From positions 806,001 to 870,000 of the forward strand of contig JBLDXI010000010.1 in the NCBI GenBank assembly GCA_047495785.1: a stretch of 64,000 nt of DNA, in the 5' to 3' direction. Source of the stretch: Lepidodermella squamata. Taxonomy: Eukaryota; Animalia; Gastrotricha. Made by a program: the position numbers and the translations under genes. Below the pieces are notes generated by a model, which did no database searches, had not been told where the DNA came from, and was given only the letters and a program-made list of their open reading frames with translations. Positions 1 through 64,000 of the stretch are shown in pieces (positions within the stretch are counted from its first letter, which is position 1; every line of letters starts with the position of its first letter).

Positions 1-2169
1 AGACGATCGCGGTTCGATTTTATTCTGCTCGGCTACATTTTTGCCCAGCCCCGGGACAGGATATGCGGCTACTGCGCATGATTGTTTGAATTTTGATCAG
101 ATCTGAACTAAAATAAAAATGAAGAAAAATAAAGCGAGAATAAATATTCCGAGACCGGACCAGGAGAATTTCTGAAAAATTAAAATTAAAATATGGGTGA
201 TTTTTTAATGTATGGTAAGTGGGCCATTTCGAAGATTAGGGAAGGTAAAATTGAATCCAAATGATCTGAAATCAAAGCTGGAAAACTGGACTTTGCAGAA
301 AAGGAATTCAAACCGAACTTGCCGAAAAATTTAATTTCAATTTTTTCAAAATTTTGTGAGAATTCGGCTCTGTAGGAACCCAGATCCAAACTTCGCTGAA
401 CATTTGAAACCTCTCGAAAGGTTCAGAGCTAGGAAGACATCGTTAGTTGCCTGGAATGAGACCTTTTCCAATCGAAATGACCTTATTTATGGTCATCAAT
501 ATTGCCCGCCCTGACCTGAAATTTATTTTGGCGTGCATTTTTTTCAAACCATCACTAACCCTGCTTTCAAGATTAATGTTCGTTGCAATATTCTGCTGAG
601 TCGATTTGTCTCAAAATTAGGACGTTGTAGATTCGGACGGATCGAATAGCAGCTGTACAACAGGTACTTGCGACACTATTATCGGAAGTTGGCGTGAGGC
701 CTAGCCGGAAAAAGAACGCTGAGCCTGTAACTGAGACGTTAATGATGCGGAAAATAACAAGTGCGTATAAGTATAATGTGATATTATCACATTGAAGAGG
801 ATGATCCGGATGTAGGATAAAAGGGGATGCCACCTTTATTGTCATACGCATATGCAACACTGTAACGGATACTGTCATGCGGAAGTAGGAGGAGGAGCAA
901 AAGGCTCTGAAGCTGTTAAAAGACAGCTTTCATGAAAAACAAGGCTGCAAGGTACAGGGAACAGCTATCCTACTCGAACTAAAACTTCGGGTAGTAGTAG
1001 TAGTACCTTTCCTGATAGCAAATAGCAAGTTACCCAGCACCAGCAGCATCTTCGATCGGAAAATCCTCGGCAGCTCGCCAAAAGGGTTCCTGTAAAAATT
1101 TGAGGACTAAAAAATTAAGAGGTAAATGTTACACTTGCGAGATCGAATATTCAATCAAATGTTTTTTCAAGCATTTTCCCCCGTGCCTCATCGCCTCATC
1201 GATAGCTCACTTGCTTTCGTTGAATTGTCAGGTTGAGAAATTTCGTGGATCCTGAGAGTACCTACCTGAATTAGGTAGTTGAACTTTGGTTCCGCTTCAG
1301 AGAATTTATATTCATTTTTAACTCAATTTTTTTTTATTATTTTAAATAATTTAATATCACTTTTCCATTCGTTTTTGATTTTATTCGAATTAGGAATTGT
1401 CACATTTCTGATTTTTCAAACTGAGATGCTTCAGCGAGTATGGAAAGAAGTTTTCGCCGTTTCACATGGAAAAAGGAAGCGAATGAAAAAAAAACAGGTG
1501 TGAAACCTGAAGCCGCATGAAATGCTTAAAACGGAGTTCAAGGTCCGAAGAGGGGCAGTTCAGGAAGCCGAGAAGATAGCGAGGTGGATACGCCTTATTA
1601 TATATATCTTTCAAAAACGCAGCGATTTCCTCGAAAATTGCGAAATTCGAGGAGCGGATTCTAAAATTTTTTTAGCTCTAAAAACAAGTTCATAAAAAAG
1701 CACCTGAAGTTGTTCCTAATTTCAAACGAAAAAAGAACGAATATAATTCAGTTTTAACGAGGGCAAATGATAGGAATTTTTCAAATATTAAAAAAAAATC
1801 AGGAATGACGAAATCCGAGGTTTCCAAGTGAACGCTGTAAATTTTACGTTTCAAGATCTAAATTGAAGACCCGAAGGTTAAATTTCGCTTAAATCCTAAA
1901 ATTTAATTGGATATTCGGGTTCAAAGTCTTTCTTCGAATTTCAATTTTTTTATTACGATGCCAAAATATTAGGAAAATTTAGCACTGGAACCTCAATTTG
2001 ATCAGTCTAATTTGGACCTAAAGAATTTCAAACAATTTCAATTTTGAATTAAATTTTTTTATCATTTTATTTGCACTTCATTCAAAGGCCGTTCATGGTG
2101 CTTCATTCTACTTCCCAGCTACCAAAAACGAAGATGGCTATCATACTGCCGATCTGCATGCTAACCATC

Positions 2170-3310
2170 TTAAAATTGGCGCTTGGAACCAGCCAGCTTT
2201 CGCAGCATTTTATCCGCAACTTCATTCACCGCCGCTTTGAACTCGCGATTCATGCGAATTATTTCAATCCTTTTAACGTTATCATCGAATCCGCGACTCT
2301 TATTACCACCAACCTCAGCATCGCCCAACCGCTTCGAGACAAGTTCAACTGCGGTTTTATCAGCTCTACGATTCGGAACCAGCTTCGAATCATTGCCTGC
2401 GCGACGGCGATTTATGGCCTCGATAGCCGCCAAATTGCGGCGGAAAATTGTCTGCCGTTTTAGGTCTTCGGCGGGCGAATCGTACTTCTTGCCGTACTTC
2501 AACTTCCAAGCCTCCCAATCTTTGTCTAAGGTTTGAACTTCCAAGCCATTTTTCCTCACATTTTCATCGAGTTTCAGCTTCAAAATATCATTTTGCTGGA
2601 GACGTCCTGGCCGTTTCTGGATTATTTGACCATCTTTTCCGTCAGCAACCTTTTCGCGTAGGTTCCTCAGCTTTTCAGCCAATTTTTCAGCCAAAGCTCG
2701 TAATTTTCGGCGGAATTCTTCAATTCGAACCTTTTCATCAGTATTAACTTCCGTATTAGGCCGTCGTGTTGAGAAGGCGTTAGGCTTTTGAGCTTCCAAG
2801 GCATCGAGAGCTCGCCGGAACGTAGCGTCCATGCGCCTGCTGTGGCTGTGCAGAGCGCCGACGAGTTGCCGAACAGCTTCGATGCGGCGCCTTTCCACGG
2901 ACACGCCCTCATTCACAATGAGTCCTTCGGTCTTAACAGCCGGGGTCGTTTCTGAAAAAATTTCAAACCATAATTACTGAAAAATTTTAAAATTTAAAAA
3001 ATTTCAATTTCAATTTAAAATTTTCCCCTTTTTCAAATTTGAGTAATAGGATTATTACTAATTCCTATCAAAGGTCAAACCGGCTGATTTTTTGGCCCTC
3101 AATTTGGAAAAAAATCCTGACTAAAATTTAATTAAAAATTTAATAAATTTAATAAAAAAATAATTCCTAAAAGGGACTGATTCTTTATAATATTATTTCC
3201 AAAATTCCGAAATTCCAAATAATTTTTTATTGAATTTTTCAAAGCAACTTACCATGGCCAGCCAATGCTCCCACGACCACAGAAGAAAAAACGATGATGA
3301 GAAATTTCAT
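2170..3310 (-). CDS. Secreted protein with a stand-alone cathepsin propeptide inhibitor (I29) domain; 2 exons (3310-3253, 2951-2170)
   Basis: Exon 1 encodes signal peptide MKFLIIVFSSVVVGALAG with a GTAAGT donor. A TTTTCAG acceptor joins in frame to ORF 2170..2916. The ORF contains WEAWKLKYGKKY and a perfect ERFNIN spacing (EDLKRQTIFRRNLAAIEAIN). No C1A protease domain follows. Confidence 0.75.
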
Positions 3311-3695
3311 TTTGTTTGGTGAATGAAGTGAAATGTTACCTCAATTGATACAATTTATTGGGATTTGTAGCTTCTTCATTTAACATTCTGATAAGGTTGC
3401 AATAGGAACTGTCTAGACGCATGCACATCATGTATGCAGAGCCGTGACCTACCCATTCCTAATCTCAGTTCGTTTTGTGGAGTGCGGAGAATATTTTTAC
3501 ACTTTCAGCCTTCAGCCTCTCAGACCGGTCGAAGATAGGAGATTCTTTATAATTTGGTCAAAGCTGAAACTAACAATTTATAGCCTTTAAAGGGTTCCTT
3601 AAATGACCGAAATAGAAGTGATTCTTAGATTCTAGGACAAAGCTAAGAATTACGGAAAAGCCAGCTTAAATTGGCTTTAATTTTATTGTTAAGAA

Positions 3696-6295
3696 TTATT
3701 GAATTTGAATTATTGAAAGAAATTGCACCAACATCCAGCTAATAAGAGCCCAAGAGATTGTGTTTGCAGGCCAATTCGAAAGAGCGAAACTGTTTTCAGG
3801 TTTAACAATCTCGTTCTCCGGGTCCTCTACATCGCCTGATCCGGATCCATATCGACCCCTCTCGTGGCCAGATCCACTGCCAGACGTGCCATTGACCTCA
3901 TCTTCCTTTACAACAGGTATCGAAGTCGATTTCTTCTTGGTACCAGCCTTCCCGTTATCTTTTGACCCATCCTTAGCTTTGTCCGATGCCTCAGGGATTC
4001 CGGTGGTTTGGGGACCTTCGCTAGGCGGGGAAGGATAAGGCCCAATGTCGTCTTTGATTCCTCTCATCCTACAAACCTCCTCCAATAGTTTGATCTCACT
4101 TGAATTCAGCGGTTTGTTATCTATCAGCAAACAAGCTATTCGTTCCTTTATCGATTCAGCATTACGAAGCAAAAACATCGATGGCATAAGATTGCCAGAA
4201 TGCAGCAAATCAATATCAGCCCGTTCTTGAGCCAGCTCTCCGGTTTGAGTGTACAGCTTCAGTGTCTTATTCTGCGAATCCCAAGTAACAGCACCAAACA
4301 TCCAGTTATCGATTGGGCAAACGATTTTGGTCGTATTAAAGGCTTTATCATCACTTGCAGCGATTCCGAGCTTATTTTCAAAGCAGATAACTTCAATGCC
4401 TCGCCCCTTTTCCAGGAATATTTCAGCGAATGGATGTCGCTTTTTCCTCTCATTATGCGGCATGTAGTACATACTGAACGTCAAACCTCGAGCTCCTCCA
4501 GCTGATTCTTCCAAGAAGAACCCATCCCACTCAACGAATCGGTTACTTAAATGATCGTACTTGATATAGTCCAGGTACTCTACAGCAGTATCAGCCTCGC
4601 CGAACGGCCCAGCTGCCCATTTTATAGCCTTCGAGAACTGCGGGCCAGATTCATATCGAATTTTCCGGTTCAAAATATTGACAAGACCGTTTTTCCTATC
4701 TAAAGGGGCGTAGTAGTAGACATTCTTCAAAAAATCATGGGAAACCCATTTGTTGCGATCATTGACCGGGCAATGAGAGTTGAGGAAGTCCGGAAAGGTC
4801 CTAGTATCAGCGCCAGGGCAATGGCAAACCATTTGCTGCATATCTCCTAGCAACATCGTATTGTTGAAGATTTCTAAACAAGATAGGCCAATCGCAGAAT
4901 CTGTTTCATTAGGCCCAATGAGTAAGGAATGGCCTAAGCTTGATGTCAGAGGAGGGGTTGTAGATTCCTTAAGCTTCCTCGAATCTTCCAGAAGATTCCG
5001 CTTATCATCCTGCCACCAAAGGATTACTCGAGAGTTGTTCTTGTCGAGTGAAACTCCGAAAAATGCCCACCGTCCTGGTCCGAGAGCTAGTTTGTAAGTT
5101 TCCACCTGTTTCAACCCCACATAATCGATGGTAATTGAAGAGCAATTCTCCATGAATTGAACCGATATCGATCGCTCTAATTCAAAGAGTTTTATAGGCC
5201 GATCTGATTTGATGTCAAGCCTAGGGCAATACACGTAGAATGTAAAGGCCCACTGTTCGGTTGCTATGGTAACAGCATCGTATTTCGCTAGCCACGATAC
5301 GCCTTTCACTGGAACGAAAAAGGCGTCTTTCTGTAAGTCGGTGAAGTTGTTGAAGGTTACGTCGTAGCTTGAGGGGGGCTTAAGCCGAACTAGGTCGATA
5401 TTTTGGCTGTCCTTGTTAAGGGGCAGGAATAACGCGGCAATGTCAACCCTTGGGCCGCGGTAAGGTGGTGATAAGAGACACCCCGGTCTCCAGCGATTTT
5501 TCATTAATCTATCTCGTAATCGACAGGGAAGTTGAGCGATTTCTGCTTGGCTTAATGCCGATGTGAAGATGGCAACGTTTGACAACATGTCCTTATTCAG
5601 AAATGAGCCTATTCCGATATAGGACTGCAGCGAAGTTACAGTTAATTCGCTGAGTGATGCCCGATGCTGAACTGCCGAGTAGCTGTGGTAGAAAATCGCT
5701 TCTTTAGCTGCTAAATCGATGGTAACAGCGTGAAAAGTCCAAGTATCAGTTGCCATTTTAACATCTAGCTTTCCGGTTATTGGGACTTTGGATTTCTTCA
5801 CCCGAATCGCCGGGCGAAGGTCTTTCGTAACTCCGATAAAGATTTTTTCAGGGTTTCCTACAGATACTGCGAAAGCCTGTTCGTTATTGCCTTTGAATAA
5901 AAAGTAGGCTATGGTGAAGGTTTTGAAAGCGCTGGTACAATTGTGCGCTTTAAAACGACTCGCATAGCTGATTTTTTTGAATGAAGTAAATTGCGAGGTT
6001 ATTCCGACGTGCCGCAACCCGAACGGCCCACCTTTGCCGTTCACTCGGCCAGCTCTGAATTTATAAAATTCGTTCATGGTTTTCTTCTGAGGGGTGTAAC
6101 GAAGGCGCTTACAGCTTTTGCATTGCAAGCCCTGATGAATGCTTAGCGTTACAACTTCACAAAAGCCAGGCGATGTCAATGGATCAGCCTGGGACAGTAC
6201 TGGAATAAGAAAGATACAAGCAGCTGCAGATCTATTAGCTTTTCTATAATATACTTACCACTTACAGCAAATATTATACAAATGAGGATGAACAT
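3696..6295 (-). CDS. Cell-surface protein with three LamG/ConA-like jelly-roll domains, Ser-Gly stalk and C-terminal hydrophobic (GPI-like) signal; 2 exons (6295-6259, 6199-3696)
   Basis: Signal-peptide exon MFILICIIFAVS splices in frame via a 59-nt GT-AG intron. Three repeats carry WTFHAVTID / WAFFGVSLD / WMFGAVTWD, each ending in an 'I-F/D-x-x-x-L-x-x-x-E/D-I/M' type segment. SGSGSG motifs in acidic context; hydrophobic C-terminus WALISWMLVQFLSIIQIQ. Confidence 0.7.
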
Positions 6296-6886
6296 AATTC
6301 TCAGATCGGAATCCAGAGGTTAGCGTTGGAGTACAGAAGGCGTTAAGGTGGGATTTTTCATTTTATTCTTCCATGTGCGATTATTTAATCTGACTGTAAC
6401 TGAGATCAGCTTTCAATTAAATGTTATCAATATTTGAACGTAAACAGCTTTATAAATTATTTACATCAGCATAATATATGATTTTAAAACATATTTTTCT
6501 GATCCGGGGATCAACTGCTTCTTGGCATTTACTTCTATTCCCGTCTAATTTCCCCTCTCCGTGGAACACTGAAGGATGTTTTAGATTAGTTGCAGGGTGC
6601 AGCTTAGAGGGCAAGACTTAGAGGGCTAGTTAATTAATTTAGACGTCCCCTCACAACAGACAGTCGAGCCCTCCCAACACGGCAGGGTATCAGAACTAAT
6701 ATTTAATGATAGGTATGTCTTGGATTAAGTTGAAGAACAATCAATTTTCATTCAATCGCTGGATAGCAAAGTCTAAAAGCGAGCATTACGTAGGCAGCTG
6801 GAAATCTGAACCTCCTCTAATTACCGTGTGTTTTGATAAGGACTCACCTTCAAGGTTGCATTCTCAAATATTGTGCGGGAAAGAAA

Positions 6887-9520
6887 ATGTTAATCCGCTT
6901 ATATCTCATCTTTGTAACGGTGGTCCAATGCAGTTCTCCCCAGAAACTAGTTTTCAGAAGCCCGATGCCAAGCTTGATAGCTGAATCAAACAGATCGATG
7001 GCTGAGAGACGAATTCCTTTAACCCTTACAACATCGATCAACTACAGCGGCGGAGTGACGGTAGCTCTTGGTCCACTTTGCACCGAATCAATGCGATACG
7101 CACTGGAGAAAATTCGGAAATCAAATCAACTGCTGAAAAACTATGATTTAAAGTTGACGCTGTTCGACGATCAGGTAAAGAGAGGACATCAATAGGATGA
7201 ATAGCGCTCATTTTGATCTGCCTTTTTTTAGTCGCTAACATACCGTGGTATCCAATATGTAACTAGCAAATTACGTGAGCAAGAAACTGACAGCAATGCC
7301 GCAGAGAACGTCATGCCGCTGGTATTGGGAAACAATGGAAAGCTCTACACTGGGCAATACTTGCAGTACTTCAACTTCTTCACGATCAACCACGGGCAAA
7401 CAGTTCACGTTTCTCGAATTTTGCATATCGACAGAGACTCACTTCCTTCCTCGATCCACTTGTTCATTCCCCACGAATACGTTTACCCGTCGGTGGCCGA
7501 ATTCATTTCAAAGATGAATTGGTTGAAGCTAGCGATTCTGTCTACCGATAACATCTACTGGAACAGGGTAATTAAATTCGAAAACAATTAGTAGTTGAAT
7601 GATAGTTAATATCATTTCAGTGGGATCTGGCATTGATCAAAGAAATGTTTGCGAGGAACATCACCATTCTTGGGAACGTTCGAATAACCATAGCACTTGG
7701 TGCTACTGTTCCAACCTCGAATGATATAGAAAATACTGTGCTTGAGTTGATAGCTTTCAGAGAAGCTAGGATTTTTGTGATCCATGTATCTGTTGCAGTT
7801 GAAACATCCTGTTTTCTATTCAAATATGGCCTGTACGGACCAGGGTACGTTTTCTTAATGCCTGCTATCGGAATATTCAACGTAGACTCCCCAATACCAT
7901 ACGCATGGTGCACGAGTGATATGATAGCAGCGGTTCTAGAGAGTGTCCTCTTTTTCGGGCAAATGCCTCTTAGCGAAATTCGAGGCCCAGAAAATGTAAG
8001 AGCATCGGATGGAACGAGTGGCGCCGAGCTGGATGCCTATCTGCGTAGTAGAATCGAATCCCCTGAAAATATTCCATCTTGGTGGCTACGCACTACTTGC
8101 TACGATATGATGCTATTCGCGGCTTACGTGCTCAACGATACTGAATCTAAACTTCTTCGGCAAAACCAAACTTTGGGTGACTGGGCAGGAGGTAGCGGAA
8201 ATTTCCGGAACAACGGGTCTTACCTATTCTCCCTGGTGAAGGAGAGCATTTTCACCGTCGAGATGCAGGGCTTCATTAGTAAGCTAAAGTTCGACCTGGC
8301 GACTGGCTTCAACTGGGCTGGCAACTACTATCTGGCAATAACTCAGCTTCAAAGAATCAAAGGTGATGGAACATCGCAGACAGATACTTCTAGGATGGTT
8401 CCGATATTTGGCGCCCTAATGAATGCGAGCGATGGATCTGTAAAATTCGGCCCTGGTAAACTCTTATGGAAAACATCTGATGGCCAGGCACCTCGCGATG
8501 GAATGCTGGTAGTTGAATCGAAGTGGGCTAATCCCGTCTTAACGTTTTCGCTTCTTGCCGGTGAGTCATGATAGCTTACATTTATTCATAATGAATGAAA
8601 CTTTTATTCAGCGATTTCGGCATTGGTAATGCTTTTAGTTCTACTTCTGTTGATTCTATCTTCAATGGGCAAGTTGAACTTTGCTGGCGGGTTCAATCAA
8701 TGGAGCTATCGGCTGCTTCTTGTTGGGGATGTGTTTTTGGCGTGTCACCCGTTGATAATGGGGATTGAAAATGATAGCACCATTCATGTTCGCTGCATGA
8801 CATCCTATTTCTTCATAAACATCGGAATTTCCATCATTTTAACGCAGCATGTGGCCAAGCTATGGTTTAACTACATATCGCTCAAATCACCCGTTCAAAA
8901 ACAAAAAAGGAAGTCTACAGTTACAGCCTCTCAAGTAATGTTAGCAAGAACTAGCGAGCCACAACACGCTCTGGAGGAGAAGATTCCCGCCAAAAAAGCA
9001 GGTGGTTTTATTGTTGCCTACGTACTGTTGAATGGCGTGATCTTTATTATTTGGTTTACGGTTGAACCCCTGATTACTTTAAAAAGCGTTCTTAGCTTCG
9101 AGCTATCAACGACTGACATCAGTTTAGCCTACAGTTTCTATGACTATGAATGCACCATGGGACATTTTCCTTTGGTGGGGGATTTCCAATTTCACAACTT
9201 GATGTTGCTGTTACTCGGAATTCCGAACGGTATTCTGATTTTGACAGCGTTAGCCCTGTCTTTAATGCTTGAACATGTAAGTTCTTTCTATTTTTTGTCA
9301 ATTAAAGTGTAACTTTATGGTTTCGAATCAGGCTGGAGTTGCTTTATTGCGCCAATCGACCAATGGAACGATACTAATAATAGTAGCATCATGCGCCATA
9401 GGGCTGATATTCTCAAATGATTGGAGAAGTCTTCAGAAATTGGTGTCTTCTTCATGCTTGGCCATCGCATGCTGCAATTTGCTGACTCAATTCGTATTTA
9501 TCACGAAATTCAACTGCTAA
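6887..9520 (+). CDS. Class C GPCR, GABA-B-receptor-like (copy 1, intact, ~805 aa); exons 6887-7174, 7232-7567, 7621-8560, 8612-9276, 9332-9520
   Basis: All junctions are GT-AG and in frame. Signal peptide; VFT motifs resembling GABA-B (ALEKI..NQLLKNYDLKL, GLYGPGYVF, CYDMM..AAYVLN, WKTSDGQAPRD). Seven hydrophobic helices with AKLW (TM3), WFTVEPL (TM4), ECL2 Cys and TM7 FVFITK. Confidence 0.85.
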
Positions 9521-9720
9521 GAATGTACATTCGTTTTTCCTCCTATTTCACCAAGCATGCTTGTAACTCCGCACATAGATCCGAACATAACTGCGTTTGC
9601 TAAGCCGAACCCTTTTTTTATTATATTATTCATATTCGACAGCTTAAAACCGCACCAACTTTCGCGGGAATACGTGCATATATTGTTTCGTAAAATCACA
9701 TTAGATACCAAATCCTTATA

Positions 9721-10469
9721 AAGCACGGATGATAATTTTTTTGCCTCGAATTATTTTAATAACTCCGTAACCATGAGGAATTTTTTGGAGCGGGTTTCAC
9801 CAGTCGATAGATCTAGTCTGTTGTAAACTTCCCTTGAATCCTCGTTAGATTGGTATGAAATTTGAGAAATTGGTGACGAAAATACTTCTTTTGATTTTTG
9901 GTGAAAAAATTCATTTTTGCAAACTGCTATTTTCCAGCTTTTAGCGTTTTTTTGCCATTTTCCTGTAGTAAAGCTAAATTGGTCCACATTCTTAGCAAGG
10001 AGTGATGTCAATACCGCCCCGTTAACCGAGGTTTTCACTTTGGACCAGACAGAAACGTTTCTCCTTAACGAAATGAGATCCGAGATGGTTTTTGAAATTT
10101 TTGTGGGATTGAACCAAATTTGCAAATCTGCAAGTTTTGGGTTGTGCAATTGTGGATTTTTGGGGAAATCGGCGACATAGATGAATGGCGGACCACCTCT
10201 CGACTACATCTGAACCCTCTGAGAGGCCGAAAGTTGCCGAAAGTCACATCGGATGCAAAATAGCATTTTTCAAAAAAGAGCTTTTTCACCAAAAATCAAA
10301 AGAAGTATTTTCGTCACCAATTTCTCAAATTTCATACCAATCTAACGAGGATTTCAGAGAAGTTTACAACAGACTAGATCTGTCGACTGGTGAAACCCGC
10401 TCCAAAAAATTCATCATGGTTACGGAGTTATTAAAATAATTCGAGGCAAAAAAATTATCATCCGTGCTT
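9721..10469. mobile_element. MITE/foldback element with ~200-bp terminal inverted repeats and TA target-site duplication (Tc1/mariner-type insertion)
   Basis: Ends AAGCACGGATGATAATTTT... and ...AAAATTATCATCCGTGCTT, flanked by TA on both sides. The paralogous empty site at ~27919-27934 reads CCTTA-TA-AATAGTCG. Confidence 0.9.
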
Positions 10470-11308
10470 TAAATTGTCGTTTCGCGTTAAAAAGGAGCCG
10501 CTGTGTGCATATTACCATGAAACGTTTATCACTACATTACTTTCTCAGTGAAAAAGTTTCAAGATGGAATTCTTCATATTATTCACTCTTGAAATATGAT
10601 TCAGATTGATTAGCATTCAGCTGTCATAGCAATTTCAGGTTTCTAAATTACTCTGTTATTTTGAATGCATTGCAAGTGTTTTACCTCCGCTTGCTCAACC
10701 GGCGCACAGAAGCTGGACGGAACTACGTCCTAGTTTATTTATTTATTCGAAAGCTCATACGCCCAAGAGAGGTCAGTTTGCCGTAAGCCGCGTATAATTA
10801 AACCCAACTATTGGAATTGAATCTTGTTCTCGTTCTCTTAACCTTGGGATCTATGCACTCAAATGAGATAGTAAGTAAATGAAATTACCAAACTGTTTAT
10901 TTCAGTTTTCTGTGGAATTGTGGCCTTGACGTTCTTGGTTCTGCTTCGTCCTCTTGCGGAAAAAATATGAAATTTATTTGAGCAAAATAAAGCCTCGGGT
11001 GTATTGCGCATTCCACAGCGCAAGTGAGGAATGCGCAAGTGGGGTAATTCAATGTGCAGGGTTGCTGGAAAATCACGTAACGACGCTGGCAGGCATAAGA
11101 GTTCGATCTGGGATTAACTCTCCTGACATTACCAGCGTTCAATGTACTATTACATATTTTGACTGCATTACAATAGTTTAAGGCAAGGTATAAGGTATAA
11201 AACTCCTTTTTATTCTTATTATTTGTTCGCGCTCGCAATTCATGACATTTCATCTCATCTTCGCATTTATTCTAACTTGCATCTCCGATGACAGCTAGCC
11301 GAAGTCGC

Positions 11309-11676
11309 TCAGATTCTAACTTTTTCCCAGTTGCGGTAAGGTCCTTTAATCGGGTCAGACAAAGGACAATACTTCAGCAGATAGCAGTGGAGCTTAGTTG
11401 GATTGTACTTTATGGCTTGGCAGCTTTTCATTTCGCGGCACCGTTGTCGGCACACGCCGTAACCGAATGAATTCTCAACTTTGATTAGATTTTTTACAAC
11501 TTTGATAAGATTTAACAGTCTTTACCAATGCGTCTGAATATGTAATCTGTTCAAAGATGAAAACAAATAATAAAGCTAGAGTAATTACTTGCCGAGGAAA
11601 GAGAAAGCTTACCGTTCTGGGCAATGGCAACAGCGACGAGCACGGTGAGGACGGCTAATATTTTAACGATAGACAT
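11309..11676 (-). pseudogene. Small secreted PAN/apple-domain protein; needs one-base correction in an A6 run (pseudogene or homopolymer error); exons 11676-11613, 11533-11309
   Basis: Signal peptide MSIVKILAVLTVLVAVAIA with a GTAAG donor. The downstream frame reads CRQRCREMKSCQAIKYNPTKLHCYLL (PAN Cys pattern). The two frames join only if the T6 run at 11490-11495 is T5. Confidence 0.6.
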
Positions 11677-12605
11677 GGCTCGTGTTTGATAAGATCAAAA
11701 TTGAAGTTAACTTGAAGTTAGCTGGGAAAGATTAACAATGATGCCAGCATTTTAGGCTTGTTTTGCACCGAAATTCTCTAAGCTAACAGCAAGCCGGCGC
11801 TAATCACGGCAGCTGAAACTACGATAGCGAACCTTTCCGAATATTGTTGAATCTTTTTCTAATTATTGTGTTGTCAATTGTTAAGCACATCCATCACCGG
11901 CGCTTCGCGAGTGAACAACATTGCAGCTGAATCGAAGGGCGTTGTAGCCGTCAGATAATATGTAAAATATGTGCAAATACACCGAGGCATAGTAGTATCT
12001 ACCGAATGTCAGGGCTCCATTGAAAAGCATACTCCATTGAAATAGGCTTGGGGTTATATTTTTTTAAGGAGCCATAACGCCCTGAAGAGGAAAGCTCAGA
12101 CAAGTGATCCATGGAAGACAACAACAACATTGAAAATCAAGATAGCATAAATAGAAGACTGATCGGGATCAGTATAGTAAACAAAAGCAGATGGAATTTT
12201 TCATTTTACTCACTCTTGAAATATTATTCTGACTTATCAGCATTCAGCTGTATTAGCACTTATGGTTTTTCAAAGGCTGCTGAGTTACTATTATACCCTC
12301 CGGAAGTGAACCGTCCTTGTATTGGCTTGGATATTCTTGGTCTCTTTTTTAAATTCTTTCGTTTGGCGTTTGCTCTAATTTCTCTGTCTTGGGGAACAAA
12401 TGAACTAATATTTAATGGGATGCTAAATTAGGTTGAAGCGCACCTTACAATTCGTACAAAATCCTACAGACGAGGGTGCACCTAATATGCGCATGAGGTC
12501 AGACGGAGAAGGGGCTGAAACCTGAAACGATTGGTCTTCATCTTGATAACGATTCATCTCAAAAATTGCATCGGAAATATTTTACTTTCATTAAAACGAA
12601 GGGCA

Positions 12606-13557
12606 ATGCTAATCCGCATGGATCTGATATTTTTTATGCTTATATATCAAATGCGTTTCTCTCCAGAAACTAACTTTCAGAAGCCCAATGCCAAGTTCGA
12701 TATCGCAATCAGCTGATTCAAAATTATCGATGGCAGATAGACGTATCCATCTAACTCTTTCAACGTCCATAAACTATAGTGGTGGGTTAACGATATCTTT
12801 AGGGCCACTTTGCACCGAATCCATGCAATTTGCGCTGGTGAAAATTCGAATCAAATCAGCTGTTGAACAACTATGATTTGAAATTGACCTTGTTCGATGA
12901 TCAGGTAAACATCGCCTTGCTAGGAATTTTTCTATGAATTGCTTATCTCTACTTATAACAGTCGCAAACGTTCCCCGTAATCCGTTATGTAACATCCAAG
13001 TTACGCGAGCTGGAAACTGACAGCAATGTTACGGAGAACGTCATGCCGCTAATTTTGGGAAACAGCGGTAAGCTGTATACAGGACAATACCTGCAGTACT
13101 TCAACTTCTTCACGATCAACCACGGGCAAACAGTACACGTGTCCCGAATTTTGCACCAATATTTGGCGTATAGCTTCTATGATTATGAGTGCACCATGGG
13201 GCATTTTTCTTTGGCGGGTGATTTCCAAGACCACAACTTGATTTTGCTGTTTTTCGGAATTCCGAACTTTATCTAATGCTGGCCGTGTTAGCTTTGTCTC
13301 TAACACTTCAAAAGGTGGGTTTAATCCATTATTTGTCAGTGAGATATTGCTTCTTTGTTTCCACCTAGGCTGGAGTTGCTCTCTTACGCCAATCAACCAA
13401 TGGTACGATACTAATAATTGTCGCGGCATGCGCCATAGGGCTGATATTTGCGAATAATGGAAGAAGTCTCCAGATATTGGTATCAACCTCGTGCTTGGCT
13501 ATCGCAGCCTGCAATTTGTCGACTCAATTCGTGTATATTACGAAACTTAACTTCTAA
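12606..13557 (+). pseudogene. GABA-B-like GPCR copy 2, pseudogene
   Basis: Exon 1 has +4 and -2 indels. A ~1.7-kb internal deletion fuses exon 2 (HVSRILH) to late exon 4 (LAYSFYDYE) at ~13156-13162. Exon 5 and its stop are retained. Closest to copy 5. Confidence 0.9.
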
Positions 13558-13941
13558 AACTACACGTACCTAATCACGCACAGGGTGCGAAGTACAGGGG
13601 TGCTAGGGTGTCGCGAAATCGGTTTCCTCGGCTGGGTGCTGGGTCCTGGAAAACAAGTAGAAAAAACACCTCAGCTCCTGGATCCTACTTCGCACACTGA
13701 TCGCTCATATCGATCCGGCCCAAACTAATTCGAAGATATAAAATTGTGATTAATAGATCGTATCTAGCGTTGTAAAACCGCTAACTAAAACGGACAATTC
13801 TCTCATTCTTGTCGATTTTTTTTCGGACTGTCGAATCTGAATCTCAAGTACAAAAAAAACAGTTGTTCCTTCACTACACCGGATGTTTTTGTGCAACGCT
13901 AACAAGATGGTAATAGTAAGATTACAGTATTGAGCTTAATT

Positions 13942-14698
13942 TCATTTGGAAACATTTGGCAAAAGCAGTTTAATCTGCTGGGTTGGTTCCCGCTGCTGCG
14001 TAAAGTTATTCTGGAACTCTTGAACGAGCGGGTTGGCTAGCACATGGAAGTTGGGCCATCTGGTTGGCATCTCCTGCATGAGCGATCGGAAAAGATTGTC
14101 GCCGCTTCGAAAGACAGACACCAAATTCTGCATTTTTGAATACCGAGTTTGGGAAGTCGTTTGGGAAGTTCTAAGCCCGGGTTAGTATTTCACTAAATAC
14201 GGTATTTTGCACAGTCACAAACATTCCCCGCAATCCGTTATGTAACGACCAAGTTACGTGAGCTGAAAACTGACAGCAATGTTACAACGCCTCGTGCGAG
14301 CGAAGAAATATCCGCAGTCGCCACACGCGACGGCCCCATAGTAAAAGCCATCATCACCTGGGAAAACAAATAAGGCCTATTTGATTGTAAAAGATTTGAC
14401 CACCCGCTTAATTATGTAAAATTATGTAATAGTTGTCTTAGAGTGTACCAACAAAATTCCATTCCATTGTTACGATGACTATTATTAATTCTATCAGCCT
14501 TCTCCTATAGGTTTGGAATGTAATCTTCCTTACTGGGCGCTGGGCGCACTGCAAACAGCGCAAGGAATTCAGGCGAAAACATCGTCGATCGAGCTCCCCG
14601 TCCTCGAGACAATCGAGCTTCCCGGCTTTGTGAATGCCCTGTCATGCAACCTCGGCTGCCGCTTCGCTTGCGGTGACCGGCGCGATGTTGACGAGAAA
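13942..14698 (-). pseudogene. Fragmented duplicate of the two-DBD nuclear receptor (last exon 13942-~14150; DBD2/intron 1/exon 1 part ~14289-14698)
   Basis: Near-identical to 31221-31430 (MQNLV..PLVQEFQNN..) and similar to ~34033-34420. The middle of the gene is missing, and a 71-nt GPCR exon-2 fragment sits at 14215-14285. Confidence 0.85.
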
Positions 14699-15246
14699 GA
14701 TATGCGTCAGTGATAAAATACTACATCCCGTTTCAAACTTAGCATCAATCAGATTTTTGCGCCACCTATCATACCGGACATTTGCTTATCTTTGAGCCGG
14801 AATTTTGGCGTCTTACTTAATTTCTTATTTATGATTTCAAAGCTCATTTTTCTAAACCGAATATCAACTTCTTCTTGGCTATCATTCCAGCTAATTTCAT
14901 CTGGCAAAACTGAGCTAAAGTTTAATTATTTCTAAATTAGGTGCAGCTTCCAATACTTAGAGGTAGATGGATAGTTTAGTCTCCCCTCGCCATTTGCCGT
15001 TAATGTCTCAGGAAATCAAGCCATCTCAACACCGCAAGTTATCAGAACTAATATTTAATGAAAGGCATGTTTAATTAGGTAAAAGCACAACTATTTCCCC
15101 TTCAATCGCTGGATAGCAAATACATGCGAGCTATACGTAGGGAGCAGGCAATCTGAAACTTTTCTTTATAATTACCGTAGGTTTTAAAAAGGGCTCACGT
15201 TCAAGATCGCATTCTCAAAGATTTCGAATAAATTGGGTGGAAGGAA

Positions 15247-18132
15247 ATGCTAACCAGCATCTATCCGATTCTCATATTGTTAATTCAATGCATCTACTCC
15301 CAAAAACTTGCTTTCAGGAGCTCGATGCCGAGTCTGGTTTCACTATCGGCTAACTCGACGGCAGAGAGACGAATCCCACTGACCATTACAACATCAATAA
15401 ACTACAGCGGTGGACTAACGTTATCTCTGGGTCCACTTTGCACCGAATCAATGCGATACGCGCTGGAGAAAATTCGAAAATCGAATCAACTGCTGGAAAG
15501 CTATGATTTGAAGTTGACGCTATTCGATGATCAGGTAAGAACACTATTATTATATAGGTCAGTTTGACGTTTTAACTAACAATTAACATGAAACAAATTT
15601 TCTTGATATCGCCGAACACTCATATTAACTATCAACTATCAACTACAAAAAGTACACAAAATTAACCGCGGCCACTGAGCCCCTCCGTAACTGTCCTTCG
15701 CTAAAATTAGGCGGAACTTGATTGTTCCATAGGTTGTCGGATGAAATGTTACATGTCAAGCTAATCGGGAATCTCTATGAGCAGTCAATGAAATCTGTTT
15801 CGTTATTTATAATTCAATCAATCCTCAGCTACAAAAACTTTATTATGCCAGGCACTGACATACCGCGGAATCAGTTATGTTACAAGCAAGCTGCGAGAAC
15901 TGGAAAACAGCTACGATTCAACAGAAAACGTTATGCCGCTGGTATTGGGAAACAATGGAAAGCTGTACACTGGGCAATACTTGCAGTACTTCAACTTCTT
16001 CACGATCAACCACGGGCAAACAGTTCACGTTTCTCGAATTTTGCATATCGACAGAGACTCACTTCCATCTTCAATCCACTTGTTCATTCCCCACGAATAC
16101 GTTTATCCGTCAGTGGCAGAATTCATACTGAAGATGAATTGGCGAAAGTTGGCGATTCTATCGACCGATAACATCTATTGGAACCGGGTAATTAAATTCC
16201 AGAATTATTGCTATACAAAATTGCTCTAATTTCAGTGGGACTTGGCTTTGATCAAAGAAATGTTTGCAAGAAATATCACTATTCTTGGGAACGTTCGAAT
16301 AACGATAGCACTTGGCGCTACTAACCCATCTTCGATTGATATAGAAAATACAGTTCTTGAGTTGATCGCATTCAAGGAAGCTAGAGTCTTTGTGATTCAC
16401 GTGACTGTTGCCGTGGAAACATCTTGCTTTCTATACAAATACGGCCTGTACGGACCAGGGTACGTTTTCCTAATGCCGGCATTCGGCATTTTCAACGTTG
16501 ATTCACCAATACCATACGCATGGTGCACGAGTGAGATGATAGCAACGGTTCTTGAGAGCGTTCTCTTTTTCGGGCAAATGCCGCTTAGCGAAATTCGAGG
16601 CCCTGAAAATGTCAGAGCATCGGATGGAACGAGTGGTGCCGAGCTGGATGCCTATCTACGCAGTAGAATCGAAGCCCCGGAAAATATCCCATCGTGGTGG
16701 CTTCGTACCACTTGCTACGATATGATGCTGTTCGCTGCCTACGTGCTCAACGATACTGAATCTAAACTTCAACGACAAAACCAAACGTTAAGCGACTGGG
16801 CAGTTGGTGGCGCGAATTTTCGGAACAACGGGTCCCACCTATTTTCTTTGGTGAAAGACAGCATTTTCACCGTCGAGATGCAGGGCTTCATTAGTAAGCT
16901 AAAGTTCGACCTGGCAACTGGTTTCAACTGGGCTGGCAACTACTATCTGGCAATAACTCAGCTTCAAAGAATCAAAGGTGATGGAACATCGCAGACAGAT
17001 TCTTCGAGGATGGTTCCGATATTTGGCGCCTTAATGAATGCGAGCGATGGATCTGTAAAATTCGGTCCTGGTAAGCTCTCATGGAAAACATCTGACGGCC
17101 AGGCACCTCGCGATGGAATGCTAGTAGTTGAATCGAAGTGGGCTAATCCCGTCTTAACGTTTTCGCTTATAGCCGGTGAGTCATAATAGCATATATATTC
17201 ATAATGAATGACACTTTTATTCAGCTATTTCGGCATTGGTAATGCTCTTAGTTCTACTTTTATTGATTCTATCATCAATGGGCAAGTTGAGCTTTGCTGG
17301 CGGGTTCAATCAATGGAGCTATCGGCTGCTTCTTGTTGGGGATGTGTTTTTGGCGTGTCAGCCGTTGATAATGGGGCTTGAAAATGATAGCACCATTCAT
17401 GTTCGCTGCATGACATCCTATTTCTTCATAAACATGGGAATTTCCATAATTTTAGCGCAGCATGTGGCCAAGCTATGGTTTAACTACACATCTCTCAAAT
17501 CACCCGTTCAAAAACAAAAAAGGAAGTCTACAGTTACAGCTTCTCAAGCAATGTTAGCAAGAACTAGCGGATCACAACGCGCTCAGGAGGCGAAGATTCC
17601 CGCCAATGAAGCGGCTGGCTTTATTATTGCGTATGTGCTGTTGAACTGCGCGCTCTTCATGATTTGGTTAACGGCGGAACCGTTGGTTACCATGAAAAAT
17701 GTCGTTAGTTTTGAACTATCAAAGACTGACATAAGTTTGGCGTATAGCTTTTATGAATATGAATGCACGCTGGGAAACTTCCCCTTGGCGGGTGATTTCC
17801 AATACCACAACTTGATGCTGCTCTTCATCGGGATTCCGAACGCTATTCTGATGTTGACAGCATTAGCCCTGTCTTTATTGCTTGAAAATGTGAGTTCTTT
17901 CTATTCTTTGTCATTAAAGTGTAACTTTTTGGTTTCGTATTAGGCTGGAATTGCTCTATTGCGCCAATCGACCAACGCAACAATACTCATATTAGTAGCA
18001 TCATGCGCTATAGGGCTGATATTCTCAAATGATTGGAGAAGTCTTCAGACATTGGTGTCTTCTTCATGCTTGGCCATCGCATGCTGCAATTTGCTGACTC
18101 AATTCGTATTTGCTACGAAATCAAACTTCTGA
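15247..18132 (+). CDS. Class C GPCR, GABA-B-like (copy 3, intact); exons 15247-15534, 15852-16187, 16236-17175, 17225-17889, 17944-18132
   Basis: Same exon lengths as copy 1 (288/336/940/665/189), GT-AG junctions in frame, intron 1 expanded to 317 nt. Confidence 0.85.
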
Positions 18133-18831
18133 GAGTGTTCAAACGTACTAACTCCTATCTCGGGCAGAACGACTCGCCGAAAATAGAAAGAACAAATGGC
18201 GTAAAAAGATAGATCTGACACTATGTTTCTTTTATGTGCGCCGAAATGATGCTTCAAGAGTTTTGCTTTCTTGTCGGTCGGCCAATTTTTCACTTTTCAA
18301 GAGTTTTGTAAGAAGTACGGCCAAATCAACACATCTGACAAGTGATTCGGGGCTTCTATCAACCCAATTTCCCTCAACTGACCCGTCCTTTAATTTCGAC
18401 GGGAAAATTAGGGCATAGATGTCTTAATATATCTATGTCAAAATGTAAATATTTGCTAATTCCTTTGCATTTTTCCCTTTTAATATCGATGATTTTGCGC
18501 TATAAGGAGCCAATGAAAAAATTCCTATCCAGAGTACTACGCACTATACATAGTACTACGCACACATGTAGTAAGATATAGCCCATTGTATTCTGCGGGA
18601 AAAAAATATATGCACTGGACAAATAATGACCAACAAATATCTTCGATATTGCGGTCATTCTGAGGTATCTGCGCTGGGAATTCCGAGATAATCATGGCGG
18701 AAACGTTTCAGAAACTCATGGACTGAATCGTTCTTAGACAGCTCGAGTAAAACACAGTTCAAACTCTCAACAATAAGCTTGTTTTAATAATTTTGAAACG
18801 CTTTCAAGTAGTCATATCCTTTCAAGTAATG

Positions 18832-20717
18832 TTACGGCGGAGGTTTAGCGTCAATGCTGCAAGCAGTAGGTTTGTCTGCGTCTTCTTCGTAAGCCATTAT
18901 GACAGAGCGATAAGCTTCTGGAATGGTGCCTTTGTTGACCATTTCGATGAGATCCTTCTTAAGACTGGATTCGATCGGCAATCGCTTTTCGTATTTTTGA
19001 ACAAGTTGGAAAGGAAACAAAATGACGTCTTTGTTGTAGCGCTTGGCGACGAAAGTATGAAAAGCCAAGTCAAAAGTTTTCTTGGTTTGGAGATAATTAG
19101 GGTAGTCTTTCTCGTATCTGAACCAACATGGCTCCGACCATTTAACATCACTTTTCTGTTCGTCTTGCAAATACTGAGCGAACTTTGGTGACTTGTCAAA
19201 GCTGAAGAAGCTTGCAAATTGCATTTCAGTTATGCTGTATGGTTTCACTTTCAAGCGGTTTGGTGTTTCCTCGCCGAACACTTCGAGTCTCGAATCGGAG
19301 CCTTCCGCGACGCGGCCACGATTTCTCTCCATTCCTTTGAATAGCTGATGTTGACTCGTTTCTTAGCTTCCCTTTCAATAGTGGCATGCACGGAATCACA
19401 TTCCATTTGCGAGTGGCCCGGCTCGAAAAACTTGTGATCGATGACTTTGAGATTACCTTTGCAATTGGACAAGGCCGCGAATAAAGCGTTGACAATGTAC
19501 TGAGATTTGTTTTGGCTTCCAGTGCTGTCGCTCCATAGAATCAACTGCTCAACTTCGTCAGGAATCATTTCAGTGATGAATTTATAGAGACATGAACCAA
19601 CTTCATCCGTCCCACGACCCCCTTCTGTTTGATCCCACATGAAACAGTAGACATCTTTTGATGAAGTATCGTAGAAAGTCAGGTTTGAGGTGTGGAACTT
19701 TTTCTTGTACATTATCGAGCAGCAAGGGCTTTCGAGGATTGACTGCATATCAAACTGGATGCACAAGATCAATCCTTTCGACTGTTTTGCTAGAATTTTG
19801 TCAGCATTCTTGGCATCTCTTGCAGCGTCTCTGTTGGATTCGTGGTTTCGTTTCTCCACGATCACTTCATGGGTGAACAGTTCATCCGGCAAAGTCGCAA
19901 ATCGTGTGCATTTCTTGCAGGTGTCCTTCTTGGGATGACTGAAAGCGAGATTGGGAAAAGATCTCTTGAATATGGATCGGTAAGTAGCGTATTTGACGGG
20001 TTTCTCATCAGTACGCAGAGCCCAGTTTTGGTGTGCTATGCAGTACATTCGATGCATTTCCCTCAGATTGAGCGCGGACCCGAGATATTGCTTGCTAGTT
20101 TGACTTCTCGCATAATGACTGTCTAATCGCTCGAAAGAAGTGATGTGCTGATAAACAAATTTGTAAGAATTATCGCTGGTGGTATTCGGCGGCTTATGGC
20201 GACCGCGTTGATCTGGTATGATATAGAAGCCGTCTTCGACTTTTTTCTCAACAGTTGTGTTTATAAAAGCGCGAGTTTCATCGAGCGCCTTCAGAAAGAA
20301 AGACCTGCATACTTCGATTGAGTCCCTAGATTGTGAAGGCGAAGGGGTTGCCAAGTAGTTGCCTGGTAAGTAATAATCAAATCTTCGAGGACCATTCTCT
20401 CGTTTCTGTTTATAACTGACGTAACGGTTGATGAAAGCTCGTCTAGCGTCGATAGATGCTCGGGACCAGTAAGTGTTAAAGCATTGTTTGACTGAATTTT
20501 CATTGAATTTCAAGGAGCATTTACGCCAGCAACCATACTTGAAGTAAACAGGCTTGCGACCGGAATTAAACTTAGCGCTAACCCCTTTATCTGACTGACG
20601 GTAGGGTTTCCCGGAGTTGCGCTTGAGTTTTCTTTCCATCGCTTGTTTGGATGGGCGGTGTCTAGAATCCACTATCCTCGGAGGAAACTGTTTCAGCCAA
20701 TTGTCGTTATCAGTCAT
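18832..20717 (-). mobile_element. DNA transposon transposase, Sola-like, with a frameshift near 19250-19330
   Basis: Motifs IQFDMQ, CFMWDQTEGGRG, LWSDSTGSQNK and PGHSQMECDSVH plus PKKDTCKKC resemble Sola-type DDD transposases. The C-terminal part (KPYSITEM..) continues in another frame (ORF 18832..19332). Confidence 0.7.
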
Positions 20718-21116
20718 CAGCTCAAATCGTTAAAAATGAAACGTTGAATGCTTTAGTCCTAAATGTGATGACAAGCGTTATAAATTAAAATTTCAAGGAT
20801 AGAAAACAGGGGAATTGTCGAAAGCCGAATTGCCAATCTGAGAAGTTCTGTTCTTGATCTAAGGCTGTATGACCTCAGATTTACAGCTACCGATGAAGGA
20901 TTGCCCAACTAAGTAAAGATGGAAGTTAAAGTGGCCAGTAATCGGGAGTTTTAATATCATAACAAAGCGATAGGTTCACTTTGTATATTGCTGTGAAAGG
21001 TATTTATCAGCCAAAACATAAACCATAAATTCCAATAAATCGCGTTAGTTTTAACTGCAGCAGAAACTTGGAATGGGGTTATCCCAGTCGTATAAAAGCT
21101 GACCCTAGCACGTGAG

Positions 21117-21380
21117 TAGCATGTGATCGAGTGGCCTAGGCATCTCAAAATCACCGGGTTCAATCCCAAAAACCGCAACATCAATCATCTATGCATTGAA
21201 TGCGGCGTTTATCAAGCTGGGTTGACAGGAAGCGTAAAACCGCCAAGCAAATCCTCCCTTCTGGAATGGGCCGCCATTCACCGGTAATATATGGTAAAGA
21301 TGTGGCTACTCAGCGGGCAAAGCAATCATGGGAATAGTCGGCTCCTACGCATTGTGAAGATGACATGCGTCTGATACCAA
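21117..21380 (+). mobile_element. tRNA-derived SINE-like element (degenerate)
   Basis: A-box-like TGATCGAGTGG and B-box-like GGTTCAATCCC at tRNA-like spacing, followed by a non-tRNA body; no full cloverleaf. Confidence 0.45.
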
Positions 21381-21829
21381 CTGCTAAATTTTAAAAGGCA
21401 ATAAAGTTAATAAAGAGTACTTCTGGTTAGATCTAATTAAGAGACTGTTTGGATTGTTCGTAAGGCTTCGACCTTCGACCGTAAGTAGATTGTAGCAGGA
21501 TTCACACACGATCGATAAGTCCATAGTTTCCGACTAAGTAGCCTTCAAGTTCTAGGCGGAGTTTCAGCCCCAAACCGACAAAGTTGGCTTTCTATCTTTG
21601 ATCAGAAGTTGTGTTGTGTTTTGTAGGTGGTTGTTTGAGGAAAAGGGCGATAGTTTCAAATTATCCAGGGGCCCAAACCACATTATCAGCTTGATAAACG
21701 CCACACAACAGAAAATATTCGGCATAAGCAGAATTAAAGAGGCGTTATTAGGCTATCGAATGCCGCTTTCTGCAAGTCCGGACGATTTTACCTTGATTTA
21801 TGGCTAATTTTTTAGTCACCCAGACACCC

Positions 21830-22572
21830 GGCCGGAATTAGGGAGCGGGGTGCCCTAATTTCGGCCACCTCATCCAGGTACACTAATACCATAAGTTTGG
21901 TATCGTTAGATTTGTCTCAAAAAGCTGACTATAAAAACCGCCTTTGTTGCTTCACCTGTGAGCTTTTCCTTGACGACGTGATGCCTGAAACTCAAACTTG
22001 TTTTGACAGGTACAAGTTTGATAACTTGTTTTCTACCTAATAGCCTAACTGCGGTTGACTTTCTAAAATTCTGGAAAAATATCTAAAAAATCCCTTGCCT
22101 TCTGTAGAATGAGAGTATTGATTTTGTTTTCCCGAATTCAATTCCCCTAATTGACTGCTAATTTTTGGAATAAAACCCTCAAAAACCCTAAAATTGGCCC
22201 TCTGGATCTCTTCACCTGGGCGGTTTTAGATAGAATACTTTATACCAAAATGAAGCTGGCGTTTAGCTGGTAATTATTGAGGTGAAAGCAGTAAATTTTA
22301 AAGAGCCAGTTTCAGGTAAATTATACCTGCAAACTAGCGGTAACTGAGCACTCGAGAAGCGACATAAGCCCGCTCGCTCGCATTTAGAATTATTTTTTTG
22401 CGATCACGTGCTTGAAAAATCATGAAACAGATGGGCCCAACAATGCAAAGTTTTTGAATTGCGTGCAAATAAAACTGCTGCACAGCACTTCGTGTCCATA
22501 TTTCGGCCGGTGGCCGAAGTTAGGACGCAGCGGCCGAATTTAGGAAGTGGCCGAAATTAGGGCGGGGTCCTC
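21830..22572. repeat. Cluster of GGCCGAAATTAGG(G) motifs in both orientations; probable subterminal repeats and end of a DNA transposon
   Basis: Inverted pair at 21830-21868 and three tandem copies at 22511-22563, ending GGGGTCCTC|TATA. Confidence 0.5.
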
Positions 22573-22980
22573 TATATAGTAAATCTAACGCTTAGAGCAT
22601 AGTCGACTGGTCATTTTAAGACCAGGCTCGTCGCTGTGGCCGTCGTATCTTTGGCGTTATTCATCGCGCGGTAAAACTAGGTATGGGCATATTCTTAGTG
22701 TGGCCACTCTCACTTTTGACATTTTAACCGCAATTTTTAACCTCCCGCTTTTTGTGCGCAAATTATTCTGCGATCTCCATCTGCCGAATTTTACCAGGAA
22801 TCGAACGAGACTAAGAACGACTTGCTAGCTATCACGGTTGCGAAGTTATTGCGGGCACAAAGTCCAAACAAATCGGGATGAATCCTCCTTAAAACTTGAT
22901 AATTCCGACATTTCGCAGTGTTTGTGATTAATCTCGCGCCAGCCTGGATGAATGAATGTAAAGTGCTCTGAAGTCTTGTA

Positions 22981-24136
22981 CAGTGTAACCCCGATTCTCC
23001 GTCCCTCGATTTCCCGTCTTTTCGGATTTCCCGCCAGGTTTTTCGTGGAACCAGACGATGCCCATACAAAATATCGAAAAATGGCGGAGATTTCCCGTCA
23101 TTTATTTCCCGTCAATTTCGGATTCCCCGCCAGGTTTTTTGTGGAACCGCAGAAGCCACACAGGCTTATTTTACCTTGATTTTCCGTCAGCCTGACAGGG
23201 AATTTTTTTTACGTATAAGTATTATAACTATTATTATACATTCTGAATATATTTATTATCTGTCGGTTAATTTGTTAGTTTTAGTAGGCAAACTGGCGCG
23301 CGCTAATGATAAATGATTTACTAATACCACGAGTTAGGCTTAAGAAGACGATACGAAATTCTGAACGGTGAGAAATTTCTAGAAACAAATTAGATATTCG
23401 GATTCAGCGGGAAAAGTTAGGATAATGTGCCGATTTGCGCGCGATTATCTTTCAAAATGAGGGAGAAATGCGGAAGTAAAGATTAATTGATAAGTGAGTG
23501 CGCGCGACAGGTTGTGCGCCGACCGACACAACACGCGAAACCCAGTCGCGCACGCACGCACGCACGCACACTAAACGAAATTTAGACTTATTTCCGCCTA
23601 TTTTAAAACACCATCGCGCGCAAATTGGCAGAGTAGCTCAAATTTTCACGCGGAATCCGAATATCTAATTTGTTTCTTGATATTCATCGCCTTCATCAAC
23701 TTGTGTTTGCATGAAAAAGTTGAAAATTTTCCGGATTTCAATGTTTCTTGGCTTAAACTATATGTTATAAAAATACTTTTGACACTTACGCAACGCCGCT
23801 CCCGGCACCTACTCTGTCACGTGAAGCTAAGAGAGCGCAAAGAGAGGTGGATCACATTTTCTATCACAGCTGAGATCACAGCTGAGAATCGGTCTAATAA
23901 GATGATAACGGAGTCGCGCCGTATGATTTGGTAATAACGACAGACAATAAAAGCGTGAAAGTGTCCCTGTATACTTTCAATGGCTGTTTAGCGTGAAAAT
24001 TGCTCTAAAACCATCAAAAATTCGCTCAGAACTCTAAAAATACGGAAAAATACGGCTGAAATTATTTCCCGTCAATTCGGATTTCCCGCCAGGATTTTCT
24101 TGGAACCGTAAAAGACGGAGAATCGGGGTTACACTG
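22981..24136. mobile_element. pogo/Tigger-like MITE, 23-bp TIR, TA TSD
   Basis: TA|CAGTGTAACCCCGATTCTCCGTC ... GACGGAGAATCGGGGTTACACTG|TA, with internal repeats of ATTTCCCGTC..GGATTTCCCGCCAGG. Confidence 0.9.
23381..23677. repeat. Nested foldback element with central (GCAC)n
   Basis: AGAAACAAATTAGATATTCGGATTC at 23381 is the reverse complement of GAATCCGAATATCTAATTTGTTTCT ending at 23677. Confidence 0.7.
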
Positions 24137-25304
24137 TATTTAGTGAAAACTGCCGAAATCACAAGCAGCAAATGCAATTGGAAAGGATTTTTCTTGGGTT
24201 TCTCGGATATTCCCGAGATTTTCATGTTAAAAGGCGATATCTTGCTCCAAAAATGAATAAACGCAATGAATTATATGGTTCAATTGATTGCCGAAGGTCA
24301 CCCTGGCATTATTGACGGGAACAATCCGATAAGGCCCGGCTAAGTAACGTGAAATACCGATAATTACCGATTTATTTCCAATCGGATTTCTGTCGGTTTC
24401 CCTCAGTAAATTTTCTTTTCTCGGTAACGTCTTGAGAATAGATACTGCAGGCTATGATGCACGTTAAGGTGGGAGGAAAAATAGTTATTTGAAATTCATA
24501 AATAAGACATTCCGCGGCTAGGCGCATGCCATTTTGCTTGCCTCGGTGTCAATCTTATCACGGCCATCTCGCTAACAAATGTTCACATTTTTCCGCCAGC
24601 TAAAAATTACACTTCAGAATTAAACAATCCGGAAAATTCGTGAATGGAGAGATGATAATGTGCCGCAGGCCTCGCAACCTTGTTTTTGGCAATTTTCAGA
24701 CCGGTCGTAAAATATTTCATAGCCGGTCAAAATATCAGAATATTCGTGAATTGGGGCCGCACGTATCGCTGATTTTGACGGTAGTCCCCCAAACCCCCAA
24801 TTTGTGACAGCATCCACTGCTGACTTTTAGCACTTTTTCAGTTTCCTCGTGAAATGAATTCTCACTATTCGATGAATTGAAAGGGAAATAAAATAAAAAC
24901 AAAGAAAAAAAACCAATAAGTTTCTTTTTTGTTTATCGATTTGATCAATGAAAGAATAAATTAACAGGGAATATGGCACTCATCAACAGAGGTAATCTGA
25001 AACATCAGTTCGCGGATAAAGGTGCATAACTTCTTAAGCGCTTCCTGGCTCTTGGTATCAATGTTGGTGATTTGTCCAAGTTGTTTTACGGCACTTTAAT
25101 GGGCATCAAAAATCGGTGCAATTAGCGGACAGTTGCGCGCCATAAACGCTCGTAAATATAACGGCTCCTAATTATGCAGCTATCGATTTTTCGCTCGCGC
25201 GCACCCACACAGCCATATGCGCGCTATCACTAATATATGAAATCCACTATGCCCGCGAATTCAAATATTGCGCGTCAAGAACGATATATGGATTATTATG
25301 CTAG

Positions 25305-27726
25305 TCACTAACATACCGCGGAATCAGTTATGTTACAAGCAAGCTGCGAGAGTTGGAAAACAGCTACAATTCAACAGACAACGTTATGCCGCTGATTTTA
25401 GGAAACAATGGAAGGCTTTACACAGGGCAATACCTTCAGTATTTCAACTTTCTCACTATCAACAATAATATGCACAACGTTCATGTTTCGCGCATATTAA
25501 ATATTAACAGAGATTCGATTCCATCTTCTTTCAACCTGTTCATCCCCCACGAATATGTTTACCCATCGGTGGCCGAATTCATATTGAAGATGAATTGGCG
25601 GAAGTTGGCGATTCTATCGACCGATAACATTTATTGGAACAGGGTAATTAAATTGGAAAACCACTGTTAGATAAATATGCAGTTCTACCTTTGATTTCAG
25701 TTGGATCTAGCTTTGATCAGGGAAATGTTTGCCAGAAACATCACCATTATTGGAAACGTACGAATAACGATACCACTTGGTGCCACTGTTCCTTCTTCGG
25801 TTGACATAGAAAATACTGTGCTTGAGTTGATAGCTTTCAGCGAAGCTAGGATTTTTGTGATCCATGTATCTGTTGCAGTTGAAACGTCCTGTTTTCTATT
25901 CAAATATGGTCTGTACGGACCAGGTTACGTTTTACTTATGCCGTCATTCGGCATTTTCAACGTAGACTCACCAATTCCATATTATTGGTGCACGAGTGAG
26001 ATGATAACAGCTGTTCTAGAGAGTGTCCTCTTTTTCGGACAAATGCCTCTCAGCGAAATTCGAGATGGAACGACCGGCAGCGAGCTGGATGCGTATCTGC
26101 GCAGTAGAATCGAAGCCCCTGAAAATATCCCATCGTGGTGGCTACGCACTACTTGCTACGATATGATGCTGTTCACGGCCTACGTGCTCAACGATACTGA
26201 ATCTAAACTTCAACAACAAAACCAAACGTTGAGCGACTGGGTAGTAGGTAGCGAGAATTTTCGGAAAAACGGGTCTTACTTATTCTCCCTGTTAAAAGAG
26301 AGCATTTTCACCATGACGTTGTTCGCAGCCTACGTGCTCAACGATACCGAGTCAAAGCTTCTCCGGCAAAACCAAACGTTGAACGACTGGGCAGCAAGAG
26401 GCGAAAATTTTCGAAAAAACGGGTCTTACTTATTCTCACTTGTAAAGGAGAGCATTTTCACCGTCGAGATGCAGGGCTTTATTAGTAAGCTAAAGTTTGA
26501 CCTGGCGACTGGCTTCAACTGGGCTGGCAACTACTACCTGGCTATAACTCAGCTCCAAAGAAGTAATGGAACATCGCAGGATGGTTCCGGTTTTCGGCGC
26601 GTTAATGAACGCGAGCGATGGCTCTGTGAAATTTGGTCCAGGTAAACTCCTCTGGAAAACATCTGATGGCCAGGCCCCACGCGATGGATTGCTAATTGTT
26701 GAGACCAAGTGGGATTATCCCGTCTTAACGTTTTCGCTTCTTGCCGGTGAGTCATAATAGCTGTCATTTATTGGCAAGGATTGAACATTATATTTAGCGA
26801 TTTCGGCACTGGGAATGCTTATTGTTCTACTCCTGTTGATTCTATCATCAATGGACAAGTTGAGCTTTGCTGGCGGCATGAATCAATGGAGCTATCGGCT
26901 GCTTCTAGTTGGGGATGTATTTTTGGCGTGTCAGCCGTTGATCATGGGGCTAGAAAATGATGGCGCGATTCATGTTCGCTGCATGGCATCCTATTACGTC
27001 TTAAACATCGGAATTTCCATAATTTTAGCGCAGCATGTGGCCAAGCTATGGTTTTACTACATATCGCTCAAATCACCTGTGCCAAAAAAGACAAAAAGAC
27101 AAAACATGACAAAACAAAAGAGGGAGGCTAGAGCCTCTCAAGCAATGTTAGCAGGGGCCAGCGGGTCAAGACGCTCTCAGCAGGAGAAGATTCCCGCCAA
27201 CAAAGCCGGTGTCTTTATTCTTGCGTTCGTGCTGTTGAACTGCGCGCTCTTCATGATTTGGTTAACGGTTGATCCTTTGATTACCATGAAAAATGTCGTT
27301 AGTTTTGAGCTATCAAAGACTGACATTAGTTTGGCGTATAGCTTTTATGAATATGAATGCATGCTGGGAAACTTCCCATTGGCGATTGATTTTCAGTATC
27401 ACAATATGATGATGCTCTTTATTGGAGTTCCGAACGCCATTCTGATGTTGACAGCATTAGCCCTGTCGTTAACGCTTCAAATGGTGAGTTCTTACTATTC
27501 TTTTTTATCAGAGTGTACCTTCATGACTTCGAATTAGCCTGGAGTTGCTCTATTGCGCCAATCGACCAACGGAACGATACTAATAATACTAGCCTCTTGC
27601 GCCATAGGGCTGATATTCTCAAATGATTGGAGAAGTCTTCAGACACTTGTGTCGTCTTCATGCTTGGCCATCGCTTGCTGCAATTTGCTGACTCAATTCA
27701 TATTTATCACGAAATTCAACTGCTAA
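25305..27726 (+). pseudogene. GABA-B-like GPCR copy 4, pseudogene (no exon 1 found, 24-nt deletion, 150-nt tandem duplication, frameshift)
   Basis: Exons 2-5 are recognisable. No exon 1 is seen in the TE-rich upstream DNA. GPENVRAS is deleted at ~26064, 26163-26312 is duplicated at 26313-26462, and a 14-nt deletion shifts frame at ~26580. Confidence 0.85.
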
Positions 27727-28343
27727 GAATGTACATTCGTTTTTCCTCCTATTTCACCAAGCATGCTTGTAACTCCGCACATAGATCCGAACATAACTGC
27801 ATTTGTTAAGCCGAACCATTTTTTCATTATATTATTCATATTCGACAGCTTAAAACCGCACCAAACTTCTCGGGAATACGTGTATATATTGTTTCGTAAA
27901 ATCATATTAGATACCAAATCCTTATAAATAGTCGTTTCGCGTTAAAAAGGAGCCGCTGTGTGCATAGCATGAAGCGTTTATCACTACTATACGTTCTCAG
28001 TGAAAACAGTTTCAAGGTGGAATTATAGAGGTATTCTTGGTCTCTTTTTACTAGTACTCTTTTTAAAATTCTTTCGTTTGGCGGCTGCTCTAATTCTCTG
28101 TATTGGGGAAAAGATGAACTAATATTTAATGGGATGCTAAATTAGGTTGAAGCGCACCTTACAATTCGTGCCCTGATCTGTAGAAAATGGAGACAACAAC
28201 ATCCTACAGACGAGGGTGCACCTAATATGCGCATGAGGTCAGACGGAGAAGGCTGAAACCTGAAACGACGGGTCTTAATCTTAACAACGATTCACCTCAA
28301 AGATTGTATCGGAATAATTTTTCTTTCATTAAAACGAAGGGCA

Positions 28344-30962
28344 ATGCTAATCCGCATGGATCTGATTTTTTTGATGCTTATCAAATGCGTTTCTCTCCAG
28401 AAACTAACTTTCAGGAGCCCAATGCCAAGTTCGATATCGCAATCAGCTAATTCGAACATATCGATAGACGTATCCAGCTAACTCTTACAACATCCATAAA
28501 CTATAGTGGTGGGCTAACGATATCTTTAGGGCCACTTTGCACCGAATCCTTGCGATTTGCGCTAATGAAAATTCGAAACTCAAATCAGCTGTTGAAAAAC
28601 TATGATTTGAAGTTGACCTTGTTCGATGATCAGGTAAGCGTCGCCTTGCTATGAATTTGTCTATGAATTGCTTATTTCTACTTTAAACAGTCGCAAACAT
28701 TTCCCGCAATCCGTTATGTAACATCCAAGTTACGCGAGCTGGAAACTGACAGCAATGTTACGGAGAACGTCATGCCGCTAATTTTGGGAAACAGCGGTAA
28801 GCTGTACACTGGGCAATACTTGCAGTACTTCAACTTCTTCACGATCAACCACGGGCAAACAGTTCACGTTTCTCGAATTTTACATATCAACAGAGACTCG
28901 CTTCCTTCTTCAATCCAATTGTTCGTCCCCCACGAATATGTTTACGCTTCGGTCGCAGAATTTATATCGAAGATGAATTGGCGAAAGTTGGCCATTCTGT
29001 CAACAGACAACATCTATTGGAACAGGGTAATCAAATTCGAAAATAGTTGCTATAAAATAATTATCGCTCTAATTTCAGTGGGACTTAGCTTTGATCAGAG
29101 AAATGTTTGCGCGGAACATCACAATTCTCGGGAACGTTCGAATAACGATACCACTAGGTGCCACCAACCCATCCTCGGTTGACATTGAAAATACAGTGCT
29201 TGAATTGATCGCATTCAAGGAAGCCAGGATTTTTGTGATTCACGTATCTGTTGCCGTCGAAACGTCGTGCTTTCTATACAAATATGGATTGTACGGACCA
29301 GGTTACGTTTTCTTAATTCCTGGCTTCGGAATTTTCAACGCAGATTCACCAATACCATACTTGTGGTGCACGGGTGAAATGATAGCAGCCGTTCTTGAGA
29401 GCGTTCTCTTTTTCGGGCAAATGCCCCTTAGTGAAATTCGAGGTCCAGAAAATGTCAGAGCTTCGGATGGAACGACCGGCAGCGAGCTGGATGCGTATCT
29501 ACGCAGTAGAATCGAAGCCCCGGAAAATATTCCAACTTGGTGGCTACGCACTACTTGCTACGATATGATGCTGTTCACGGCCTACGTGCTCAACGATACT
29601 GAATCTAAACTTCAACAACAAAACCAAACGTTGAGCGACTGGGTAGTAGGTAGCGAGAATTTTCGGAAAAACGGGTCTTACTTATTCTCCCTGTTAAAAG
29701 AGAGCATTTTCACCGTCGAAATGCAGGGTTTCATTAGTAAGCTAAAGTTCGACCTGGCTACTGGTTTCAATTGGGCTGGAAACTACTACCTGGCTATAAC
29801 TCAGCTTCAAAGAATCAAAGGTAATGGGACATCACAGACAAGGATGGTTCCAGTTTTCGGAGCGTTAATGAACGCGAGCGATGGCTCTGTGAAATTCGGT
29901 CCCGGTAAACTCTCATGGAAAACATCTGATGGCCAGGCCCCTCGTGACGAAATGTTGGTCCTAGAAATTAAGTGGGAATATCCTGTCTTAGTATTTTCGT
30001 TTCTTGCGGGTAAGTCGGGTCTTTAATGCCACTTTTTGCGCAATATTTAAATTTTTATCAGCTATTTCGACATTGCTAACGCTTATATCTCTATTTCTGT
30101 TGGTTCTATCATTAATGGATAAGTTGCGCTTCGCTGGTGGGATCAGTAAAATGAGCTATCGGCCGCTTCTTGTTGGAGACATCTTTTTAGCTTCCCAGCC
30201 CTTGATTATGGGCCTTCAAAATGATAGCGCGATTCATGTTCACTGCATGGCGTCCTACTGCTTCCTTATCATCGGAATCTCTATAACTTTGGCACAGCAT
30301 GTTGCCAAACTATGGTTCAATTACATATCGTTCAAGAAACCTGTGGCAACACAAAAGATGATAGCAAGAGCCTTTCAAGAGCAACCAGTAGTGACTAGCG
30401 AATCTCAAACAGGCCAGGAAGAACAAAGTCCCACCAAAGCAATGGGATTCTTCATCCTAATTTGCTTGCTTTTTAATTGTGCGCTCATGGTGATTTGGTT
30501 TGCTGTTGAACCCTTGATCACAGTGAAAAGCGTTGTTAGCTTCGAGCTATCAAAGACTGACATTAGTTTGGCGTATAGCTTCTATGACTATGAATGCACC
30601 ATGGGACATTTTTCTTTGGCGGATGATTTCCAATTCCACAACTTGATGTTGCTGTTCCTCGGAATTCCGAATTGTATTCTAATACTAACAGCGCTCGCTC
30701 TGTCTCTAATGCTTCAAAAGGTTAGTTCATTCCATGATTTGTCAGTGAGATAGGCTTCCTTGTTTTGAATTAGGCTGGAGTTGCTCTCTTACGTCAATCA
30801 ACCAATGGTACGATACTAATAATTGTAGCAGCGGGAGCCATAGGGCTGATATTTGCGAATAATGGAAGGAGTCTTCAGATACTGGTATCCGCCTCGTGCT
30901 TGGCTATCGTAGCCTGCAATTTGTTGACTCAATTCGTATATATTACGAAACTTAACTTCTAA
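28344..30962 (+). pseudogene. GABA-B-like GPCR copy 5; intact except for a 7-nt deletion in exon 1; exons 28344-28633, 28691-29026, 29079-30009, 30062-30720, 30774-30962
   Basis: Exon 1 is 290 nt: TCGATAGACG here versus TCGATGGCAGATAGACG in copy 2, giving an early TAA. Exons 2-5 are open and in frame. Confidence 0.8.
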
Positions 30963-31220
30963 AACTACAAGTACCTCACCACGCATATCGATTCGGCCAA
31001 AATTATTTCGAAGATATAAAATTGTGAGTGATAAATCGTATCTAGCATCGTAAAACCGCTAACTAAATTCTCTCATTCTCCCATTCTTGCCGATGTTTTT
31101 TCCTTGTGTCGAACCTGGAACTCAATGACAAAGAAATACAATTGTTCCTTTACTACACCGGATGTTTTTGTACAACGCTAACAGGATGGTAACAGTAAGA
31201 TTACAGTATTGAGCTTAATC

Positions 31221-34200
31221 TCATTCGGAAACATTAGGCAAAAGCAGTTTAATCTGCTGGGTTGGTTCCCGCTGCTGCGTAAAGTTATTCTGGAACTCTT
31301 GAACGAGCGGGTTGGCTAGCACATGGAAGTTGGGCCATCTGGTTGGCATCTCCTGCATGAGCGACCGGAAAATATTGTAGCCGCTTCGCAAGACAGCCAC
31401 CAAATTCTGCATTTTTGAATACCGAGTTTGACAAGCCTCCGCGCCACCCAACACGTGCTTCACAGCCATCTCGTAAGAATGCCGAACTAGAGGAATCTGA
31501 CCGATATGGGCGTGCGTCTCTTCATCTAGAAAAAGGCGAAAAATAGTATGAGAACTCTTTGAATTCTTATTAAAAATACAGCTTGGAACTTTCTTAAGAA
31601 AAAAATGTAGAAAAATTACCAGGGCTGAAGCATAGAAGAGCACAGAAGACTGCGAATTCCTGAAGGTTGGAAATAGTCTCCGCCACTTGGTTCCCAACAT
31701 AGCTCAGGTAGCTCTTGATCATGAATTCTTTCTCGCTGTCCGTCTGTGAAATCAGCATCGAAAAGCCGGTACACAGCCCTGAATCCCGATCAGCCGCCAA
31801 GTTGGAGGAAGGTTCGAAGTTTAACGAAATTTGAGCAGTGAGAACGGGAAAGAACGAGTTGAGGTATAACATCATACGTTCCTGCATGCTAATCGACTTC
31901 ACGCCGGGAAGAGAACTGAAAAATTCGCTAACAGCCTTCAAGTAAACGGCGAAAACGTCTGCTTTGATAGTCATAGATTCGTCAACAGTCATCTCTGGAG
32001 TTACTGCGACTTTGACCTGCGTAACCGACATTATTAAACAAAATCAATGACGAAATCGCTCGAAAAATTGTAGTATGAACTACGAACTGCGATTGAAAAC
32101 TACCTGGGATATCGGGGTCAATTTCACTGCGGCCGCCACGCATTGTTGAACCAGCCTCTCTGCAAATGAATTTTTAGGTTGCGAAGTCGTTGTTTGTTGG
32201 CTGCTTTCTGCCGCACTCAAGCATGGAATTTGAGAGGTCGCCCCAGCATCATTACTCTGTCTCCTCTCCTCGACCCTCAACTCTCCTCCAGGAAATGCAG
32301 AGGATGAGGTAGATGGCGCATCGGTTGAGAGCACGTGGTAATCGAACGCAGGTGAAGCGTCTTTAGAAGCCTTGGGAGCGCTGGCGGCGACTGTGACTGG
32401 TAGAGCTCCTCCCCGATTCAAAAATGTTTCATCGTTGCGGTTAGCACTCGATTGAAAAAACGAAAGGTCCGCCAGTGAGCGGTCTTTTTTAGATAGCCGC
32501 TTCTGTTTAGCGGAAGAACCAGGTCGAGAAGTTTCACCATGTTCAGTTGAGCCAACAGAAGAATTTCTGGTATTAGATCGAGTGAGTTTTGCGTGTTCAC
32601 GGCGCTGTTGATGTGGCTTCTTATTGAAGAACCTTCTCGAGCATCGCAGAGAGTCGTTACGTTCCAGGCTGTGTGATTCATCGGGGGAGCTCGGCTCAGC
32701 ATTGAGCGCGCTTGTAGTTACCACGGTTGATTGAGCAGGTAAGGCTGATTTGCGTGGGTAAGAGCCAGGGACTTCACTTTCAGGAGAACTCGGTTCGCTC
32801 ACTGGGAGGCTGGCCTTCTGACGAGTCCTGTGCAGCGCCTCCCTGGAACAACATTGGTTTGTATTAAGGCTTATATTAAGAACAATATCTCTGATTTTCT
32901 ATAATTGGGCACTGCAGCAACTTGGCCAAAGATAGAAAATTTGGTCGCGTAGAATTTTGTACGGTTGAAATCAAGATAGGCATGGAAATTTGGATAAATA
33001 GAGCGTGTCCGATAAACGCTAAACGCACTGCTCGGCTGTTCGGATGTAAACTTTGTAAATATTATATTACCTACTGTCCCAAAAGTATCGTTAAAAATAG
33101 GACTAGACTACAAAAAGTGTGAGAGGCGAAGTAATATCTCACGGCAAGAAAAAATCTTAGTAATAAAAAATCGAAATTGCTGTAATAGTGATCGAGTATG
33201 TCTCTTGTGAGTAGGACTGAACCAGGTAAAAACCGAAAAATACCGAACCAGTTACCATCAGGGTTTTCAGGGTTTCCTCCTGTAAATTTCTTCCGAAAAA
33301 TCGTGGATAAAGGATGGAAGATTCCCCCAGTGGGCCTAATTTAAAAAAAATAGGCTAATAAATTCCCAGTTGTTTTAACTTCTAATTGCTGCGGAAATCA
33401 TGGGAGTTGGGATTAATTAGCGAAAGCATTTGAATCGAGGTCGAATGGCGTCATTAGTTGCACGGCCACGTTGCGCCTTTCTTAAAAATGCTAATAAGGT
33501 GTCCAAAATGTACAAATCTATCCATAATTTCAACAATTTTCATGAAATCAAAGTAAAATGGAAAAATCACGGGTAATTGAATTCATCGAATTCCTATTCA
33601 ATATTCAATTTTTACAATTCTTCCAGATTTCCTAGAACTGCCCAAGAAACGGTTTAGTCCAAGGATAAATTTTAATAGCCTACATGATTTTTCGGCGTTG
33701 CTGCTCTGCTTCAAAGTCGTCCGATGAGTCATCAACAAAGTCATCGAAATCATCATCGATATCGTCTTCAAAGGTTTCATAGTCTGTATTGCGACTGTAG
33801 TTCTGTTGCGACCTCATACTGCTTGATGATTCGCTTATCCCCTGGTCTCGCTTTCCCTTCGAATAGCGGTTGCGTGGGCAGCGTTCACCAAACATGCCTG
33901 CATCATAGCAGCGGCGGAAGCGGCAACTCCGGCATTCAGTTCTAGGACTGCACGGAGATTTTGGTGCGAAATCGGCTTGTGGGTCAAGATTTCGAGGTCT
34001 TTGTAAGCAATGCAGATCGTTTGGATGCTTCTGCCTCGTGCGAGCGAAGAAATATCCGCAGTCTTCACACGCGACGACCCCATAGTAAAAGCCATCACCT
34101 GGGAAAAGAAATAGATGATAAGGCATGTTTGACCACCCGCTCAATTATGTGAAACCTAATGGTTATCTTAGAGTGTCCCAAAACCACGCAATTCCATTGT

Positions 34201-34744
34201 TACAATGGCTATTAATAATGCTATCAGCCCTATCCAATAAGTTTGGAATGTAATCTCCCTTACTGGGCGCACTGCAAACTGCGCAAGGAATTCTGGCGAA
34301 ATCATCGTCGATCGAGCTTCCCGTCCTCGAAACGATGGAGCTTCCAGGCTTTGTTATTCCCCTGCTATCCAACTTTGGCTGTCGCTTCGCTTGTGGTGAC
34401 TGGCGCGATGTTGACGAGGAAGAGGCTTCGTCTTTACTTGTCCTAGCTAATAGTTTAGCCTTTCGAATTTGATCCATAACGCTTAAACCCATTTTGTATC
34501 TGCAAGGTCGGCATTTCACTATTTCAGACGCCGCTTTATGCTTCGATTTCGGCTCTGAGCAAACGCAATCCCAATCCTCGGGTATGCCCTCTGTCTGACA
34601 GCGATACTGAAATTTGCGACAGGCCTCGCAAATAGAGATTTTTGGAAATAATATCGATTCCTGTCTCCTATGCGACGACGAGCGTCGGAAAAGGCTCGGT
34701 ATCGAACGTCGACAGACGCCGCAGTAAAATTTACAATCTGCCAT
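31221..34744 (-). CDS. Nuclear receptor with two tandem C4 zinc-finger DBDs and an LBD (2DBD-NR-like, ~778 aa); exons 34744-34264, 34098-33684, 32842-32104, 32016-31620, 31525-31221
   Basis: Four GT-AG introns give one open frame of 2337 nt. DBD1: CGVC..CEACRKF..CVC..CRPCRY. DBD2: CAVCSAPSDGFYYGVVACEDCGYFFAR..CRSCRFRRCYDAGM. LBD signature FFSSLPGVKSISMQERMML, helix EFAVFCALLCFSP, AF-2-like PLVQEF. Confidence 0.85.
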
Positions 34745-35658
34745 GTCTTGAATAATTAAGGATGCTAAAACAAGAAGATTATCTGTGTATAAATAATTTT
34801 TTACAGTTAAACGTTACTTCAGGACGGATGGGAAGTAAGGGGAAGGGGGAACGGTCCAGTCAGTTAAATTTACTAGTTTGATGGCTGTTATCCAGTGCAA
34901 AACGAAAGCGAGGGTTTTATTAAACACTTCTCCGTGTGTTATTGACCCTGATAACACCGAGTTGCTTGTCTTTTGAAATGGTGCGATGACAGACGAACGG
35001 AAGAATAGTTGCGTACGTCTTATTTTAATGCTCGGTGTCTCGCATTGGGGACAAAGCTAGACGTAATAAAATTTTCATGCTCTTTGAATAGGTATCATAG
35101 TTACGAAAAGCACAGCTCATCATATTATATCATTAGCAACGCGATACTACTCGTCTAAGTTTACATATGTGCGCTGTTAACTATACCGCCAGTACTTATT
35201 CTTGTGGATGCCAAAATACGCTGCGGCGCACTATTCCAGTTATGAATACAATAAGTGTGCTCACCTATGTGTGTACTGCCAAGCAACAGTTGTCAACTTC
35301 TTGTTAACCTTAACATTTGAAAATGAAGTTCAGCGAAGCTTTTGAGTATTCTGTAACAGACGATTGTCTATGGCCAATGAATATCGGGTTCTTTCGAGGA
35401 AAATTTGAAATTATGAACTGACGCAAAAGACTATCGTTGCTAGCCTTATACTAACCTTACCTTGCTAGCCATTAGCCATGCGATTAACTAATACGTTATA
35501 AATAGGCTTTCAGCACTGATTTTTTCGAGACAGCGAGGCTCTGTTTCTTCAAATCCCTGAGTTTGCTTTCACTGAATTTATTTAGCGGCCGTCAAATTGT
35601 TACGGGTTACCAGACCCATTTATGGTAAAGTCTTTTACTGAAATTTCCTTTTCATAGC

Positions 35659-36063
35659 TCAGGCGAGTTGAACAACCATCTTCGCAACCGCCAGCGCCAA
35701 AAATGAAGCGCAGATTTGGGCTGAACTGACTACCGTTGTTGATGCGCCTGAGTAGATGATTTTGTTGAGAGCAGCTCTAACCCCAGCGTCCACAAGCCGG
35801 CTCACAACGTTGACTTGCGTCGTCGTAGATGTTGAATTTGAGGGAGATATTATCTCGTTCAATTTTCCATTCGCCTGATCCAACTTGCTCTGGACGATGT
35901 TAGCCCCAGTGTAGACAACGTTGCTAGTTGCGTTAGAGACAGAGCTGAGAATTGAGTTCCCAGAGGATATTAGAATGCTTAGAATTGATACAGTGGTTGT
36001 TTCAGCCTTTATCTCATTAACGGCGATAATTGCGACTAAAAATATAGTGAACTTGAAAAACAT
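35659..36063 (-). CDS. Small Ser/Thr-rich secreted or GPI-anchored protein (134 aa), unknown function
   Basis: Signal peptide MFFKFTIFLVAIIAVNEIKA, N-glycosylation sequons (NAT, NST), hydrophobic C-terminus ICASFLALAVAKMVVQLA. Confidence 0.6.
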   Translation of the reverse strand: MFFKFTIFLVAIIAVNEIKAETTTVSILSILISSGNSILSSVSNATSNVVYTGANIVQSKLDQANGKLNEIISPSNSTSTTTQVNVVSRLVDAGVRAALNKIIYSGASTTVVSSAQICASFLALAVAKMVVQLA

Positions 36064-37325
36064 TTTAGATGTTGCTATGTGGGAAAGTTTGAAAGTGTAA
36101 AATTTCAAGAGGCATTATGGGGTTAGCGATGTAACCTCCTACTCCCAACCGACTCCACTCACCCACCGCTTTCTGCCCGCAATATGCAACTTCATTGTGG
36201 CAGGACAATTACTCGTTAGTAACGCGAGTAAACCATTGTTATCCTGAGCACGCGCTAAACTGGCACAGAGCCTGAAAACATGAGTCGTGGAACAAATATA
36301 CTCTATCCCGTCTTAAACTTTCTATGATTCATAGCGCAAAATCGTTATGACGGACTGGGCTTTGAAAGGTGTGGATTTTCCGCCTGCGAAATTCATCCCT
36401 ACAGAATCCTGTTTTCTAAGTTGAATAAGACTGATATGAATCAGTAGCTACTAAAGCTGAATGTTTGTTGTATGGATCTCGATGTAGATGTGAAGGTTTT
36501 CCCAGAAAAAGATATCGAAGATTTCAAAGATTCTATCGATGATAAAAAATTCCCGAAGATTTTGCATTAAGCATGCTTATTTGAAGAAGCTTGCAGAATA
36601 AAAAGTGATCAATCATGTTTCAATTCAGGTTCGAAAGCTTTTCCAATCCCTATCATGTATTTAGGTTATCATCAGCATTTTCTTTTCAGTTCCCATGATA
36701 TAAGCTAAGGTGCTGAGAGCTTGGAAAACTGCTCGGTCGATTATTGAGCGAGATCTTCGAGAGTTTCGAGAACAGCCTGTAAATTTCTAGCGTGATCGCA
36801 TGGCTGAAGTTTTGTCTTTCACAATTGACATCACTGCCATCCCTATTCGGAAATGGATATCAGTGGACATTGAGCGCTTCACATAATGCAAGCCTACGAG
36901 CCGACAACGGAAGCTGTTTTAGACGCGTTAAAGCTCTGGAAGAAATTCGATAGGAATTATCCGGCGAATTAAAATGCTTCTTGTAGGATAAAGACTCACG
37001 TAATTTGAGTGGTCGACGAAGCACTTTCTTAATTTCCTGAGCTAACCCCCCTAGCGTTTCGTAGGCCTAAAGTCGAGTTATGGAGCCATTTAAGGTTTCA
37101 GATTTCTTTGCGACAAGATGAAACATTTGAAGGGATTATTACAGTATGAGATTTTCGCCCCCGACAGTGGCGAAACTGTCTTCAAAATTAAAACTATTGA
37201 GACAAGAGACAGAAACTTCCGTCAAGCTTCGTGGAGGTGTAATCACAAAGAGCACGTCGAAAACGTTTACAGGATCATTGTGCTTTTTATCTCCTGATTA
37301 TTTTGTTTCACAAACACCCAAGGCA

Positions 37326-39984
37326 ATGTTCTTGTATCTGATCCTTCTAATGCTCATCCAAAGCATTTCTCCTCAAAAACTCGCATTCAGAAGCCCGATG
37401 CCAAGCTCGATAGTTCAATCAGCTGAATCAAACAGATCGATGGCTGAGAGACGAATTCCTTTAACTTTAACAACATCAATCAACTACAGCGGCGGAGTAA
37501 CGACAGCCCTAGGGCCGCTTTGCACGGAATCCATGCGATTTGCACTGGAAAAAATTCGAAGTTCAAATCGGCTGCTGAAAAACTATAACTTGAAGTTGAC
37601 GCTGTTTGACGATCAGGTAAAAGAGGCACAGCTTAGATGAAATGCTTATTTAAATCTCCTTTTCTTCAGTTGCAAACATTTCCAGCAATTCGTTATGTAA
37701 CGAGCAAATTGCGGGAACTAGAAACTGACAGCAATGCTACAGAGAACGTCATGCCGCTAGTATTGGGAAACAATGGAAAGCTGTACACTGGGCAATACCT
37801 GCAGCACTTCAACTTCTTCACGATCAACCACGGGCAAACAGTACACGTTTCTCGAATTTTGCATATCAACAGAGACTCGCTTCCATCTTCGATCCACTTG
37901 TTCATTCCTCACGAATACGTTTACCCATCGGTTGCAGAATTTATACTGAAGATGAATTGGCGAAAGTTGGCCATTCTATCGACTGATAACATCTATTGGA
38001 ACAGGGTAATTGAAATTCGAAAATTATTCGCTAAAATACTTAGTCATCATTCTAATTTCAGTGGGATCTGGCTTTGATCAGAGAGATGTTTGCGAGAAAC
38101 ATCACCATTCTTGCTAACGTTCGAATAACGATAGCCCTTGGAGCCACTATTCCATCTTCGAATGATATAGAAAATACAGTTCTTGAGTTGATCGCATTCA
38201 AAGAAGCAAGAATCTTTGTGATTCATGTGTCTGTTGCCGTTGAAACGTCCTGTTTTCTATACAAATACGGCCTGTACGGACCAGGGTACGTTTTCCTAAT
38301 GTCGGCATTAGGAATATTTAATATAGATTCACCAATACCGTATTCGTGGTGCACGAGTGAGATGATAGCGGCTGTTCTTGAGAGCGTTCTGTTTTTCGGG
38401 CAAATGCCGCTTAGCGAAATTCGAGGCCCTGAAAATGTCAGAGCTTCGGATGGAACGAGTGGTGTCGAGCTGGATGCGTATCTACGAAGTAGAATCGAAG
38501 CCCCGGAAAATATCCCGTCCTGGTGGCTACGCACTACTTGCTACGATATGCTGTTGTTCACGGCCTATGTCCTCAACGATACTGAGTCAAAGCTTCAACG
38601 GCAAAACCAATCTTTGAGCGATTGGGCAGTCGGCGGGGAGAATTTTCAAAGCAATGGGTCTTACTTATTCTCCCTGGTGAAGGAGAGCATTTTCACCGTC
38701 GAGATGCAGGGCTTTATTAGTAAGCTGAAGTTTGACCTGGCGACTGGCTTCAACTGGGCTGGCAACTACTACTTGGCTATAACTCAGCTCCAAAGAAGTA
38801 ATGGAACATCGCAGACAAATTCTTCCAGGATGGTTCCAGTATTCGGCGCGTTGATGAATGCGAGCGATGGCTCTGTGAAATTCGGTCCTGGTAAACTCCT
38901 CTGGAAAACATCTGACGGCCAGGCCCCTCGCGACGAAATGCTGCTAGTAGACGTCAAGTGGGAATATCCCGTCTTGGCTTTTTCATTCCTTGCTGGTGAG
39001 TTACCTTCCTAATGCCAATTAACGTACTAATCAGGTAATCTTTCAGCAATTTCGACATTGCTGCTGGTTGCAGCTCTGCTTCTCTTGGTCCTATCGCTTC
39101 TTGGCAAAATACGATTTGCTGGTGAAATCCATCAGTGGGACTATCGGCTGCTTCTTGGTGGGGACATATTTCTGGCTTCCCAGCCGTTGATTATGGGGCT
39201 TCAAAATGATAGCGCAGTTCATGTTCGTTGCATGGCGTCTTACTACTTTCTCATCATTGGAGTTGCCATAATTTTGGCACAACATGCTGCGAAGCTCTGG
39301 TCCAACTACGTATCGTTCAAGAAACCTGTGACGATTCAAAGTTTGAATTCGAGAGCTGTATCATCATTCAAGTCGCCTGTCGCAAGATCGAAAAGGAAGG
39401 CGAGAGCAGCTGTGGCTACCGAATTGCTATCTGTACATGTTGAGAAGACCCCGAACAAAACAATGGGGGTCTTCATTCTTGCGTATGCTTTCTCGAATTT
39501 CGCGCTCATGTTGATTTGGTATACAGTTGAACCCCTGATTACTGCTAAACACATTGTTAGCTTCGAACTGTCGAAGAGTGACATCAGTTTAGCCTACAGC
39601 TTTTATGATTATGAATGCACGCTGGGAAATTTCCCCTTGGCGGGTAATTTCCAATACCACAACTTGATGTTGCTCTTCATTGGAATTCCGAACATTTTAC
39701 TTATGCTGACAGCATTAGCTCTATCCCTTATGCTTCAGAATGTGAGTTCTTTACATTGTTTGTTATTGAAATATAGCTTTCTGATTTCCAATTAGTCTGG
39801 AGCTTCCCTCTTGCGCCAATCAACTAATCGAACGATAATAATCATTATCGCAGCATTCGCCATAGGGCTGATATTTGCGAATAATGGAAGGAGTCTACAG
39901 ATACTCGTATCCGCATCCTGCTTGGGTGTTGCAGCCTGCAATTTGTTGACTCAGTTCGCATATAATACGAAACTTCACTTCTAA
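37326..39984 (+). CDS. Class C GPCR, GABA-B-like (copy 6, intact); exons 37326-37616, 37670-38005, 38062-38995, 39047-39741, 39796-39984
   Basis: In-frame GT-AG junctions, same architecture as copy 1. Confidence 0.85.
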
Positions 39985-40739
39985 AACTGCACGCAGCTTC
40001 ATCCGGTTAAAATTAACATTAAGAATTCATGATAAATAATATATTAATAGAAATTAATGAATCGTTGAGGTAGTTTCTTAGAAATGAGAGAATACAACGG
40101 TTTCTCATAGACCCTGGGCTTATTTTTTGCCGTTTTATTATTTATTGAACCAGTTCGAGCCAGAAACGAGGGAATTTCACGGAATCCATAGTGGTAGTTT
40201 CTCGATATTCTCAACATTGAGCTGGACGGCTGTTCGACTTTTGCAATTGTCAGGGAGGAGCTGTGTGTATTATCGCCATTGAGGCTGCTCGATTTTCACG
40301 AAATCTGATGCGAATGCTACTGGATTTGTCGAAATAGGGGCCGCTGCTCGATCCTCGAGCTGTACAAGTTTGCCACGAGCGCAATTGATTTTGAATTATA
40401 AAGCTGCCTATGCGACCTATTCGTTAGCCTCCAAGTGTCGAAAGTGAGGACTCGGAATGATCGAAGAAACGGTGCCTTCTAAAGTTCCAAGTAAGAAATA
40501 TCCCAAATAAATGACCAGGAATTGGGAAAGCTCGAATTATCGATCAAATGATCGGCTTGCGCCGGCGTTTTACCGATAAACAATAGTTTAACGTGATCGT
40601 AGAGACCGCCTTAATTGAGTCGTATAGTTCGTACAGTTCTTCGTGGCCGCGCCAGACGTAAGAGATACTACGACAAGATTTGTTTACAAGGAGCCAGTCA
40701 CGTTTCTTTACAATTTGAAATAATGCAGAATTCAGAAAA

Positions 40740-40941
40740 TTAACCCTTTCATGGCCGAATTATTTATCTCCGATAGAAAAAATACTTAACAACATTTCTA
40801 GGGGTTTTATGGGTCCCTGATCATGATTTTGAAACCCGTTTGTCTCTATCCATCACCGTTAAGGCTGTGTAAAACGTGGTCAAAATCGCCCAATCGGCCC
40901 AGCTGCTTTCAGCACATTTTTCAAACACCATAGTTACAGCA
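40740..40941 (+). mobile_element. Left end of a piggyBac-like non-autonomous element (second copy at 43335-~43537)
   Basis: TTAA|CCCTTTCATGGCCGAATTATTTATCTCCG begins a ~200-bp sequence repeated at 43335. Matching right ends were not found. Confidence 0.5.
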
Positions 40942-40949
40942 TCAGACCG

Positions 40950-41399
40950 CAGTGACTTTGATTTGATTTGATTTGATTTCTTCAGTAAATCAATCATTTC
41001 AAATCAAATACCCCAAAAATCGATAGTAAATCAATCAAATCAAATCATCAGGCCCGTTTAAATCAAATCAAATCAAATCCTTCGCATGGGGAAACATGAG
41101 TATCATGGTAAATTTCTTGGGATGCTTTCAAATTTCAAGCTTGGTTTTGGCAGAATGAGTGTGAAAGGGTATGAATAGCTCGAGGCTTTGGAAAACGGCT
41201 GTTTTCAAGGCAAATGTGAGTTCTCATGTTTAGCAACAGGGGAAATTCCGAGAGTGCTGATTTTTCTAAATCAGCAGTAAATCAAGTGGGCTAAATTTAA
41301 ATCCAATCAAATCATCCTGAAATTTTCTAAATAAAATCATCAAAAAATCAAATCATCAAAAAATGGCCTAAATCAAATCAAATCAAATCAAAGTCTCTG
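40950..41399. mobile_element. hAT-type MITE with (GATTT)n/(AAATC)n subtermini and 8-bp TSD
   Basis: TCAGACCG|CAGTGACTTTGATTTG ... CAAATCAAAGTCTCTG|TCAGACCG. Confidence 0.85.
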
Positions 41400-41834
41400 T
41401 CAGACCGGAAACCTCTGATCAAGCCCTACATTTCGATCCTTGGAGCGAGCTTGGACGATGTTTTCGGATTATCTCGGATTATCGGATGGGGTTTCATTAC
41501 ATCCGAACTCGGATGCAGCACTGGACTCAATTTTTGGAGCGCCTCAGACCGAAATGCGAATATAAGCTCATATACCCTTCATGTCTTCCGTAAATTATAT
41601 TATAGAAAAAATAGAAGTTACCGTTTGCAATTATTTGAATTCGAAAATATTTATTTTCCATAACAAAGGCGAAAGGTGAAGAAACTATAAGTACGGAAAA
41701 GCGACCTTCTCTTGCAGCTGACGCAAGTAAGGTGTCGAAAAAGGAGTTCTGTCAGTTGCATAGCAGGTGTTGCATCGAAGAAAGTCGAAATTAGAGAAAT
41801 AAAACACTAGATGGAACTAAAAGGCAAGATTTGC

Positions 41835-42644
41835 TTATGCAGAGGCGGCGGTGGTGGACCTCTCGTTGCAACGAGCCTTGGGGGCAGCAGAGCCAGAGCC
41901 AGATTGCTGCTGCTGGCGAGACTTGGGGGCAGCGGAGCCAGAACCAGATTGCTGCTGCTGGCGAGACTTGGGGGCAGCGGAGCCAGAACCAGATTGCTGA
42001 CGGGCAGCGGCGGCCTTCTGGGTGGTGGACCTCTTGTTGCAACGAGCCTTTGCAGGGGCAGCAGATCCCGAACCAGATTGCTGATGCTGGCGAGACTTGG
42101 GGGCAGCGGAGCCAGAACCAGATTGCTGCTGCTGGCGAGACTTGGGTGCAGCGGAGCCAGAACCAGATTGCTGACGGGCAGCGGCGGCCTTCTGGGTGGT
42201 GGACCTCTTGTTGCAACGAGCCTTTGCAGGGGCAGCAGATCCCGAACCAGATTGCTGTTGCTGGCGAGACTTGGGGGTAGCGGAGCCAGAACCAGACTGC
42301 TGACGGGCAGCGGCGGCCTTCTGGGTGGTGGACCTCTTGTTGCAACGAGTTTTGGGGGCAGCAGATCCAGAACCAGACTGCTGCTGCTGACGAGACTGGG
42401 CAACTCCCGAACCAGACTGTTGCTGACGGGCTTCCGCTTCTTCTTCAGATTCCTCTTCCTCGGATGATTCCTCGGAGTCGGAGTGCTCAGCAGAGTGCTC
42501 ATGGGATTGAGATCCATGGGGAGGAGGAGGAGGGCCGTGGGGGTTGCGGGCAACGGGGCCAGAGCCAGAGGCCGCAGGAGGACCCTGAGGGGCGGCCAAG
42601 ACGGCGGCAAAGAGAGCAGCGACCAAAGCAATGCGGACGAACAT
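41835..42644 (-). CDS. Secreted low-complexity repeat protein (RQQQQSGSGSAAPKS and RCNKRSTTQKAAAA repeats), single exon
   Basis: Signal peptide MFVRIALVAALFAAVLA, upstream TATA box, and in-frame repeat units. The alternative frames lack a comparable start. Confidence 0.75.
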   Translation of the reverse strand: MFVRIALVAALFAAVLAAPQGPPAASGSGPVARNPHGPPPPPHGSQSHEHSAEHSDSEESSEEEESEEEAEARQQQSGSGVAQSRQQQQSGSGSAAPKTRCNKRSTTQKAAAARQQSGSGSATPKSRQQQQSGSGSAAPAKARCNKRSTTQKAAAARQQSGSGSAAPKSRQQQQSGSGSAAPKSRQHQQSGSGSAAPAKARCNKRSTTQKAAAARQQSGSGSAAPKSRQQQQSGSGSAAPKSRQQQQSGSGSAAPKARCNERSTTAASA

Positions 42645-42724
42645 CTTTAGTATTTAGTTCTTTACTAAACTGTATAAATTAGTAGTAGAAGGATAGTTGT
42701 GATTACAGCTCTGAATTTCGCCTG

Positions 42725-42732
42725 CTTTTATA
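42725..42732 (-). promoter_or_regulatory. TATA box (TATAAAAG) of the repeat-protein gene
   Basis: Consensus TATAAAAG ~80 nt upstream of the ATG at 42644. Confidence 0.55.
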
Positions 42733-43334
42733 GCAAAATCCTTACGTGGGATGATCGTTTCAGCTGCCATCCCCCGTACTCGCGTGGTCGTACGTCGTAC
42801 CGCCAGGAAAATGAACGGAGTCTGTGCCGGTGTCAAGATTTCTCAACGACAACTGACAGCTGATATATCTTACTTATCAGATGGACATATATGCACAGGA
42901 TTCACGTGCACATCCGCAGTCGGGAAGCATTGTTACGCCAAAATTGCGTCTCAAGACAAATCTGAATATCAGGACTTGCTGTTCCTGCAGCAAAACCGGC
43001 TCATTTTTCGCCTTCTGTACTCATTTACCAAACTATCCTCGAATATAAAAATTTAGCCTGTAAGACCTATTCCTGCAGTCTGCTCTATTGTTAGATTATA
43101 TCTTGCGACGCAATTTCGGCATTACTATGAGTGTACTGAAGCTGCGTCAGTTCCGAATTCCTCTTTTCTACTATGTAATATCTTTTGGGGACACGCCGCG
43201 AGAAACATGAGTATGACTTAAGAGGTATGCTAAAGTTATCAAAATATTACAAAGATAACTTTGTATTACATACAAAGTTATCATTGCTTGAATAAACTAC
43301 AAAGTATTCCGCATTGAGCTACAGTATAAACCAA

Positions 43335-43950
43335 TTAACCCTTTCATGGCCGAATTATTTATCTCCGGTAGAAGAAATATTTTACATCATTTCTATTAGG
43401 GGTTTTAGGGGTCCCTGATCACGATTTTGAAACCCGTTTGTCTCTATCCATCGTTAAGGCTGTACAAAAAGTGGTCGAAATCGCCCTATCGGCCCAGCTG
43501 ATTTCAGCATATTTTTAAAACACCATAGTTTCAGCATAAGATCGTTGGCGTCTTTGAATAACTCGGATTTAGGCTTGTTTACATCCGTTTCAAATTGAAA
43601 AGTGACAAGTAAAAAATCCTTGTTTTTGCCTCTTCGTTTACGTTAAAACGCCGCTTTTTACTTGTCGCCGTTGACCTTGAAAAGGATGCAAACAAGCCTA
43701 AATCCGAGTTATTCAACGACGCCAACGAGGTGCTCTCAACATTGAATTTTCATGTTCTAAGCCTCTCCCGTAACAGTCCCTGAAAATCGAAAATCTCCCT
43801 TTATTATTTTGAGGAAAAAAATCAGTTAAAACCAGTTTTCAAAAATCAGCATTTTGATCAGTATTCAGCCAAGTCAGCTTTTTCACAAGCGACAGTTTTT
43901 AAGCTGAAGAATCACGCCTGTATAGCGTCTGGGCCGATAGGGCGATTTCG
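43335..43950. mobile_element. piggyBac-like element copy 2 containing a ~187-bp near-palindrome (43542-43728)
   Basis: TTAA|CCCTTT start. TCGTTGGCGTC..GAATAACTCGGATTTAGGCTTGTTT pairs with AAACAAGCCTAAATCCGAGTTATTC..GACGCCAACGA. TGGTCGAAATCGCCCTATCGGCCCAG near 43472 pairs with its reverse complement near 43929. Confidence 0.55.
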
Positions 43951-45312
43951 ACCAGTTAACTAAATTCAAGGCAGCGCCCTTAGTTTTTGTCGTAAACTGA
44001 TGGAAATTTACAAGTCAATAAGACTATGCCGAACACTGTAGTATTTTTTGTTTGACCGGATAGTGAAATTGGGATAATGAAAGGTTACCTCGGTTAATTT
44101 CACTCCTCGGTACAAAGTTTTAAATGGCTGTAATTTCAAAACGGTGTGATATAGCGGTCTGATTGTTTCAAATTCTTGTAGCCAACATCGAAAAGTAATA
44201 TTTTGCTCAAAAGGGCGATCAGCGATCACAAATTCATCAAATTGCAATTTTGGTGCGTTGTAAAGTCAAATTTCCGAAATTCCGCCGGGGGAACCTTTGA
44301 GATTGAAAAAAACAATAATGGTTAATTGTAGTTCGACCTGAACACTACTGGGTAGGACCTGAACCGAGCATGCTGTAATCTTTATGCATGCCACGATTAC
44401 GATCCGAACTTTTCCATGTCTGCACGCAACGGCAGCACTTGATGAACAAAGTGTTTCTACTTCTAGACGAAGTCGAAATCGACAGCGTGGCGTTGCGTTT
44501 GAAAGGCTCGAATGATCGGCTGAACGAGAGCTATCAGATGAATGAAAAATGACAGTTTATTAGCTGATTCCCATTAATAGAAATAGTCACTTGGTGGCGA
44601 TAATATTGAAGAAACACCTTAAGAATATAATCAAGGGCTAAATGACCACGACAGTATCATGTTTATACCACCTTCATAATTGGATAGATCATGTCGAGAG
44701 GAGTATAGCGATATAAATTGTCGGCCAAATTCGACTTTTATGATATGTTGAAGCAATAATAAACAAATAGCGGCCCCTTTCAAACGCAACGCGACGGCAA
44801 CAAGGCGCACGAGGCATCAACGCAGCAAAATATTCGGGCGCCGCACAGTGCCAAAGAACATGATTGAAGGCTGTCCACGAGGGTTTTTCAAGCTAGCTTC
44901 TCGTCGAGAAAGAGAGCGAAACTTCCGCCAAAGATAAGCCTCGTCAGCGATCAGATCGATTTCGGTCTAATCCCTCGATTGATCATCTGCTTACACGTCC
45001 TGGGTGTACCAAGGATGCTGGGTATGAACGGAGGAGATCACTGGATCACATTATTTACAAAAGAGGTTGCAACCCTTGCACTACCGATCTGTACCCTATA
45101 TACTATATACCATAGTTCTACGGTACGACTACGCTAGGGTAAAGCACTACGGTACGGTGGTTTTTCAGCACGGTACCGTAGTTTTCACTTAAAAAACTTT
45201 CTTCTAGAGAAATAAGTTTCCAGAATCTGTCTTGCATGAAACTAACGTTCCAAAAAACTAACGCGTAAAAACGATTCATGGGACACTTTCAAAAAACCAG
45301 CATGTCCGAAAC

Positions 45313-45394
45313 GGCACGATAGCTCAGTGGATAAGGTGCCTTCGTAATAAGACATAGTGATTAAGAATTGAGGGTCGACTCTCATCAGCTACCA
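45313..45394 (+). mobile_element. Degenerate tRNA-like sequence (SINE head or tRNA pseudogene)
   Basis: A-box TAGCTCAGTGG, B-box-like GGGTCGACTC, ends in CCA; stems do not pair properly. Confidence 0.45.
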
Positions 45395-46097
45395 TATCTT
45401 TTTCCCACCTACGGTAACGTACTGAACGGCAATGTGACCATGTTCACTGCGGCTGAACAACGGCAGAACGAAAAAATATAAGCGAGTCACAGTATCGGCT
45501 CGCTAGGATGAATCAATAAATGGACATTGTAGATCTGGGAACATTGGGCGCACATTTCACAACACGCCACAGGCCGCGTGTTCAAGCTCTGGAAGAAATT
45601 TGATAGAAATTATCCGGCAAATTGAATGCGTCTTTTATAGGACAAAGACTCACATGACTAATGTGGTCGATGCAGCACTTTGTTGATTTCCTGAGTTACT
45701 CAACCTGGACCCAACTTTTAAAGCAGGCCTTTTGAGTGGAGTCGGGGTACTTTCTTGTTTCAGGTTTCAGCATGATTTTTGACACACAAACAGACAAGTT
45801 GAAAAAATTATTAAATTAGAAGACTTTAGCACATGATCATGGGAAAATTAAAACAATTGAGACAAAGGACAGAAACTTTCGACAGAAGTTTATTATTTGC
45901 TGGTAATATTACTCCTCTCCACCTCTCCAGCAATCAGCTACCCCGACATCTATAACATACCTAATTTCCGCCAGATCAGGACTGTCTGTTCTTTACTGCT
46001 ATTAACTTCTCCTCCGCTTCTCCGCAATCCGCGATTGGTCCGCATTGAGAACCTGATTTCTGATCATACAATGATTTTATCTCTTAAATGCAAGGCA

Positions 46098-49000
46098 ATG
46101 GCAACCCGCTTGTATCTAATACTTATAACGCTTATCCAATGCATTTCTACCCAGAAAGTCGCATTCAGAAGCCCGATGCCAAGTTTGATAATGCAGTCAG
46201 CTGATTCAAACAGATCGATAAGGATTGAAGGACGAATGCCTCTTACCCTTACTACGTCGATCAACTACAGCGGTGGAGTAACGGTATCCCTGGGTCCACT
46301 TTGCACGGAATCAATGCGATTTGCGTTGCAGAATATTCAAAAGTCGAATCTACTGCTGAAAAACTATGATTTGAGGTTGAACATTTTCGATGATCAGGTA
46401 AGAGTACTCGCCTATGAGAAATGTGCCTTAATATTCCTAATTACGAGTACTGAACCAGACCAGAGCTCTTAAAGTAGGACCGGGATAGATTTATCACCGG
46501 GATCTATAACCTCGGGCACCGCATTAACTACATAGACATGTTAGGCTTAGTGGATAATTGATTCTTGAACATTTTTACTGCAAATAATTTGAAAAATTCT
46601 GTGTCCTAAACGGACTCGTTGAAAGGCGAACAATTTCACAAATACTTTTTCTATGGGGATAATTTCTGGAAATTAAGGGCTTTTCCTGGTGAAAAACAAT
46701 TAGGTAAACAAGAGAACATAATCAGTCCATTGTGCTTGAGCTAAATAGCTAATCGCTGAACCATTTGTGGTTATTTCCTCAGTCGCTAACATACCGTGCT
46801 ATCCAATATATAACGAACAAACTACGTGAACAAGAAACTGACAGCAACGCCACATATAACGTCATGCCGCTAGTATTGGGAAACAATGGAAAGCTTTATA
46901 CTGGGCAATACCTACAGTACTTCAACTTCTTTACGATCAACCACGGGCAAACAGTTCACGTGTCCCGAATTTTGCATATCGACAGAGACTCGCTTCCTTC
47001 TTCGATTCACTTGTTCGTTCCCCACGAATATGTCTACCCGTCGGTTGCAGAATTTATACTGAAGATGAATTGGCGAAAGTTGGCGATTCTATCGACCGAT
47101 AACATCTATTGGAACAGGGTAATCGAATTAGAAAATCGTTTTCCCTTCAATTTTTCTTTTAATTTAGTGGGATTTGGCTTTGATCAAAGAAATGTTTACG
47201 AGGAACATCACCATTATTGGAAACGTTCGGATAACTATAGCACTGGGGGCCACGAACCCAACTTTCACTGATATCGAAAATACAGTACTTGAATTATTGG
47301 CTTTCAAAGAAGCCAGGATCTTTGTGATTCACGTATCTGTTGCCGTCGAAACGTCCTGTTTTCTATATAAATTTGGCCTTTACGGACCAGGTTACGTTTT
47401 CCTATTGCCGGCCTTGGGAATTTTCAACGTAGAATCCCCAATACCATACCCATGGTGCACGACTGCCATGATAGCAGCGGTTTTAGAGAGTGTCCTCTTT
47501 TTCGGGCAAATGCCTCTCAGTGAAATTCGAGGCCCAGAAAATGTGAGAGCTTCGGACGGGACAACCGGCAGTGAACTGGATGCGTATCTGCGCAGTAGAA
47601 TCGAATCCCCAGAAAATATCCCATCCTGGTGGCTACGTACGACATGCTACGATATGATGTTGTTCACGGCTTACGTGCTCAACGATACTGAATCTAAACT
47701 TCAACGGCAAAACCAAACGTTGAGTGACTGGACAGTAGGCGGGGAGAATTTTCGGAAAAACGGGTCTTACTTATTCTCCCTGGTAAAGGAGAGCATTTTC
47801 AACGTTGAGATGCAGGGCTTTATTAGTAAGCTAAAGTTCGATCCGGCGACTGGTTTCAACTGGGCTGGCAACTACTATCTGGCAATTACTCAACTTCAAA
47901 GAATTAAAGGTAATGGAACATCGCAGGCCAATTCGTCCTGGATGGTTCCCGTCTTCGGAGCATTAATGAACGCGAGCGATGGCTCTGTGAAATTTGGTCC
48001 CGGTAAACTTCTCTGGAATACACCTGATGGCCAGGCCCCTCGTGACGGAATGCTGGTAGTGAAAACCAAAAGGGAATACCCTGTCTTAGCTTTTTCGTTC
48101 CTTGGAGGTAAGTTTCCTTGCCTATTTAACGGCAATTTCTGTACTATTTGTAACTTCTTTAAGCAATTTCGGGAATGCTGCTGCTTTCAGCTCTAATTCT
48201 TTTGGCTCTGTCCTTTATGGGCAAGGTACGCTTTGCTGGTGAAATCGATCAGTGGGGCTATCGGTTGCTTCTTTTCGGAGATTTACTTTTGGCGAGTCAG
48301 CCGTTGATCATGGGACTCCAAAATGATGATGCAGTTCATGTTCGTTGCATGGTGTCTTACTACGTCCTAATTATCGGAGTTTCTATAATCTTGGCTCAGC
48401 ATGTTGCAAAACTCAGGTTCAGCTTCGTATCGTTTAAGAAACCTGTAACGATGCAAAGTTTGTATTCAAGAGCTGTGTCATTCAAGTCTCCTGTTCCAAG
48501 AAAAAGGGCAAAGGCGAAATCCTTTCAAATACTACCAAACGTTACTGCTGAATCACAACCCGGACTGCATGAGAAAATTGCACACAAACCAATGGGTGTC
48601 TGCATCCTTGCATCTGTGCTTATGAATTGTGCACTCACGTTGATTTGGTTCACGGTTGAACCTCTGATCACTGTGAAAAGCGTTATTAGCTTCGAGCTAT
48701 CAAAAACTGACATCAGTTTAGCATACAGCTTCTATGATTATGAATGCACGCTGGGAAATTATCCTTTGGTTGGTGATTTCCAATATCACAACTTGATGTT
48801 GCTCTTCATCGGAATTCCGAACATTATTCTAATGCTAACAGCGTTAGCTCTATCGCTAATGCTTCACAAGGTCAGTTCTTTCGACTACCGTCCTTAAATA
48901 TAGTTTCTTATTTTGGAATTAGACTGGAACTGCCCTCTTGCGCCAATCAACTAATCGAACAATAATTATCATCATAGCAGCATGTGCCATAGGGCTTATA

Positions 49001-49111
49001 TTTTCGAATAATGGAAGGAGCCTCCAGATACTGGTATCCGCCTCGTGCTTGGCCATAGCATCCTGTAATTTGCTTACTCAATTCGCATTTATTACAAAAT
49101 CTAACTTATAA
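46098..49111 (+). CDS. Class C GPCR, GABA-B-like (copy 7, intact); exons 46098-46397, 46783-47118, 47168-48107, 48164-48870, 48923-49111
   Basis: In-frame GT-AG junctions; intron 1 expanded to 385 nt. Confidence 0.85.
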
Positions 49112-49240
49112 GAATAGTCGTGAAACCTGATTTACCTATGATCTATATAATGTCTCAGAATTGTTTGCAACTTCATTTTGACCTGAAAACATTTCGACAA
49201 AGGTGCACTCATTTTGACGACTTTTTCGACGAGCCATATA

Positions 49241-49940
49241 GTGTACGGATTATAATTTTGTTGCCTCGAATTTTATTAATAACTCCGTAACCATGAGGAA
49301 TTTTTTGGAGCGGGTTTCACCAGTCGATAGATCTAGTCTGTTGTTGTCAGGGAAACATCAAGACTTGGCCAAGCACTACTCTATACTTTATTGTGAATGA
49401 ATCGAACATTGATCGTTGGATTTCAAGGCCTTGAATATTAGCGATACAAATCTAAGTCGAACACGCGATCATTTCCTAATTAGCTATCACATGAGAATCA
49501 ATATTGTTCTTAGTCATTGCATAGATGCCAGCCGCCACCCGGCACATCGTTACAGTTGTAAACTTTCCCGAAAACCTCGTTAGCTTGGGATAAAATGTGA
49601 GAAATTGCTGACGAAAATGCTTCTTGTGATTTTTAGTGAAAAAGTTCGTTCTGGAAAATTGCTATTTCCCAGTTTTTAGCGTTTTTTTGCCATTTTCCTG
49701 TAGTAAAGCTGAATTGGACCATATTCTTAGCAGGGAACTATGTCAAAACCGCCCAGTTAACCAAGATTTTATCTTTGGACCGGGCAGAAACGTTTCTCGT
49801 TAACGAAATGAGATCCAAATGGGTTTTGACATTTTTGAGGAACTGCACCAAATTTGCAAAGCTGCAAGTTTCGGGTTGTGCAATTGTGGATTATTGTGGA
49901 AATCGTAGACATGGATGAATAATGGACCACCTCTCCACTA
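49241..49940 (+). mobile_element. Diverged partial copy of the 9721-10469 MITE family, interrupted by a solo LTR
   Basis: AATAACTCCGTAACCATGAGGAATTTTTTGGAGCGGGTTTCACCAGTCGATAGATCTAGTCTG is shared with the element's left arm; similarity resumes after 49555. Confidence 0.8.
49345..49554. mobile_element. Solo LTR (210 bp, TG...CA, 5-bp TSD GTTGT)
   Basis: GTTGT|TGTCAG ... GTTACA|GTTGT. The uninterrupted site CTGTTGTAAAC is visible in the MITE copy at ~9818-9828. Confidence 0.8.
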
Positions 49941-51001
49941 AAAAAAATGATTTCGACAAGTGCGTTTTCCGTAGTACCCGGTTCTTTCGGGTTACTATAA
50001 GCCCAGCAACAGATCGTTCTATAGTGCTGCAAGATCTCGAGATGCAAGGCTTTATTAGTAAGCTAAAGTTTGACCTGGCGACTGGCTTCAACTGGGCTGG
50101 CTCTCGTTTTTTCTAGTTTTTTTCTCGTTTTCGCCGTTTTGCTCGGGGCTACTGTAATTGTACGGCTCGCCAATTTATATCTGAAATATATGAATGAAAA
50201 ATTATCATGACTCTCATCTAAATTGAATTGAATGACGTTGATGTTTCTTCTCAACGATTATGGGTTATGGCTATAGGACATGACTATCTCTCATCCGTGT
50301 TTGTCTTCCTTGTTTTGCGTTGCGCTGAGATTGCTGAAGCCAGCTGCGATACTGCTTTGCCCTTTGTCACTTTCCTCGGATTTTGCAGAGTCGAAACTTC
50401 GCCTTTGATGAATGCGAAATCTCGAACCTCAATGTTAGAAAGAATTGTGTTTTTCCTCGCAAAAAAGCAGACATTATTACCAGAAATCCGGTTACTTTCA
50501 CAATTTTAAGATTGCTTAAGACGAAAGAGTATGGCCTCACATTGAAGCTTGAAGAAATGGAAAGGTCTGTCAGGCCACGCATGTCGCTTTCCTACTAATA
50601 GCTTCCGAGTAGAGCAGCTGACGGCGCATATTTAACTCTCACTTATACCTTGAAAGTTGGAACATTCGCTGATGATGTTAAATGTTAACATTATTTAACT
50701 TAATAAAAGAAAATATACGAAGTGAAGAGCGTAGTCTATCGCCGAAAGCTAGATAAACTAAACAATGCTGACGGCATATTTGCTTAGAACTGCCACTCCT
50801 CACTCCTCTCGAGAACACTCAGCAGCTGAGTGTAAAATACTGCATTTCCGGCAAGCAGCGATCGTCGGGTTTTTTGCTGCTAATAACGTCCGTTTATTTA
50901 AAGAAAATTGAGCACCTTCGTGACTCGAAACTTGGCTTGGGACACCATTGATCTGCTGATTTTTAATTTCTACGGTTACATTATTTCTCGAATTCAAAGC
51001 C

Positions 51002-53687
51002 ATGACAATCCACTCGTATTTGATGCTTACATTGCTTTTCCAATGCGTTTCTCCCCAGAAACTCGCATTCAGAAGCCCGATGCCAAGTTCGATATTGGCA
51101 AATTCGAACAGATCGATTGGTGAAAAACGAATCCCCTTAACTCTTACTACATCGATCAACTATAGTGGCGGGTTAACATTATCGCTGGGGCCTCTATGTA
51201 CCGAATCCATGCGATTTGCGCTGGAGAAAATTCGAAGCTCGAATCAGCTGCTGAAAAACTATGACTTGAGGTTGACCCTGTTCGATGATCAGGTAAAGAG
51301 ACACATTGCTGTGATATTTTTATATGAATCACTCATATTTCTCTCTTGATTTATTGATAGTCGCAAACATTTCCCGCAATTCGTTATGTAACAAGCAAAT
51401 TGCGGGAACTAGAAACTGACAGCAATGCTACAGAGAACGTCATGCCGCTAGTATTGGGAAACAATGGAAAGCTCTACACTGGGCAATACTTGCAGTACTT
51501 CAATTTCTTCACGATCAACCACGGGCAAACAGTTCACGTTTCCCGAATTTTGCATATCGACAGAGACTCGCTTCCTTCTTCGATTCACTTGTTCGTTCCT
51601 CACGAATATGTCTACCCATCGGTTGCAGAATTTATACTGAAGATGAATTGGCGGCAGTTGGCCATTCTGTCTACTGACAACATTTATTGGAATAGGGTAA
51701 TGATACAGGAAAATTCTCTCCATTTTAATTCTCCCTTTGATTTCAGTGGGATCTGGCTTTGATCAGAGAAATGTTTGCGAGAAACCTCACCATTCTTGGT
51801 AACGTTCGAATTACTGTGCCTCTAGGAGTCAGTAACCCAACGCCAGCCGACATAGAAAATACGGTGCTGGAGTTGATTGCTTTCAAAGAAGCTAGAATCT
51901 TTGTGATACATGTGACTGTTACCGTGGAAACATCTTGCTTTCTATACAAATATGGCCTGTATGGACCAGGCTACGTTTTGCTAATTCCAGCCTTTGGAAT
52001 TTTCAACGTAGATTCACCTATACCATACCCATGGTGCACGAGTGCCATGATAGCAGCGGTATTAGAGAGTGTTCTTTTTTTCGGGCAAATGCCTCTTAGC
52101 GAAATTCGAGGACCTGAAAATGTCAGAGCTTCGGATGGAACGAGTGGGGCCGAGCTCGATGCGTATCTGCGCAGTAGAATCGAAGCACCTGAAAATATTC
52201 CATCTTGGTGGCTACGCACCACATGCTACGATATGATGCTATTCGCGGCCTACGTGCTCAACGATACTGAGACAAAGCTCCTTCAGAAAAACCAAACGTT
52301 GAGCGATTGGGCAGTAGGCGGGGAGAATTTTCGGAAAAACGGGTCCTACCTATTCTTATTGATAAAGGAGAGCATTTTCACGGTCGAGATGCTGGGCTTC
52401 ATTAGCAAGCTAAAGTTTGACTTGGCTACTGGGTTCAACTGGGCTGGCAACTACTACCTGGCTATAACTCAGCTCCAAAGAAGTAATGGAACATCGCAGA
52501 CAAATTCTTCCAGGATGGTTCCGGTTTTCGGCGCGTTAATGAACGCCAGCGATGGCTCTGTGAAATTCGGTCCTGGTAGATTTCTCTGGAAAACATCTGA
52601 TGGCCAGGTCCCGCTCGATGGAATGTTGATCCTAGAAACAAAATGGGATAACCCCATTCTGTCATTTTCACTTCTTGCGGGTAAGTTGGCTCTTTATTTA
52701 TTATTCAATCTAGTATTTAGGCATTTTTTCAGCTATCGCAACATTGTTGATGCTCATTACCCTAATTTTGTTAACTATGTCGTTTCTGGGCAAGTTACTC
52801 TTTGCTGGTGAAATCCATCAGTGGGACTATCGGCTGCTTCTTGTTGGGGACTTCTTTCTGGCATCGCAGCCTTTGATTATGGGGCTTCAAAATGACGACG
52901 CGGTTCATGTTCGCTGCATGGTGTCTTACTACTCTCTTTTTACTGGAGTTTCCATAATTTTGGCACAACATGCTGCCAAGCTATGGTTCAACTATGTATC
53001 ATTCAAAGCGCCTGTGCCAATGCAAAGGTTGAATTCGAGATCATTCAAGTCTCCAGTTTCAAGGCAGAGGAGCAAGGGAACAGCGTTTCAAGTGCAACCA
53101 GCTGTGAAAAGCGATTCACAACCCGGACAGGTGGAGAAAATGCCTAACAAAACAATGATGGTCTTCATCCTCGGGTACGCTATCTTAAATTGCGGATTTT
53201 TGGTTATTTGGTTTACGGTTGAACCCCTGATCACTGTGAAAAGCGTTGTTAGCTTCGAGCTATCGCAGACTGACATCAGTTTAGCCTACAGCTTCTATGA
53301 TTATGAATGCTCGCTGGGAAATTTTCCTTTGGTTGGTGATTTGCAATATCACAACTTGATGTTGCTCTTCATCGGAATTCCGAACATCTTACTAATGCTG
53401 ACGGCGTTAGCTCTATCTCTAATGCTTCAAAAGGTGAGTTTATTTCATTTTCGTCGCTCAAATCAAGCTTTCTGATGTCGAATTAGGCTGGAGCTGCCAT
53501 TTTACGCCAATCTACCAATCGAACGATACTAATCATTGCAGCAGCATGCGCTATAGGGCTGATATTTGCGAATAATGGAAGGAATCTCCAAATACTGGTA
53601 TCCGCCTCGTGCTTGGCCATAGCATCCTGTAATTTGCTTACTCAATTCGCATTTATTACGAAATCCTCTCATATAATATCAAACTAA
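51002..53687 (+). CDS. Class C GPCR, GABA-B-like (copy 8, intact); exons 51002-51292, 51361-51696, 51747-52680, 52733-53433, 53487-53687
   Basis: In-frame GT-AG junctions, same architecture; C-tail 4 aa longer than in the other copies. Confidence 0.85.
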
Positions 53688-53952
53688 CCAAAACAGTATT
53701 TGCTTAATGCCATTTTTTCGCTAATAAATCGCAGTACATAGCTGAAACTGTCTAGCTTCTCGAAAGATAACTTGTTTATTTTGTTTCGGAAATGTTCACG
53801 GTGCCTGGTTTGTTACCATGTATTAATTACTTGTTACCTCAGATTTAGATCGACGCAAAAGTAGGGTTGCATGTTAAATCAGCTGCGTCATCTCGGCAGC
53901 TGAATTAACGATATCTCCGAACTGCGTGGTGGCAGCGCAAGCGCATCATGGA

Positions 53953-53960
53953 TATAAAAG
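53953..53960 (+). promoter_or_regulatory. TATA box (TATAAAAG)
   Basis: Consensus TATA ~70 nt upstream of the ATG at 54028. Confidence 0.55.
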
Positions 53961-54027
53961 CGGCGCATTTGCCTACCGAAATTGTGCATTTCTCTCGCAA
54001 ATTAAAAACATATCACAGCACATCACC

Positions 54028-54919
54028 ATGCGTTTCTTCGTTTTCGCCGTTTTGGTCGGTGCTGCCTGCGCTACTGTCGATGACCATAGTAAGAAATTGT
54101 CATTAGGAAGTATCGTTTTATCATTTTTGATGATATCTTTCAGGCGATTTCGATAAGATGGTGGACAAACTTATTGGTCTGTATCATATTGCTTGAATTT
54201 TGAAATTAATAATTTAGTTGCCTTATCATAGGCGGACTCAACATTGATGAAAAGAACATCAACGCGGCTATGTTGGAGGTTCACAAGGTCATCACCGATG
54301 GTAAGCGCAGAGAAAGTTGTTTGATGAATCAATAAAGATTACATTTGCAGAGGATGTTCACGGTGCTATCCAGCAGGTCAAGATGGAAGAAGGCAGCGGC
54401 AGTGGTGAACACAAGGCACAGAGGCGCCATGCTTTCCCTCCCGCTTTCCCTCCCGCTGGCTCTCCTCCCGCCGGTGGATTTCCCGACCTTTCTAAGCTGT
54501 TTGGCGGCTCCACCCCCAGCCCTGCTGAAGGTAAACAATTGAAATTGTGTCTACCACCTTTTAAATACATTGTATTTCTGTTTAGTTGCCCGTAAGTTTA
54601 CTTCGAATCAAAACTTATAGGTATAGTTTTAAAAGCTAACACATTCCACAGAGTTGAACGACATCATGAAGGAGCTTATGGGTAATTTTCTTGGTTTCGA
54701 GAGCTATGAAAGTATTTTAAACTGATTCTGAACACAGGCAACTTTGATAACGGCAACAAAACCATCGAGGAGTTGGTTAAGGAGATCACCGATAACGTCG
54801 ATTTCGGTAGGATTTCGATAATTAACCTGTTAACTATCCCATGAAGGCAATTTATCTCAGATCAATTCGCTGCCGCCGAACGCGCCGCTCTGGCCAAGAA
54901 GCGCTACTCCAAGGCGTAG
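54028..54919 (+). CDS. Small secreted protein, 8 exons, all introns phase 1; exons 54028-54088, 54144-54176, 54232-54300, 54351-54530, 54586-54591, 54652-54681, 54738-54806, 54861-54919
   Basis: Signal peptide MRFFVFAVLVGAACA; GC-richer exons separated by 50-60-nt AT-rich GT-AG introns; continuous frame to TAG. Confidence 0.7.
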
Positions 54920-55245
54920 ATCATCTTTTGAACTGTGTCCCTTATTAAATGTTGCGTGAATTTTGTGTTGAACTGGTAATTGGCTCTGCTATGCTTCATG
55001 ACTTCTGATATTATGACAGATTTCAGTCATTGGAGACCAATGCTGAAAGCCTTGCGTCCGATAGCCGAGATCTGGAATCCAATGAGTTGGAGCTAAATGA
55101 TTGAAAATAGTAGGGTTGCTAATCAAAAAATAAATCGAAGCCAAGTTTTATATGAACAAGATTAGGAAATATGGAAAAGTTTGACACCGGGAAGAACTGA
55201 CTAAGAAAAGCGAGATTCGAAGCTGAAGAAAAGTCGTATCATGAG

Positions 55246-56474
55246 TTATTTTTTCAAGAAATCTTGATTTGTCGCGCGGCAAGTCGATATGCAAGCTTCC
55301 CAGGACGGGAATCCATACGGCTCAACATCGCCAAGCCTGCAACCTTTCTGCTGGACCAGGCAAAGCTGCGATTCACTGTCGTAAACAATCGCCGGGCCGA
55401 CTGGGATGCCGCAAGTCGTTGGGGGCAATTTGTAGGTACATTTGTCAACTAAATTAATAAGTTCCAAGGTAGAAAAACTTCAGGATGAGGATGAACTTAC
55501 GGGTTTGAGAGATCTGTCGCGGTCTGCAGATAGATTGGCATTCTTGAAGGCTTTCGAAAGCGAATGGTTGGACGAACTCCTTCTTACAGCCGTAATTCTG
55601 AATAACGCATTTGCTTCGGATCGAATCATAAACGAAATTGTCGCCAACAAATAACTCGCAGGTCACTAGCGGCACTTTGTAAGAGCATCGCTTATCAGTA
55701 ACCGGAGGCAGGGTGGGGAAATTGACCAGATTTGGCGCATACCCAGTAGTAATGGTGAACGGGAAGTAGGATACCCAAAACCACGGAATTGTACTCATTG
55801 AATAGGTCGGGCGTTCACTCGTTGTTGGGGTAATAGCTGGGTTAGTTGTCCTTCTGCCAACTTCATTACAAGTCGCTTCGCAATCTTCGATTGTCTGAAA
55901 GGCGTACATGCCGTAGTCGGCGCTTCGACAACCTGTATTAATGATCGTACACCTTCCTAGATCGCTGTCGTGTACAATTATGTTCCCGATGAAGACTCCG
56001 CATTCCTGGGGCGGCTTTCTAAACCCGCATTTGAGAAAAGTTTCCCGAGCGATAGTTGGTGGGTAGGGCGTAGTAGCAACTGTTTGCCCGTTCTCGCCAC
56101 ATTCGTATCGGCATTCTGTGAAGTTGTTGAAGGCGTAAGGCCTCACAAGATCTGCCCCGCACCCACCGTCTTGAACAACGCATTTGCCTTGATTCCCGTC
56201 ATAAACGATGAATTCGCCGATGTAAGTTAGGCAATTAGCTGGTGGGATTTTGTAGGAACATCTGTCGAGGGGAGTTGTTGTTGGCCCGTTGTAAGCCGGA
56301 GTTGTTGGCATATCCATCGCCCCGAAAAGCATACTTGGAAGCTGAATTCCTTTATAAAACGGAAATATAAGATCTCTAATTCGAAATAATGTTCTTACTT
56401 GGGGCATTTTGAGTAGATCCAAAGGTGCAGAATAGGAAAATTGGCAATATTGATTTCGGAAATCGTGACGACAT
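55246..56474 (-). CDS. Secreted protein with four divergent Kunitz/BPTI-like domains and Thr/Pro linkers; exons 56474-56399, 56349-55501, 55448-55246
   Basis: Signal-like MSSRFPKSILPIFLFCTFGS. Four six-Cys repeats of the form C..C..Y/HD...C....GC...F....C...C. In-frame GT-AG introns. Confidence 0.75.
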
Positions 56475-57230
56475 TTTGGTAGCGTGTGAGACGCAAAGCG
56501 TAACCTTTCTGCTCACGGATTGTGTTTTTTTCTAAAGCCGCGAATTGCACCGAGCTTGATACTTTTAATATAAACAATGGCGTGTTGACATGAACATTTT
56601 TTATTCCCCAGCAACGGGTAGTTTTTACCTGTTTTTTCAACATTGGTCTTTTATTACTTCAGGTTTCACTTTTCTGTGATATATGCAACCTAAACCTTGT
56701 TACCTGTCAATGTTTACTTTTATATTTTTTCTCTATCTTTCCAAGACTGTTTGGCCAAGTAAAAATTCCTTTAAAATCTCATTGACCTGTCCAGACTAAG
56801 AGCAAATATTGAAATATGAGTGTCTCATCTCGCTTGTCTAGATCTTTGAGCTGAAAGATTATGGCATTTAGCAGTTTTCTGCAATTGATAGGTATATTGC
56901 ACTTGTTGTTAGAAGAGCACTTGGCATTGCCGCGAATTGCTATGCCAATTAATAAAAAAATAGCACCTCACCCGTGCGCTCATACGTGAATCTGTATATG
57001 CTGTAAACTCGATTGCACTCAGCTCATTCACGGCTGACTAGCAATTAATTTACTACACATGAATACTTGATCTCCCACTAAAAGTACCGCAGACCTCAAT
57101 GGCAAATAAGATGTCTCCGTCTATTCATATTGCCTTAGTAGTTTTGATTAGAAAATGATTCTAGCACACCGCTCTTCTTTAATATTTCGGGTGCATCTTT
57201 CGAGACCGATAAAATCTAACTTTTCTAGCC

Positions 57231-58144
57231 ATGTTAACCGAAAATAAGCAAGTCCCGCTTTTGGTTGACTCAAAAGCAGCCGAGATTGATCATGTGATCT
57301 GCCGATATTGCCAGGCTGGCCGTGAAGATGATAAAGACCCGGTCTACAGCGGATTCTGCTCATGCCGAGGCTCTGTCGGGTTCGCCCACAAAAAATGCCT
57401 CAAATCCCTCGTCACAGTCCCAGGCCCTGGTCGACGGTTCGACGCAACAGGTCGGCCTCAGTGCGACCTATGCCGGCAGCCTTTCCACTTCAGAATTGCC
57501 GAGCGTTTGAAGCCAATCTGGCGATGGTCCTGCCCCATTTGGGACGTTACTTGTAACCAGAAGTTACTGCTCATGACTATGGCGATGTTTATGCTGGCTT
57601 GTCTTGGAATTTGGGCAGCTTTGACACTTATCAGTACGGCAGCTAGCAATGCCTATGCAAACAGCCATCAATTCCTCATTACTGCTGATAATTTGACCAT
57701 CATAAGTGACGAACAGGTCACATTGCAAGGTAAGGTCCATCAGAATGACTTTCAGCACGATTTGAATCCTAATTTTAAGGTGATTCCAATACTTCGAACC
57801 CGAATGAGGAAATCAGGCTTTTGCGGCGCATCGTCTACCTCCAGGTCCCATCAACGAATACAGTCAACCGTAACGACACAAGCCTGCTTAACAGAACCTT
57901 TTTCGGCGTCGGGTTGGCAAAGACCACGCTGTTGTACATGACGGCGTTGAGTCTTATAATGACGCTGCCCGGCACAGCGATTTGTCTCCTCGTCCTCATC
58001 TCGGATGTGAGGAAGGGGCGGCGATTTTGCTGCCGGGAATTCCGGCGCCGAAATTACAGCGAACAAATCGCCTTTCAGAAACCACCCGTCTTCAGAGTCA
58101 AAACTTCGCGACCTCAAAAAGCCGAATCTACGTTGACGTGTTGA
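57231..58144 (+). CDS. MARCH-like membrane-associated RING-CH E3 ubiquitin ligase; exons 57231-57729, 57780-58144
   Basis: CRYC..CSCRGSVGFAHKKCL..CDLC (C4HC3) followed by two hydrophobic helices; a 50-nt intron joins the two ORFs in frame. Confidence 0.8.
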
Positions 58145-58207
58145 TAATTTGAAATAAATTACCCGGTATTTTTATTTGCAAGCGTCAATAAAATCATCAC
58201 AGTAGTA

Positions 58208-58799
58208 TCAAGCATCTACAGGTGCCTCCCCGTGACTAGTTTTCACAAAATCCTCACGCGTCAAGCCAGTTTGGGTTTTGAAGGTATCAAACGCCTTAGA
58301 CAAAGTTTCCTCTGTCAGTTGTTGGCGTCGGCTCAATATCCAGCCATATTGTCGCTTGAATAGACCAGAAAACAAAGAAAACTCACTATAGACTAGGGCA
58401 ATGTTGTTGTAGTCGGTGTGCAGTACCCAATAGCTAGCGGCTGGGAACCACCATTTGAATTTAACAGCCAATTTCCCGGGCTCAGCTGGGTCTGGGATTG
58501 AGGCTACACCAGCATCGCCGTAGTTCCATTGCTTCTTAGCAGGTTGCCACTCCTTGTTCTGAACGCCTACAGTTCCGTCAGGATTTGCGGTGTATCTCGC
58601 AGTTATGTCGGTCCCAGTTTCGAAGGGAATGTTTTTGGTTCGATAGATTTCATACCAAAGCCCAGCATAGTCGGTTAACTTGAAATCTGGCTGCGTTACT
58701 GTTAGAGTCTTTCATTGAAACATTAGTTTACCAAATCATAAATATTTCTAATAATACCTGTTTGCCCGCTTTTGAATTCGTACTTGATTCAGTTGACAT
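58208..58799 (-). CDS. Lipocalin (ApoD/Blc/TIL-like), no signal peptide, no cysteines; exons 58799-58758, 58708-58208
   Basis: The frame extends upstream of the listed ORF to YAGLWYEI (GxW motif) and contains YWVLHTDY and WILSR. Confidence 0.8.
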
Positions 58800-59007
58800 A
58801 GCTATTACAGTAATATTGTTCCTGAGAATTAGTTTCAGAATATGTCTGTATAAATGAGGCTTGGCATAAAGTTGGGTTAACATGTAGTATTTTACTGATA
58901 AGAATTGAGTGATATGACCGTTTTTTATTCACGCTTTCATTAGCTGTGACGAGTGAGCTAATAATGTTGGGTAATAATCATGTTTAGCCAAGTCACTGGA
59001 GCAAGAA

Positions 59008-59536
59008 TGACCGTTAACAAGTGAAAAGTGGGATTTGGCGAATTTTCTCCTGTGTTTTCCAGCAAATTTTAAAATTTTTGTAGATTGAAAAGGGACGTTT
59101 CTGAGATTCCACGATGCTCCTGCACAGTTTTTCTAGAGGATTTGAATCCTGTAATTTCAGACCTCTATGGGCCCCCCGCCCCCCTTAAAGGGCAGGAAAC
59201 CCCAAAGTATCGACGAAACGGTTACAGATTTGGGATGATGTGGAAACTTGATTCCATCCTAGATTCCCCCAAGCGGTGCCGACTGCGAATAAGAAAATAG
59301 CATTAGAATTTAATACGTCGGGAATTATGGATTGATGCAATAATTTTTAAATGCGCATCTTTCGAAATCAGCAATTTTCACCCGCTAACTTTGAAGCCCG
59401 TTTTCTGAGTAACCCTGATGACTATCAACCAGTTTTTGATATCGGTCGACCCCTGGTTGGTCGATCAAGAAATTGAGATCGAAATCTCACAATGTCCAAA
59501 ATTTCGCCAAACCCCACTTTTCACTTGTTAGCAGTC
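59008..59536. mobile_element. MITE-like element with ~35-bp imperfect TIRs
   Basis: TAACAAGTGAAAAGTGGGATTTGGCGAA pairs with TTCGCCAAACCCCACTTTTCACTTGTTA; TSD unclear. Confidence 0.65.
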
Positions 59537-59909
59537 AAAATGTTTCCCCTGCATACGAGTTTCCTGGAAACAAGGATTTTTATCTCCTCTAATTTGAGGA
59601 AAATTGTGAGAAAAAAATACCCGCTACATATCAACGTTACAAACTCCTGATGCAATCTAATCTGCGTTAAGCTTGTAGCTATACACTCATGTGTAAGCGT
59701 TTTTTTGTGATGAGAAAAAAACCCACTTGATCTGGCGATTATACAATATGAGCACGCTCTCATCATCGCCATCATCATCATCATGAGCATACACGTGTTG
59801 AAAATTTCGCTCACACCTGCTTTTGCTGCGTGGGGTTGTGGCTTGTCTCAAATGTAAGAAGCCCACAGCAGCGGTTTGCACACCTCAAGCTAACTGCGGT
59901 CGGCAAATT

Positions 59910-61963
59910 ATGCGCTTCTATCTGGCCATTTTATTGTCCGCAGCTGTTCTGCCCGCAGCGGATAGTGCGCGAAAATTCACGTACGAACCCGTTCCACCGA
60001 TTTTCTTCGCCGCAGCCTATGGCAACATCACTGAAATCAATCGCCTCGCAGACCAAGGTGCCGATGTCAACGCTAGAGACTGGGTATATTCATATTTTCC
60101 AGACAATTCATCCTTCATTAATTTTTCCATTTTCAGGTGGGTCAAACGCCACTTCACATGGGGGCAAAATTTTGCCGAATCGCCTCAATTGAAGCTCTGT
60201 TAAAGCGAGGAGCGAATCCAAGACTTATCAACTCTGAATACCACGAGACACCGCTGCACATTATTGCTAAAATGGCCAATTTAGACGCATTCAAAATGCT
60301 ATTGGAGCGTGGAGCTCTGGTCAACGCTTACGCAGATATCGGCGACTTCTCTGGCGGGACCCCACTTCATTTCGCGACCTTGATCGCCAACTCTTTGGAT
60401 GGAGTTAAATTCCTACTGGACCATGGCGCTGATGTTAATATCAGAGACTTGTACCATCACACTGCTCTTCACCAGGCGGTTATGAACGAAAATCTGCCAA
60501 TGGTCAAACTACTTCTATCGAAGGGTGCTGATATAAGGATTACAGATGGCATAAACAATACTGTCCTACACTTCGCGGCGAATAGTGAGGAGCCACATCC
60601 TTTGATTACGGAATTTCTGCTGTTCAAAGGCGCTGATGTTAACCGCCAGAACAAAGACGGCATCACCCCGCTACATATCGCTGTGAGACGGGGTCATTTA
60701 CTTCTGGTTCGGATGTTGATGGACGAAGGTGCTGATGTCGAAATTCGGGACAAAAGAGGTCGTAGTGCTTTGGATATAGCTGCGATGGAATTGAAGACGT
60801 TAGCTGCTAGGGAGATAATGCTTCTCCTTCTTAGCGACAGGGGTGACATAGATTTACCGCCATCAGTTCTCTTACCAATTCATTTATTCGCTGGGTATGG
60901 TGATAACGAAGAGTTGGAGAACTTGCTGAGCAACAAGTCGGAAAATGCGGCGAGTTTCATTAATAACGAAGCAGTTGATGCTTTCAATCGAACAGCTCTT
61001 CATACAGCTGTTCAATGCCAACAAATTCAGGCTGTTACAATTTTACTGAAATACGGCGCTGATCCTAATCTGAAGCATGGCAATGGTTACTACGGCCTTA
61101 CGCCTTTCCACTTTGCAGCGATGACTGGTAACCTAGAAATTTTGCGTTTGTTAATCGATGCTGGGGCTGACCTGCATACCCCGAATTACATCAACCAAGC
61201 AATTGTTTTAGCAACCGAATATTCCAATGCTTTCATTCCCGCTGCAAGATTGTTGCTGAAGGCCGATGTGCCAAGGGAGGTGATTGAAGCAAGTGCTGAG
61301 CAGGCGATTCATCGAGCCATTCCGAATCAAAATATCAAACTAGCTGAGGTTTTGGTTGAAAATGGAGCGAGTGTTAATGGGAGATCAAACTATGGCACAC
61401 CGCCTTTGGTCGAGTTGATGCGTTCCCCTTCTGTATACCCTCAAATACCGGTTATTGGGTGGTTGGGCGAGTATGGAGCTGACATGGATGGCCGTGATGA
61501 AAGGGGAAGAACAGTGCTGCAAAATGCTGTCGAATGTAAGAAAATTCATTAGATTGGTTTATGAGACACTTTGATTCTTTTTACAGACAGGAAACGCAAG
61601 GAAGTCATTGAGTATATCCTATATCGAGGGGCGAATCCTAACTTGGGTGACCTTCAAGGTTGCGAGCCACCTCTATATCTAGCCGTAAAAATGGCCGCGG
61701 CAGGCTTGGAATCTGCGTCAATCAACGCTATGCCTCCGGATGGAACGCCTGATGTTGTTCGAATTTTCATTAAGTACGGCGCTAGAGCGGATACTGTGGA
61801 CCCATGCAGCAATAAAACAGCACTTCAAGTTTTGGACTCAAGCAGAATTAAGGAGGATGGAACTAATCCGCTGCTGAGGCGGATTCTTCAAGATGCAGTT
61901 GATTCTGGCGGTCCATCTGCAGAATACAGCCCGATTGTCATGTCGAAACCCGGGAGCGACTAG
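59910..61963 (+). CDS. Ankyrin-repeat protein (more than 10 repeats) with N-terminal signal peptide; exons 59910-60083, 60137-61535, 61587-61963
   Basis: MRFYLAILLSAAVLPAADSA then repeated TPLH..GADVN units; in-frame GT-AG introns; no TM segment seen. Confidence 0.85.
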
Positions 61964-62578
61964 CTTTGGGTAGAACAATTAGCTTAATTTTAAATGATTT
62001 CATCTCCAAGATGCATACAGATAAGCTTTTGAACAGTTAACTCTGAATAAATTGAAAAATTTACACAGAATATATTTTGGCATATTCAAGATTTGCCTGT
62101 TGCGGTTGCAGGCCGCGGAACCTAATTTGCCCAAGGTCGATTTTCAAATAATTCTACATTTGACGAATTTAAGATGTTGTATCAATTATGAAGTTGTCTT
62201 ATGCAACTTTCTACGTTGGATCTATAACAAATTCATTCTGAATTATAATGTCAATCGGGATATCCTTGTTGAAAGTTCCGCAAAAAGGTTTAGGCCTGTT
62301 CCTGTTCCTGCCAAAATTTGGTCCTGCTTACAGTCGAATTTGGCTCCCCTGAAAATAAGAATCTGATTGAATTACACTTAACATAGACATCAGCAGTCAG
62401 CTTTCATTTGTGCCGTTTTTTAATTATGCTGTTTTCTGATTCACATGAATTGTTGAATTACGTATCAAATTACACGGTTTGACCTTCCGGCTTTCCAGAA
62501 TCGTAAAAGGTCACATCGTGCGCTATATACTCGCTACAATTACAGTGCAATTGGTTTTTGTTTTACAAATTATTCAAC

Positions 62579-64000
62579 ATGAAGCTTGCTTTATTACTAA
62601 CCATAGTCATTCTAACAATTGGGGGAACACAGGTATTTGTGATAAGTAAAATATTGTTTCCATTATCGAAGCTAATATTACTACAGGCTGGTCAGTTAAA
62701 AACTTGTGCCAACCAGAGGAGGCTGCAAAACGAATGTCTTCTACCTGAGCCGAACCACGGCAGTTTCCTAACGAGGAAATCAGGAAATTTCGTGGAAGCT
62801 GAGCTGAAATGCGATGAAAAGTCAGCTCCTATCGGGAAAGTACTGCTTTCGTGCTCTGATCGAGATTTTCAATGGTCTGGAGTCCCAGGAATCTGTATCC
62901 TAAGTAAGCTTACCGCCCGAATCTGAAATCCCATCTGATTTTCTCTCTTCCTCAAAGGTGCCTCTGACAAGGTCGACTTCAAAAAAGCGACGAGAGCGAT
63001 AGAACACGATGATTGGGACCGACTTGAAGAACAGCAGCAAGAACAAGGGGAAATTTTCGATGCTCAAAACAACAGCGGTTGGTCCCCATTGCATCTAGCC
63101 GCATACTACGGAGCGGCTAAAATCGCTCGTTCTCTGATCAATTACAACGTGGATGTCCACCTTAAGAATGAAGATTGGCTGGAGCCAGTTCACCTAGCTG
63201 CTATGTCTGATAGCACTGAAGTCATTGAAAGATTGTTGGAGCGGGAGCATGAAAACACTCAATTGGTCCTCGAAGCTGTACAATTCACTACAAGCCGAAC
63301 TCCAATTTTCTTTGCAGGTCCGAAAGCCGCCGATTTTCTTATCATGAAAGGTGCTGATTTGTACCATTGCGACAACCAACAAATGCAGCCGATTCATTTG
63401 GCCGTCGTGAAAAAGCGAACGGAGGTCATTAAGAAGTTGATTAAACACAATAAGGAGATGAAAGACCTTCGTTGTTGTGGGTCTTCCCATAAAACTCTAT
63501 CGCATCTCGCGGCTGAGAGTGACTATGCCGAATTCTTGTCTCAATTCCCTGACTTATTCAACGCCTCTTCTCTCGATGGCGAGGGGCAAACACCTTTATG
63601 CCACATGGCTGCTGCAGGGGGTATCAACTTTGCCAAAGCCCTGTCATCTTCAATCGACCTTAAAAGTATCAAATGTCTCTACGGCCCCGGGAATAAAGAA
63701 GGATCCCTTCTCCACATCGCAATCTATAACAAGCAGCAGAAATTCGTCGACTGGCTGTTGAAAAATGGGTTCAGTCCTTTTGACAGAGATTCAACCGGAG
63801 GAACAGGCCTTCACGCCCTAGCCTCAGCCCCTCCAGGTAAAGACAACGAGACCCTTGCGATTCTGCATACTATCGCGCATAAAAATGAGGAAATCATTGA
63901 TGCGAGGGATAATACGAACTCATCTGCCTTCCTTCTGTCTGTTGCTTCAAACTCGCAAACTGTGGCTGATGCATTGGTTAATGAGCTCGCTGCGATTCCG
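62579..64000 (+). CDS. Signal peptide + Sushi/CCP-like domain + ankyrin repeats (3' end beyond window); exons 62579-62632, 62687-62903, 62958->64000
   Basis: MKLALLLTIVILTIGG; CLLPEPNHG..C..IG..L.C...WSG.PGIC. Exon 3 is open to the window end with GWSPLHLAAYYG, LEPVHLAA and MQPIHLAV (not in the ORF track because it has no stop). Confidence 0.75.

Follow-up and report, generated by a model that had tools for sequence, protein, structure and literature searches.

A probable far-diverged nuclear receptor of two-DBD descent within a receptor array of the gastrotrich Lepidodermella squamata

Two-DBD nuclear receptors of group NR7A (2DBD-NRA) have been described from Schistosoma mansoni (2DBD-NR alpha, beta and gamma) and from mollusc, annelid and rotifer (Wu & LoVerde 2023, PMC10497141). 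In a 64,000-nt window of Lepidodermella squamata (GCA_047495785.1, contig JBLDXI010000010.1, positions 806,001 to 870,000), it had been predicted from the nucleotide letters that five open reading frames are spliced into a gene with two unusual zinc modules, DBD1 and DBD2, and a single ligand-binding domain (LBD), the gene being embedded in an array of membrane receptors. The question that this locus raises is whether such a gene is a highly derived 2DBD-NR or the product of an independent duplication of the DBD.

The five-part spliced gene was borne out. On the minus strand five exons join into a 778-codon frame (2337 nt CDS, 778 aa; script-checked), and all introns are of the GT..AG type with consistent phases (1/2/0/1 for introns 1-4), the donors being GTAAGG, GTAGGC, GTAGTT and GTAATT and the acceptors ending in AG (Table 1). 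Published papers give no intron positions with which these could be compared. A repeat of very high copy number lies within intron 2 (about 33132-33385). As predicted, no A/B region is visible, the first Cys being aa 8 from the first ATG. A further coding exon might conceivably lie upstream of exon 1, there being an AG acceptor 20 nt before the ATG. An ORF at 35659-36108 was considered as an A/B exon and rejected, as it corresponds to a separate small secreted-type protein.

Table 1. Positions of the nuclear receptor gene, its parts and its relevant neighbours in the window
Feature	Positions	Strand	Details
Exon 1	34264-34744	(-)	aa 1-160 + 1 nt; start ATG, DBD1, linker, DBD2 Cys 1-2 (CAVCSAPS)
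Start ATG	34742-34744	(-)	in exon 1
Putative DBD1	34475-34723	(-)	aa 8-90, eight Cys, P-box CEACRK, distal CRPCRYKMGLSV helix motif
Inter-DBD linker	34286-34483	(-)	66 aa (aa 88-153); 14 Ser, 13 Lys/Arg
Intron 1	34099-34263	(-)	165 nt, phase 1, within DBD2 first finger
Exon 2	33684-34098	(-)	remainder of DBD2, C-terminal extension, acidic patch
DBD2 part within exon 2	33893-34098	(-)	Pfam zf-C4, PDB receptor DBDs
Acidic patch	33686-33790	(-)	composition; exon 2
Intron 2	32843-33683	(-)	841 nt, phase 2
Exon 3	32104-32842	(-)	246-aa Ser/Thr-rich hinge
Exon 4	31620-32016	(-)	LBD, N-terminal two thirds
Intron 4	31526-31619	(-)	between exons 4 and 5
Exon 5	31221-31525	(-)	LBD C-terminal part, LVQEF, stop codon
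AF-2-like LVQEF	31293-31307	(-)	exon 5, aa 751-755
Stop codon	31221-31223	(-)	exon 5
Nuclear receptor pseudogene fragment	13945-14700	(-)	tblastn, blastn, sequence reading
Class-C-like receptor gene	28343-30962	(+)	weak 7tm_3, ANF_receptor matches

The gene is intact and probably expressed. In X1, a sequencing run guessed to be RNA, the exons were covered, exon 1 included, while introns 1 and 2 had almost no depth apart from the intron 2 repeat, and contigs spanned 34275-34655, within exon 1. Removal of intron 2 shortened two pair joints from 949 to 108 nt and from 950 to 109 nt, and removal of intron 4 shortened two more from 200 to 106 nt and from 194 to 100 nt; only with both introns removed were the joints uniform at 100-110 nt. 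No read spanning the junction of exons 1 and 2 was seen. The gene is apparently also under selection, as the haplotype differences in exons 3-5 comprise 12 synonymous and 12 non-synonymous changes (omega about 0.3, binomial p 0.004), with a 4:1 synonymous excess in exon 4 and 8 synonymous vs 9 non-synonymous changes in the exon 3 hinge, and as both haplotype indels are intronic.

The identity of the second module is clear. The part of DBD2 that lies in exon 2 scored 37.2 bits against Pfam zf-C4 (cut-off 21.1, E 4e-9), and in the PDB it was alignable across the whole domain with the DBDs of ER (1HCQ), Rev-erb (1A6Y) and RAR (1DSZ), with E values of 4e-6 to 2e-5, which assigns DBD2 to the zf-C4 family and the nuclear receptor superfamily far beyond chance. 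Its P-box is CEDCGY, as had been noticed, and the base-contacting Lys is indeed lost; the second base-contacting Lys has gone too (FFKR to FFAR), so that in comparison with ER, Rev-erb and RAR the two recognition-helix lysines are replaced by Gly and Ala. The spacing of the first finger is canonical, but the second finger, in a change missed by the original prediction, is remodelled to C-x18-C-x5-C-x2-C from C-x5-C-x9-C-x2-C and is nine residues longer than in the three receptors. The domain begins with CAVCSAPS-DGFYYG, which spans the exon 1-2 junction, and is followed downstream by GM, five residues and then PRNRYS, which agrees with the G-box at the Arg and Ser positions only.

The case for DBD1 is one of motifs. 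Its eight Cys follow the pattern C8-x2-C11-x27-C39-x2-C42-x17-C60-x1-C62-x15-C78-x2-C81, in which the predicted expansion of the first-finger loop (27 residues vs the canonical 13, a low-complexity Arg/Ser insertion) and the P-box CEACRK are both present, together with a second finger of the form C-x1-C-x15-C-x2-C that had been overlooked. DBD1 also keeps the recognition helix CEACRKFxxR and, distally, the motif CxxCR(Y)K..L.V, and of the four positions that usually read bases it retains three, namely Glu, a Lys that has become Arg, and Arg. When aligned with DBD2, Cys 3, 4, 5, 7 and 8 are collinear (BLASTP E 0.12, 25% identity), and in shuffles the collinearity of the eight Cys reached a modest p value of 0.012 (z 3.0). 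The frame is uninterrupted for 153 codons before the first Cys of DBD2 (chance about 9e-5), and since the uninterrupted exon 1 encodes DBD1 as well as Cys 1 and 2 of DBD2, a complete DBD2 needs this exon. In a language-model atlas the nearest clusters of exon 1 (aa 1-105) were all zf-C4, at 0.86, a score that shuffled sequences often equal. Pfam gave no zf-C4 match to DBD1, neither with the complete module nor with a portion from which the inserted loop had been left out, and a PDB sequence search with exon 1 returned no receptor; a toxin match there (E 1) was rejected as chance. The single-sequence AlphaFold model of DBD1 had a pLDDT of 50, and Foldseek gave noise and no fold match. The proposal that DBD1 is a nuclear receptor zinc finger therefore stands at the level of motifs, that is, Cys order and helix, and does not extend to HMM or fold tools.

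No relatives were found by word-index searches with exons 1, 2 and 4, by two metagenome scans with the exons, or by a full phmmer scan in which exon 1 was compared with 1.84 billion proteins, but the searched libraries also lack the window's own product, and these blanks say little about absence. The sole phmmer match to exon 1, a 2604-aa tandem-repeat translation, was rejected because 15 weak stretches had been summed spuriously.

Between and beyond the two modules the gene follows its predicted outline. The linker, expected at about 60 aa, has 66; the acidic patch holds 16 D/E within 35 aa (aa 264-298); and the Ser-rich hinge, expected at about 250 aa, occupies 246 aa of exon 3 with 17% Ser and had no recognised domain in a scan of Pfam families. 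The LBD is weakly recognisable from its sequence. Against Pfam Hormone_recep, which has a cut-off of 23.5, exon 4 alone reached 15-16 bits (E 0.008-0.013; profile positions 19-143 of 213), and exon 5 alone had no family match and no usable atlas match. Three to five of the nine positions of the strict LBD signature agree. The secondary structure predicted for the exon 4 part is all helical at low confidence (single-sequence AlphaFold, pLDDT 43), and the AF-2-like LVQEF noticed originally is present at aa 751-755. Of the profile HMM checks proposed with the original prediction, that of DBD2 against zf-C4 came out clearly, while DBD1 had no match and Hormone_recep stayed under its threshold.

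In its predicted architecture the gene would share with NR7A two zinc modules, the first recognised here by motifs, followed by one LBD, and the AF-2 core of the form hydrophobic-hydrophobic-x-E-hydrophobic is common to both. By eye, against the published alignment, the DBD1 P-box EACRK differs from the NR7A first P-box EACKK by one conservative change, the F..R that follows is common to both, and DBD1 has a non-basic residue at the position where NR7A first DBDs carry I/L/M. In NR7A the second DBD opens with CxVCxAPSSG(F/I)HFG, where GDxxSG is usual (PMC10497141), and the start of DBD2, likewise compared by eye, fits this form. The formal features of the group are another matter. NR7A members have the P-P module EACKK-EGCKG, a linker of 17-22 aa, the spacing C-x2-C-x13-C-x2-C and C-x5-C-x9-C-x2-C in both DBDs, and a G-box RxGRQ(P/S) five residues past the second DBD (PMC10497141). 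Here the module reads EACRK-EDCGY, with two of five residues shared in the second box; the linker has 66 residues; the spacings are x27/x1/x15 vs x13/x5/x9 in DBD1 and x18/x5 in the second finger of DBD2; and the G-box is degenerate. The gene is also unlike NR7A in having no A/B region and a degenerate LBD signature. Since spacing, linker, P-P module and G-box all depart from the group, the gene is filed as a variant and not as an NR7A member.

Such departures have some parallel elsewhere. The P-P modules of nematode 2DBD-NRC receptors and of further divergent members of the 2DBD class are highly variable (S1 File, PMC10497141), and the P-box Lys is lost in some, as in TACWM (first DBD) and LGCTK (second DBD, Of2DBD) (PMC10497141). 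As some divergent members lack this residue, its loss from DBD2 is not unprecedented in the 2DBD class. The zinc-finger spacing of nematode 2DBD-NRC is reported to be largely canonical, unlike that of the gene described here, and there is no sign of kinship between the gene and the nematode group.

The gene was also proposed to have been co-duplicated with the neighbouring receptors and to have a regulatory link with them. The nearby class-C-like receptor gene, whose stop codon lies 467 nt from that of the convergent nuclear receptor gene, is one of eight tandem copies found by self-comparison of the window. Only one of the eight receptor copies was duplicated along with the nuclear receptor gene, and the duplicate of the latter is a broken pseudogene fragment. 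All that this fragment retains is the end of the linker, the beginning of DBD2 and the final 71 aa of the LBD, and it is marked by an in-frame TGA and by a duplication of 7 nt. As the co-duplicated copy is a pseudogene without DBD1, the regulatory link is unsupported. Canonical RGGTCA half-sites were not enriched in the window (41 vs 42.5 expected), a count that says little given the odd P-boxes. Nothing functionally ties the gene to the neighbouring membrane-receptor genes. The nuclear receptor gene sits alone within the receptor array and not in a nuclear-receptor array.

Three other explanations were weighed. The gene might encode a single-DBD receptor in which DBD2 acts alone; its N-terminal Cys-rich stretch would then be either an extension of unrelated origin or what is left of a decayed first DBD that has ceased to fold around zinc. 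The failure of HMM, PDB and fold searches to recognise DBD1 is in keeping with this, as are its three non-canonical loop lengths and the low-complexity nature of its first-finger insertion. Against it, all eight canonical Cys are kept in order despite drift elsewhere, both helix motifs are retained, and there are the collinearity with DBD2 and the 153-codon open frame; we therefore regard this explanation as unlikely. It is less likely still that an ordinary single-DBD receptor, unrelated to NR7, underwent a lineage-specific duplication of its DBD. The many formal departures from NR7A listed above would fit such an event, but the likeness of DBD1 to DBD2 is no greater than to distant receptors, and each module bears the NR7A signature of its own position. 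For this last reason a strongly derived 2DBD-NR is favoured over an independent duplication, the two options that the original prediction had offered.

It could also be argued that the gene was recently inactivated or is drifting, with a frame that is still open and a protein without selected function. Its extreme divergence, the want of relatives in the searches, a sole paralogue that is a pseudogene and the near parity of synonymous and non-synonymous changes in the hinge would all agree with such a state. Against this stand the 778-codon open frame, whose five exons have intact splice sites, the overall synonymous excess with indels confined to introns, and the exon-only coverage in X1, which points to expression if that run is indeed RNA, making inactivation improbable.

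The explanation that we consider rather likely is that of an intact, transcribed gene encoding a 778-aa nuclear receptor of two-DBD descent (NR7, group A type) that has diverged strongly in this lineage, with a DBD1 that, judging from its motifs, would be homologous to the first DBDs of NR7A. Such a protein would most likely act as an orphan-type transcription factor. DBD1 would be a remodelled zinc module keeping all eight Cys, joined by a long, flexible Ser/Lys-rich tether to DBD2, a recognisable zf-C4 module with neither base-contacting lysine and with an 18-residue D-box loop; the acidic patch and a long, presumably disordered hinge would then lead to a divergent LBD, whose AF-2-type helix may dock a cofactor. 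We infer that DBD1 or DBD2 may bind zinc and DNA, with a changed target specificity, and that the LBD may be functional. As both modules are so altered, the DNA target is unpredictable. It is conceivable, if rather doubtful, that the roles of the modules are inverted, DBD1 with its Glu, Arg and Arg reading the sequence and DBD2, on its 66-residue tether, acting as a non-specific clamp or as a surface for protein contacts, in which case the DNA target would be unlike any known hormone response element.

Two-DBD receptors, and the way in which their two modules jointly read DNA, are poorly understood, and the published members are very uniform. In the gene described here spacing, P-boxes, D-boxes and tether have all changed, which shows how much change the superfamily's most conserved domain can undergo, and, as a natural and apparently selected example, the gene lends itself to testing which features zinc and DNA binding require.

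The candidate two-DBD nuclear receptor gene (NR gene) was read in five minus-strand exons with a coding sequence of 2337 nt, or 778 codons, and by sequence reading and script all the features listed for it in the original prediction were found to be present. The introns have the donors GTAAGG, GTAGGC, GTAGTT and GTAATT, AG-ending acceptors rich in pyrimidines, and phases 1, 2, 0 and 1. The first zinc module (DBD1), the linker of 66 aa and Cys1-2 of the second module (DBD2) all lie within a single unbroken exon, and the NR frame is open for 153 codons upstream of DBD2, for which the chance expectation is about 9e-5. Twenty nt upstream of the start ATG is a strong acceptor-like site (34745-34768, CTTGTTTTAG), which could be a spliced-leader acceptor or the 3' end of a 5' intron.

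Features of the window (NR exons from minus-strand reading and script check)
Feature	Position	Strand	Remark
NR exon 1	34744-34264	-	
NR exon 2	34098-33684	-	
NR exon 3	32842-32104	-	
NR exon 4	32016-31620	-	
NR exon 5	31525-31221	-	
Class-C-like receptor copy	6886-9520	+	
Class-C-like receptor copy	12342-13557	+	internal deletion of ~1.7 kb
Class-C-like receptor copy	15855-18161	+	
Class-C-like receptor copy	25300-27730	+	
Class-C-like receptor copy	28343-30962	+	convergent with NR gene
Class-C-like receptor copy	37331-39992	+	
Class-C-like receptor copy	46780-49115	+	
Class-C-like receptor copy	51039-53664	+	
149-aa ORF	35659-36108	-	signal-peptide-like start, Ser/Thr/Val-rich body; between NR gene and next receptor copy
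Cathepsin propeptide (I29) exon	2170-2916	-	
827-aa ORF, Laminin_G_3 domain	3696-6179	-	
RING-variant protein	57231-57941	+	
Long ankyrin-repeat protein	60137-61963	+	

Two sequencing runs were compared with the window. X1, which we guess to be RNA, covers exons 1, 2, 3, 4 and 5, with a depth of almost nil over introns 1 and 2 outside the repeat in the latter. All X1 joints at the gene are of the "opposite strand" type, which we interpret as concatenated mates. Their distances are 100, 104, 104, 110 and 143 nt inside exons, 200 and 194 nt over intron 4, and 949 and 950 nt over intron 2; with the predicted lengths of introns 4 and 2 (94 and 841 nt) taken off, the latter four shrink to 106, 100, 108 and 109 nt. 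The distances, rather than any direct junction read, thus fit spliced RNA over introns 2 and 4, and among the pairs shown none spans intron 1 or intron 3. Exon 1 also supplies DBD2 Cys1-2, so a complete DBD2 requires it. X2, a DNA run, contains a second haplotype of the gene. Among the differences listed, exons 3-5 hold 12 synonymous and 12 non-synonymous ones, with 23% synonymous expected (binomial p 0.004; omega ~0.3, a rough figure), and both indels fall in NR introns. The repeat in intron 2 (33132-33385) is very high-copy, with a summed X2 contig depth of ~8,000-32,000 vs ~90 on its flanks and many loose contig ends leading into other sequence; a terminal inverted repeat was sought in this intron and none was found.

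Searches, domain scans and folds were run exon by exon. Judged by sequence, DBD2 is a genuine zinc domain of the nuclear-receptor type. Its exon 2 part alone scored 37.2 bits with Pfam zf-C4 (cut-off 21.1, E 4e-9), and in the PDB it aligned with the DBDs of ER, Rev-erb, ERR and RAR (E 4e-6 to 2e-5), in which alignment the second finger carries 9 extra residues; the spacing there is C-x18-C-x5-C-x2-C vs the canonical C-x5-C-x9-C-x2-C. The P-box, CEDCGY, has indeed lost its lysine as predicted, and a second recognition-helix lysine is replaced too (Gly and Ala), with Glu and Arg retained. In the ER DBD-ERE structure those two lysines contact bases along with the Glu and Arg.

DBD1 as a nuclear-receptor zinc finger is suggested by its motifs, but not by the searches. 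The first Cys of the protein is at aa 8, with no A/B region visible, and eight cysteines stand in canonical order (C8-x2-C11-x27-C39-x2-C42-x17-C60-x1-C62-x15-C78-x2-C81), with a first-finger loop of 27 residues and the P-box CEACRK within the helix motif CEACRKFxxR; the residue two positions ahead of Cys5 is aromatic, and CRPCRYKMGLSV stands at the place of the receptor CxxCR(F)xKCLxVGM. DBD1 and DBD2 gave a collinear BLASTP alignment over Cys3, 4, 5, 7 and 8 (E 0.12, single comparison), and relative to 5000 composition-preserving shuffles their local score has p 0.012 (z 3.0). The nearest language-model-feature clusters of aa 1-105 were all zf-C4 (0.86), a lead only. DBD1 had no match in the Pfam family HMM scan, whole or minus the inserted loop, and no receptor match among PDB sequences; its single-sequence AlphaFold model was unconfident (pLDDT 50) and had no match in the fold search.

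Beyond DBD2 the protein has an acidic patch (D/E 16/35 aa) and a hinge exon of 246 aa with 17% Ser. The LBD (exons 4-5) is only weakly recognisable as such: exon 4 alone gave 15-16 bits with Hormone_recep, under the 23.5 cut-off (profile positions 19-143 of 213), 3-5 of the 9 strict LBD signature positions were matched, and exon 5 searched alone had no match of its own in the family scan or atlas, while bearing an AF-2-type core, LVQEF, in the C-terminal region.

Whether the gene is a derived two-DBD receptor or the product of an independent DBD duplication was weighed by eye against the published two-DBD alignment and P-box table (PMC10497141). In the 2DBD-NRA group (NR7A), first DBDs have EACKK then FF(I/L/M)R, and second DBDs begin CxVCxAPSSG(F/I)HFG, where NR7B and ordinary receptors have GDxxSG (Wu & LoVerde 2023, PMC10497141). 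In this gene, DBD1 has EACRK then FQYR, and DBD2 starts CAVCSAPS-DGFYYG. Each module hence bears the NR7A signature of its own position, a match that would be unexpected after an independent duplication. Unlike NR7A, the gene has a linker far longer than 17-22 aa, lacks canonical Cys spacing in both DBDs, combines EACRK-EDCGY instead of EACKK-EGCKG, and fails the RxGRQ(P/S) G-box; P-box Lys loss is also seen among divergent members of the 2DBD class (TACWM, LGCTK; PMC10497141). Since the formal descriptors fail, we call it, from sequence, a derived variant of the two-DBD NR7A class and not a formal member. Exons 1, 2 and 4 gave no relatives in word searches, nor did two metagenome scans find any, and phmmer with exon 1 against 1.84 billion representatives gave no genuine relative, its sole match being rejected as a spurious tandem-repeat translation. 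As the libraries lack the gene's own product, these blanks show strong divergence from all public sequences, not uniqueness within its own genome.

The NR gene stands between two of eight tandem class-C-like receptor copies, which are mutually 74-88% identical and have weak 7tm_3 and ANF_receptor matches. A regulatory link through co-duplication had been suggested, and none of the evidence supports it. The single segmental duplicate of the receptor and NR unit (12342-14700, matching 28057-34423) has lost most coding sequence of both genes; its NR pseudogene (13945-14700, minus strand) retains only the linker end, the DBD2 start and the last 71 aa, without DBD1, and with a TGA in frame and 7 nt duplicated. 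None of the other six receptor copies is paired with an NR gene, and the window shows no enrichment of canonical half-sites. An X2 contig links 31430 to 34033, bypassing 2602 nt; this join matches the layout of the pseudogene rather than an allele of the intact gene carrying a deletion. The 149-aa ORF had no match in a family scan. Long overlapping ORFs on both strands at 41791-42644, with a direct repeat (41850-42308 vs 42021-42431, 83%) and no Pfam match, probably represent coding sequence that is repetitive or of low complexity.

The NR protein would act as a transcription factor of the orphan type, its two zinc modules being joined by a tether. Base-reading positions are kept more in DBD1 than in DBD2, and in the latter the D-box (dimerisation) loop is enlarged. 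The segment formed by the acidic patch and the long hinge may serve in activation or autoinhibition, and cofactors would be recruited by the LBD with its AF-2 core.
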